This document shows, piece after piece, positions 1 to 64,000 of a stretch of DNA of 64,000 nt (within the stretch, counting starts at the first letter, position 1; every line of letters begins with the position of its first letter). Where the stretch lies: the NCBI GenBank assembly GCA_964016885.1, contig OZ024741.1, forward strand, positions 133,920,001 to 133,984,000. The letters run 5' to 3'. A program made the position numbers and the translations under genes. Under the pieces are notes generated by a model. It saw nothing but the letters and a program-made list of their open reading frames with translations. It made no database searches and was not told the DNA's origin. The DNA comes from Eledone cirrhosa. Lineage: Eukaryota.

Positions 1-102
1 CACCATGGTTTTACGTGAATTGGATATCCAGTTTTATAAATGTGTATTAATACCGATATCTGCCTGTTTTTGTCGTAATATGCAGAGTGTCTATATCAAG
101 TA

Positions 103-290
103 ATAATTGTTTCTACTTTTGGCACAAGGTCAGCAATTACCCAGTACATTACTGGTACTTTATTTTATCGACCCCGTAAGGATGAAAGGCAAAGTTAACC
201 TCGGCGGGATTTGAACTCAGACCGTAAAGGGACGTAACTATGCTGGAAAGCATGGCGTCCGACTCTCTACTGATACTGCCAATCCACCGC
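103..290 (-). mobile_element. tRNA-derived SINE (family A, Meta-core-like)
   Basis: Reverse complement reads GCGGTGGATTGGCAG...GAGTTCAAATCCCGCCGAGG (A/B-box-like) followed by TTTGCCTTTCATCCTTACGGGGTCGATAAAATAAAGTACCAG; about 12 copies in the window. Confidence 0.85.
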
Positions 291-689
291 AAGTAATAAT
301 ATACATATATATTATCTATAAGGTGAGAGAGAAAGAGAGAGAGATTATAATAATTAAAGGTTAATATGTGATATTGTATTCTTGAACAGTTCGTGTAATT
401 CATTTGACATCTGCTATGTTGAAGTGGTTGTCACACTGTAATTAGTTTGTACACAAATAGAACCTATCTTCTATAAATCATGTATCATGTTATCAAGTGA
501 GTTAAGAGTTAATGTCTGGGATTTTCTTCGACAGTTCGATATGTATGGATATATTCAAGAAGAGCCTTTGGTTAAGGTGTAGAATTCACGTCTGAAATCT
601 CAGTTTTCCATGTCTGAACACAGCCAATATCTTCTATAGAAAGACAGAGAGAAAAGAAACGAGAAAGAGATATAGAGGAAGAATCGACT

Positions 690-815
690 CCAGTACTAAA
701 CTGGTACTTTATTTGTAGACTTCGAAAGGATGAAAGTCAAAGTTGACCTCAGCGGGATTTGAACTCAGTGCGCAGAGAGCCAAAAAGAATAACGCAAATC
801 ATTCTATTCAACGAA
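690..815 (-). mobile_element. Degenerate SINE family A fragment
   Basis: GATGAAAGTCAAAGTTGACCTCAGCGGGATTTGAACTCAG matches the SINE core. Confidence 0.7.
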
Positions 816-838
816 TATATATATATATATAAAGATTT

Positions 839-908
<70 letters not shown>

Positions 909-1020
909 CAGTATATATACTGTATATATATACTCGTATATACAGTATATATCTAAAGATTTACACAGATATCTTCTGTGTATATATATATATATCTGTG
1001 TGTGCGTGTGCGTGTGTGTA
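815..1020. repeat. (TA)n/(CA)n microsatellite block
   Basis: Direct inspection. Confidence 0.95.
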
Positions 1021-1184
1021 CCAGTCAAGTACCAGTCAAGTAATATTGGGTGGTCAATTTATTCGACTTCCCTCCACCACTCAAAAGAAACCTTTATTCA
1101 ATTGATATAAAATGCAAGTCATAACATAATCTGCGTGAAGTAGAACTGAAAAAAAAAAAACATTTATTTCATCATTGATGAACA

Positions 1185-1300
1185 CGAGGTACGTTCCTTT
1201 ACGTTCTTAGTTCAAATCCCGCTGAGGTTAGCTTTGCCTTTCATCCTTACGGGGTCAATAAAATATAGTACCAGTAATGCACTGGGTTGATTTAATCGAA
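1185..1300 (+). mobile_element. SINE family A, partial
   Basis: GTTCAAATCCCGCTGAGGTTAGCTTTGCCTTTCATCCTTACGGGGTC core. Confidence 0.75.
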
Positions 1301-1309
1301 TCCCCCCCC

Positions 1310-1510
1310 CCCTGACACAGAAAAGAGCTGTACAAAAGAGCAGGGACAGCGGGATTTACATTAGGAAAAAAAGGAAAACGGGTAAAAATTAACAATAAAT
1401 TAATAATAGCAGAATTCCTAAATAAGGGCAAGGGGAGCATCACCCAGGGTTAATTTATGAACCCCTACTGATCTGAAACCACCCCAATCACCAAGAGTAC
1501 TGTAGGAAGG
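1310..1510 (-). mobile_element. Possible Tx1-type LINE 3' UTR remnant
   Basis: Minus strand TGTAAATCCCGCTGTCCCTGCTCTTTTGTAC loosely resembles the Tx1 3' UTR ends at 8542-8600 and 16608-16680. Confidence 0.3.
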
Positions 1511-2017
1511 TGTGTGCCCCCCCCCCCCCCGAACTCTCCAGTCAACAGGCACAAGCTCAAAGATCGACCCCGTTGAACAACTGTATAAGGTCTGGGATTT
1601 TTTGTTTTTTGTTTTTTTTATGGTTTTATGGTTTCAAGCAGAAACTCCTTGTTTTACCTCGAGGATTAAGCCGGGTCCTCAAGGTACAGAACCCAAATAC
1701 CGTTATTGTCCTTATGTATGCTTAGTGGTAGAATGGTTGCAAACAAAACAACTGGTCGTTAGTTGAAGCGATAATATTATACAAATAATAGATTGGTGTG
1801 TAGAGTTTACTGCTCTCCCCTCCCCCAACACCACCTCATACTTTCACTATTTCATTATTTATTTCTCTTTTTTTTTTATTTTTATTGCAAACATTAAATA
1901 ATTCAATTAGTGTTTGTGAGCAGAAAATATCAGCGATTTGACAAATATCAACTTCATAAAGAAATACCAACAATACTAACAAACTAATAGGCTGCTTAGG
2001 GTTTGTAAATGTTGAGA

Positions 2018-2236
2018 GGGCAGAATCGGTAGAGCGTCGGACAACATGCTTTACGGCATATAGTTAAGACTCTTTGCATTCTGAGTTCAAATCCCGCTGA
2101 GGGATTTGAACTCAGAATGCAAACTTCATCATTTCAAGGGTCTATAAAACAAAATACCAGTAACACACTGAGGTCGATTTAATAGATTTTCCCCTTCCCA
2201 CCAAAATTGCTGACCTTGTTCTGAAATTAGAAATCA
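2018..2236 (+). mobile_element. SINE family A copy with internal 23-bp fold-back
   Basis: SINE head GGCAGAATCGGTAGAGCGTCGGAC and B-box; 2073-2095 is inverted at 2101-2123. Confidence 0.75.
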
Positions 2237-2604
2237 TTGTTTGTGGACATTGTTGTTGTTTAACTCCAGGTCATCTCTGATCTAGTAAATACATTCCAGT
2301 TGCAACCATTCCGTTTTTACTCCTTTATACAGAGAACAAGGAATCACACTGTCTAATGTGTCCTTTTATAATTTGGTAGAAGAAGGAGGCGAAGAAGAGA
2401 GAAAAACTTCGGATTGTAACTGCATTAAAATTTAGTGTAGATGTAGTTGAAATAAAAACGTAATTGACAAATAAAAAGCATGTTACAGTGGATTTAGGCT
2501 TCCAAAGTAAATACATTTCTTTTACGTTTTTCTTCTATTTTGTTAACTGTCAATTGTTTTGAATCTAATTACATTCACTTCGTTTCACAGTGCATTGCTG
2601 GATG

Positions 2605-3130
2605 TACAATTACAACAGTGACAACAACAATGACAACAACAGTGACAACAACAATGACAACAACAGTGACAACAACAATGACAACAACAGTGACAACAAC
2701 AATGACAACAATGACAATAACAACATCGATGACAACAGCAACAGTTACAATAACAATGACAACAACAGTGACAACAACAATGACAACAACAGTGACAACA
2801 ACAATGACAATAACAATGACAACAACAATGACAACAACAGCATCAATGACAATAACAGCATCGATGACAACAGCAACAGTCACAATAACAATGACAACAA
2901 CAGTGACAACAACAATGACAACAACAGTGACAACAACAATGACAACAACAGCATCAATGACAACAGCTATAAAAATAACAATGATAACAGCAACAGTGAC
3001 AACAACAAGAATGACAACAATAACAACAACAGCTACAATGTCAACAACAAGAACGATAACGACAACGACAACAACAACAACAACAACAACAATAACAGCA
3101 ACAACAACTTTAATATCAACAACAACAACC
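2605..3130. repeat. AAC-based minisatellite (12/24-bp ACAACAACAATG/ACAACAACAGTG units)
   Basis: Tandem degenerate units; explains the T-, V- and N-rich ORFs in the track. Confidence 0.9.
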
Positions 3131-3250
3131 ATACGTCTATGTTTGTATTACAGGAATAACAGGAATAAAGTGTAAACATTACAAGAATTCATTTCGTTGA
3201 AATGTGTAAATATTGTTGACATTTTATAAGACTTCCCCTTTCCTACATAT

Positions 3251-3862
3251 ACATGGTGGCTGCCAACTCGTCTTCGAGTACGGCCACTACTTTATATCCA
3301 TGTAGGAGAACCCCTAATGATGCGCTGAACGAGTGTGACTTTTTAGTCCAGCCAGCGACTTGAAAACTCTGGTACAAACACTACACTTGTGACAATTATT
3401 GACACATAGTGCTGGGCCCATGGTACCATGTGAGGACAAGTGCAGAGAGATCTCCAGATATAAAGCAATGCCTGTGCCGTGAAGCTTTTATAGTGAGCAA
3501 AGGCACTGCGCAAAGCCAGTCCCACTCTCTTAACCAAGATGATATTTACCAAAAAGAAGAACAAGTCAACATCATTGGATACCATCAGAGTTGCAGGTGT
3601 TAAATCAGAGTTTTCCTTCTCCTAGAATTCTGCCTTGACAAAGGCTAAGGGGTCATCTCTCCCGGTGATTTTGGATGGCCATTGACTCTTAAGAGCTCCT
3701 TTGCCCTTTGACAGGTTTTGTTTTTAGTCCTGCAGGATGTCCAAAGTCACCCTCCTCACCAAGAAACCTTGGTGGGGTTGCCAGTTTAGTCGCCAACGAC
3801 CCGACCACGAGACAGGTTGCACTGGGATACATGTTACTAGTAGCACCAACTGGTGACCTGAC
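3251..3862 (-). mobile_element. Non-autonomous retroposon with RTE-like 5'UTR motif and TATG-type tail
   Basis: About 410 bp are near-identical (inverted) to 36126-36537; contains CTAGGAGAAGGAAAACTCTGAT, a motif recalled from RTE-clade 5' UTRs. Confidence 0.65.
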
Positions 3863-4190
3863 ATACATAGACTCATATATACACACACACATACACAGGC
3901 ACACATATATACACACACAGAGGCACGCACACACACACACATCCTCATATTCAGGCGCTCGGACACACACACACATATACACAGGTACACAGACATATAA
4001 ACAGGCACATATACACAGATACACATAGGCACACGCGCGTGCGCGCACATACATACACACAGAGGCACACACACACATTCACATATACAGGGGTGCGTAC
4101 ATACACACATATACACAAGCACATACACACTCACACACACACTCACTCCCTCTCTCTCACACATACACGCACACACACACACACTCTCAC

Positions 4191-4224
<34 letters not shown>

Positions 4225-4296
4225 ACATACACGCACACACTCTCTCTCTCTCACACACATACATACACACACACCCTCTCTCTCTCTCACTCTCTT

Positions 4297-4326
<30 letters not shown>
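3863..4326. repeat. Degenerate (CA)n/(CT)n microsatellite
   Basis: Direct inspection. Confidence 0.95.
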
Positions 4327-4327
<1 letters not shown>

Positions 4328-4924
4328 AATTAAACGAGTATCATGTCGGTTTAGGCAATAAGTTGAATTTTCCAGTTGCTCGATCCACGGAATTTGCAAC
4401 TCATTGAATTGTGTAGAAGTGGGTGGTGGGTGGCATTCCACAGCCGCATGTAGTATTTATGTAATGCTCAGAGAGAATCAGTGTGACTTCTTGTCGTTGT
4501 TGTTGGTGGTGGTAGTGTCGTTGTCGTTATTGTTGTTGTTTAGCCCTGACGTATGATTAGAGAAACAATTCATGTGACCAAGCCGCAGGGGCAATTCTTC
4601 CTATAGTTCTGCATATCGAAATTCATTCAAGAGGCTAAGATCGAATCGAGACCATGGAAAACGACACTTGCCTAAAATAATGTGCATTATAATGGAGAAA
4701 GAATGAAAAACTACACAGTTTTGAAGTGAACTGCTTAAAACCACACTCCCATCTGTCCATTCAATTTGAGGTAGAAAAAGTCCTGTTATGTAGTTCATTC
4801 GATACTCCAGCGTTTATTCAACTCGTCCACTCCAAAAGCTTTTGAAAATATATTCATTTTATTGGCGAAATGAAAAAAAAATGAAGGATTTGATTCAGCT
4901 TAGTTCAGAAATTGTCAACATATA

Positions 4925-5040
4925 GTCGCAATGTTGTGTTGTGGTTAGATAATTGGATTCGCAATCGTGAGGCTACGAGTTCGATTCCCGGACCGGGCGA
5001 TGCGTTAGGGGTTTGAGTAAGATACTTTATTTCACGATGC
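4925..5040 (+). mobile_element. SINE family B fragment (tRNA head)
   Basis: GTGGTTAGA...GAGTTCGATTCCCGG A/B boxes followed by TTTATTTCACG shared with the copy at 5215. Confidence 0.55.
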
Positions 5041-5212
5041 CCCTTCAGCCAGGAGTTGTAGCTGGTGGATAGTATCAGCAATGGAAAGACCAATGGTAAC
5101 ATTGTTTCTTTGGTCCGATTTGACGAGTTCCACCCCACTCGGTAAGCGAACGAGGCCTGGAATTTTGTCGATCGATTTCTTTTCTTTTTTCCCTATTTAC
5201 AGAATTAGGAAG

Positions 5213-5530
5213 GTGTGTGGCTTTGTGGTCAGGGTGTTTGGCTCACGATCGTAAGGTCATCAGCTCGACTCCTGACGTCACGTTGGGACCTTGGGCAAAA
5301 CATTTTATTTCACGTTGTCTCACTCCACTCAGTTGGCAAAAATGTTGTACCTGTAAATCGAACAATCAGCATTGTCACATTCTGTGTCATTCTGAATCTC
5401 CCTGAGAACTACGTTAACGGTTCACGTTTCTGTGGAATGCTCAGTCACTTGCATGTTAATTTCACGAGCAGGTTGTTCCGTTGATCAAATCAACTGAACG
5501 CTCGTCGTCGTAAACGACGGAGTGCCTGTT
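5213..5530 (+). mobile_element. SINE family B (CORE-like, tRNA-derived)
   Basis: TGGCTTTGTGGTCAG head, CCTTGGGCAAAACATTTTATTTCACG core, ends in a TTTA tail. Confidence 0.6.
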
Positions 5531-6389
5531 TATTTATATAGAATTATTTGCTAATAATTATGAAAATCACCAGGAGAAGATTATGATCATCAAAAATATT
5601 GTTATTCCAATATAAAATGAAATCCCAATAGTGTGACCGAATGAATGGTTCCCGACAGCCATTTATTTCCCAGTTCTCGTTAATCTAGTCAGTTGGGTCG
5701 AAGTTTATACAGAAAAAATCTCTAATCGATAATCACAATAAAAAGTTAATAGTGAAAGCATGTTTTCTGTTTCTCCTGACATTTCTGAAACATCAACAAC
5801 TCTTCAAATTTATAGGTGGGAATCATCATAATTTTCAATATGATATTTATGTTTTCGAAAGTGTTTCTTCTTGACTGGCTAATTCATCACACACATCTTT
5901 CACCTGTCTTATCAAGCTGACCTTTTCCGGCTTTTCGGGTGACATAATTGAATTTGTTTTCGATTTATAGATTAGCTGTTCGAAAGATATATTTTTTAAG
6001 GAAAGTATGTTCACCACCCTAATATGCATACCATAGGAAACTGAATTGACCAAAATTTGATAAAACCGTCAAATTATATTTGTTTAAATTTCGGTTATCA
6101 AGAGAAAAGAGAACGCTGATGAACTAGGTAATAGGAGATTGAGTTAGTAGCAAAAAAGTTGTTGGTAGTTCGTATCCTATAGAAGGCACTACATTGAGTC
6201 TGTGGCTAAATTATTGAGTCCACAAAGCCATAGCCCTCTAAGTTTATACTGTTATTGTCGGCCTAAATCAACCCTGATTGAATCGACAAATTACGTCAGT
6301 TGTATCAATCCAGCTTGGAGCTAACGATCAAACGTAACGGAGTTACCATGTAGGAAATAAACTTTAAGACAGAAATTACATAATCTCCT

Positions 6390-6660
6390 TATAACATATA
6401 ACCAGCAATTTCTCTGTCTGTCTGTCCGACAGTGGAAACACGTGCGCGCGTGGTTGCTATCTCTCTCTCTCTCCAGCTATCCCCCTCTTTTAGTCTGTCT
6501 GTTTCTCTCACTCTCACTATTTCTCTTTGTAACACACTAACATTCCTCCCCTCTATCGCTGTGACGAATGGAGAGATGGCGGAGGAGGAAGAGGAGAGAG
6601 TCACTTCGTCACTTCACCTCTGCCTTTCTTTCTCTCCCCTCTAACTCCCTCATTACGTAC
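6390..6660 (+). mobile_element. Non-autonomous Helitron-like 5' fragment
   Basis: ATATAACCAGCAATTTCTCTGTCTGTCTGTCCGACAGTGGAAACACGTGC is shared with 13979-14036, which begins with TC. Confidence 0.45.
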
Positions 6661-6669
6661 AGACATTAG

Positions 6670-6860
6670 GGCGGTGGATTGGCAGAATCTGTAGAGAGTC
6701 GGACACCATGCTTCATAGCATGGAGTTACGTCCCTTTACGGTCTGAGTTCAAATACCGCCGAGGTTAACTTTGCCTTTCATCCTCACGGGGTCGATAAAA
6801 TAAAGTACCAGTAATGTACTGGGTAATTGCTGGCCTTGTGCCAAAAGTAGAAACAATTAT
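6670..6860 (+). mobile_element. SINE family A, full length
   Basis: Head GGCGGTGGATTGGCAG, B-box, core and AGAAACAATTAT tail. Confidence 0.88.
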
Positions 6861-6979
6861 TAGAAACATTGCTTCATTTTTACATATCTAAGCATTAGTA
6901 AAATAACTAATAATTTCAAAAGTAATTTTTCAATTCCAATTGTTATGAACAGCAAAACATTCATAATAATTTTGTTCTA

Positions 6980-7081
6980 AGAAATATATATACATTTCTG
7001 TGTGTGTAATATATATATATATACACACACAGAAATATATATATATACACACAGAAATATATATACATTTCTGTGTGTGTA

Positions 7082-7112
<31 letters not shown>

Positions 7113-7186
7113 GAAATATATATACTTTAAGGAAAGTAAATATATATATAGACTAGAACTGTTTCATTCTTGAGAAATCACCAGGA

Positions 7187-7261
<75 letters not shown>

Positions 7262-7325
7262 TTAGTTTCAAAAGATCCCGTTAAGGGTGAAAGCAGCGAT
7301 TCTTTGCTTAAACTTTAATCTTTTA

Positions 7326-7413
<88 letters not shown>

Positions 7414-7981
7414 AATATAAATGTACGCATGTAATATATTAATAATATATATATAATGTATGTATATATAATATATAATATATAATATATATATATATGT
7501 TAGTAAATACGAAGAAATATTTATACTATTCCACACACATATAATATATATGTTATGTCGTCGACCACTGATTCCAACAACCAGCGTTCTAGGCCAGCAC
7601 GTGACACCTGCGTTCCCAGCCATGGCACGCGCGACATTGGAGTAGTTACCATGGAGATCTAGCCAGACACAGCCGGATTCTTTGAATTTACAGACGACAA
7701 CTTTAAGACTGGCTTTTGGTGTTTTAACCAACTCACTGAGGCTGAGCATATAATATATATATATGTGTGTGTGTGTTATATGTGTGTATGCGTGTGTGTG
7801 TGTGTGTTATATGTGTGTGTATGCGTGTGTGTGTATTATATGTGTGTTATATGTGTGTGTGTATGTGTGTGTGTATGTGTGTGCGTGTGTGTGTTATATA
7901 TGTGTGTGTGTGTTATATGTGTGTGTGTATGTGTGTGCGTGTGTGTGTTTTATATATGGATGTGTGTTATATGTGTGTGTG

Positions 7982-8021
<40 letters not shown>

Positions 8022-8255
8022 GATAGATATATATTATATATATATTTTATATATGTATATTATGTGTGTCTCTATATATATACATATATATAGGTTTAAG
8101 TGTGTATGTGCGTGTGTATGTGCGTGTGTATGTGTGTGTTAGCGTGTGTGCATATGTGCGTATGTATGAGTGTGTGTATGGTATGTGTGTGTTAGCGTAT
8201 GTGTCTGTATGCGTGTTTGTCTGTCTGTGCGTGTGTCTGTGTGTATCTGTGTAAG

Positions 8256-8292
<37 letters not shown>

Positions 8293-8300
8293 AGGAATTC
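6980..8300. repeat. (TA)n/(TG)n microsatellite-rich region with short unique islands
   Basis: Direct inspection. Confidence 0.9.
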
Positions 8301-8487
8301 ATAAGTTTCCTAAAATATGTCTGTATGCTTAATTTTTCTTAAAAATTATAAACTGGTTCTTCCTGTCAGAGATAATAATCTGATTTGAGAATAATGCATC
8401 TCAAAATATTAACATGGGTGTATATATATATGTATGTGTGTGTGTGTCTGTGTTTGTGTGTTTGTGTGTGTGTTAAATATATATCGA

Positions 8488-8523
8488 CTAGCAGAAAACC
8501 ACCCACCGGGTGGTTTTCTGCTA
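8488..8523. repeat. Helitron-type terminal hairpin CTAGCAGAAAACCACCC-ACC-GGGTGGTTTTCTGCTA
   Basis: Inverted repeat homologous to 14494-14529 and 29565-29606. Confidence 0.7.
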
Positions 8524-8755
8524 TCTGCTTATATATATATATTTCTTTATTTACCATAAAGGCATAAAAAGAAGGGGCAAATACAAAGGGGGAGTTTACA
8601 TAAAATCGAGTAAAAAGGGTATAAAATGAAAATAATCGAAAACGACCTCAAAAGGGAGGGGACGTGATGGGGGTTGCACACACCCCCGAAAAGTGTGCAA
8701 TCCTTTGCCCGGGGAGCACATGGAGAAGGTGCTCCCCTCTCCTTCACTTCTTTAC

Positions 8756-11700
8756 CTACAGGATGGTATACAGAGAAGGCCCATTTACACGAGCCATTCT
8801 CGCCACTATCACCCACCGTTCATAAAACTGCCTGTGGCCAAGCACCTCTCTCTCCATTCTTATCCTTCTTCCGAAGTGATATCGGAAGAAGTAGACCAGA
8901 CTATGGCCAGAGAGGAAGTTGCCTGACCTCAGACCTTTCAATCGTGTCCACCAAACAACCTCTTTCAACATGGCTATTACGCACAGAAAAACCGCCTTTG
9001 CTTCCTTTGTGAAGAGGGGAGGCGGCTTGATTGTCATCACGGACTCGGCGGTCAATCGAATCGGCGCCACCCGCGACAGCAGTCGTTCGGCGTAGCCCCA
9101 CAGATCAGCCACGCCCGGACATTGCACCAATGCGTGCGCAACGGTTTCTTCGTGACGCACGCATCTAGGGCAAATCTTTTTCGAGGGATCCCTGCCCGGG
9201 TGCCCGTGTCTGTAGAGCATCTCTCGAACGGGTAGAGCCCCCGGTAGCACTGCCAGGCTAGTGACTTCTGGAAGTTGTCCATTGGTCCCGGGCCGAAAGT
9301 CCTACCGAACAGGCTGGCCAGTTCGTCCTCTTCCATGTCCAGCGACTCTCCAAGGGTGTCATCGCCCCTGCTAGCCACCAGCCCTCTATAGAATGATGAG
9401 GTGGATTCTCCACCGATGGCCTGGCCCGCTTGCCAGAGAGCCCTGAGCGCCTGGGCACACTCAGTGTGCCAGTCTCCCAGTTTTCCGGATCTTTGCTTGA
9501 CCCAGGACTGCAGCTCGGTGAGCGAGACGAGTCTCGGAAAGGCTCGTTTCACGAACGGAGCCCACACCGGTTGACCAGTGAGGAATACCTGTAGGTGCCG
9601 TAGCCTTAATGCGTGCCTACGCATCATCAACCACGGCATCCCCAGCCCTCCTCTCGAACGTTGTTGGCAGCAGATGGATCTTCTCACCATAGGAGGGCGC
9701 TTCTTCCAAAGAAATTGGAAGAGCATGCATTCCATGGTGGTGAGTGTTTCCTTATGGCAAGGCACGACAGTCAGGCGGTAGTAAGTGACGGACGCTATGT
9801 AAATGTTCGCCACCTCCGCCCGACCTTTTAGGGACAGCTTACACTTGGCCCATTTCTGGGTTAGTGCAAACACCTTGTTCGTAACCTCGTCCCAGTTCTT
9901 TTCCACCTGGAGGTCCGGTCCAAACCAGACCCCAAGCAACTTCACCGGGCCATCCGTCCAGTGTCCGACGACACCGTCGGGAGGCATCGGTCTGCCTCTC
10001 CACGTTCCGAGTTGCAGCCCGATGGATTTTTCCCGGTTCAGTTTCGCTCCTGACAACCTTTCGTAATCCTCCAGTAAGGTACCGATCGCCTCGATCTCCG
10101 AGTCGGTCGATACCATTACTGTTACGTCATCGGCGTAGGCCGACACCGCTTTGCTCAATCCTGGTTCCAGGGGGATGCCCTGCAACAACTCCAACTTCCT
10201 CAGTAAAGGCTCGAGAGTCAATACGTACAGAAGGGCGGAGAGAGGGCACCCCTGTCGAATGGATCGTGTGATTTCGAACGGCTTCGAAAGGTAGCCGTTC
10301 ACCTTGATCCTAGAACAGATGTGGTTGCTATGTAAGGCAGTGATCCAGCCTCTGAAAACAGGACCGAACCCAGCCGCCGCTAGCACCGCATCCAGGTAAC
10401 CATGGTCGACCCTATCGAAGGCCTTAGACTGATCCAAGTTGATCAGGGCCCCACCGAAGCCGGGTTTGTTGCCAACCCTCTCTATGATGTATCGCATGAG
10501 GTGGAGGTTATCGTGAATGGACCTGGATGGAATAGCACATGTCTGCGCATCTCCCACCAGGCCACCCAAGACGAGCGCCAACCTCTTTGCTAACACCTTG
10601 GCCAAAATCTTTAACTTTGTGTTTAGCAGGGTTGTGGGCCGAAAATTATTTATACTATACCTTGTTCTCGTCCTTCCTCACCAGCGAGACTACGCCCTTA
10701 GCTTCTGTCACGCGGGCCCAGCCAACGGCTTTGACCCCCTCATTACCTAGAGCACGTATTTTACTTCGAATGACGCAGACTTCGTGCTTTGCATCGAAAA
10801 ACTGGTTCAAGGCCGTCCTCGATGCCAGCACTCTGGCCACATCTTCGCTCTTGATTGCCTCTTCTAATTTACCTGTTAATTCTTTCTCGTTTCTATTCCT
10901 ATCGGCAGCTAACATCTTGCTATAACTTATTGATTCTGTTCTAATCTCTCTTTTGAGAGATGCCCACCATCGGTTGTTGACGATTGCACCCGTCAACCTC
11001 TCCTTAACTAATCTGCTAATCCGGTTTCTGTAAGTCTCTTTTGCCGGTAAAGACAAATTAAGTTTCCAGTAACCGGGACCCTGTTTATGTGTTTTCTCGA
11101 GATTGACTACGCAGGTCACTAATTTGAGATCCGTATAGCCAACCGTGAGCATTTCTGGACAGCTTAATATGTCCCTATCCTTACTTCTAACTAAGAATCT
11201 ATCTAAGTACGATCTAGATTGACCACTGTGGTTCGTCCAAGTCCAGGTTGGCACAGTTGGAAAATCTAGTCGATATCTATCGACCAAGTTAAAACGGTCG
11301 AGTAACCCCTTGAGGCTGTTACACCCCCCCCCCTCTATTAGGACATGCTCCTGCATAGTCCCAACGTGCATCTAGGATGTCATTCCAATCCTCCGCTAGA
11401 AGCAGGGAACGCGACGTTCCCAGAAAAGTCTCCAAACGCTGGAAGAAGTCGGGCCGTTCCGCTCCGAAAGGGGAGTAGACGGCGACCAGTCTCAAGGCCG
11501 CACCTTCACTGCTGCCAACGTCTAGCACCAACAAACGACCCTCCGGGTCCGAGTGAACAACCTGTACAGCGAGACCCAGGTGTTTTTCCAGCAGTACGAC
11601 AACCCCACCCCCACCTCCAGGTTGACAGAGAGATGCATGCACCTCAAAGTCATCGAAGGTAGGGGCTAGCTGCCGCACGATGCTGATCCGAGTCTCACAG

Positions 11701-11810
11701 ATAACCATTACATTTATACCACGTGACCTGAGGTCATTTAGAAGCTTTGCTTGCTTCCAAGTTGAGCCCAGGCCACGTGCATTCAAACATCCTACTCTTA
11801 ACACATCCAT
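8756..11810 (-). pseudogene. Tx1 ORF2 (APE endonuclease, reverse transcriptase, zf-RVT), frameshifted
   Basis: Fragments CLNARGL, SYLDRF, LDQSKAFDRVDH, RQGCPLS, AYADDVTV and CPRC...ETVAHALVQC spread over four frames. Confidence 0.92.
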
Positions 11811-11843
11811 GTGGGCGGCAAAGCCAAAGGAGAGTGTAGAGAC

Positions 11844-13538
11844 CTACCTTTCTGCTTCCCGGGGTTCGGGTCGCACGACTTCCATGGGGTCGGGGGTTTT
11901 GGGTGAAGGGGTGTCTTGTGGTGGTGTGGGGTCGTCAGTGTGTGGTGGGGTTGGGGTGTTTGGAGTTGTGTTGGTGAGGGGAAGGGGAGGGGGGAAGCTT
12001 TTTAGTAGGACGCGGTTTATGGGTTTGACAGAGGGTGGTCCTACGTCCTCAAAATCCTTTTTTAGTTTTTGGTAGAGGTTCATTGGGATCTTTATTAATT
12101 TTAAATGTGGGTAGTTTTCTGAAGAAACAAAGTTTACACCTTCGGTTTGTACCGAAGGATTATTGTTTATGAGTTCATTTAATTTATTATTGTTTCTGTT
12201 GATGTAAGTATAGTGTAATGTCTTTTTTTCGGATGGTGTGAGTGTTTCGAAGAGGGGAGGGGCAGGTTTGGTTTTGTTTGTTGCTGGAGGGGTGTTTTGT
12301 GTTTTGTTGGATTGTGTTGACATTTGGGTAGGGGTTGTTTGGCCTTGTGTGTTTTGCACATGTTTTCTTTTTTTCCTTTTAATCTGTCTGATGGACTCCG
12401 TTTCTTCCTCCGAATTCGTTGGGTTATCTTCAGTGTTGGAGGGAAGAGGTATGTTTGCTGGTAATGTTTCCGTGTTGGTTTTCTTTGTGGGGGAGATGGA
12501 TGTCACTATGTTAGACTGTGTTGTGTGTTGTGGCTGCGGTGGTTGTGTTGTTTTATTGAGTGAGGGGTTGGGTGGGACTGTATTTTGTTTTTGGGTAATG
12601 TGTTGTGACTGTTTGTGTTGTGGTGGTGGTGTAGTTTTACTGAGGGACGGGTTGGGTGGGACTGAGTTTTGTTGTTTGTTTATCTGTTGTGGTGGTGGTG
12701 GAGCTGGTGTTGGTAGCAGGGTTTTCTTTTTGTTGAGTTGGGGACAAGCCGCCTTCAGGTGCCCTCTGCCTGCACAGATATGACAGGACGGCCTTCTCCC
12801 CTCCACGCTAATGTTTATATACCCGTGGCCCTCTAATAGGATTCTGTCGGGTATTTGGGCGATGCGTTCAGGCTTCATTTGCACTACAAGTTCTATACCT
12901 GTTCCACTGAACGCATTGCCTGTGGTTTTCCCAATGGAAATCACGTTGTCATTCGCTGGATCGATGAAGCCAGCTATGAGCCAGCAGTAGTCCACATCTG
13001 GCATCATTGCATCCAGCCATATGCGCTGAGTTCTTTTACCCATATAAGATGGATAAAAGGTAAAATTTGTCGAACGAATCGGTGACAAAGCACATTTTTT
13101 TGCCGCCGATTCGTTCTTCATAATCGCTAGGCTTCCATACAGTCTGTCTCTTCTTATGAAAGTGGTTTCATTAAGTACTTCTGTAAGTACTGTTTTGATT
13201 TCTGTTTCTGTTGGCTGTTGAGGTTTTTTAGAAATGTTGTTGATGGTACGGAAAACGACCGTCCGACTTTCAATGTCTTTGGTGAGTTCTTGAGGCATTT
13301 TTACCGATAAAATACCATTTTCCCCTTCAGTTATGTATTGTTTGGCGTCTGTAATTATTTGTGCCACATCTGAAATATTTTCAGGTATATATGTCAAAGA
13401 TTTCTTTGTTGTTTGTGCAAATGAAATATTATTGGTGTTGACTTTGTTGTCTGCTTTGTTTTCTGCTATGATGTTGTTTTCAAATGTTATTTTTGGGTTT
13501 GTCGTGTCTTTGTTTGTGGTATTAATATTGTCATGCAA
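11844..13538 (-). CDS. Tx1 ORF1 nucleic-acid-binding protein (zinc knuckle)
   Basis: 564-aa ORF with CHICAGRGHLKAAC (CX2CX4HX4C), homologous to ORF1 at 44842-46041, directly upstream of ORF2. Confidence 0.85.
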   Translation of the reverse strand: MHDNINTTNKDTTNPKITFENNIIAENKADNKVNTNNISFAQTTKKSLTYIPENISDVAQIITDAKQYITEGENGILSVKMPQELTKDIESRTVVFRTINNISKKPQQPTETEIKTVLTEVLNETTFIRRDRLYGSLAIMKNESAAKKCALSPIRSTNFTFYPSYMGKRTQRIWLDAMMPDVDYCWLIAGFIDPANDNVISIGKTTGNAFSGTGIELVVQMKPERIAQIPDRILLEGHGYINISVEGRRPSCHICAGRGHLKAACPQLNKKKTLLPTPAPPPPQQINKQQNSVPPNPSLSKTTPPPQHKQSQHITQKQNTVPPNPSLNKTTQPPQPQHTTQSNIVTSISPTKKTNTETLPANIPLPSNTEDNPTNSEEETESIRQIKRKKRKHVQNTQGQTTPTQMSTQSNKTQNTPPATNKTKPAPPLFETLTPSEKKTLHYTYINRNNNKLNELINNNPSVQTEGVNFVSSENYPHLKLIKIPMNLYQKLKKDFEDVGPPSVKPINRVLLKSFPPPLPLTNTTPNTPTPPHTDDPTPPQDTPSPKTPDPMEVVRPEPREAER

Positions 13539-14204
13539 TTTTTCAAATTTCTTTTTTTCGTTGTTGGAATCAATGTCCAGATTTGTGTTTTCGTCATTTT
13601 TCTCCGCAGATTCGTCTGTTTTTATTTTATTTTTTCTTTCCTTCTCTATGACGTTAGTTGGGAAGGAAGGGGGGGGGGGACTAAAGTGTGCGAGCTTACA
13701 ACTCTTACCGCTGTCCCCCCACCACTATTTTCGTTAGCTTCGTTTAACATTTCTGTCAGACGATTGAAATTTTATGCCACAAAATTTTTTAAAACAGGTT
13801 TTTCACCCCTGGGAGGGGCGAAGATGAGCTGACCCACCGCCTGACAGTTCAGACGGGGGGTCAAGCTACACAATAGTATCAAAATTAAAATTGAACTTAC
13901 AAAATTTCCGCAATAAATTTGAACAAAACTTCTGCGCGAAGTGAATTACATCTACGCTGTAGAACAGACGACAGCTGATCTACTTATATAACCAACAATT
14001 TCTCTGTCTGTCTGTCCGACAGCGGAAACACGTGCTTAGAGAGAGAGTGAGAGTGAAAGAAAGAGACATACTACGAGAGGGGGATAGCGGGAGGGAGAGA
14101 GGGGGAGAGAGACAGTGAATAGACGCTAAAACACGTGCTACAGAAACATTACCTTCCCCTCTCCACTGACTTTGGTCACTGAGGCCGAGGGAATCGCGCT
14201 GAGC

Positions 14205-14493
14205 GCGTCATAATGACGTAATGCAGACAGCCAGACATACAGACAGATATTATAAGGGCTCAACGTTATATCTATGTATCTATCTAAAAAGAAAGACTAA
14301 GAATTATATAGAAAGAACGCTAAATCGCCTAATGCGGTCCCTAGGGCATTGAAAATTTGAAATAATTTTTGCTCAAAACACTCACAGGACCATAAGTATT
14401 ACATGTGTAAAGTTTGAAAACAATCGGTTGGATGGTTCTCAAGTTTTAGTGAGCTGGCAGATAGACAGATATTCTCTGTTTTAGATATATAGA
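14205..14493 (-). mobile_element. Non-autonomous Helitron 5' part
   Basis: Begins TCTATATATCTAAAACAGAGAAT on the minus strand; inverted homolog of 15123-15412. Confidence 0.75.
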
Positions 14494-14529
14494 CTAGCAG
14501 AAAACCGCCCACGGGTGGTTTTCTGCTAG
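14494..14529. repeat. Palindromic Helitron terminal hairpin with CTAG at both ends
   Basis: CTAGCAGAAAACCGCCC-AC-GGGTGGTTTTCTGCTAG. Confidence 0.8.
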
Positions 14530-15122
14530 TCTTTACATATAAAACTGAGGATGTCTGTCTGTGTGTGTGTGAGTTTGAATCCCTAAAACTAGAGAAGCAC
14601 CGAACCGGCTGTTTTCAAACTTTACACATGTAATACTTATGTTTCAGGGGGAGTGATCTGAGCAAAAACAAATTCAAATTTTCAATGCCCTATGGACCGC
14701 ATTAAGCGATTTAGCAATCTCTCTCTATAATTCTTAGTCTTTCTCTTTTTAGATAGATACATACATATAACGTCGCGCCCCTATAATATCTGTCGGTATG
14801 TCTGACTGTCTGCATTACGTCACATCCTACAATTCGCTCTGCGTCCAAAACACGCCCTTATAATATCTGTCTGTATGTCTGGCTGTCTGCTGCCTCTGGT
14901 TATTCAGCCACCCTTGCTCAAGACAAATCTCACACTCATTCCCCAAACAGTTGGTAAGTGCACACAACTTCTTTCTCGCGTTTTAAGCCACAGTGTTGCT
15001 TACTTACGTACCACCAGACCCTTACTTCTTTTCCAGCCGTGGATGAGGCAATACTAAGCTTAGCTAAGGCGGTTATATATTTCACAATAACTTATCCGTG
15101 CAACGCCGGGTTCCACTGCTAG
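14530..15122 (+). mobile_element. Complete non-autonomous Helitron
   Basis: 5' TC start, 3' hairpin CCGTGCAACGCCGGG and terminal CTAG. Confidence 0.8.
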
Positions 15123-15412
15123 TCTATATATCTAAAACAGAGAATGTATCTCTGTCTGTCTGATTCCCCAAAACTCGAGAACCACCCAACCGATTGTTTT
15201 CAAACTTTACACATGTAATACTTATGGTTACGTGAGTGTTTTGAGAAAAGAATATTTCAAATTTCCAATGCCCTAGGGACCGCATTAGGCGATTTAGCGA
15301 TCTCTCTCTATAATTCTTAGTCTTTCTTTTTAGATAGATACATAGATATAACGTTGCGCCCTTATAATATTTGTCTGTATGTCTGGCTGTCTGCATTACG
15401 ACATTATGACGC
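15123..15412 (+). mobile_element. Non-autonomous Helitron 5' part, head-to-tail with the previous copy
   Basis: CTAG|TC junction at 15122/15123; homologous to 14530-14820. Confidence 0.75.
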
Positions 15413-15430
15413 TATATGTGTGTGTGTCTA

Positions 15431-15507
<77 letters not shown>

Positions 15508-15639
15508 TGTGCAACGTTTTTCAAAATATTTACTTCTGCGTTCACAGATTGATTTTTTTTAGTTTCAGAAGATCTCGTTAAGGGTGAAAGCAGAGATTCT
15601 TTGCTTAAACTTTAATCTGTTATTTATATATATATATAC

Positions 15640-16092
15640 TTACACCCCACCCCACGCACACACCTTTTCCTGAACATGGAACCTCGTTCTTCCTCAAACT
15701 CTCACATACTCACTCACACACACTCACGTACACCTACACACATACAGAAACACCACCTTCAGCCTTCCTCACTTCGACCCCCCGCCTCCCTCTCCCAACT
15801 CCACCCGCCACCACCCTTACACGCCTCACACCCTTCTACCACTTGTCCATCTTATTGTTTATTCTTGTTTATTTTTACGTTTACGTTTATTTTTATTTTT
15901 ATTTGTTCTCCTTCCCCCTTTTTTCTAAATGTATTTCCACACACCCTCTGAACTCTCTTCCTAACCTATTTACTCCTGAAGAAGGGCTTATGCCCGAAAC
16001 GTCTCCCCACCCCCCTACTCTCAAAAGCGTGAACCTAATAAACCTTTATTTGTTTGCCTCTCTGTTTTGTTCCCGTATAAATTTGCACTATA
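15640..16092 (+). mobile_element. Penelope-like 3'/pLTR remnant
   Basis: C-rich then T-rich UTR containing CTGAAGAAGGGCTTATGCCCGAAACGTC, a typical PLE hammerhead motif; ends at (TA)n. Confidence 0.55.
15976..16003 (+). ncRNA. Minimal hammerhead ribozyme core (helix I apparently lost)
   Basis: CTGAAGA-A-GGGC-TTAT-GCCC-GAAAC-GTC. Confidence 0.55.
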
Positions 16093-16094
16093 TA

Positions 16095-16356
16095 TATATA
16101 TATATTCGTGTACAGATATTTTTGCATACACAATAGCAAAATATAAACAAAAGTATTTATTTCGCGATAAAGTATTGATTTTCTTTGCACGGAAAAAAAA
16201 CCCTGGTAATCTACGACGAATTTTTCATAAGCACAAAATGTAGACACCCTCCCGAGGCCGAGGTATTCCGTACTTCTCTATACTGTTTCAGAAAGGAGGG
16301 ATAAACATGCCAATCTATGTTTAGAATCCCGAGCAACGCTGGGCCATTCTGTTAGT
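16095..16356 (+). mobile_element. Possible non-autonomous Helitron remnant
   Basis: 3' CCCGAGCAACGCTGGG hairpin followed by TTAGT resembles the Helitron end at 15096-15123; 5' boundary uncertain. Confidence 0.4.
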
Positions 16357-16541
16357 ATTTATTAAAATACATATTTTTGTGACACCGACATGGAGCTGTT
16401 GTGCAAGCGTTACAACAACCACCTACGTGACGTCATCAGATGTTTAACACACTTATGTGGGTGGGTCGATATGTTGTTGGCTAACGCGATCATGTTCGCG
16501 AAAGTCCGGAGAACATATATACATATATATACCAACACTAG

Positions 16542-16607
<66 letters not shown>

Positions 16608-16610
<3 letters not shown>

Positions 16611-16800
16611 CTTTATTTTCCACAAGGGCGCACAAGAAAAGGGGACAATACAAAGACATGCCGGGGTATTTACATACAGTCGTGTAAAAAATATAAAAAC
16701 AAACAATTACAACAATCGAAATCCCCAATAGGGGGAAGCGCCACAAATGGGTCGTTTAATACCCCGTCGATAGAACAACCCTCAACTGCAGGAGCATGTT
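16608..16800 (-). mobile_element. Tx1-type LINE 3' end fragment abutting (TC)n
   Basis: Minus strand CCCTTGTGGAAAATAAAGAAA-TCTCTC matches the Tx1 3' termini CCTTGTGGTTAATAAAGAAA. Confidence 0.6.
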
Positions 16801-16909
16801 GTGCAAATAGATAGATAGATAGATAGTTGGGAACATTTCCATTGGTCTTTCTATTGTTGATGCTATCTGTAACTCCTACGTACATACACGTACATACAGA
16901 CACACACAA

Positions 16910-17000
16910 CCATACATACATACATACATACATACATACATACATACATACATACATACATACATACATACATACATACATACATACATACATACATACA
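16910..17000. repeat. (CATA)n microsatellite
   Basis: Direct inspection. Confidence 0.95.
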
Positions 17001-17446
17001 CACGTACACATACATACACACATACTATCGAAAAGATTAGCATACAAATATTTTATTCAGATGAAGTTTGATTATTTTAGCATGAAGTGTTATTCCAATG
17101 ACCAAAGTAATGCCAATTTTTCTTGTTTTTTTTCTTGTTTTTTTTTTTTTTTGTTTTTTTTTTTTTGCTGCTTAATGATAGAATCCATCGAAAATTAATT
17201 TATTTACGAGGTTATTTTCCTTGGCGCTGATGTTTAGATTTCATGGAACGAAAAAAGAAATGGAAGAAAAAGATTAATTAAATACTTTAATTAATTAAAA
17301 CTGCCGTTAAAATATGAGAGGGTGATATCTTAGACTGAAAACATTAGTTTTATTTGTATTTCTTTAGAACACATTTCAGTCATTTTATATTATACATTGA
17401 GTTTCCATGATTATGGGGAATAAACCGGCAGCATAAATATATATAT

Positions 17447-17991
17447 TTACCACAGCAGCCCTTACAAAACTTAAGACCGTCTGGAATGACAAGAACATAG
17501 CCCTCAGCTCAAAGCTCAGACTGATGTGCTCTCTGGTCATGTCCATATTCTTGTATACCTGTGTGTCTTGGACAATAACACCAGATCTGGAAAGAAGGAT
17601 ACAGGCTATGGAGATGAGAGGCTTCAGAAAGCTCCTTGGCAACACCTACAGGGACCGCATCTCCAATGATGAACTGCGAAACAGAATTTGGCAAGCCATC
17701 GAAGATCTATGAAGATCTACTGACCATTGTAAAACAACGCAAATTGAGATGGTACGGGCACGTGACAAGATCTTCGGGGCTTGCCAAGACTGTCCTGCAA
17801 GGAACAACAGTACAAGGAGAGAGTAAGAGAGGCTGTCAGAAAAAGAGATGGGAGGACAAAATCCCGGAATGGGCATGCTTGAAGCTGGGTACAACCATGA
17901 GGAAGGCGGAGAGGCGAAAGGAATGGAAGGAGCTGGTTACCAGGTCATCTGTGGCGACCCAACGGTCCACCAGACTATGGGACAGATGAGA

Positions 17992-17993
<2 letters not shown>
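17447..17993 (+). mobile_element. 5'-truncated RTE-clade LINE (RT C-terminus)
   Basis: RRIQAMEMRGFRKLLG and KLRWYGHVTRSSGLAKTVLQG are RTE/BovB-like C-terminal motifs; short GATGA tail. Confidence 0.85.
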
Positions 17994-18050
<57 letters not shown>

Positions 18051-18268
18051 CAAAAGGGATATTTAATTTGTTGGTAATTCTTTCTTCTTCCTACACATAC
18101 ATATATATATATATCCTAATAATTATTTAAATCTACCTAGCGTCTAAAAATAACATTTTTTTCAGCCCTATACCTCAACCTCATTTGCATATTCATCTTA
18201 ATAATTTGAAATATATATAATAGAATAAATATGGTTTTATAAATATAGTTTCCATTTATTAATATCAT

Positions 18269-18466
<198 letters not shown>

Positions 18467-18486
18467 CATGAAACAAAGTTCTGTTT

Positions 18487-18560
18487 AAATCATTTATCTG
18501 CTTACGATTGTTTCTTCCAAACCGAGGTTTGGAGTCTTCGGAGCAATTATTCAGTGATTT
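18487..18560 (-). ncRNA. Hammerhead-like ribozyme at the PLE pLTR end (variant core)
   Basis: Minus strand TGCT-CCGAAGA-CTCCAAACC-TC-GGTTTGGAA-GAAAC-AATC-GTA-AGCA with distal AAATCA/TGATTT pairing; core is CCGA rather than CUGA. Confidence 0.6.
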
Positions 18561-20273
18561 TTAATATACTTGACCTCCTTTTCAACACAAGAGACATATA
18601 GAAACATATGTATATATTGACCCACAGTGGGTTGACATCCATTATAATAATATAGCATGGTAATTTACATACAAAGATTACAGTCATATTAAAGGACAAA
18701 ATTAAAGTTAAAATTAAAATTAAAAATTAAAATTAAAATAAAAGATTGGCATTCTACTAAGATAAAGCAAAAGGAAAGTTTGGAGTAGCCAGTGTATGCA
18801 ACAGTCACACGTGTGGCATGCACGCGTGTCCTATTTATACAAGATTATAGTGCGGCAGATTTTTACAAGTAAAACAAGCAGTCAAAGCAGGCAATCAAGA
18901 GCATCATGGGGGTGAACTGGTTAAGCATTATTTACACACACCTGTACGATATAGAAGCCCGTGTGTGGCGAAACACCAAAAATATCAAAAATATTACAAA
19001 TGAGAAGCAAAACAGCACCACTGTCCTCGTACACACCACCACTCTCACAATCCAGGAAACGCAATTTATAGACTACATGCCCATCTCACAATCCACGATG
19101 ATTCAACATTGGGTGCCTGGTTAACCCTGCTAGAACATCACAGCTTGTCGTTCTTTAATTCGATTCATAGATCAGGTTTTTTTGTTGTGGTAGATGTCAT
19201 CGTATTATATTCCGGAAGTGTGTGTGTGATTAAGGGGAGTTAATGCGTAAGGGGAGGTAAATAGCTGATTTCTATAGCTAAATTTATTATCCTAAAGTAC
19301 ATTAATGGTGTCTCAAATGAGTTCCCATCATATAAGGTTATAAACAATTTCTAAATTTAAGTATCTTATCTATAAATTACAGTGTAGTCTATCGAGAAGT
19401 ACTAAAGGTGTTCATATTAGGATGATTACCTTTTATCATAGAGTGCCCCCACCGAACATTCCACATGAAGAGTCAGATCTCCAAATCAATGATCTTTGTA
19501 AGTGTAGTCCACCCGCAGGACCTGGCAGGGTCTTATTAGAATCACTTCTATATATGACTCCTGGTAAGTTCTGGGTCATTGCATGACTGATTGCATGGCA
19601 AAGTTAAATATCACTAGGGTAGTCCAGAGATCAATTCTCACTTACAAAGACACTGATCTGACCATCAAGTCATACATGTATTTATAACTCATACATCACC
19701 TGTACATAATTCATTGCACTCAGCATATAGATTATATAGCTCTTTTATGTTAATAAATTAATTACTTAATCTTCCATTTATCCAATGATGCCACCACATA
19801 CACAAGACAATGTTAGCACAACCAATTCCGTGCTTAAAGTTTACATCGGTGTAATGTAGTCTAAGCAATTGAAGGCCAATATGCCAAAAGTAGAAGTACA
19901 TGGGGATATCTCCAAGGTAAAAGGTACTAGGAGGATGTCACTATTTGCGTTAAAGAGGATTAATGGGTGTGGAGATGAGGTGTAAGGTGTGCCCCTGATG
20001 ATTGCTGCTAGAGGTGGTGACGGGTTCAAGTCTGACATTGTTATATATTGGATTTAAAGTTTTGGAAGGAGTGTCGAAAGCGGTGTTGGCAAGACGCGAT
20101 CACTTCTGATTTTTTATTAAGGAGGTTATGGTTTGAGAAGATGATAGTATGGGTCTCTAGTAGACAGAGGTTACAAAATTTATTAGGTGGTTTGTACGAT
20201 GACGCGTTACCTATCACTTCCCATTTAAGTGTATATGGTTTATTTTTAGTTTTTAGATAGTGTATTAACGTTT

Positions 20274-21568
20274 TTGGACAAAAACACTAAAAACGTTAAC
20301 TTCCTGGACGCCACCCTCTACCTAGACTCAAAGATATATGCACCTTTCCACAAACCTAATGAAAAACTCATTTACGTAGATACCAAGTCTAACCACCCTA
20401 GATCTATATTAAACTCTATCTCTAAGGAGTATATAATAGAATCTCTAATCTATCCTATGACGTAAACATATTTAGCAAAAACTCGCAATATTATAATCAG
20501 GCATTAGCTAGATCAGGCCATAATATAGAGATCGAGTTCCTACCTACAAAAACACATAGCTACAACATTATTTCGCACAACATGTCCATGAGGAAATTTA
20601 GTAATAGGAATAGCAACCACACACACACTAATACGGAAGATGCAAACAAAAGTAACCCACACCACAGAAATTACCATAGTACCATAAAAGGAAACAACTC
20701 ACCAGACATAAAAAACAAAAATAGAAGAAGAAATAATACATTTTTCAACCCTCCTTTCAATCTAAATGTCTCTACCAACCTACCTAGGGCTTTCTTCTCA
20801 CTACTAGATAAAAACTTCCCATCCGGCCATAAGTACCATAGCCTTTTAAACAAAAATACTATTAAAATCTCCTACTCTACTACGCCTAACATAGCATACC
20901 ACATAGCTAGTAGCAATAAAAGAAAAATTAATTTTTACTTCCAGCAAACTAAATCACAACAGACGATAAACCTTCAAAATAACATTATAGCAACTAACCC
21001 TAATATCAATAGAAATAATAGTAATAACACTAGTGTAAACAATAACGCTGGAAACGTCAACCCACATAACCATAACCCTATAGCTACCATCCAGACTTCT
21101 ACACAACATAATAACCGGCAGACTAACACCCAGAATAATTGTAACTGTAGATCAAATAGAACCTGCCCTTTAGATAAAAAATGCTTAACCAAGGATATCA
21201 TATACTCATGCACAGTCACAACTAGCAACTCTTCTGAAACCTATATAGGCTCTACTTCAAACTGCTTCAAAACCAGATACAATTCGCACCTCCACTCTTT
21301 CAAAAAACACAGTCTAGCCAACCCCACTTCTCTATCTAGCTACATACACTATCTAAAAACTAAAAATAAACCATATACACTTAAATGGGAAGTGATAGGT
21401 AACGCGTCATCGTACAAACCACCTAATAAATTTTGTAACCTCTGTCTACTAGAGACCCATACTATCATCTTCTCAAACCATAACCTCCTTAATAAAAAAT
21501 CAGAAGTGATCGCGTCTTGCCAACACCGCTTCCGACACTCCTTCCAAAACTTTAAATCCAATATATAA
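20274..21568 (+). pseudogene. Penelope-like (Naiad/Neptune-type) RT C-terminus and GIY-YIG endonuclease
   Basis: VNFLDATL, PFHKPN, SNHP, FFNPPF, KISYS, CNC..CPL..CL, IIY..TYIG..FKTRY..H and CNLCLLE; one frameshift near 20430. Confidence 0.9.
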
Positions 21569-23303
21569 CAATGTCAGACTTGAACCCGTCACCACCTCTA
21601 GCAGCAATCATCAGGGGCACACCTTACACCTCATCTCCACACCCATTAATCCTCTTTAACGCAAATAGTGACATCCTCCTAGTACCTTTTACCTTGGAGA
21701 TATCCCCATGTACTTCTACTTTTGGTATATTGGCCTTCAATTGCTTAGACTACATTACACCAATGTAAACTTTAAGCACGGAATTGGTTGTGCTAACATT
21801 GTCTTGTGTATGTGGTGGCATCATTGGATAAATGGAAGATTAAGTAATTAATTTATTAACATAAAAGAGCTATATAATCTATATGCTGAGTGCAATGAAT
21901 TATGTACAGGTGATGTATGAGTTATAAATACATGTATGACTTGATGGTCAGATCAGTGTCTTTGTAAGTGAGAATTGATCTCTGGACTACCCTAGTGATA
22001 TTTAACTTTGCCATGCAATCAGTCATGCAATGACCCAGAACTTACCAGGAGTCATATATAGAAGTGATTCTAATAAGACCCTGCCAGGTCCTGCGGGTGG
22101 ACTACACTTACAAAGATCATTGATTTGGAGATCTGACTCTTCATGTGGAATGTTCGGTGGGGGCACTCTATGATAAAAGGTAATCATCCTAATATGAACA
22201 CCTTTAGTACTTCTCGATAGACTACACTGTAATTTATAGATAAGATACTTAAATTTAGAAATTGTTTATAACCTTATATGATGGGAACTCATTTGAGACA
22301 CCATTAATGTACTTTAGGATAATAAATTTAGCTATAGAAATCAGCTAGTTACCTCCCCTTACGCATTAACTCCCCTTAATCACACACACACTTCCGGAAT
22401 ATAATACGATGTCATCTCTCACAACAAAAAAACCTGATCTATGAATCGAATTAAAGAACGACAAGCTGTGATGTTCTAGCAGGGTTAACCAGGCACCCAA
22501 TGTTGAATCATCGTGGATTGTGAGATGGGCATGTAGTCTATAAATTGCGTTTCCTGGATTGTGAGAGTGGTGGTGTGTACGAGGACAGTGGTGCTGTTTT
22601 GCTTCTCATTTGTAATATTTTTGATATTTTTGGTGTTTCGCCACACACGGGCTTCTATATCGTACAGGTGTGTGTAAATAATGCTTAACCAGTTCACCCC
22701 CATGATGCTCTTGATTGCCTGCTTTGACTGCTTGTTTTACTTGTAAAAATCTGCCGCACTATAATCTTGTATAAATAGGACACGCGTGCATGCCACACGT
22801 GTGACTGTTGCATACACTGGCTACTCCAAACTTTCCTTTTGCTTTATCTTAGTAGAATGCCAATCTTTTATTTTAATTTTAATTTTTAATTTTAATTTTA
22901 ATTTTAACTTTAATTTTGTCCTTTAATATGACTGTAATCTTTGTATGTAAATTACCATGCTATATTATTATAATGGATGTCAACCCACTGTGGGTCAATA
23001 TATACATATGTTTCTATATGTCTCTTGTGTTGAAAAGGAGGTCAAGTATATTAAAAATCACCGAAGACTCCAAACCTCGGTTTGGAAGAAACAATCGTAA
23101 GCAGATAAATGATTTAAACAGAACTTTGTTTCATGTAATCTCTATATAACTGCTCTGTAAAACAACTGATGTTGTTACATTGAGCTATTTATCTTACTGG
23201 TAATAACATAGTAATAAATTACTGTCTTTCACTATTTAGGGTATAATATATATATAACTATAAAAGGTTTTGGTATATACATAACCATAAATAGTATCCT
23301 TAA

Positions 23304-23365
<62 letters not shown>

Positions 23366-23477
23366 AGAATACGTAGAAAAATATAGGAAACAGAAAATGC
23401 GTAAAAGACAAGCACATGGACAATGTTCGGTCATCGGCTTGTCTTTCTGGGGATCATTATAGTTTCGAATCGCCATA

Positions 23478-23628
23478 CTTTGAAGCATAGAGTTACCTCC
23501 CTTTATGATCTGAGTTCAAATCCCGCCGAGGTTAACTTTGCCTTTCATCCTTACAGGGTCGATAAAATAAAGTACCAGTAATGCACAGGGATAATTGCTG
23601 GCCTGGTGCCAAAAGTAGAAACAATTAT
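23478..23628 (+). mobile_element. SINE family A, 5'-truncated
   Basis: B-box, core and tail match the other copies. Confidence 0.85.
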
Positions 23629-24176
23629 AGTTTCGAATGCTATATAAGATAGGAGTATCGGAGTTATCCATAGATAGCTATTCGGGATGAAAACACAACG
23701 AACGTTGGACAAAAAAAAGCACAAAACAAAGCAAGAAGAAATAGCTACATACGGATATATGACAGGAAGATTGCTACAATCGAAAGCAACATAAATAAGG
23801 GCTAGGTAACCGTAGTAGAAATGAAGGAATGAATTAAATTAATACAAGTTAGTTCGAGCAATATCCCATGAACTAATATTAATAAGAGAGTCACGATGAA
23901 GATAACTGACCAGGTCGGCAGTGATGCTACCTGTTTATTCCACTATATATAGTAATAGTATATAATACTGAGACCAAAACGCAGAGACGACACTAAGAAT
24001 AGTATATATATAATTAGAATTTAGCTTCGACAGCTGTATACATACGTGCATGCAAATTTCGTATATCTAAGGATATACGGTATGTCTAATAAATAAACAT
24101 TTGGAAAGCCCAGCTATGAAGAGAAGGCTGACGACCAGCGCTGCCTAGGGGAATCCAGCAGAAGCAGCGGGGAATA

Positions 24177-24220
24177 ATTGTCTATGCATTTCGAACTTAA
24201 ATGGTTCTCATCAGGACAAT
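24177..24220 (-). ncRNA. Minimal type-I hammerhead ribozyme
   Basis: Minus strand ATTGTC-CTGATGA-GAAC-CATTTAA-GTTC-GAAA-TGCA-TA-GACAAT: perfect helices I and II, canonical core, palindromic helix III (ATGCAT). Confidence 0.85.
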
Positions 24221-24362
24221 GCTTCCACCTGCTTACTGCTGAACTTTGGGACAGGCAAAAATATATAGTTTTTTCGCCTGTGTATGTGGGCTGATTAGCC
24301 TCATTTGCATACGAAGCTGTATAAATTGGCTCAACTTAAAATAGAATTGAGAATTGTAATAA

Positions 24363-24553
24363 ACAAAATGAGATTAAATTCCCAGTTTCATCTGTCGAAT
24401 ACGTACGTAGGTTTCTCTGTGGAATTATTTCCGGATCTCATCAGTCCGACATACATTTCAAAGATGTCGAACTGACGAGCTACGGAAATAATAATTCCAC
24501 AGAGAAAAACGTGTTATTCGACAGATGAAAATGGGATTTTAAACTCATTTTGT
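24363..24553. repeat. Imperfect ~190-bp palindrome
   Basis: Nested inverted arms TTTCATCTGTCGAATA/TATTCGACAGATGAAA and TTTCTCTGTGGAATTAT/ATAATTCCACAGAGAAA. Confidence 0.8.
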
Positions 24554-24899
24554 ATATATATGTGTGTGTGCGTGTGTGTGCGTGTGCGTGTGTGTGCGTG
24601 TGCGTGTGTGTGTGTGTGTGTTGAAATTGCTGATATCTAAGTACAGATTTGCTTCAATAATAATAGCGTTAGAAACTCGGATAAAATACCCTTAAGGACA
24701 GAAAATATGTGAGCTGCAGCCTCTACAGAGAATTGAACTCTGTATCTGTGTTTGCATGTCAACATTTTCAAATTTCACATCATCCATGCACTTCGATAAA
24801 TCATAATAATAAATACAAAGACCAACATCCAGTGAAGTCTTGATACTCTTCTGCATTGTCATAGAATCCATAATCTTGAAAACAGTAGTAGAACGCAAC

Positions 24900-25420
24900 T
24901 TAGGTTTCTTTATTGGTGGTCCACTGCGGTCAAATCTTAGCTACACCGATAACATAGCCACTGTAAACAGCTCTAGTTAAGATATGTAAAAATACCTAGC
25001 TAGACATGGAGCAGAAGTTAGGCTATTTGTAAACATTTTCAAAACTAAATGTATGTCAACAGATAAGAATAATCAACCTCTACACATGAAAACATATAAC
25101 TCATACAAGTTTCAGAATTTGTCTAAGCTATAAACTGTCAAGTACAAATGATGGTTATGTTGCCGTTCATCACAAAATAGCCTTAGGCTGGGCATTTTTG
25201 AAGGAAAAAATATATAAATTGTATGATCTACCTGTTTTGAATGTGTGAACTGGATATCATCCATGATTAGTAAAATCAAGACCTTTCAAAACTATATTAT
25301 GAGGTTCATGACAAACCACAAACTATTCGATCATATAAAAATTGTGGATATATTAGATGCACATTATAGTTCCCATAATATACATCATCAAAAGCAAAGT
25401 CGCGAAGTTTTTTAGTCCCG
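24900..25420 (+). mobile_element. Highly decayed RTE-like RT fragment
   Basis: LSYTDNIA (YADD-like) followed by KTKCM; many stops. Confidence 0.4.
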
Positions 25421-25589
25421 TAACTCCTGCAGGATATCGTAGAGGCAACGTATTGACATATGACGTTTCTAGGGCATCCTTTTTAAACCTGGCGGAACCA
25501 ATTCCTCTCCAGGTCTGAATATAACACATTTCTTCCAGAGAAGGATAGAGAGTGTGAAAGAATGGAAGTGAGAAAGAGATATAAAGGAA

Positions 25590-25749
25590 GAACCGACCCC
25601 AGTACTAGACGGGTACTTCATTATCTACCTTAAATGAATGAAAGGCAAAGTTGACCTCGACGGGGTTTAAACTTAGAGAGCAGAGAGCCGAAACAAATAC
25701 TGCAAACCATTCTATCCGATGTTCTAACAACTCTGCCAATTCGCCGCCT
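25590..25749 (-). mobile_element. SINE family A, diverged
   Basis: GAAAGGCAAAGTTGACCTCGACGGGG...CTGCCAATTCGCCGCC. Confidence 0.7.
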
Positions 25750-26356
25750 ACATATATATGTTTGTCAAATCATCAGCCGTCTGATCATATAAACCACAAT
25801 TCGTCCGTCTGGTTTTGAATATTTATTACAAAATTAAGAAACACTAATTTTTATGGATTTATTAACAATAATATGTTTAAAATGAAATTAAAATCAGTGA
25901 ATAAAATTTAAAAGATAAGATTAAAATCAGGCAATTTTTATGGTTTAAAAATTGCCCTAATAATGAGTCCTTTCTAAGATGGTAAGGCGTGCTTTTATGG
26001 AAATGTTGGCTGCTATATCTAGTGGATCAAGCAATCTCGTTGGTTCGTTTTATTTTGTTTTTGTGTTTGCTTCCCAGTGGGATTTTTCTTGTTTTCGTCA
26101 TGTTTTATGGACTGCTTTAACATAATGGAGCATTTGTTTTTATATAATGGAGATTCTGCGTCAAATTTGATGAAGCCAATCATAACCGGAAATAACAAAC
26201 AACTCGATTTATCACATCTGGAGTTTAGCTCTTTTAATAAGAGCGACTGCTTGCTACAAATATTAATAGAACAAAACTGGATATATAGTCGACGATGTTG
26301 GAAGTTCAGGTGTCAGAATTTTAAAATGAAGAGAGGAAAAATATTTTTTTCCTCAA

Positions 26357-26797
<441 letters not shown>

Positions 26798-28240
26798 TAA
26801 TTGTGTATTCATTCTTGAGTGAAATACAAAGCGGTGAAAACATTCACACAAAAACTTGTGTTAAAATTAACTGAAATTATCCATATAATTAGAAGAGATT
26901 AACTCTCTCTAATGGTGTTTAAAATCTAAAAACAACGATCAATGTAATTAACTGCAATATAGACAACTGCAAGGTAGTCAACTGAAGTTTTGGGTAAAAT
27001 GCACAGTGTATAGAGGAGGGATCTCCTTTAGAGGAAATTTTTCACTACTAATTGCGGGGATGAACTCAGTTAATCTAAGTTTTTCAACTCACTATATTAC
27101 AGTAGTAACGTCCCTCTGAGATATTTCTTCCCACTATCGATCATGATAACACACCATATTTATTTATTTACATAATACTATCTGTAACACTAAAATTTAC
27201 ACACAATATAACTCCCATCTTAATCGTGTTGGTAAAATAAGAAGTTCGCTTTCCCATCTCAAAGTCCCGAGTTCTAACCCTATATTTGTCCCTGAAAAAT
27301 AGTCATTTCTCCAACGTTCCTCGTACACTTAACCCTGTATGTCATTTCTACATATATGTTGAACCTTTATGTAATTATATCCTAGAAATCAATTATTAAG
27401 ATATTCTTATCAAAAAGCAATTTTTTCTGTTTGTATCATTAATTATATACCCAGTAATCCTAGGATATACGGCATACATATCTTGGATTCTGAAAATTAA
27501 ATACGTTCGACACTATTGCAGTCATTACTGACGAAGCAGACCCTCTACCTTTATTAATAATCCGCGTCATTAAATTTCCTCGATTTCTATATATACTAAT
27601 CACTTCTAAGTATTACTGAATATATTACACTTCATGGGGAAATCTGATTAAAAATTGTCCACTGTTTCCTCAAATAAGCTTTAAAGCCCTTCAAACAATT
27701 CGGTTAACTGAGCTTATTGGAGTTATCTCCCTTGTGTTTTTTTTTTTGTGTGTTTTTTTAGATTATATACACGCAGTAAGCCTAAGTCTCTTTGACTAAA
27801 GGGTTAAATTGCAACAAGCATTAAGTCAATAACTTCACTGTCCGGATGAAAATTTGATTACTTCCGCAGACAAGAATATATGTTCTAATATCGTGATTTA
27901 ATTACCATACATCTCTAATGAAAATGGAATAGCTTATAAGACCCCGCTGCGTTTTAATCTTGCGGCGGAGAGAAGTATTTCTTTGTGTTAATACACAAAC
28001 AGATATACACAACGGGGAGATGCACGCGCGTACGGACACCTCCACCAGACGAAGGCACGCACATTTTCAAACAAAATATAGGAGAGATATAGCAAGCTAG
28101 CAAGAGATGCATTGCTAACACATACACACATGCACACACGCGCGCACGCACGCACACACACACACACACACACACATATATACATATATATATATAGTTG
28201 TACAAGTATATATATATGTGTGTGAGTGTGCGTGTGTGCA

Positions 28241-28325
<85 letters not shown>

Positions 28326-28453
28326 AAAGTTATATTTAAAATGTTGGGTTAACAACGAGTAAATATTTATAACTGATATAAAAGCACTCAACAAGTATTT
28401 GGAGTATATTTATGATATTAAATAAATGGAAACTATATTTATAAAACCATATT

Positions 28454-28519
28454 TATTTCGTTATATATATTTCAGGGATATCATATTAACAATATGTTAT
28501 GCCTTCTTCAGACAAAATA
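28454..28519 (-). ncRNA. Minimal hammerhead ribozyme (mirror copy)
   Basis: Reverse complement of 28667-28732. Confidence 0.7.
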
Positions 28520-28666
28520 CAATATAAACAGTCTTATAAATAAATAGATACGACATACCTTTCAATCACCTTGCATTTGGGAGGTTGATTTGGCAGATCA
28601 ACCTCCCAAATGCAAGGTGATTGAAAGGTATGTCGTATCTATTTATTTATAAGACTGTTTATATTG

Positions 28667-28732
28667 TATTTTGTCTGAAGAAGGCATAACATATTGTTAA
28701 TATGATATCCCTGAAATATATATAACGAAATA
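28667..28732 (+). ncRNA. Minimal type-I hammerhead ribozyme
   Basis: TATTTTGT-CTGAAGA-[AGGCATAACATATT-GTT-AATATGATATCCCT]-GAAA-TATATA-TA-ACGAAATA; 8-bp helix I with one GU pair, long helix II with two mismatches, palindromic helix III. Confidence 0.72.
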
Positions 28733-28769
28733 AATATGGTTTTATAAATATAGTTTCCATTTATTTAAT

Positions 28770-28803
<34 letters not shown>

Positions 28804-29385
28804 AAGCTACAACATACCCGCTCAGGCTAAGAACGAAAGACTTGTTGAAGAAGTAAAACCTATGTTCTGTCGTCAAAAACCATTATATTGCAGACTCCTG
28901 CAATAGGAATTTGTCGATCTTGGATTTGCAGAAACTTAGCGTTGATGTTGGATGCTATATATGTAAGTTATATATTTTGCACTCAGCCTCACCGCTATGT
29001 CCGGGTCAGTATAAAATCTTTTCCTGGGTCCTGTATTTTCGTTGCTCTGGTGATGCGGCTGGACTGCCGACCGCTATATCTGATTTGCTAAGCTGTCTGA
29101 ACGTAATGTTATTACTCTGGGGTCTTTCCTCATCTGAGTGCTCAAGCTACAGACCGATTATGCATATACGCTAGCTTGGCCGTATTCCAAAGCTTCGTCA
29201 ATGCTGTACTAAAATTTATATATATATATATAATCAATTAAACGGAGCAAAATCTAAAATGTAGGTTTGAACCGTTTAATTGATTATTTGTCTAGTTAAT
29301 TTCTACGGACTAAGAGGTAACACTAGGTAAATGTTGTCTGACTGTTACTCACAGAGGAAAATAGATAACATTATCTGTGAATTTC

Positions 29386-29558
29386 CAGTATTGGTAGAGG
29401 GTCAGACATGCTTTCCAGCGTAGTTACGTCCCTTTACGATCTGAGTTCAAATCCCGCCGAGGTTAACTTTGCCTTTCATCCTTACAGGGTCGATAAAATA
29501 AAGTACCAGTAATACACTGGGTAATTGCTGGCCTTGTGCCTAAAGTAGAAACAATTAT
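29386..29558 (+). mobile_element. SINE family A
   Basis: Head, B-box, core and tail. Confidence 0.85.
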
Positions 29559-29564
29559 CTGTTA

Positions 29565-32500
29565 CTAGCAGAAGAACCACCCCACCCCCCGGGCGGTTTT
29601 CCGCTAGCATATATAGCGTGCATATTGATATACTCAAATATATATGCACATAGATATGATACGTAAATTGACAATATGCACATAAACTGAACAAAGACTG
29701 TGTTACACTTACTTCTGTAATCAGTAAAGTAATCCCTGATACATTTTTAAAAAAGGCGATAATGGAGATGGAAAAGCGATGAAACTGTTGACGGAAAATG
29801 TTCATGAATCTTCACTTGAGAATGTCGATGGGAAACTTCAAGCAGTGAATTTGAAAATAGTTGCTGCTGGTATGAATGAATTAATTATATTTACCAATAT
29901 GAAGAGTTGACCTTCGCTATATTGTTGTTTTACTGTATTCACATATAGACTTCTTAAGTTTTTGTAGTGTCCCTTTTCTAGCAGTTAAAAAGAAACTGAA
30001 ATGCATTTCAACTAAAAGAGAGTGATGGCTGTCTCACATCACTGTAGAATTTCTTTGTAGACACAGTTGTCAGCAAACAGACCCCTTTCATTTAATATTT
30101 TTATATTTTCTTTTTTTGTAACTCGTGATAATGCAACATACATCTGACCATGTGAAAAGAATTATGTTGGTAGATATACAACTATCTTTTCAGATGTCTG
30201 CCCTTGTGCCTTGTTGCATGTAAGGGCAAAGGCTCGTTTGATAGGAAATTGCTTGCGAGTAAAGGTGAAAGGGAACTCAAGCTCTTGAGATACATGTGGT
30301 ATCCTTGGGATTAACAACATTGTTCCAGCATTGGGACCCAATGCCACTTTAGCTTCAATTACATAATTATGTAAACTGATGATGATGTAGCGTGTACCAT
30401 TGCAATGCTCGTTTAGAGGATCCAGATTTCTCAGAAGCATGATGCAACTGCTTTGCTTCAGTTTAAGTATCTGTATTGGGCAGCCTGATGGGGTAAGTTT
30501 GTTGATGAACTCAATTGGATATTGCAGTTCATTATCTACTGTATCAGAGCTTCTGTAGATTATTTCATGACCAGGGAACTTGTTGACCATGAACTCATTC
30601 ACCAATCTTGCTGCATCATTTGTTGGAGTGATAATGGCTCTATTTGCAAGCCATAGTGGATTTGTGCAGTTTCCTGGAAGATTTGTATACACAAAATCAC
30701 ACAGTCCAGACACATTGCCATATTCCAGACAAAGTTCATTTGGCAGAAGAATTGTGAATACACCTACAGTGGGTACAGTTGGAATGTTACCATTTCCCAC
30801 ATCAAGAAGGTAGTTTGCAAACTGTCTTTCATCAGAATCCTCTGCATTAATTAATTGTTGATTGGTTGTCATCTCCATGGTTTCCCCATAGTCCCAGAGA
30901 TAGGATCTCTTGATGGTTGCCTCAACTATTTGTGGTCTAGTACCATGACGTACAACTGGAAGAATTTGCTTCCAGTCACCAGATAGTAATACTGTTAGAC
31001 CACCAAATGGCTTTTCGCAATCTCGAACATCTTTGAAGCTCCTGTCAAGGCATTCAAAGATATCTCATCAATGATTAGCAGGTCAGCTTGCTGCATAAGT
31101 TTACCTGTGTCATCCCTCTTTGTGAAGAAGCAAGTTGATTCAGCAGTCACATTGAGAGGAATATTGCACTTGGAATGAAGAGTTCTACCTTTGTGAAGCA
31201 AAGTGGCTGCTATTCCAGATATGGCAGTGGCAAGTGCAATTTTCTTTCAGATCGGAGGTAGTCCAATAGGATGTTTATGACATAGGTCTTTCCTGTACCT
31301 GCACTTGCAGTCAAGCAGAACATTCTGCCTTCATTTTCATTTACAAAGGTGATTACTTTGTGAAATATAACCAGTTGCTCAGGATTCAATGTTGGCAGAA
31401 GTTCATTTATGTTTGCTTGCAGCTGGTGTGTATTGAAATCAGTTTCTGCCATAAGAACCCTGTTGATTTCTGGTATGGCACAAATAGTTGGGTCTGGCCG
31501 AGGAAGTCCATAGTTGGCATGAATGTCCAATCCATCATGTTGAAGTCTTTGTTGGATCTTCTGTAGTACATTCTGCACAGTTTGCATAGACATGACTTGC
31601 TCATGACGTTCATGCATGATATCCTCTGCAAGACAATTCTTCCCTTTCTCCCAGAACTGCAGAGGGTCATTTGGCATGCTGTACAATAAAATGGTACAGA
31701 AGATCTCTCGCAGCTGAAGACCAAGAGTAATGGATGAGGCCTCTTCCATAGCTTTGTCTTTTTCTCCATCCTCATCTAACAGACCAAGTTTCCTGCATGC
31801 TTCTTGGAATATTGGAAATTCAACTCCTTCAATTGTCCTCAAATCTTTATATGAAGTTGACCCAGCCTTGTGATGTAGGATCATTCTGAGGTAATATAAT
31901 TCAGATTGATGTCTACTGAGGGATACTGTTGGAATGCGTCCAAGAGATTCACTCATAAATTGTTGATCACCATCCAGATGTCCCTTTTTTCTTCTTTGCC
32001 ACTTTTTGTTTGTCCAAGTGAAATATTTAGGAATATCAATATACAATATGTTTTGTGCCAGTGGGTCTCTAATATTCAGTTGAAAATATTCCGTCAACTT
32101 AGTCATTGGCTGTTCCCTAGAAACAACACTTTCTTCCTACCCTCGCTCATACACGAACATTTGTTCCCCAGGTTAATGGCAAGGCAAATTTTCAACTGGC
32201 GGTTGTCGATGATTTAATGGAAATTTATCGATTCTCCAGAATGCTTCACTGCCTGAGTTGTACCGTGCATTGATATAGGTCTCAATCTCATATTGGACAT
32301 TGACACAATTTCCTTGATCATCCTTAATAGTGAAAGTGATCTTGTCTGATCCTTTTGTGATGTATTTATATAAGTACTTAACAGCCTTGACACTTTGGAC
32401 AACCCCACAATTGATGTGGCACTGATATCTCAATGAGAGGTAAGGGTTGTATGGAACAATCCAACAATTATCAACAGTAAATTCTTGACCTTTAAGTTGG

Positions 32501-33620
32501 ATTGTATGGGTGTGACCACTATGCTGTCTATCCCTTCTTCTATACTCCGGAAAGGAATTTTCGGCAACAAATGTGGTTTGTCTGAATGCCTTGGGATAAC
32601 TTTTTGAGAAATGGCGTTGTTGTCCTAGCCCTTCCATACATGAGCACATCATATTAGCTTGTCCACATGGGCCATGAATGTTGCAGGATGTGATGATCTT
32701 ATGCAGAATTGGATTGGTCTCTTTATCAGGAATCTCACAGTACACTACCTGATCAATGGCATCAGCAGTTTTGGGCTTGCTATCTTCAGCCATTATCAAC
32801 AGAATATGAGAATGAGTAAGGCCTCGTTTCTGCCACTCTATTGTAGCAGAATGAGCCACTTTCCTAGGACATTTTTTTTCAATGTTATCCATGATCTTGA
32901 AGACTCTTGCACAAATATCAGGACGGTCTCTAGGTTCTTCACCAGGGTGCAAACTATTTTTTATTTCATCCCAGTTAGGGTTAGTTGTTACCGTGATGAA
33001 ATAAGATGGCTTTCCCATGTGTCGAACCACAGTCATCGAATTCTGAAAGCACTCACTGTAGAAGCAAGGGAAACCATAGAATGAAGGAGGAAGAACAATT
33101 TTCCGGCCTGCATTTACTGAATCTCCTTCAGCCAGCGCATCATACAAACCCTCATACTTTTCAGCTCGTATCATGGTTTGATTGTTGCGGGCCCATTTGA
33201 GGCGACAATGTTCTATTTTTGCCTGGGCATCTACAGCAGATTGCTGCATCAGCCGCCTGCTCTTCATGATAATGTTACAGTCACCTTCCCTAACCTGAAA
33301 CCGATAACAGTAGAAATCAGTGAGTGTGAGTATTTGGTTATTGTCAATCCTTTTCAAACCAACCTGAAACCCATCATTCCCTCAAGGAAACAGTAGCACA
33401 TAATGCAGAGGATCATAAAAACGGTGCAACTGATGAATCCTCTGAAGACCACCATCTCTTTTATGAATGATGACATCCAAAAGACCTAATGTTGTATCAG
33501 GTTGAATAACAGCAATCTCAGATGCCATGGGGAGATTATATGTGCACATTATATGTGCAACACAGCAGCGTATTGGAAAAAATCCAAATCGCTTCATCTT
33601 TCTCTTTCACTCTCTCCCTC
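29565..33620 (-). mobile_element. Decayed autonomous Helitron (5' part missing or unclear)
   Basis: Rep and PIF1 helicase fragments; minus-strand 3' end is a hairpin followed by CTAG|T at 29565. Confidence 0.88.
30060..33540 (-). pseudogene. Helitron RepHel (HUH Rep plus PIF1 helicase), frameshifted
   Basis: YFITVTTNPNW, IEWQKRGLTHSHILL and KYLYKYITKG (Rep motifs 1-3); SAGTGKT, IIDEI, LLRNLD..CNGTR and FALTCNKAQGQT (helicase). Confidence 0.92.
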
Positions 33621-33847
33621 TATATATAGTATAGATATACCGGAAGTAATGAAATTTGAATTTTTTAAAAGAAGTGAATCTTGAATAATATTTTAATATA
33701 TGTTTAATCATGTGTTACGAAATTTAGTAGATAAATTATGTAATATTCATTCATTATTTATTCAAAGTAATCCAACTTATTTTACAAACGGGATAAAAAA
33801 ATTATATTCTAGACGCAGTCCCGCGCTCCTTACTTTATTATAGTTTA

Positions 33848-34039
33848 GTGGATGGATTGGCAGTATCGGTAGAGGGTTGGACGCCATGCTTTGACGCATA
33901 GAGTTACGGCCCTTGCCATTCTGAGTTCAAATCCCGCCGAGGTTATCTTTGCCTTTCATCCTTACGGGGGTCGATAAAATAAAGTACCAGTAATGCACTG
34001 AGTAATTGCTGGTCTTGTGCCAAAAGTAGAAACAATTAC
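33848..34039 (+). mobile_element. SINE family A
   Basis: Full-length match to the other copies. Confidence 0.88.
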
Positions 34040-34162
34040 AGTTTAAATTTCTTCAAAGTTAGATTTTAAACTTAGCTCCGTTTAATTGATTATTTATCTG
34101 GTTGATTTCTACGAGCTAAGGAGAAAAAATTGAATAAATTTTGTGTCTATTCTTCAAACATA

Positions 34163-34206
<44 letters not shown>

Positions 34207-34345
34207 GATGAATGCACCAACTAATGGTGAGGGTCCAAGCCGTATGATGAACTCAATGTAATCCGTATGTAGAAGATGTCGTGAAGCAAAGTTTAAAATA
34301 CAAAATTTCAACGATATAATTCATTGGAAGCAGAGTCAAAATAAT

Positions 34346-34493
34346 ACAAATAGTGAAAACAATGAAATTAAACAAAATACGGGTAATTCATACGGAGAAC
34401 TACGCCCCCCCCCCCCCCCAACGATCGTAAAATAATGAGTTTTACTATGAATTACCCGTATTTTGTTTAATTTCATTGTTTTCACTATTTGTT
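34346..34493. repeat. 47-bp inverted repeat at the 5' truncation of a Penelope fragment
   Basis: ACAAATAGTGAAAACAATGAAATTAAACAAAATACGGGTAATTCATA and its reverse complement. Confidence 0.85.
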
Positions 34494-36063
34494 TATTTAG
34501 ACTCATCGAAAAACACTTTTTTCCACTACAACACCGCTACCACAACATAATCAACAAAAACACTATCAAGCTCTCCTACAGCACCACACCTAACTTCGCA
34601 CAAAACATCGTCTCCTCAAACAACAAAAAACTCAACCCCTATGGAAGAAACAACCTAGACATTAGTGGAGAGCCGACCAGGAGGTGTAACTGCCCTGATA
34701 GATCTACGTTCCCGCTCAACAACAGATGCCGAGAACGTAACGTGATCTACCAGTGCAACGTGAGGACGGACACCTCCAACAAAGCTTATATAGGATTAAC
34801 CGCTTGTGACTTTTAGACCCGGCTCTACCAATACCGACATACGTTCCGAGATCCGGTCCGGCGACATGCCACCAAACTTTCGGGCCACTTCTGGGACGTC
34901 CAAGATAATAATATAACTTACAATCTTACTTGGAGCTTACTTCCAGAGCTAATTCTTACACGGGAGGACGCTGACCGTGTAACTTATGCTCGGAGGAAAC
35001 ATTACAAATACTGTTTACGAAGGTTCAACTCCTAAACAAAAAAGACGAACTGGTAACTGCATGCAAACACAGATTTCGTAAGACATACCTCGCCCTCAAA
35101 CCCCTTAACGATCCGGATGGGTAGACAAGGGCTGAAACACCCTACTTACCGAATAAGATAGGGGAAACCCCAGCTTACATAGGTAGATGTACCTCTTTTC
35201 TTTTCCTCTATGTTTTCTTCTTCCTTTTGTCTCCTCCTATCATTTCCTTCCACCACCGATCTTCTTCCTCGTTCATTTTTTTCCCCTTTCGCCTACCCCG
35301 AGGCAGCCCATCGGGCCTCTGTAGCCTCAGTACCTTAAAGATAGCATTGGCCGATTACGCTATACTAACTAATCATAGCAGCTGTGTTAGACCCTAGAGA
35401 TTTTGTATTACTTTTTACTACCCAATTCTACAATTTCAATAATTCTTATTTAGTATCTTCTATTCTCAACTCATTCTATAGCATTGGCCGAAAAAGCAAC
35501 ACCAAATAATATAGCAGCTGTTTTAGACTATAGTTTTTGTTTTTTGTCACTTCTCACTTTCCATTTTTATATTTTTATATATCTTTCTCTTATTTTTTTA
35601 TTGTCTCCTAATCTCATTTGATTTACCCATTCTATAACGTCCCTCCTCTATTTTCTCCAGAAACCTTTTTTCGCCTACCTCCTCTGACCTACTTTCATAC
35701 ACATTCCTTAGAATTTGCCGCATAGATCTCACTTTCAACGCTTGACCGGCTTCACCCACTCCCTCATCGTTCTACAGGCAAGTTCAACCACCCCCACCTC
35801 CCACCCACTGCCATGATAGACTTATTTGTGTTTACCAATCCTCTTGACAACTACAATCTTCCCATATAAGGAAGTACCCCTTGAAAAGTTCGGCTATTTA
35901 TTTACCAGATTAAAAATTCTAATTTAGTCCAGAAATACCCGTCGAAAGGGCTTGGGCTCTGCCGTCGGAGTCATACTTTCTCCTATTACCCATTCTACTA
36001 CCCTAAGTATTGAGTACTCTGGTGCGTTATGGTCCATCTGGTTCCTTACCACAACTCCTTCGT

Positions 36064-36065
<2 letters not shown>
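34494..36065 (+). mobile_element. 5'-truncated Penelope-like element (decayed GIY-YIG plus 3' UTR)
   Basis: INKNTIKLSYSTTPN, CNC..PL..C, VIYQC..AYIGLT and PCNLC..E, homologous to 20582-21568; 3' boundary approximate. Confidence 0.8.
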
Positions 36066-36097
<32 letters not shown>

Positions 36098-36125
36098 TGT
36101 ATGTATGTATGTATGTATGTATGTC

Positions 36126-36537
36126 TGGGAGAGATGACCCCTTAGCCTTTGTCAAGGCAGAATTCTAGGAGAAGGAAAACTCTGATATAACACCTACAAC
36201 CCTGATGGTATCCAATGATGTTGACTTGTTCTTCTTTTTGGTAAGTATCATCTTGGTTAAGAGAGTGGGACTGGCTTTGTGCAGTGCCTTTGCTCACTAT
36301 AAAAGCTTCACGGCACAGGCATTGCTTTATATCTGGAGATCTCTCTGCACTTGTCATCACATGGTACCATGGGCCCAGCACTATGTGTCAATAATTGTCA
36401 CAAGTGTAGTGTTTGTACCAGAGTTTTCAAATCGCTGGCTGGACTAAAAAGTCACACTCGTTCAGCGCATCGGTAGGGGTTCTCCTACATGGATATAAAG
36501 TAGTGGCCGTACTCGAAAACGAGTTGGCAGCCACCAT
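36126..36537 (+). mobile_element. 5'-truncated copy of the non-autonomous RTE-like retroposon within (TATG)n
   Basis: Inverted near-identical copy of 3251-3663, flanked on both sides by (TATG)n. Confidence 0.8.
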
Positions 36538-36562
36538 GTATGTATGTATGTATGTATGTATG

Positions 36563-36812
36563 TATGTATTGGAATTTCGTATTTCTAAAGAAATACGGTA
36601 TGTTTATAAATAAACATTTAGAAAGCCGTAGCTATGTTACGAGAATGAGAATGATGAGAATCAGTTTAGTTAGAAATGCATCGACGATTGTCCCCCTTGC
36701 TTCTGCTGGACAAGGCCAGGAGGCGATAGCCGCCGGTGTTTCTGTATAGCTTTCTAAATGTTTATTTATGAACATACCGTATTTCTTTAGAAATACAAGA
36801 TTCCAATACATA
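36563..36812. mobile_element. MITE-like element with ~63-bp terminal inverted repeats
   Basis: TATGTATTGGAATTTCGTATTTCTAAAGAAATACGGTATGTT...AACATACCGTATTTCTTTAGAAATACAAGATTCCAATACATA. Confidence 0.65.
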
Positions 36813-36960
36813 TCTGTATATAGATGTAGTTATGAATTGAATATCCAAAGGTGGGAGAGCATTCAATTTTTGATAGGAGTGGTTAACATTTGGTTAACTT
36901 ACAGAGCATTGGAAGATTAGAAATTTGAAAATATAGTCGTCATAATGCAAATAACTATAA

Positions 36961-37143
36961 ATAATTGTTTCTACTTTCGGCACAAGGACAGCAATTATCC
37001 CAGTTCATTACTGGTACTTTATTTCATCGACCCCGTAAGAATGAAAGGGAAAGTTAACCTCGGCGGGATTTGAACTCAGAATGGCAAGGGCCGTAACTCT
37101 ATGCGTCAAGACATGGCGTCCGACCCTCTACCGATACTGCCAA
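36961..37143 (-). mobile_element. SINE family A
   Basis: Reverse-complement match. Confidence 0.88.
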
Positions 37144-37544
37144 TTAATGGTTGATAACTATAGATAATACCTGAATATGTCGGGTAGCGATTCATTACCT
37201 GTTGGTTTATTGTGAGTGAGAAGAAACCTGAATGAAAGTGGAGATGTACGCCATTGTCAGCAAAGGAGAGTGAGTGGATGCATTAACTAATTATGAACTA
37301 ATTATAATGAAATGAAAAAAGGAAGTATGAAAAACACATGATGAGAAAAATATAATGAACTAAATAAATAAAAACAGATAAAGAACAGCCATTAAAAATG
37401 GAGCAGATAATATTAATAACGAATTAAAATTATCACTAGGAATGAATATAAAAAGTACTAATAGTTGGGTTTAGAATTTATAATTTGGAATTTTATAGTG
37501 GGTTAATGTGGTATAGGGTAAGTGGAACATAATAATAATAATAA

Positions 37545-37608
37545 TGTTTCTACTTTTGGCACAAGGCCAGCAATTACTCCAGTGCATTACTGGTGCTTTA
37601 TTTTATTA
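37545..37608 (-). mobile_element. SINE family A 3' tail fragment, cut by Helitron
   Basis: TTTCTACTTTTGGCACAAGGCCAGCAATTAC match. Confidence 0.7.
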
Positions 37609-38036
37609 CTAGCTGGACCCGTGAAAAAATTCACGGATAATCGCCTCTCTCTATATTATAACCCCTTCTCTCTAAATAAACCCATCCCTTTCTCTATTAA
37701 AACCACCCTCTCTATATATTATAACATCCCTCTCTCTATATATATTTTAACCCTCCTTTCTCTATATTATAACCGCCTCTCTCTATATTATAATCCCCCT
37801 CTCTCTCTGTATATATATATATAATAACCAATCCCTTTCTCTATATTATAACCCCTCTCTCTAAATACATTATAACCCGCTCTCTCTCTCCTTTCCAAAT
37901 GTTGCATCGCTCTTTGATTTTCTTTGGCTGTAGATTGTCGTAGATTGTTTACCACCCCACTTCTATTGCTTTACTGAAAGCGTGATACACACGGTCGGAC
38001 GTACGGTACGTAAGTATTAGCGTATTAATATATAGA
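37609..38036 (-). mobile_element. Non-autonomous Helitron with internal minisatellite
   Basis: Minus strand A|TC start, CCGTGAA-TTTT-TTCACGG hairpin and CTAG|T end; internal CTCTCTATATTATAACC repeats. Confidence 0.78.
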
Positions 38037-38044
38037 TTATTATT

Positions 38045-40859
38045 AAAGGGCGATTAGAATGGAGTCCATTATGTTTAGTAAGGCGTTAGCAACAGAGAAA
38101 AATAGAGCAAAGGGAGAACTAGTTAGAAAATTAGATGAGGCGCTTAGTAAAGGCATCGCGACCGACGTGCTTGCGGCCAAATTAGCCCTCAACCAATTCT
38201 TCAACGCAAAGCACGAAGGCTGCGTTGTCAGAGCTAGGACGCGTGCTCTCAGAAACGAGGGTACGAAAGCCGTTCAATGGGCCCGAGTGGCGGAGGCGCG
38301 TTGTGGCAACAAAGCCACGATCCGGTCTTTGGTGGACCACGACGGGCGAATACTACTCGATCCCGGGTAAATGTGTGAAGCATTTCAGCGACACTTTTCC
38401 CAGCTGTTCGGGGGTAGCGGCGGGCCGGATCGCGGGATAGACTTTAGTGCCTACCTCGACGGACTGCCGGGGCTCTTGGCCACTGAAGCGGAGTGTTGCG
38501 AAAAGCCGATAACAGCCACTGAAGTAGGGGAGGCAATGACTGGCTGCACAAGGGGTAAATCGCCTGGTTTGGATGGTCTGCCCTACGAACTTTACGTACA
38601 TATGCCAGACTTGTTCGTAGACCTCTTGGTGGACGTCTACTGCAACCGGCAACAGAACGGGAGAATTCCCAGCTCTGTGAGCCGAGGAGCTGTGGCGTTG
38701 CTGAGAAAGGATCCGAACAAGGGGGATAACATAGATAATTTCAGGCCCATAACTCTGCTAAACACAGAGTTCAAGATTTTGGCCAAGGTGCTAGCAAAGA
38801 GGTTGGCGCTTGTCGCTGGTGGTCTGGTGGGAGAGGCACAGGCATGCGCCATCCGAGACAGATCCATCCATGACAACCTCCACCTCATGCGATGGAGAGG
38901 GTAGCTAGGGAACCTGGCACGGGTGGGTCCTTGATCAATTTAGATCAGTCGAAAGCTTTCGATAGGGTCGACCATCGTTATCTGGCGGCAGTCCTGAGGG
39001 CGGCCGGCTTTGGGCTCGTCTTCAGAGGCTGGATCGCTGCCGTGCACAGCGACATCTGCTCTGTGGTGAGAGTGAACGGTTACCTTTCGGAACCGTTCAA
39101 CATCATGCGCTCGGTCCGCCAAGGATGTCTCCTCTTGTCTCTGTTGTACGTATTTACACTCGAGCCATTACTGCAGAAACTGGAGACGTTGAGGGGTTCC
39201 GCGCGAACTGGGATGCGGAAGATCCGTATCAGCATATGCAGACGATGTCACCGTAGTGGTGTCGAACGCCAAACACATCGAGGCGATCGGCACTACACTA
39301 AGTGAATACGAGGCGGTGACAGGAGCAATGATCAACCAGGAAAAGTCAGTGGGCCTGCAGCTCGGCACCTGGAGAGGCAGGTCCATGCCGTCCAATAGCG
39401 TTGTCGGGCGCTGGATGGACGGACCGGTTAAATTGCTAGGAGTCTGGTTTGGTCCAGACCTCCAGACGGACAAAAACTGGGACGAGGTGACGAGCAAGGT
39501 GGCTTCTCTCACCCAGAAATGAGCAGAGAGGAAATTATACCTGAAAGGTCGAGCGTAGGTGGCGAATGCGTACATCGCCTACGTCATCTACTACCGCCTG
39601 ACAGTCGTGCCTTGTCCTAAGCCTCGCCTGACTGCGCTGGAACGTTTGCTCTTCGCTTTTTGTGGAAGGGACGCGTTCCGATGGTCAGGTGTCCATCTGC
39701 TGTCAACACCCGCTACGTGGAGGGCTGGGAATGCCGTGGCTGATGATGCACAGTCACGCGTTCAGGCTACGATATCTCCACCTCTTCCTCGACGGTGATC
39801 AGATGTGGTTGCCGTTTGCTAGACGCGTGTTTCCCCAGCTCGTTTCCTTGACGGAACTGCAGTCCTGGGTCAAGCGAAGACCGAGAGGGAGTGCTTGGAG
39901 ACTGGAATGTCTTCAGGCGCTCACAGCCCTCGACCAGTCAAGCAATGCGATCGGTGGAAACTCCACCTCGGCGTTCTATAGAGGATTAGTGGAGGGGAAG
40001 AGCGACGACGTACTTGGAGAGACTCTGGGCGTCGACGAAAATCAACTAGCCAATCTTTTCGGAAGGACTTTCGGGCCAGGGCCTATGGACAACTTCCAGA
40101 AATCCCTGGCCTGGCAGTGCTACCGAGGAGCTTTGCCAGTTCGGGATAAGCTCTACAGGCATGGAAGTGCCGTCAGCCTGGCATGTCCAAGATGCGCGCA
40201 GAGCGACGAAACCGTCCTGCACGCACTCGTCCAGTGTCCGCGCATTGCTGACTTGTGGGTTTATGCCGAACACCTGCCGTCGCGTGTAGGACGGATTCGG
40301 CTATCAGCTGAGTCCATCGTGAGGATTGCCCCGCCCTCTTCCTTTAGCCGAGAATGGCAGGCAGTTATTATCTATCTGGTGGCCATGGCAAAAGAGATAG
40401 TATGGTGGACGCGTTTGAAAGGGCTGAAGACGAGCACTTACCTCTTCGGTGATGCCCTGATTAACTTTTTCAAATTACATTTGAATAGGAAAATCAGGGA
40501 AGTGCTCTCTTCCCAGCATTTGTTAAAAGATGGGTGAGAGAGGCAAGAATGGCCCGAGTGAATGGGCCTACTCTGAGTATGTGCCTGTAAATTAAAGGTG
40601 GAAAACTGGGAGAGGGCACTTGCCCTGGTAGTCAGGGTCACCGTGGCTTTTTTAATGGGTTTTCTCCACGAATGTCCCTCGGAAGTCTCCCCCCCCCCCT
40701 ATTGGGGAATTTTTCATTGTATCTTGTTTTGTTACATCCTCTGTTTTTGTTTTTTTTACACGCAGAAATGCCCATTTGTACCGTCCTATATTGTCCTGTA
40801 TTGTCCTGTATTGTCCTTAATGTCTTACTTTGTGTAAATCCTTGTGGTTAATAAAGAAA
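38045..40859 (+). mobile_element. 5'-truncated L1-Tx1 LINE (copy B), ORF2 with stops
   Basis: KSPGLDGLP, RPITLLN, KAFDRVDH, YADD and CPRC..H..C; close paralog of 46925-49743; flanked by ATT repeats. Confidence 0.92.
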
Positions 40860-40869
40860 GCATTATTAC

Positions 40870-43390
40870 AGACACGTCCAGATGCTCGGCACCGCTCTCA
40901 AGGAATACGAAGCGGTGACAGGAGCAACTATAAACCAGGAAAAGTCGGTGAGCTTGCAGCTTGGCACCTGGAGAGGCAAGTCCATGCCGTCCGACAGCGT
41001 CGTGGGCGTTGAACGGACAGACCGGTTAAATTGCTCGGGGTCTGGTGTTGACAGCAGATGGATCGTCTAACCATGGGAGCACGTCCCTTCCACAAAAAGC
41101 GGAAGAGTAGGCGCTCCATTTTGGTCAGAGTTGGGCGGGAGCAAGGTACTACGGTCAGGCATTAGCAGATGACGGACGCGATGTACGCGTTCGCCCCTCC
41201 GCCCGACCTTTCAGAGACAGCCTCCTCTCGGCCCATTTCTGAGTGAGAGAGGCCACCCAGCTCGTCACCTCGTTCCAGTTTTTCTCCATCTGGCGGTCCG
41301 GACCGAATCAGACCCCAAGCAATTTAACCGGTCCTTCCGTCCATCGCTCCACGACGCTGTCGGATGGCATAGACTTGCCACTCCAGGTGCCGAGTTGTAA
41401 GCCCACCGACTATTCCTGGTTTATCTTTGCTCCTGTCACCGCTTCGTATTCCTTGAGAGCGGTGCCGAGCATCTGGACGTATTTGGTACTCGACACCACC
41501 ACAGTGACATCGTCGGCGTAAGCTGAGACGGATCTCCCGCATCCCAGTTCGCGTGGGACCCCCCTCATCGTCTCCAATTTGTGCAGTAACGATTCGAGGG
41601 CCAATACGTACAAGAGGGACGAGAGGGGACAACCCAGGCGGACCGAGCGCATGATGCTGAACGGCTGTGACAGATGACCGTTCACCTTCACAGCTGAGCA
41701 GATGTCGCTATGCATCGCAGCGATCCAACCTCTGAAAATGGGCCCGAAACCGACCGCCTCGAGGACCACCGCCAGGTACCGATGGTCGACCCTATCAAGT
41801 GCCTTAGATCGATCCAAGTTGATCAGGGCCCCACCCGCGCCAGGTTCCTTAACTACCCCCTCTATGATGTATCGCATGAGGTGGAGGTTGTCGTGGATTG
41901 ATCTGCCTGGAATGGCGCATGCCTGCGCCTCTCCCACCAGATCACCGACAACAAGCGCCAATCTCCTTCCTAACACCTTGGCCAAAATTTTGAAATCTGC
42001 GTTTAACAGAGTTATGGGCCTGAAGTTGTCTATCTTGTCCCCCTTGTTCGGGTCTTTTCTCAACAGCGCCACCGCTCCACAGCTCACAAAACTGGGAATG
42101 CTCCCGTTATGTCAGTTGCAGTAGCCAGTTGCAGTAGACATCTGCCAAGAGGTCGCCGAACAAGTCTGACATGTATGCATAAAGCTCGTAGAGCAGACTA
42201 TCCAAACCTGGCGATTTACCCCTCGTGCAGTCAGACATGGCTTCCCGTATTTCATCTGCTGTTATCAACTTTTCGCAATACTGCACTGCGGTCGTCGAGA
42301 GCCGCGGCAGTCACTCGAGGTATGCATTGAAGTTCATACTCCAATCCGGCCCGCCGCCACTCCCAAACAGTTGAGCAAAGTACTGCCGAAAAGCCTCACA
42401 CATCTGCTCGGGTTCGAGCAATATGCGCCCGTTTTGGTCAGGCAAGGACCGAATTATGGATTTGTTGTCACGTCGCGCCTCTACCACTCGGTGTCTCAGA
42501 GCACGCCATCTAGCTCTGACAACGCATCCTTCGTGCTTTGCATTGAAGAATTGGTCGAGTGCAAATCTGACCGTTGCAATTTTTTTCCCGCAGTAAAACG
42601 GGACTAACGTTATGTCATCACTCCGTAGGGCCCTCAATGAGTGCGATTTTTCTTCCTGGGTGGTAGCAAAAAGGACGTCCACGGTAGCATATTTCTTGCC
42701 TCGGGTGATGTGGGTTTTCCGTGCCCACACAGTTCCCAAGGCAATTGTGCGGTATGACACTGTGCGTCGCTCTTGTTCCTTCAGGAAGTCGGTTGGTGGT
42801 TTCAAGGACACTAAAAATTCAGTTCTGGTTACCATGTGTGTTGCGACCGCCATCTCCTCTTCTGTGACCAGGACTGTTTCTACGTTGCGAGCCACCTATG
42901 CAAAAGAAATGGTCCCTTTTTCAGTGGCATCATTGATGCCGCCGCTACTGCTGCTACTGGTCTTGTTGTTGGTGCTGTTGCTGTTGCTATTGCTACAAAT
43001 AGTGTTGTTGCTCTTATCACAGTTGCAGTTGGTTGTGTCTTTGGTGCCGCCGTTGTTGTTGTTGTTGTCGGTGCAATTTGTATTGTTGCTGTTGCTGTTG
43101 GTGTTGTTGCTATTTGTTTTCGTGTTGTTGGTGTTAATATTGTTGTTGCATTTGTTCTGTTGTCTGTATTTTGGTTGTCGCTGTTATTATTGTGGTTGGT
43201 GTGGTCACTTTTTTCAAAATTAGTGTTCTCAGTGTTGTTGTCATTGCTGTCTTTGTTCACGTTGTTTGTGGTGCTGTTTGTTGTGTCAATGTCTCTGTTC
43301 GCCGTAACCCTCTTTCTCATCTTTTACGTCGTTGTCACACGACAGCAGACATATCGCTGGGGGGCGTGGCTCAGCCATGTTTTTTTTTTC
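40870..43390 (-). mobile_element. Rearranged L1-Tx1 LINE (copy C): internal deletion and inverted 3' segment
   Basis: Minus-strand ORF1 5' part (43320-42566) is joined to ORF2 RT (42565-41046, AYADDVTV); 40870-41046 is a plus-strand duplicate of an RT segment. Confidence 0.85.
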
Positions 43391-43994
43391 GATAATTTTT
43401 AAATGTAAAATGTTCAAATATTATATATATTTCGTCTTGTGTTATATATATTTGTGAGTCCTGGAGTTTGGTTATGTATCTATCTGCGTGCTTTTTTTAT
43501 CATCCCTAGAGCACCTATAATTATTATAGCTATTGTTTCTATCTTCAACATCCACATCCGGGTTATTTCTATCTATAGATGCTTATGTTTAGATAGTTTC
43601 TCCATTTCCTTGGTAGGAATGTTGTCGTCAGTTGGGATTGATACATCAATCAGAAGACATTTTTCTTTCTAGTTTTTGATTATTATTATTATTATTGAAT
43701 GCCATGGTTGACGGAGGCTCGGCACTGTAAGGTATTGTAAATTTTGACCGCTATAACAATTGTAAATTGTTTAAAACTTTAACCAACTTGTAGACAAAAA
43801 CACCCTCCTCCTCGTGAGAGGGGTCTTTCTGCCCGTTATTTGGCCCTTCGGGGTTAAATAACCGCTTATTGGGGTTTTGTGCCCAATATTTATTTTAAAC
43901 AAAAAAACAACATGGCTACAAAAAGAATTTTCATAGGTCACTCCCACTCATTCAGTCTTCTTCTTCCTCAATCGTCACTACATCAGAGAGAAGA

Positions 43995-46041
43995 TTGTCT
44001 CTCTCCCTCCCTTCTCTAAATGTGTCTCTCTCCCTCCCTTCTCTTTCGCAAGCGACGCCAGAAAAGAAAAATCACGTGCAAAGCGAGCAAGATTTCTCCA
44101 CGACGACGACGACAACGACGAAAAAGGTGTGCGGGAAATACGAAAACCCATTGCATTCGTCTGACGTCAGGAATAATAGCTGTAGCAGCCGTAATAACAG
44201 CATCAACAGTGACAAGGAAAACAACAGTAGCAGCCGCAACAGCATCAGCAGCAGCATAAACAACAACAGCATTAGCAACAACAACAACAGCAGCAGATGC
44301 AACAACAACAACAACCACAGCAACAGCGGCGGAGGCAGTAGTCGTAGTACCTGCAGCAACAACAAAAGTAACAGCAGCTCTGACGACAACAACAACAACA
44401 ACAGCAGCAAAGAAAAACTAATCTCGTTTGCAGGTATCGCAAAGAACCTGGAAACCATCCTCATAACAAATGAGGAATTAGAGGAAGCGAAGAAGATGGT
44501 GACAAAAACTGGACACCGAGCAATCTGCAAGGCAGCCGAAAATTTTTTCAAAACCCAACAACACTGTACGGCCACGTACCGTACAGTAAGTACAAAATCC
44601 CGTAGGGTTGAAAGAGCTACAGAGGCGCAAATACAAAAAGCCTTGGTGTTTGTGTGGCAGCGGAAAACGCACATCACCCGAGGCAAGAAATATGCCACCG
44701 TAGACGTACTTTTTGCCACACCCCAGGAGGCAAAGGCTCAATCCTTAGTGACCCTAAGGAGCGAGGAAATGGTGTTGGTGCCCTCCTACTGCGGGCAAAA
44801 TATTGTGAGGGTCAAACTGACCCACGTCCCCCCCCCCCGGGATGGTCCCTTCTTGGCTGGTCGCGTCTGTCCTCGTCGGAATCGAGGACAAAACAACTGT
44901 ACTGCAAGTACAGAAAAAAGTAAGAGAAGATTGGGTCGGCACCTCCATTGAGATGTTAATCCAAACCAACCAGGAGTGCATCGAAGCTATCCCGGATGTG
45001 ATAGACTTCGATAACGGCACTCAACTGCCCATAAGTGTTGAGGGCAAACGCCCAAAATGCTTTCGCTGTGGATCGAAGACTCACCTCAGGGCCTTCTGCA
45101 ACGAGAAGACCCTGAGAAAGGAGAAAACCCTCCTCCTTCCGAAACCGGCTCCACGGCTACCAGCAACAGGACAAGCGGCAACCAGGAACGATAGGTCCGT
45201 GGCACCCATACCCACGCCACGTAAATCAAAAACAGCAGCAGCAGTGGAAGTATTAACAACAACAACAGCAATACCAAATGCAGCTGCAACAGAGACTCCA
45301 GTGCAAACATCACCAACAACAAGTGAAAGAGTGGAGCTGGTACCCCTCCCCGACCTCACAGAATCAGACATGGAGTGTGAGGTGGGAGAGGAATGGCAAA
45401 AGGTCGTAAGAAGGCACAAACGCAGAAGCAGCGCATCGTCGCCTTTGAAAAGGGAGGAAAGAAATGAAAAAAGGGTAAACGCTACTGCAAAGAGACTCAC
45501 AGCAGCAACACCACCAACACCATCACCACCCACACTAGCACCACCATCACCACCGGCGACAACCCCACCGCCAACAACAACAACACCTTCAACACCACCA
45601 CCACAAGCACCAACATCGCAAACACAACAACAAAACACACACACCCAGCAACAACGACAAGAAAATAGCAGAACCACACCCCACCCCCAGAAAAACAAAT
45701 GCACGGCAATAAATACACACAACAAGAAACTAATGACTTACATAATTGAACACACAGACATTTCACAACACGACTACATAATACCAGCATCAATCAAAAC
45801 GCCAACTAACATAAGACTGCTAAAAATAGCACAGAAACAATACACAAACATTAAAACGAAATTCCCCAACGCAGTTGGTGATTTCAGAGACCTAGGAGGG
45901 ACTATCAACCGAAGAGTATATTCGGACATACTCATAGAAGAGCCGACGACCAGCCGAAGGGACGATTCAACGGTCCCTTCACCAGACGATCAAGTAAAAA
46001 GGGATAGAAAAACCATCCCTCCTCTACGAAAAGTACGGTAA
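43995..46041 (+). pseudogene. Tx1 ORF1 (CCHC knuckle), frameshift in poly-C at ~44830
   Basis: CFRCGSKTHLRAFC; Ser/Asn-rich N-terminus and Pro/Thr-rich C-terminal region. Confidence 0.85.
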
Positions 46042-46076
46042 GTGGTCTTTCCCATCTTTTCCACTCTATTTTAAAC

Positions 46077-49000
46077 ATGACCTCACTCAGAATAGGCAGC
46101 ATAAATGCGCGTGGCTTGGGCTCGTCATGGAAGCAGGGTCACCTGCTCAACGACCTCAGGTCACTAAACATAGATGTAGTGGTCATCAGCGAGACCAGAA
46201 TCTCCGAAGCACGGGCCTTCGCACCGATCTTCGGCGGCTACGATGTGCACGCATCTCCCAGCCGTCCTGGATCGGGGGGAGGAGTTGCTGTGCTTTTTCG
46301 GAGAGGTTTGGATCTCGCCATACGGGCCATCTTCCTGGACCCAGAGGGTAAGTTGGTGGTGCTGGACGTGACCAGCGGAGACGGGCAAGCTTTCAGGCTA
46401 GTGGCCGTCTATGCCCCGACAGGAGCAGGGCGGCCTGATTTCTTCCGGCGTCTGGAGACCTTTCTTGGAACGTCCCGCTCTTTAGTGTTAGTGGGCGACT
46501 GGAACGGGATCTTAGATGCACGCTGGGACTGTGTGGATTAGCGGATAGGGTGGAGGGTGCAAGAGCCTCACCAACCTGCTCAGGCGTTTTGAACTGTCTG
46601 ACAGGTACCGATTGGATTTCCCGAATGTGCCAATGTGGACTTGGACAAATCGCATAGGGTCATCCAGATCATATCTAGATAGAGTATTTTGTAGGGAAAT
46701 AGATAGGTCTAGCATAGGCTGTCCACAATTCAAGATAGTCAGCTACACGGACCATAAATTCGTGATCTGTGTGCTTGACTTAGATAGGCTTCATAGACGA
46801 GGACCCGGCTACTGGAAGCTACACGCGTCCTTACCAGCGCGCAAGGCCTACAGAGACCGGATTAGCGAACTAGTTAAGCGGGCGTTGACAGGGGCCATCG
46901 TCAACAACAAGTGGTGGTTTGCTCTGAAAGAGCGATTAGAATAGAATCGATTAGGTTTAGTAAGTTTTTAGCAATAGAGAAAAATAGAGCAGAGGGAGAA
47001 CTAGTTAGAAAATTAGACGAGGCGCTTAGCAAAGGCATTGCGACCGACGTGCTTGCGGCGAAATTGGCCCTTGACCAATTCTTCAATGCAAAGCACGAAG
47101 GCTGCGTTGTCAGGGCAAGGGTGCGTGCTCTCAGACACGAGGGGACGAAAGCCGTTCAATGGGCCCGAGTGGCGGAGGCGCGTCGTGGCAACAAAGCCAC
47201 GGTCCGGTCTTTGGTGGACCACGACGGGCGCATGCTACTCGATCCCGGGCAAATGTGTGAAGCTTTTCAGCGACACTTCGCTCAGCTGTTCGGGGGCAGC
47301 GGTGGGCCGGGTCGAGGGATGGACTTTAGTGTCTACCTCGACGGACTGCCGCGGCTCTCGGCCACTGAGGCGGAGTGTTGCGAAAAGCCGATAACAGCCG
47401 CTGAAGTAAGGGAGGCAATGACTGGCTGAACAGGGGGTAAATCGCCTGGTTTGGATGGTCTGCCCTATGAACTTTACGTACAGATGCCAGGCTTGTTCGG
47501 AGGCCTCTTGGCGGACGTCTACTGCAACTGGCAACAGAACGGGAGAATTCCCAGTTCTGTGAGCCGAGGAGCGGTGGCACTGCTGAGAAGGGATCCGAAC
47601 AAGGGGGATAACATAGATAATTTCCGGCCCATAACTCTGCTAAACACAGAGTTCAAGATTTTGGCCAAGGTGCTAGCAAAGAGGTTGGCGCTTGTCGTTG
47701 GTGGTCTGGTAGGAGAGGCGCAGACATGCGCCATTCCCGACAGATCCATCCACGACAACCTCCACCTCATGCGATACATCGTAGAGAGGGTAGCTAGGGA
47801 ACCTGGCACGGGTGGGTCCTTGATCAATTTAGATCAGTCGAAAGTTTTCGATAGGGTCGACCATCGTTACCTAGCGGCAGTCCTGAGGGCGGCTGGCTTT
47901 GGGCCCGTCTTCAGAGGCTGGATCGCTGCCATGCACAGCGACATCTGCTCTGTGGTGAGAGTGAACGGTCACCTTTCGGAACCGTTCAACATCATGCGCT
48001 CGGTCCGCCAAGGATGTCCCCTCTCGTCCCTCTTGTACGTATTGACTCTCGAGCCATTACTGCACAAACTGGAGACGTTGAGGGGCGTCCCGCTTGAACT
48101 AGGATGCGGAAGATCCGTGTCAGCATATGCGGACGATGTCACCGTAGTGGTGTCGAACGCCAAACACATCGAGGCGATCGGCACTACACTAAGAGAATAC
48201 GAAGCGGTGACAGGAGCAATGATAAACCAGGGAAAGTCAGTGGGCCTGCAGCTCGGCACCTGGAAAGGCAGGTCCATGCCGTCCAACAGCGTCGTCGGAC
48301 GCTGGACGGACGGACCGGTTAAATTGCTAGGGGTCTGGTTTCGGTCCGGACCTCCAGACGGACAAAAACTGGGACGAGGTGACGAGCAGGGTGGCTTCTC
48401 TCACCCAGAAATGGGCGGAGAGGAAGCTATCCCTGAAAGGTCGAGTGGAGGTGGCTAACGCCTACATCGCGTCTGTCATCTGCTACCGCCTGACCGTCGT
48501 ACCTTGTCCTAAGCCCCGCCTGACTGCGCTGGGGCGTTTGCTCTTTCGTTTTTTGTGGAAGGGACGCGCTCCGATGGTCAGGCGGTCCATCTGCTGTCAA
48601 CACCCGCTACGTGGAGGGCTGGAAATGCCGTGGCTGATGATGCGCAGACACGCGCTCAGGCTACGACATCTCCACCTCTTCCTCGACGGTGATCAGGTGT
48701 GGTCGCTGTTTGCTAGACACGTATTTCCCCAGCTCGTTTCCTTGACGGAGCTGCAGTCCTGGGTCAAGCGAAGACCGAGAGGGAGCGCCTGGAGACTGGA
48801 ATGTCTTCAGGCGCTCACAGCCCTCGACCAATCGGGCAATGTGATCGGTGGAAACTCCACCTCGGCGTTCTATAGAGGATTAGTGGAGGGGAAGAGCGAC
48901 GACGTACTTAGGGAAACTCTAGGCGTCGACGAAAATCAACTAGCCAATCTCTTCGGAAGAACTTTCGGGCCGGGACCTATGGAGAATTTCCAGAAATCTC

Positions 49001-49494
49001 TGGCCTGGCAGTGCTACCGAGGAGCCTTGCCAGTTCGGGATAAACTCTACAGGCATGGGGGTGCCGTCAGCCGGGCATGTCCGAGATGCGCGCAGGGCGA
49101 CGAAACCGTCCTGCACGCACTCGTCCAGTGTCCGAAAATTGCTGACTTGTGGGTTTATGTCGAACACCTGCTGTCGCGTGTAGGACGGATCCGGCTATCA
49201 TCTGAGTCCATCGTGAGGATTGCCCCGCCCTCTTCCTTTAGCCGGGAAGGGCAGGCAGTTTTTATCTGTCTGGTGGCCATGGCGAAAGAGATAGTATGGT
49301 GGACACGTTTGAAAGGGCTGAAGACGAGCACTTACCTCTTCTGTGATGCCCTGATTGACTTTTTCAAATTACATTTGAAAAGGAAAATCAGAGTAGAGAG
49401 GGAAGTGCTCTCTTCCCAGCATTTTGTTGAAAGATGGGTGAGAGAAGCAAGAATGGCCCGAGTGAATTGGCTTACTCTGAGTACGTATCTGTAA
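46077..49494 (+). pseudogene. Tx1 ORF2 (APE, RT, zf-RVT) with stops and frameshifts
   Basis: SINARGL, VGDWN, SYLDRV, QGCPLS, AYADDVTV and CPRC..ETVLHALVQC. Confidence 0.93.
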
Positions 49495-49743
49495 ATTAAA
49501 GGTGGAAAACTGGGAGAGGGCACTTGTCTTGGTGGTCAGGGTCACTGTGGCCTTTTACTGGGCTTACTCCACAAATGTCCCTCCGAAGTCTCCCCACTAT
49601 TGGGGAATTTTTCATTGTTATTTTTTTGTTACATCCTCTGTTTTTGTTTTTTACACGCAGAAATGCCCATTTGTACCGTCCTGTATTGTCCTGCACTGTC
49701 CTTAATGTCTACTTTATGTAAACCCTTGTGGTTAATAAAGAAA

Positions 49744-49796
<53 letters not shown>

Positions 49797-49797
<1 letters not shown>

Positions 49798-50237
49798 CTT
49801 GAATCTCAGTCATTGATGTTAGTTAACTGGAAAGTCCGTTGGAATGAATATCAAGCCACTACCTGCAGCCTCAGATATTCAGGACGTATCGGAGGGTTCT
49901 TGCTGTTCCCAGCAAGCATGCCTTTTGGAGCGTTCCAAAAAGCGTGAAGGGGCCGATTTTCTTTAACTATCCCTGGAAACTTTTGGAGATAGTCCCCAGT
50001 GCGCCTATGACAATCGGGATCACTTTGACTTCATGGCAGTTACAAATCTTTTTTACCTCCCACTTTAAGTCCTGGTATCGGTTAATTTTCTCCCTCTCCT
50101 TCTCTTGCACTCTCGTGTCGAATGGGCAGGCCACATCCACAATCAGACACGATCTTTTTTCTTTGTCCACAACCACCAGGTCAGGTCTATTGTGTTCCAG
50201 TTTCTTGTCCGTCTGTATCCTAAAATCCCACAGCACC
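49797..50237 (-). mobile_element. R4/Dong-type RLE retrotransposon 3' fragment (copy 1) in (TAA)n
   Basis: LWDFRIQTD..RPDLVV..IVDVACPFD..EKINRY restriction-like endonuclease; TAA arrays on both sides. Confidence 0.85.
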
Positions 50238-50302
<65 letters not shown>

Positions 50303-50305
50303 GTT

Positions 50306-51328
50306 GTTCTTTGAGTCTCAGTCATTGATGTTAGTTAACTGGAAAGTTTGTTGAAATGAATATCAAGCCACTACCTGCAGCCTCAGATATTCAGGACGTA
50401 TCGGAGGGTTCTTGCTGTTCCCAGCAAGCATGCCTTTTGAAGTGTTCCAAAAAGCGGGGCGGGGCCAATTTTCTTTAACCATCCCTGGAAACTCTTTGAG
50501 ATAGTACCTAGTGCGCCTATGACAATCTTTTTACCTCCCACTTTAAGTCCTGGTATCGGTTGATTTTCTCCCTCTCCTTCTCTTGCACTCTCGTGTCGAA
50601 TGGGCAGGCCACATACACAATCAGGCACGATCTCTTTTCCTTATCCCAAACCACCAGGTCAGGTCTATTGTGTTCCAGTTTCTTGTCCGTCTGTATCCTA
50701 AAATCCCACAGCACCTTCACCTGATCGTTTTCTATCGCCGACTCTGGCTTATGCTCATACCACTTCTCAGAATGTGGTAAATTGTTTACTTTGCATAGGT
50801 GCCAGTGTATCACCCTGCCCATCACATCATGTCTCCAGCCTTTATAGTGAGTCTGGGCTAGGTGTTTACACTCGGATACAATGTGAGCCACAGTCTCCTC
50901 TCTCTCTCTCCACAGATCCTGCACAGTGGGCTAGCCTCCTCCTTGTAAATATGGTGTTTCAGCCACTTCGTTTTGAGGGCCTGCTCTTGCGCAGCCATTA
51001 GCATTCCTTCTGTAGCCTTTTTAAGGTCTCCTCTTTTCAACCAGTTCCATGTATGTGGATCTCTGAATTCAGTTTTCTCAAAGAAGGTACTATGAAGGGA
51101 TTTTTCATGAAGGCTGCTCTTTCTCCTTGTTGTAATTTCCTCCTTGGACATCTCCTGGTCTATTGTCCTCTCCTTCAGTACAATTCTGAGCATTGGCTCC
51201 TTACTATCAGTCACGTATTTGTGTAGGTTGTTTTTCTCCATCTGAACACAGTCCTCTATCTCCTTAAGTAGAGTCTATCGACATCACTCCTCTTGTGGAA
51301 CATGTTGTAGATAGTCAATAGCTTCCTA
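50306..51328 (-). mobile_element. R4/Dong-type RLE retrotransposon 3' fragment (copy 2) in (TAA)n
   Basis: AAQEQAL, CRIC..ETVAHIVSEC zinc knuckle, RHD and PD..D RLE motifs. Confidence 0.88.
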
Positions 51329-51361
51329 TATTATTATTATTATTATTATTATTATTGTTGT

Positions 51362-51815
51362 TGTTCTTTGAGTCTCAGTCATTGATGTTATTTAACTGGA
51401 AAGTTTGTTGAAATGAATATCAAGACGCTACCTGCAGCCTCAGACATTCAGGACGTATCGGAGGGTTCTTGCTGTTCCCAGCAAGCTTGCCTTTTGAAGT
51501 GTTCCAAAAAGCGGGGCTGGACTAATCTTCTTTAACCATCCTTGGAAACTCTTTGAGATAGTACCTAGTGCGCCTATGACAATCGGAACGACCTTGACTT
51601 CATGGCAGTTCCAAATCATTTTTAACTCCCACTTTAAATCCTGGTATCGGTTAATTTTCTCCCTCTCCTTTTCTTGCACACTCGTTTCAAATGGGCAGGC
51701 TACATCTACAATCAGGCACGATCTTTTTTCCTTGCCCAAAACCACCAGGTCAGGCTTATTGTGTTCTAGTTTATTGTCCGTCTGTATCCTAAAATCCCAT
51801 AGCACCTTCACCTGA
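51362..51815 (-). mobile_element. R4/Dong-type RLE retrotransposon 3' fragment (copy 3)
   Basis: Same RLE C-terminus and 3' UTR, ending in CAA/TAA repeats. Confidence 0.85.
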
Positions 51816-52689
51816 TTGTAGGTAGAGGAGTTGACGGTAGTAAGAAACTCAGAAGGAAAAACAAAGAGATTGGATTATAAAATTAAGCTGTGTCGATTAC
51901 GATGATATCAGTCAAAAAATAAAACATGTAATACGCAAGAAAAACACAGTAACACTCTCATACAAAGATTTGACTGCTGCTATTTCTAGCAAGTTAAGCA
52001 ACCATGTAGTCTAACCTTGTTGACTTGTGTACATATATATAAGTATGTGTATGTAGTGTTGTTTAGTATATATACAATATGTTTGTGTAATGTAGTTTAG
52101 ATCAGGGGTGTGCAACATATTCCATTGGCAGTCACTTTTGAACAACATATTCCATTGGCAGTCACTGTCAAAAATATGTAATTTAATGAAAACCACAACT
52201 TCTTTCCATAACATGGAACTGGGAAATTATATCACACATAACCCTATCAGTGAAGCCTTTTAATATCGGTCAACTAACAGAAAATTGTATTACGGTTACG
52301 AAAGAAATTCTAAATAAGCCTACAAGGTAAAAATTAAAAACTTGCGGTCATGCGTTCCAGCTATGATCAGCCCAAATTATAATTCACCTTCGATATAAAA
52401 ATTAATAATGAGGAGTTGTCTCCCCCGTTTACTCATAACGTGAAACTTGACTTATTGTTTTTTTTTGTTATAAAAATAAAAATTATATTTTGAGTGTGTG
52501 TCTGTGAAACATACATTGCCTGTCTCCCTCCATATCTCACTATTATGAGCAAATAAGGACAGAATAGAAATGGTGTTTCCCCGGAGGATAGTGAGGGAGA
52601 CGCGCTGGAAGAGCTATTCCAGCTTGCGAGGCTCACACCTGCGGGTAGCCAACAATGTGTTGCTGTCTTTTCCCTAGGTGCTTTTGTTT

Positions 52690-53240
52690 TTTTGCGAATA
52701 AAGGGAAGCAACTCATTTCTTTTTTTAAACAAATGTGAAACATTTCACTCCATTGTGTGTAAGTCTAGAATTAATTTTTGCGTACATATTCCTGGAGAGG
52801 TCGTGGGGGCAGAGTCCTCACACGCGTCTTCCAGAGGGTCCTATCAGAATCAACCGACCCCAGCCAAGCTCAAGGATATTATCTAACCATCTTTCTCGTT
52901 GTCTACCTCTTAGTCTCCTGCCAGTTGGTTTTACCCGTAAAATCTGTTCAGCAATTCTTTCCCTCGTATCGATTCGAATTAGCAGCGACTCCAATATCCA
53001 AGCTGCGTACTCTATCGAGTAATATTACTCCAATGACCCTTTGTAGGAACCCCATTTTAACCACTTGCATTCGCAATCATATTCTTTCAGTTATTACCCA
53101 AGATACATGACCATAGGTGAGGGTTGGCACATATACCAACATAAAGAAAGCAAGTTAGGCTTTTACACCTACCTCCCTTCTTTTGATGACCGAATGCTGA
53201 AGTTGGCAGATTACTATACCAAATCTCAACTCCACAGCGA
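52690..53240 (-). mobile_element. Decayed RTE-like LINE fragment
   Basis: Weak: minus-strand KVLFW/SESNR..RIAEQ/GKRPRGRP-like remnants with many disruptions. Confidence 0.3.
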
Positions 53241-53346
53241 TATGGTGTACATATTCTAAAAACTGGGATATACAGGCAATATATACATATGTATATATCA
53301 TCATCATCATCATCATGTAAAAAGGATGTTAAATGATGATGATACA

Positions 53347-54590
53347 TACAGGCTGTCCCCTAAAAATGTATTCTAATAAAAGTATTATACATGTTTGGCC
53401 ATAATTAGTTTTGTTAAGAAATGTGAAGAAATTATCAACATCATTTTTTTTCTCCATGATTGCATGGTTTAATGATATTGATTCCAAAAGTAATCAATAG
53501 CTAAGTCATGTACATTTACATAGTTACATTACATGTTTAAATTACTGACCATATGCATTAATACAAGCCCACACATTTCTGCATAGCTCAGGTGTGGTTT
53601 CTTTAAAAGCTGCTGAGGTCATCCAAACCGGATACACGAACAGCATACACTTTATCCATTATCACATAACAAAGGAAAAAAATAAGGGAAGTAAGGTCTG
53701 GAGATCTAGCAGGCCACTCACAGAAACTGCTTCATCTCACAATCCATCTATTAGGGAAGTTTTTGTTTAGCCATTCCCTTACAATGGGGGAATAATGATG
53801 TGAGGCCTCATCTTGTTGCAGGATGATTATTAAGTGCTAGCCACAGATAGTCTGAAAGCATCAAGAGATAATTGAGCTGTTACAGAGGTGTCAAAAAAGA
53901 ATGGGCCAATGAAACCAGCAGTATGGATACCTGCCCATAGAGCTGAAATATTTACACCCTTTTCAACCACATTTCAATCTCTATTAGCAATATAAACACT
54001 TCCATCCAATTTGAAAATTGCTTCATCAGACTAGATAATTGAATTAAGGCAGCTAACATTTTCACAATTCTCCAACATTTGTTCACAAAATTGCATTCGT
54101 CAATCAAAGTCATCTACATTTAATTGAGGGACTAAATGAGGAGCAATAGGATGCAGTCCCTTGAGAATACAACGCAATGTTGTTTGACTGATAGAGTTCC
54201 TGGGAACCACAGGATGTTAATGGCAGATCTTGATAATATTGCCACACTTGTTCCTCCTCTAAAGCAGTCGATACACTGACTGGACATCCCAGATGGATAG
54301 TCTGAGACAGAACCACTCCTCTCAAACCTATTTATCAAGTTGCGGATGTAAAGTGCAGATGCGGCTGTAGGTCCAAACTCTTTTTGCCAGGTATGTTGGA
54401 CTGATCAGGAGATTTTAGTAGATAATGCTGCCTTATCAACCATACTCTCTCTGTTGTCAAATAACACTTATCTTCCATATCTATAAGAAATTGAAAATAA
54501 TGTTCACGTGAAAAATATGTACATAGTTGGTTAGCATAATATAATTACTGTTTCTTTGTAATTATTAAGCTAATTGCATCCCACACTGTA
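53347..54590 (-). mobile_element. Decayed Tc1/mariner-superfamily transposon (WPxRSPDL type)
   Basis: Minus strand translates SDEAIFKLDG, LQQDEASHH and EWPARSPDLT; TACAGGCTGTCC TIR-like end at 53347. Confidence 0.7.
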
Positions 54591-54879
54591 TATTATTATC
54601 ATTTAACATCTATTTTCCATGCTTGTATGTCTCAAAATGATCAGGTAACATCTTGCTTGTATGCTTCGCTTCTGGCTTGGTTTGTACAGCTGGGTTTCTT
54701 AACACCAACCTACAGCATGTAGGAACATTTTACAGCATGTAAAAGGGTGGACTGTGTTTTTTATTGTGAAACCAGACAAGGTACTTTTCTTTTATGCATG
54801 GGCCAGGTACATTTTTATTGTGGCATCAGCACTGGGAGGGGCACAAAATCATACCACCAATAAGATGAGTTTTGCAACT

Positions 54880-55005
54880 GAAAGTGTTCACCTTCCATGT
54901 CAGCATTTTCCTTGTCTGACCCATGCTACCATTGAGGGTCAGGTATACCTCAATGGTAGCATGGGTCAGACAAGGAAAATGCTGACATGGAAGGTGAACA
55001 CTTTC
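54880..55005. repeat. Perfect palindrome, 58-bp arms with 10-nt spacer
   Basis: 54880-54937 is the reverse complement of 54948-55005. Confidence 0.92.
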
Positions 55006-55079
55006 TATATTATGACATGGGCTGAAAGACAAGGGTGGAGGGTTACGAGAGCAAGGGGCACTTGTGGTGGACAGAGGAA

Positions 55080-56010
55080 TTGAGAGGCGTTGGCTCCTTT
55101 GTGCGGTTCAGCCGTGACATCAACCTTTATACATCCCAGTTTTTCCTTGGTCTTCGCTTCCACATGTTCCATGCACAGTGTCCATACTAACAGCTCACCT
55201 CATTTTTCTCCTATCATTGCAGTTCCTTTGCAGTCAAGGCCCAAGTCTCACTGCCATCCAGCATCACAGATCGCATACATGTATCATAAAATCTGCCTTT
55301 CATTTTAAGGGGTAAACCCTTTGTAGCCAGCAGTAGTGGCTCTCTGAATCTCCCTCCATTGTGAATAAAAGTACCTATGTAATAGAAGCTGTCAACTATT
55401 TCTAGGGAGCTATCTGGGCATTTGATAAAACCTATTTCATATAAGCTTTTGCAGCTCCTGTGCATAAAGTCTACACTTTTGATTAAACTCCTCAAGATCC
55501 TATTACATTACTGTATCTAGTTTAGATTTTTGTACACTGTGTGGAATTTCGATCCACTCCTTTATTGCATATTGAGCAGGGCCATTTCCCTGACGAAATC
55601 AAGGTCCTGCCATCTTTCCTACTTTCTAGGACTTGGATCTTTTGATTTCAGATTTTGCTTCAAATTCTAAAATTTATTTAGTTCTACAGTGCACTCAGTT
55701 GAGAACCAGGTTATCCACATATTAGGTCCCACAATCAACCAGTCAACTCCATTTATGGTTCAGGGAGTTCAGAACAGAACATGTGTGCTAAATTCTCATT
55801 AACCTGGCATAGCTTGTATAAGCCATTCCTCTACACCTAGTTATGGAGAGGGGAACCGTCAAAAGCTTTTGCCAGCTCAATAAATGCTAGGTATAGGGGG
55901 TTTACTTTTAGCTAAGTACTTCTGCAGCTATCTCACAATGAATAGCACGTTTGTGATATATTTCCCAGGCACAAAACCAAACAGCATTTCATCTAGGTTT
56001 AACTATCCCA
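55080..56010 (-). mobile_element. Decayed RTE/RTEX-like LINE RT fragment
   Basis: LEIVDSFYYIG, KGRFYDTCMRSVMLDGSETWAL and upstream QFGFVPG/KAF-like motifs. Confidence 0.6.
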
Positions 56011-56063
56011 AATCACTTGTGTGTTGATGAATTGGTCCTAGATGCTACAGCCAGATATATATA

Positions 56064-57306
56064 TTGGATCGTCAAGTATGAAATTTGTAGAAAAAAAACA
56101 AAGTTTGTTAATGTTTTATAAATACAAGGAATAGTTTTATTCATCAAAGTATGCACCCATATTGTTAATACATTTTTGCCATTTCAGCGGTAGCTTGATC
56201 AGTCCGGTGGTGTAAAAGCCTGGTAATCGAGAGTCAATGAAATCTTGGAAGGCCTGTTTTACAGCATTGTCGGAATTAAATTGTTTTCCTATGAAAAAGT
56301 TATCCAAATTCCGGAAGAAGTAGTAGGCAGTGGGGGCAAGATCTGGTGAGTATGGTGGAAGATGGAGTACTTCCAACTCCAACTCCTGTAGTTTTGTTAC
56401 TATTTGTGCGGTGTGTGGTCTAGCGTTTTCGTGCAATAGAATAGGAGCCGATTGGTTGACCAATCTAGGCTGTTTTTCTGTAAGTTTTTGGATCATTTGG
56501 TCCAGCTGGTTGCAGTATACTTCTGCTGTAATCGAGCCAGGTTTCATGAAATCATAATGGATCACACCTGCGCCAGACCACCAAACACTCACCATCAGCT
56601 TCTTTTGATGAATATGGCTGTGGTTTGGTGGCTTGTCCTTGTCCAACCACTCTGCTGAACGTTTACAGTTAGCATATTGGATCCATTTCTCATCACACGT
56701 TACAATTCGATTCAAAAATGGATCATTTTTGTGACGAGAAAGTAACATCATGCAAGCTTCCAAACGTTGTTGTTTCTGCTGTTCATTCAGTTCACGAGGA
56801 ACCCACTTACCCAACTTTTTCACTTTACCAACTTCAGCTAGGTGAGTTAATATTGTTTGCTTGCTAACACCAAAATTCAACGATAATTCATGTGCACTTT
56901 GAGATGGATCTAACTCGATGGTGACTTTCAGTTCGTCATTATCCACCTTGGATTCTGGCCGACCGCATGGCTCATTCGTGAGGTCAAAGTTACCAGAACG
57001 AAATTTTGCAAACCAATTTGATACTGTCTGCTGTGTAATATTAGAGCAAAATACACCATTAATATTCCGAGCTGTCTGTGATGCTGTATTTCCACATAAG
57101 AACTCATATTTCATAATTGTACGAATTTCCGACTTCTCCATCTCTAAACAAGAATAAAAAGATTTTTAATATTTTTAAAGCGCAAAATGATTTAGTAAGA
57201 GGAAATGTGTGGCAGCTTTGTAACAAAGACAAAAGAATGTCAACGTGAAATAAGCTGTCAAAATTGTCCATATGCCTCACTACAAATTTCATACTTGACG
57301 ACTCAA
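56064..57306 (-). mobile_element. Full-length mariner transposon (27-bp TIRs, TA TSD)
   Basis: TIRs TTGGATCGTCAAGTATGAAATTTGTAG / CTACAAATTTCATACTTGACGACTCAA flanked by TA. Confidence 0.92.
56137..57141 (-). CDS. Mariner (Hsmar1/SETMAR-like) transposase, open ORF with catalytic substitutions
   Basis: 334 aa; HTH region, WVPREL, IVTCDEKW, HENARPH and YSPDLAPTAY. Confidence 0.88.
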   Translation of the reverse strand: MEKSEIRTIMKYEFLCGNTASQTARNINGVFCSNITQQTVSNWFAKFRSGNFDLTNEPCGRPESKVDNDELKVTIELDPSQSAHELSLNFGVSKQTILTHLAEVGKVKKLGKWVPRELNEQQKQQRLEACMMLLSRHKNDPFLNRIVTCDEKWIQYANCKRSAEWLDKDKPPNHSHIHQKKLMVSVWWSGAGVIHYDFMKPGSITAEVYCNQLDQMIQKLTEKQPRLVNQSAPILLHENARPHTAQIVTKLQELELEVLHLPPYSPDLAPTAYYFFRNLDNFFIGKQFNSDNAVKQAFQDFIDSRLPGFYTTGLIKLPLKWQKCINNMGAYFDE

Positions 57307-57468
57307 TATATATAAATATAAAAATGCAGAAAACACTTGGCGTCACGGTCGGGATTTTACATAGAGTGAGAGAGTAAAAATTTGTAAAATCCCGACCGTG
57401 GCACCAAGCGTTTTCTGCTTTTATATATATTGGGTCGTCAAGTATGAAATTTGTTGTGAGGCATATGG
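57268..57468. repeat. Imperfect 200-bp palindrome including a duplicated mariner TIR
   Basis: CCATATGCCTCAC..TIR..GCAGAAAAC..GGGATTTTAC is mirrored around ~57368. Confidence 0.85.
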
Positions 57469-57494
57469 TCTCTCTCTCTCTATATATATATATA

Positions 57495-59712
57495 TACCAA
57501 ATTCGTCCCATGGACTGAGTGCTCTACTACTACGGATATTACTTTCCAGTGTTCTACCTTTATACACGTCTCCAGCACCGATCAGCAGATTCTTTGCATC
57601 ATGTGGAAGTTTGGCTTTTAGCAGATTCTTCTCACCACGTGGAAGTTTAGCTTTCTACCCTGTGAGCGCTCTCTACATCCTCGTATCTCACACAACTTTG
57701 TGTTTCACCAACGTCAGAATGGATTTATATGAACTGGATTACTCTGAAAAATATTCCCACTACCTCCAACCATATTTACTTAAAGCTTCTCCTACAAAAA
57801 GCAGGTGTCATCAAATGCTTAAGATGGCAAGCCCTAGCTGTTGACAGTAAAATTACAGGCACCAGTAACACCTTCAACCTGAAATCGAGAGCCTACCCTT
57901 CCAAACTAAACTTAGAAATGATATTAAGAAATTTAGGTCTTCCAACACTTTCGTTCTTTGACAAAACCAATATTTACGAAGTCGACAACACTACTTACAG
58001 CCACTTAGCACATAACGCCATAACCTACGGCCTACCACATCATCAATACAGAAGCCAAAGACCTTGCTGCCACCCTTAAGGATCACAAGGTAGACTTTGC
58101 CTCCAATCCCACGTGTAGACTACTAAACCCGGCACGCACAGAAATGGGACTAGTCAGTAAGGCCATACTTAGGAACATAGTTAAGACCATTAGGACCAAG
58201 TCCAACCTGTCCCAGTGGGAGAACAGCGACTCCGTAATTAAGTGGTTTAACTCCTTAAAATCCCAAAAAGCGAAGTTCACACAGTTTGACATTGTCGATT
58301 TTTACCCATCGATCTCAGAGACCCTGTTAAACAAAGCATTGGACTTTGCTACCACTTACACTACCATCCATGTTTTAGACAGGGAGATCATCGCACACTG
58401 CTGAAAAACCCTCCTCTTCAACAACGGAGTAGCCTGTACAAAGAAGTCAACCACTTCAGAGTTATTCAATGTCTCCATAGGATCATTCGACTGCTGATGT
58501 ATGCAACTTGGTTGGCTTATTTATTTTAGATATATTACGTGTTAGATTCCCGGACTTCCACACGGGAATACACCACGACGATGGTCTGACCCTATCGAGC
58601 CAGAAAAGCGGTCATAACCTGGACCGGTTTAAAAAAGGTTTCTACTTTTAATGAGCTAGGACTTAGTATAATGGTAGCTACCAACCTTTCTAGCGTAGAT
58701 TTCTTAGACATTAATTTAAACCTTCGCACACATACCTTCAGACCCTTCCATAAACTAAATGAAAATCATAATTACATACACAAGGACTCATGCCACTCTC
58801 CTACTGTTTTTAGAAACTTCGTAAATAATATCAGTACTAGAATCTCTAACTTCTCCTCTAATAAAGCAATCTTTGACAAAGCGGCCCCCTACTACAACAC
58901 GGCGTTAGCTAACAGCAGCTTCTCGCAGCCAATTACTTACTATCCCACTAACAACAGCAATAGAAAAACTATCTGGTTCTCTCCTCCCTTCTCACTCAAG
59001 GAAAACTAATGCAGGAAAAATCTTTTTAGCCCTCTTAGATAGACACTTTTCCATAGGTCGCAAATACTGCTCCATCTTTAACAGACAGAGTAAAACTAGG
59101 GGTACTCCTGCACTAAGAATATGAAGGCCCACATCACCAACAGCCCTAAGAGTGGCACCCCAGCAGGATGCTCTTGCCGAAAGCCTGGAGCTTGTCCCTT
59201 TCAACAGCAATGCAACACACCCGCTGTAGTTTATGAAGCCCTGGTCACTTCCAACCGACCAAATTAACCACAGGAGGTCAAATCCTATGTGGGTATGGTG
59301 GAGCGCTGGTTTAAGGAACACTTCCTGAACCATGCCGACCTTTACGTACCCGGACAAATGATCATCCACGAAGCTCGCAGCCACATATGAGCCCTCAAAG
59401 ACTCAGGTATAGACTACTCCATTCAATGGAAAGCTATCACTAAGTCCAAGCCATAAGCAAGGGGCAATCCGTCTTGTGGACTATGTATTGAAGAAAGGAT
59501 AAATATTCTAAGATTACCTCTTGCAAAACTGCAAAGCTCCGGATTGAATTATTCTACTCAACTAGAATTCCAAATTTTCGCAGTTACCTCCCTTACACCT
59601 TTCGTCTGTGGGTTTGTATCGCTTGGGTGAACTTGTGTTACTACTTCTACCAAACACGTCCCATGGACTGAGTGCTCTACTACTACAGATATTACCTTCC
59701 AGTGTTCTACCT
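57495..59712 (+). mobile_element. Decayed Penelope-like element with 65-bp terminal direct repeats
   Basis: RLLNPA, QFDIVDFYPSI, YHDDGL, DFLDINL, PFHK, IWFSPPFS and SYVG; 57495-57559 is repeated at 59648-59712. Confidence 0.85.
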
Positions 59713-60503
59713 AAATATATAAAATCATCGTCACTGGTTTACGTCCATTCTTCCACGACGGGAACTGATTTCTACAGTTGGATGCCCTTCCCAACACTAC
59801 CCTCATTTACAGTGAGTGCTGGGTGTTTTTTCCGTAGCGCCTACACCTCCACTGCGGTCATCCTCCATCCGCATTACATGTTCATACCAATGCAGTCTTC
59901 TCTCCCTTGTCTACGCACATCCAATACAACGGGAAGATTCAGCGTGACAATGGCTACCATATACATTTTATTTTTGACCAGCCGGGCCAACGAAACATTT
60001 AGTAGATTGTTTCCCTTTTAATGCATTGGAAATTAAAATCGCCGCAAACTTACGTGTATATAAGATATGCAGTGCGTGTATATATAATTCTTTTATAATA
60101 AACAATCTTAGCCCCGTGATGAATAATATAAAATCAAGTTTGCTGCATTGGGTTTACTCCCCTGATCGTCTATATTTTACCTAAACAACCTATTTCACTG
60201 TCTCGATACCTTGTTCTAAAAAGTGATCAAGACGAGGGTGATATCAAATTCTCATTCTTCGCTTTAATAGAAAAATGTGGAAATCTGAAAGTTAAATCCT
60301 GTTTTAGGTCGTAAACCATTGTCGGTGGTTGTTTAAGCACCTTAATTTCAAGCTTTTGGGACGGATACATAGCTGTTATTTTCATGTTTAACATTAAATA
60401 ATTTTTATTTATGAGAACTTCATAAATCCCTCTAATATCAAAATGATGGGGCGGTGGTCCATTTCTCATTGCATTCGCTTGGGTTCCTCGTGAATACAAA
60501 GTG

Positions 60504-60915
60504 GGCGATATCCAATTTTAGCGGCCTAAATGCCGCTTACTTCAATGTATGAGGCTATTCCAACAAATTTACATTCCCTTTTTTTTTTAGCCGTTAAAAG
60601 AAATATAGATTTATTTAGTTGTTTTTTTTTTGCGATTTATTTGCCACGTTTTTGTTTGCTTGTTTTTTTGCGATTTATTAGCCTTTTGGGGTCACACACC
60701 CCTGTAGAAAGTGTGCGACCTTCTGCCAGGGAGCACAGAGGGGGGGGGGGGTGCTCCCTTCTTCTCTTACCTGTACAAACCATTTGTTGGCCGGCGACAT
60801 ATCCCCAGTTTCCTCGTTCTGGGAATGTAAATTTGTTGGAATAACCTCATACATTGAAGTAAACAGCAACTACAGCAAGTAAGCGGCAGTTAGGCCGCTA
60901 AAATTGGATATCGCC
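60504..60915. mobile_element. MITE-like element (~75-bp TIRs) containing a Tx1 3' UTR-like fragment
   Basis: GGCGATATCCAATTTTAGCGGCCTAA...TTAGGCCGCTAAAATTGGATATCGCC; interior 60690-60780 resembles 8675-8765. Confidence 0.7.
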
Positions 60916-61228
60916 GAAAAAGTGTATGAAGTGTGGATGTGCCAGTTTATTCGAAAATAAGCAAAATGAATAATGCAATTTTTTTACAATTTCTTTCGAC
61001 GTTAAAACAGGACTATGTTTCACAACTATCCTCGATAGACAAAAAAAAGCTACTTAATAGCAGAAATCAAAATTGGCTTGGAAAAGACAATGGTTGTCTT
61101 CATATATCGATTAGACGGGGAAATAATTATAATCTTCACTTCCTAAAAAAAAAAATAAACCTCACTCGTTCAGAGACTTCACAATCGTTTCGACTATTAT
61201 CCAAGTGCATTATTGATGCTTTATTTAA

Positions 61229-61414
61229 TGGCGGTGGATTGGCAGTATCGGTAGGTCGGACGCCATGCTTTCCAGCATAGTTACGTCCCTTTACGATCTG
61301 AGTTCAAATCCCGCCGAGGTTGACTTTGCCTTTCATCCTTACGGGGTCGATAAAATAAAGTACCAGTAATGCACTGGGTATTTGCTGGCCTTGTGCCTAA
61401 AGTAGAAACAATTA
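61229..61414 (+). mobile_element. SINE family A
   Basis: Full-length match. Confidence 0.88.
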
Positions 61415-61624
61415 TTGATGCTTTATTTTTATTTTATAGACCTCGTAAGGATGAAAGGCAAAATTATAATACGACTGCAAAACGAGTACGATTAAAAATA
61501 AAACATTCAACCGACTATCAACAGAATAGACGAAAGGGAAGTGTCTTCTAAGTTGGGATGATAATAAGCGTGTTTTTACACTTCGCTAACCACTAGGAAG
61601 GAGCAAAAATGAAAACGAATACAT

Positions 61625-62910
61625 TAGTCTACCAAAATTGTCTCAGATAAAAATTGGCTTGGAAAAGACAAAGATTGTCTTCATATATCGATAAGACGGG
61701 GAAAGAATTATAATCATCACTGCCAATTTTGGTTAGACTTTGTTTCAGATATAAAAAAAAAACCACTGAAGTGAAATAAAAGTAGTGCTTAGATCAAACA
61801 TGATCACTATCTTAAATTCAGATTTCTAAAATACACGTGTGGCTAAGGACTGGTTGGGAAAGCGACTATAATTACGAGAATGGCATAGGTCATCAGTCTT
61901 CCAAAATTGTCTCAGATAAAAAAATTGGCTTGGAAAAGACAAAGATTGTCTTCATATATCGATAAGACGGGGAAAGAATTATAATCATCACTGCCAATTT
62001 TGGTTAGACTTTGTTTCAGATATTAAAAAAAAAAAAAAAACCGACTGAAGTGAAATAAATGCTCACGTGGAGAGGCCCGAGAAGGGAATAAGATTCCACT
62101 AAAATAGTTTACTAAAAGTACTGAGCTTAGATCAAACATGATCAATCTTGAATTCAGACTTCTAAAATAAGTGTGGCGAAGAACTCGTTGGGAAAAGAGA
62201 ATAGAGAAATCGCTATTTGCTATGTTTGAAGATTGCTTTCCTTTGCCCTTCCGAAAGATAATACAAATGTATATATAAGATGTCTAATTTCAATATCTTG
62301 GTAACCGACTATAATTACGAGAATGGCACAGGTCATCAGTCCTCCAAAATTGTCTCAGATAAAAAAATTGGCTTGGAAAAGACAAAGATTGTCTTCATAT
62401 ATCGATAAGACGGGGAAAGAATTATAATCATCACTGCCAATTTTGGTTAGACTTTGTTTCAGATATTAAAAAAAACGACTGAAGTGAAATATGCTCACGT
62501 GGAGAGGCCCGAGAAGGCAAAATGCAGTTAATAGCAGTTAATAAGATTACACTAAAATAGGAATTTACTAAAGGTACTGTGCTTAGATCAAATATAATCA
62601 ATCTTGAATTCAACTTCTAAAGTGTGGCGAAGGACTCGTTGGGAAAAGAGAATAGAGAAATCGCTATTTGCTATTGGAATGTTTGAAGATTGCTTTCCTT
62701 TGCCCTTCCGAAAGATAATACAAATGTATATATGTCTAATTTCAATATCTAGGTAAACCGACTATCTATAATTACGAGAATGGCATAGGTCATCAGTCTT
62801 CCAAAATTGTCTCAGATAAAAAAAATTGGCTTGGAAAAGACAAAGATTGTCTTCATATATCGATAAGACGGGGAAAGAATTATTAATCATCACTGCCAAT
62901 TTTGGATAAG
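61625..62910. repeat. Tandem satellite, ~440-455-bp unit (units start ~61863, ~62306, ~62759; partial copies at 61625 and 61065)
   Basis: Repeated CCAAAATTGTCTCAGATAAAAAAATTGGCTTGGAAAAGACAAAGATTGTCTTCATATATCG. Confidence 0.9.
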
Positions 62911-64000
62911 ACTAATATTAAAAATATACACCAGGTTCGAGATGAAGTCAAATTATTTAGATAAAAGACTAGGAAATGTTTAGAACTGAATAAAACCTTG
63001 TTTTTAAATAAAAATACTAAATAGCTGAAAATTAACCAGGAATGAAAAGCTTTGTTTTTAGCCAAGAAAAATGAACAAAAACTAAGAGGAAAATGTAATA
63101 TATCATACATACAAACCTATGTTTTATACACTAAAATCATATATAGATTATAAAATAATGGGAAGTAGTCTGTCTCAGTAGTAGTCTTCACTGTAGTATG
63201 ATGAACGAATACATTAATAAGAGGAAGATGAAGGAAAAAGAGACTGATTGTAGAGCGGTAGTTGTTTATATAGCAATTATATGACGTAGCAGATGTCGAT
63301 CAAAGCAACCAATCAGAAGAGCTTTAACAAACATACCAAGGCTATATCCATGTAAGCATATCAACTAATCAAAATAGCGGTGACACTTCGTATACGTACA
63401 GTCCTGGTTTAATCGACGTGGTTTCCGTTCTGCTAGAAATAGCAATCAAATCACTCGGCAGTTTTATCTTGTGACATTTTCCATATCTTCAATAATTAAA
63501 TTTGGTATTTTTCTTTTTTCTTATATCAAATATGTAAAATGTTGGTTGAGTGGATAAAATAACAACTGTTGACTTCATTATAAAACAACGAATTCTGTGG
63601 CGTTGCATCTTGCGTATGCCTGAATATTAAACGAATAACAATTTTCCAAAATTCTTCCTCATTTTCTTTTCTGTAAATATTGTATTAATATCCTTATGAC
63701 TATAGTAATGTAAGGATATTTCAAAAATAAAAAGTGATCTATAAATTAAGAACCTCCGTCTGAAAAGTGTAAAAACAAATTGGATAATGACCGTATTGAT
63801 AAAATACCGCTCAGTCTAGTTATTGCAAAGAGTAAACTATATATCATATAAATGTGAAACGTCAATATACAACTTAGGAGAAAAGATTATTTAAAAGTTG
63901 GTTGAATATCTTGAAAAGTATTTACGTAGCCCAAGTTGCTAAAAAGCTCGTATTTCTACTATTTAAGGTGTATAGTTCATGTTTAAGGCGAATTACAAAA

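What the first reader, a model, noticed from the sequence alone, without database searches (positions are those of the whole stretch)
28411..28775. Perfect 365-bp palindrome carrying mirror-image hammerhead ribozymes
Seen: two 179-bp arms with no mismatch found by eye and a 7-nt loop. Each arm holds a complete type-I hammerhead (CTGAAGA...GAAA-TATATA-TA, 8-bp helix I, long helix II), one per strand. The tail after the ribozyme (AAATATGGTTTTATAAATATAGTTTCCATTTA) recurs at ~18210-18268, so the module is dispersed. Known: minimal hammerheads with palindromic helix III occur in Penelope pLTRs and retrozymes and can cleave as dimers. Inference: this may be a non-coding, PLE-mobilised ribozyme element. 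A transcript from either strand would form a viroid-like rod whose upstream antisense arm could block its own ribozyme, or a long dsRNA substrate for ADAR or Dicer.
Basis: partly seen in the sequence, partly recalled or inferred. Interest (0 to 1): 0.8.

Follow-up and report, generated by a model that had tools for sequence, protein, structure and literature searches.

The report
Twin-primed stub of Penelope retrotransposon
This palindrome is a short back-to-back insertion of the ribozyme-like end of a jumping gene (a Penelope-like retrotransposon) whose end has hundreds of identical copies in this genome; it likely formed when the gene's RNA was copied twice from two fixed start points, which suggests a direct test of how these elements insert.

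Summary
The palindrome is real (179-bp arms, no mismatch, 7-nt centre) but is not a stand-alone ribozyme element. It is a 5'-truncated, head-to-head insertion of the pLTR of a young, protein-coding Hydra-clade Penelope-like element (PLE) into (TA)n. The true insertion is 28322-28775, because the left arm carries an extra 89-nt tail. The hammerhead is the normal pLTR ribozyme motif: 377 exact copies, covariation across families, palindromic helix III, activity untested. This architecture is published. Two points I did not find in print. (1) 43 of 46 head-to-head junctions pair one tail-less end with one tailed end, none pairs two tail-less ends, and two other families repeat this (17 of 19; 8 of 9). 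(2) A stem-loop, RCTC-loop-GAGYRCT, sits a few bases 3' of each of the two ends, in four families here and by eye in 4 of 6 published Hydra consensi. Likely mechanism: both target strands are nicked, reverse transcription starts once beside each stem-loop, both copies run off the RNA 5' end, and the two are joined head to head.

The parts
28322..28775 (.). Whole insertion: two 5'-truncated pLTR copies joined head to head, between (TA)n tracts
28322..28596 (-). Tailed (long-end) arm, 275 nt, one mismatch to a natural full-length copy
28322..28410 (-).
28383..28405 (-). Stem-loop motif A (ACTC-12 nt-GAGTGCT), 5 nt 3' of the short end; candidate RT-binding and initiation signal
28454..28519 (-). 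Type-I hammerhead motif, minus-strand copy; predicted cut between 28462 and 28461
   Evidence: mirror of the plus-strand copy
28590..28596 (-). 7-nt centre: the 5'-most bases of the tailed arm, at the family's 5'-stop hot spot (candidate transcription start)
28597..28775 (+). Tail-less (short-end) arm, 179 nt
28667..28732 (+). Type-I hammerhead motif: helix I 28667-28674/28725-28732, core 28675-28681, helix II 28682-28712, GAAA 28713-28716, palindromic UAUAUA, predicted cut after 28724
28244..28321 (.). (TA)n target tract, left
28776..28800 (.). (TA)n target tract, right
18207..18271 (+). Short-end fragment of a sister subfamily, starting at GAAA, followed by (TA)n
   Evidence: matches the ends of L129 and L141

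Best explanation
The palindrome is a 5'-truncated, head-to-head insertion of the pLTR of a Hydra-clade Penelope-like retrotransposon into a (TA)n tract, likely made by twin priming from two fixed start sites on the element's RNA. Shown: identity with the pLTR of a protein-coding element, (TA)n flanks, two fixed 3' ends 89 nt apart with one used by each arm, a stem-loop repeated just 3' of each end, and a shared 5' stop about 85 nt upstream of the hammerhead core. Inferred: the RT-endonuclease, probably as a dimer, binds both stem-loops and nicks both target strands. Each nick primes one cDNA. Both cDNAs run to the RNA 5' end (a pLTR promoter) and are joined head to head through short self-complementary patches. 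The hammerhead is a passenger of the pLTR, predicted to cut only as a dimer in tandem transcripts. The stub is likely a dead end.
For: Arm 100% identical at 47 of 52 listed places (40 of 836 candidates scored); 377 exact hammerhead copies, control 0. L033 is pLTR-ORF-pLTR with a 3747-bp unit; intact 737-aa ORF in L144 with RWR, DKT, CxCx5C, CxxC and CxH. 30 of 66 loci have exact hammerheads head to head, 0 tail to tail. 43 of 46 junctions are short+long, 1 long+long, 0 short+short, 2 unclassed; 17 of 19 and 8 of 9 in two other families. The tail-less arm reaches further upstream in 22 of 43, and the tailed arm is tail only in 6 of 43 (two are a duplicate pair), so neither arm is simply a copy of the other. 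The two arms share 13 variants seen in no other sampled arm, at 5 loci, which points to one source. Repeated motif: score 43 versus shuffle maximum 40 in 2000; double motif at 712 places, control 0; unsearched 5' half present in 41 of 44 junctions versus 3.9 in shuffles. PAc nicks and extends both strands, is predicted dimeric, and its two RT start sites bound the tail (PMC11167929).
Against: No biochemical or RNA data for this family. In vitro, PAc showed no strand difference in start site, so the one-of-each rule is not yet explained there. Loci were chosen by an exact hammerhead match, and family 2 and 3 pairs were picked as close pairs, which enriches short palindromes. 21 of 66 loci show no second arm. 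Junctions fall on short self-complementary patches and some hold templated insertions (L080, L081, L083, L102), which also fits snap-back synthesis. Shared variants also fit fold-back or gene conversion. No read or contig spans the centre. Pfam has no hit for the ORF, so clade assignment rests on motifs and by-eye comparison.
Confidence: 0.7

Rival explanations
1. Same element, different mechanism: one cDNA, or an antisense RNA, self-primes at a short palindrome to make a hairpin, and the endonuclease then resolves the intermediate at two sites to leave a one-sided tail. The repeated motif would be an endonuclease site.
For: This is the published reading: self-priming (PMC3846280 Discussion) and endonuclease-mediated resolution for the tail (PMC8557442). 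Junctions sit on self-complementary patches and 12 of 43 pairs stop within 5 nt of each other. Arms share locus-specific variants.
Against: Arms are not nested: the tail-less arm is longer upstream in 22 of 43 and the tailed arm is tail only in 6 of 43. Motif loop length varies from 11 to 20 nt, which fits a single-strand hairpin better than a double-strand site. PAc tail ends are RT start sites.
Confidence: 0.22
2. The palindrome is itself a non-autonomous, retrozyme-like unit that is transcribed as a rod and re-mobilised whole.
For: Several loci have nearly the same size and junction. Animal retrozymes derive from PLE pLTRs (bioRxiv 10.64898/2026.07.22.740005).
Against: The same junction occurs with the tail on either arm (window versus L066; L055 versus L106 and L108), and arm lengths range from about 40 nt to 3.7 kb. 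Retrozymes are direct tandem repeats. The stub lacks stem-loop B, and each strand has only one sense hammerhead, base-paired to its antisense.
Confidence: 0.05
3. Assembly or library fold-back artefact.
For: Perfect arms; no independent read spans the centre.
Against: The structure is asymmetric with a fixed biological tail, has different unique flanks beyond the (TA)n tracts, recurs at 45 of 66 loci with varied junctions, and older pairs have diverged arms.
Confidence: 0.02

Closest known systems
Hydra clade of endonuclease-containing Penelope-like elements (Craig et al. 2021, PMC8557442)
   Same: Single ORF, RT then C-terminal GIY-YIG-type domain; RW[KR], DKT, CxCx5C, CxxC and CxH motifs; (TA)n target; hammerhead in the pLTR; inverted 5'-truncated copy. 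By eye the protein lines up with Hydra-1_Obim.
   Different: Unit is 3.7 kb versus under 3 kb for most. Tail is 89 nt versus the 30-40 bp given for PLEs. Helix III reads GAAA-UAUAUA-UA, not the GAAAC...GU of the listed Hydra ribozymes. Very abundant here: 50,131 matches to one hammerhead pattern, control 1.
Penelope/Poseidon pLTR inverted repeats with optional tail (Adineta vaga, PMC3846280; PAc, PMC11167929)
   Same: Head-to-head palindromic junctions, tail on one side, AT-rich targets, two RT start sites bounding the tail.
   Different: Different clade. In the parts I read, neither paper reports a one-of-each count or a duplicated stem-loop beside each start site.
L1 twin priming (5' inversions; recalled, not read)
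   Same: Two primed cDNAs on opposite target strands joined by microhomology.
   Different: Here both start sites are fixed and marked by a repeated motif, and the two cDNAs often overlap, giving palindromes.
Non-LTR retrozymes and minimal dimeric PLE hammerheads (PMC4209133; bioRxiv 10.64898/2026.07.22.740005)
   Same: Type-I hammerhead with short palindromic helix III, predicted to act as a dimer.
   Different: Retrozymes are direct tandem arrays; this is an inverted stub of an autonomous element.

Membership tests
Endonuclease-containing PLE | Sequence is the pLTR of an element with one RT + GIY-YIG ORF | tested here: met
   atlas look-alikes at 0.96-0.99 include GIY-YIG and RVT_1 clusters; no Pfam hit
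Endonuclease-containing PLE | Partial tandem and inverted 5'-truncated copies, tail on one side | tested here: met
Endonuclease-containing PLE | Target-site duplication | tested here: inconclusive
   both flanks are (TA)n
Hydra clade | RWK-like motif, DKT, CxCx5C linker, CxxC and CxH, no CCHH, C-terminal endonuclease | tested here: met
   read from the translation against the definition in PMC8557442
Hydra clade | Insertion into (TA)n | tested here: met
   nearly all free ends listed run into TA repeats
Hydra clade | RT phylogeny groups with Hydra | not tested
   reference proteins compared by eye only
Type-I hammerhead | CUGANGA, GAAA and UH core with helices I and II, supported by covariation | tested here: met
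   31 distinct motifs: helix I positions 1-8 paired in 30-31 of 31; G-C/A-U exchanges at helix I position 2 and helix II positions 2, 3 and 5
Type-I hammerhead | Rfam hammerhead model match | tested here: not met
Dimer-type PLE hammerhead | Palindromic helix III | tested here: met
   94 of 99 hexamers self-complementary. Most were fetched by patterns that fixed the hexamer; TGCGCA, TGATCA and TGTGCG first appeared unprompted
Type-I hammerhead | Self-cleavage | not testable with these tools
   needs an in vitro assay
Non-LTR retrozyme | Direct tandem units, each with a hammerhead, no ORF | tested here: not met
   arms are inverted and belong to a coding element

The most novel reading that the evidence does not exclude
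The PLE 'tail' and 'inverted pLTR' are the footprint of a programmed twin-priming reaction. A Hydra-wide RNA stem-loop (RCYC-loop-GRGYRCT), duplicated at the pLTR/5'UTR junction, docks two RT protomers on one RNA, and each protomer primes from one strand of a doubly nicked (TA)n target. This would be a retrotransposon that writes both flanks of its insertion itself and makes palindromes by design.
Probability: 0.5. Interest if true: 0.7.

Novelty: new member of a known kind. Interest (0 to 1): 0.42.

Why it matters
The locus itself is an ordinary by-product of a known element class. Its value is as a clean record of how PLEs insert, which the papers read here call unresolved. It names a small cis-element and two start sites that can be mutated in an existing type of in vitro assay. 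It also explains how this genome gains many short perfect palindromes that could yield double-stranded RNA, and it shows about 50,000 hammerhead motifs of a type that Rfam did not detect at this locus.

Tried and rejected
Rfam: no hammerhead hit, only microRNA-model matches to the hairpin below gathering score. DNA-transposon/MITE reading: rejected because the arms are the 3' part of an RT element and the ends are unequal. Naiad: rejected because the endonuclease is C-terminal and the motif is DKT. Simple fold-back of one cDNA: rejected as sole mechanism because arms are not nested. An apparent family-2 hot spot came from a yardstick that was itself inverted; redone. Expression: no RNA holder listed. 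Read laying: RAD-seq reads and short contigs of other samples cover both arms, mostly with diverged copies, and none spans the centre, so it is inconclusive. Role of ribozyme-cut RNA as template: no 5' end within 5 nt of the cut site among 86, but loci were selected for an intact hammerhead, so this is not a test. Exact text search of the Craig supplement for my two heptamers found no Hydra hit; the published motif reads GAGCACT and was seen by eye. Earlier findings: none returned. Literature searches for a prior twin-priming model or the motif (text finds 75, 76) found none; subscription journals are not covered.

Full report
Observation. The arms 28411-28589 and 28597-28775 are 179 bp with no mismatch around a 7-nt centre. 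Each arm carries a type-I hammerhead core with an 8-bp helix I, a 12-bp interrupted helix II and GAAA-UAUAUA-UA; the cut is predicted after 28724. Rfam does not detect it. The fragment at 18207-18271 exists but lacks the CUGANGA core.

What it is. The arm matches the window's own genome at 100% over its full length in 47 of 52 listed places (40 of 836 candidates scored), and the 55-nt ribozyme occurs 377 times exactly, control 0. Locus L033 shows the parent: pLTR-ORF-pLTR with a 3747-bp unit. L144 holds an unbroken 737-aa ORF, and many of the 82 scored copies have open frames of about 745 codons. The protein has RWR, DKT, YRDD, CxCx5C, CxxC and CxH, the diagnostic set for the Hydra clade of Penelope-like elements (PMC8557442 passages), and by eye it lines up with Hydra-1_Obim (supplement). 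Pfam gives no hit; atlas look-alikes carry GIY-YIG and RT families. The left arm continues 89 nt to 28322, the PLE tail, and the 7-nt centre is the next 7 bases of the element. So the insertion is 28322-28775, between (TA)n tracts. An inverted 5'-truncated pLTR with a one-sided tail is published PLE anatomy (PMC8557442 passages; PMC3846280 passages and Discussion).

Ribozyme. Among 31 distinct motifs, helix I positions 1-8 pair in 30-31 of 31, with G-C/A-U exchanges in helices I and II and a conserved C-C mismatch. The helix III hexamer is self-complementary in 94 of 99 motifs; most were fetched with patterns that fixed it, but TGCGCA, TGATCA and TGTGCG appeared unprompted in other families. 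Closing helix III in the monomer costs 2.9 kcal/mol, while the intermolecular duplex gives -3.2. This fits the dimer-type PLE hammerheads, which show low activity in vitro (PMC4209133 passages). One pattern finds 50,131 such motifs in the genome, control 1. On either strand of the palindrome only one hammerhead is sense and it is paired to its antisense (MFE -283.7 kcal/mol), so cleavage here is unlikely. Activity is untested.

Insertion statistics. The first 100 of 377 exact matches fall in 66 loci; 30 have a head-to-head exact pair and none tail to tail. Mapping all 66 on a natural copy gives 46 head-to-head junctions at 45 loci; 21 loci show no second arm. 43 of 46 pair a tail-less end with a tailed end, 1 has two tailed ends, 0 two tail-less ends, 2 are unclassed. 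Random choice of end would give at most half mixed pairs. Two other families repeat this: 17 of 19 pairs (20 loci) and 8 of 9 pairs (20 loci, 11 single or no hit), with no like-with-like pair; those loci were largely picked as close pairs. The tail-less arm reaches further upstream in 22 of 43, the tailed arm in 9, and 12 stop within 5 nt of each other; in 6 of 43 (two are a duplicate pair) the tailed arm is tail only. Arms share 31 variants and differ at 56 over 9670 bases; 13 shared variants at 5 loci occur in no other sampled arm. 24 of 86 5' ends lie in an 11-nt window about 85 nt upstream of CUGA; in the other families 15 of 38 lie at -66 to -71 and 8 of 18 at -62 to -67. These stops fall on pyrimidine-A steps, in family 3 on TCACT with TATAAATA about 30 nt upstream, which suggests transcription starts (inference; initiator consensus recalled, TCACT also named).

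Repeated stem-loop. The sequence after the short end resembles that after the long end (score 43, shuffle mean 22.7, 0 of 2000 reach it): ACTC-loop-GAGTGCT and GCTC-loop-GAGCGCT, a compensatory A-U/G-C change. The double motif occurs 712 times, control 0. The pattern was built from two families, but it also recovered two more whose N-terminal proteins are 37-57% identical and whose spacers differ. The unsearched 5' half of motif A is present in 41 of 44 junctions, against 3.9 in shuffles, with loops of 11-20 nt. Insertion ends lie within about 10 nt upstream of the motifs in families 1-3 at both ends and in family 4 at the short end; TA ambiguity blurs exact offsets. By eye, 4 of the 6 consensi in File S7 of PMC8557442 carry it: twice at the 5' end of Hydra-1_Ajap, once near the 3' end of Hydra-2_Amil and Hydra-2_Ajap, and as GCCC-GGGCACT at nt 7 of Hydra-1_Crog; Hydra-1_Obim has only a loose match and Hydra-1_Amil none (supplement parts 52-53).

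Mechanism. PAc nicks and extends both strands, is predicted to be a dimer, starts internally at two sites that bound the tail, and needs RNA 3' of those sites (PMC11167929, parts 1-2 of 4). Together with the counts above, the simplest model is twin priming: one cDNA starts beside each stem-loop on the same RNA, each from a different target strand. Both run to the RNA 5' end and are joined head to head at short self-complementary patches. When the template is the first pLTR of a transcript, the product is this near-perfect stub. Identity, ends, motif and counts are shown; binding, priming and the transcription start are inferred. The published self-priming and endonuclease-resolution model explains the palindromic junctions but not the non-nested arms.

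Limits. No RNA run was listed and no read spans the centre. No tree was built. L1 twin priming is recalled, not read. Of the retrozyme preprint I read part 1 of 5; its supplements are closed, and the supplements of PMC11167929, PMC3846280 and PMC4209133 were not opened and could bear on the novelty of the motif. Searches and text finds showed no earlier report of the duplicated motif or of a one-of-each count.

Verdict. A new member of a known kind (identity about 0.97; twin-priming mechanism about 0.7). Interest 0.42: the locus is ordinary PLE debris, but its family gives a sharp, testable handle on how PLE tails and inverted repeats form.

Noticed in passing
window 18550-23065: A larger head-to-head insertion of another Hydra-type family: 1568-nt arms at 99% flank an RT-thumb/endonuclease fragment (32% to P0002).
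   Followed up: partly
window 26573 (minus strand): Hammerhead motif of another family with the same GAAA-TATATA-TA end.
   Followed up: no
window 34451-34954 and 57666-59513: Decayed Hydra-type ORF fragments.
   Followed up: no
window 61058-62903 (minus strand): Five tandem SNORD12-like C/D snoRNA copies; one reaches the Rfam gathering score (43.9 versus 43).
   Followed up: no
window 30162-33381 (minus strand): Helitron Rep and PIF1 helicase fragments.
   Followed up: partly
window 8756-13724, 38353-49494, 56137-57165: LINE-type RT copies in both orientations (RVT_1 confirmed for 9055-10677) and a mariner transposase.
   Followed up: partly
window 7259-7332; L007, L033, L041: End of another repeat next to (TA)n, often beside these insertions, with a hammerhead-like but imperfect core (CAGAAGA, short GC stem, GAAA). 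Not identified.
   Followed up: no
L097, L104 (yardstick positions 7-8): Two near-full-length arms stop exactly at the 5' edge of stem-loop B; unexplained.
   Followed up: no
L016/L081, G000:C2:133899267-133899644: A second palindrome of the same family about 21 kb before the window start, with the same junction start plus a short templated insertion.
   Followed up: partly
L010, L041, L042, L154: Hydra families insert into the (TA)n beside each other's ends, building nested clusters.
   Followed up: no
L033 near 5150 and other ORF copies: A poly-C run between RT and endonuclease parts breaks the frame in L033 and L036; many copies have frames that end near this point.
   Followed up: no
window 28625-28634: A splice-donor-like AG|GTATGT lies upstream of the hammerhead; PLE 5'UTR introns are known, but no matching acceptor was established.
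   Followed up: no
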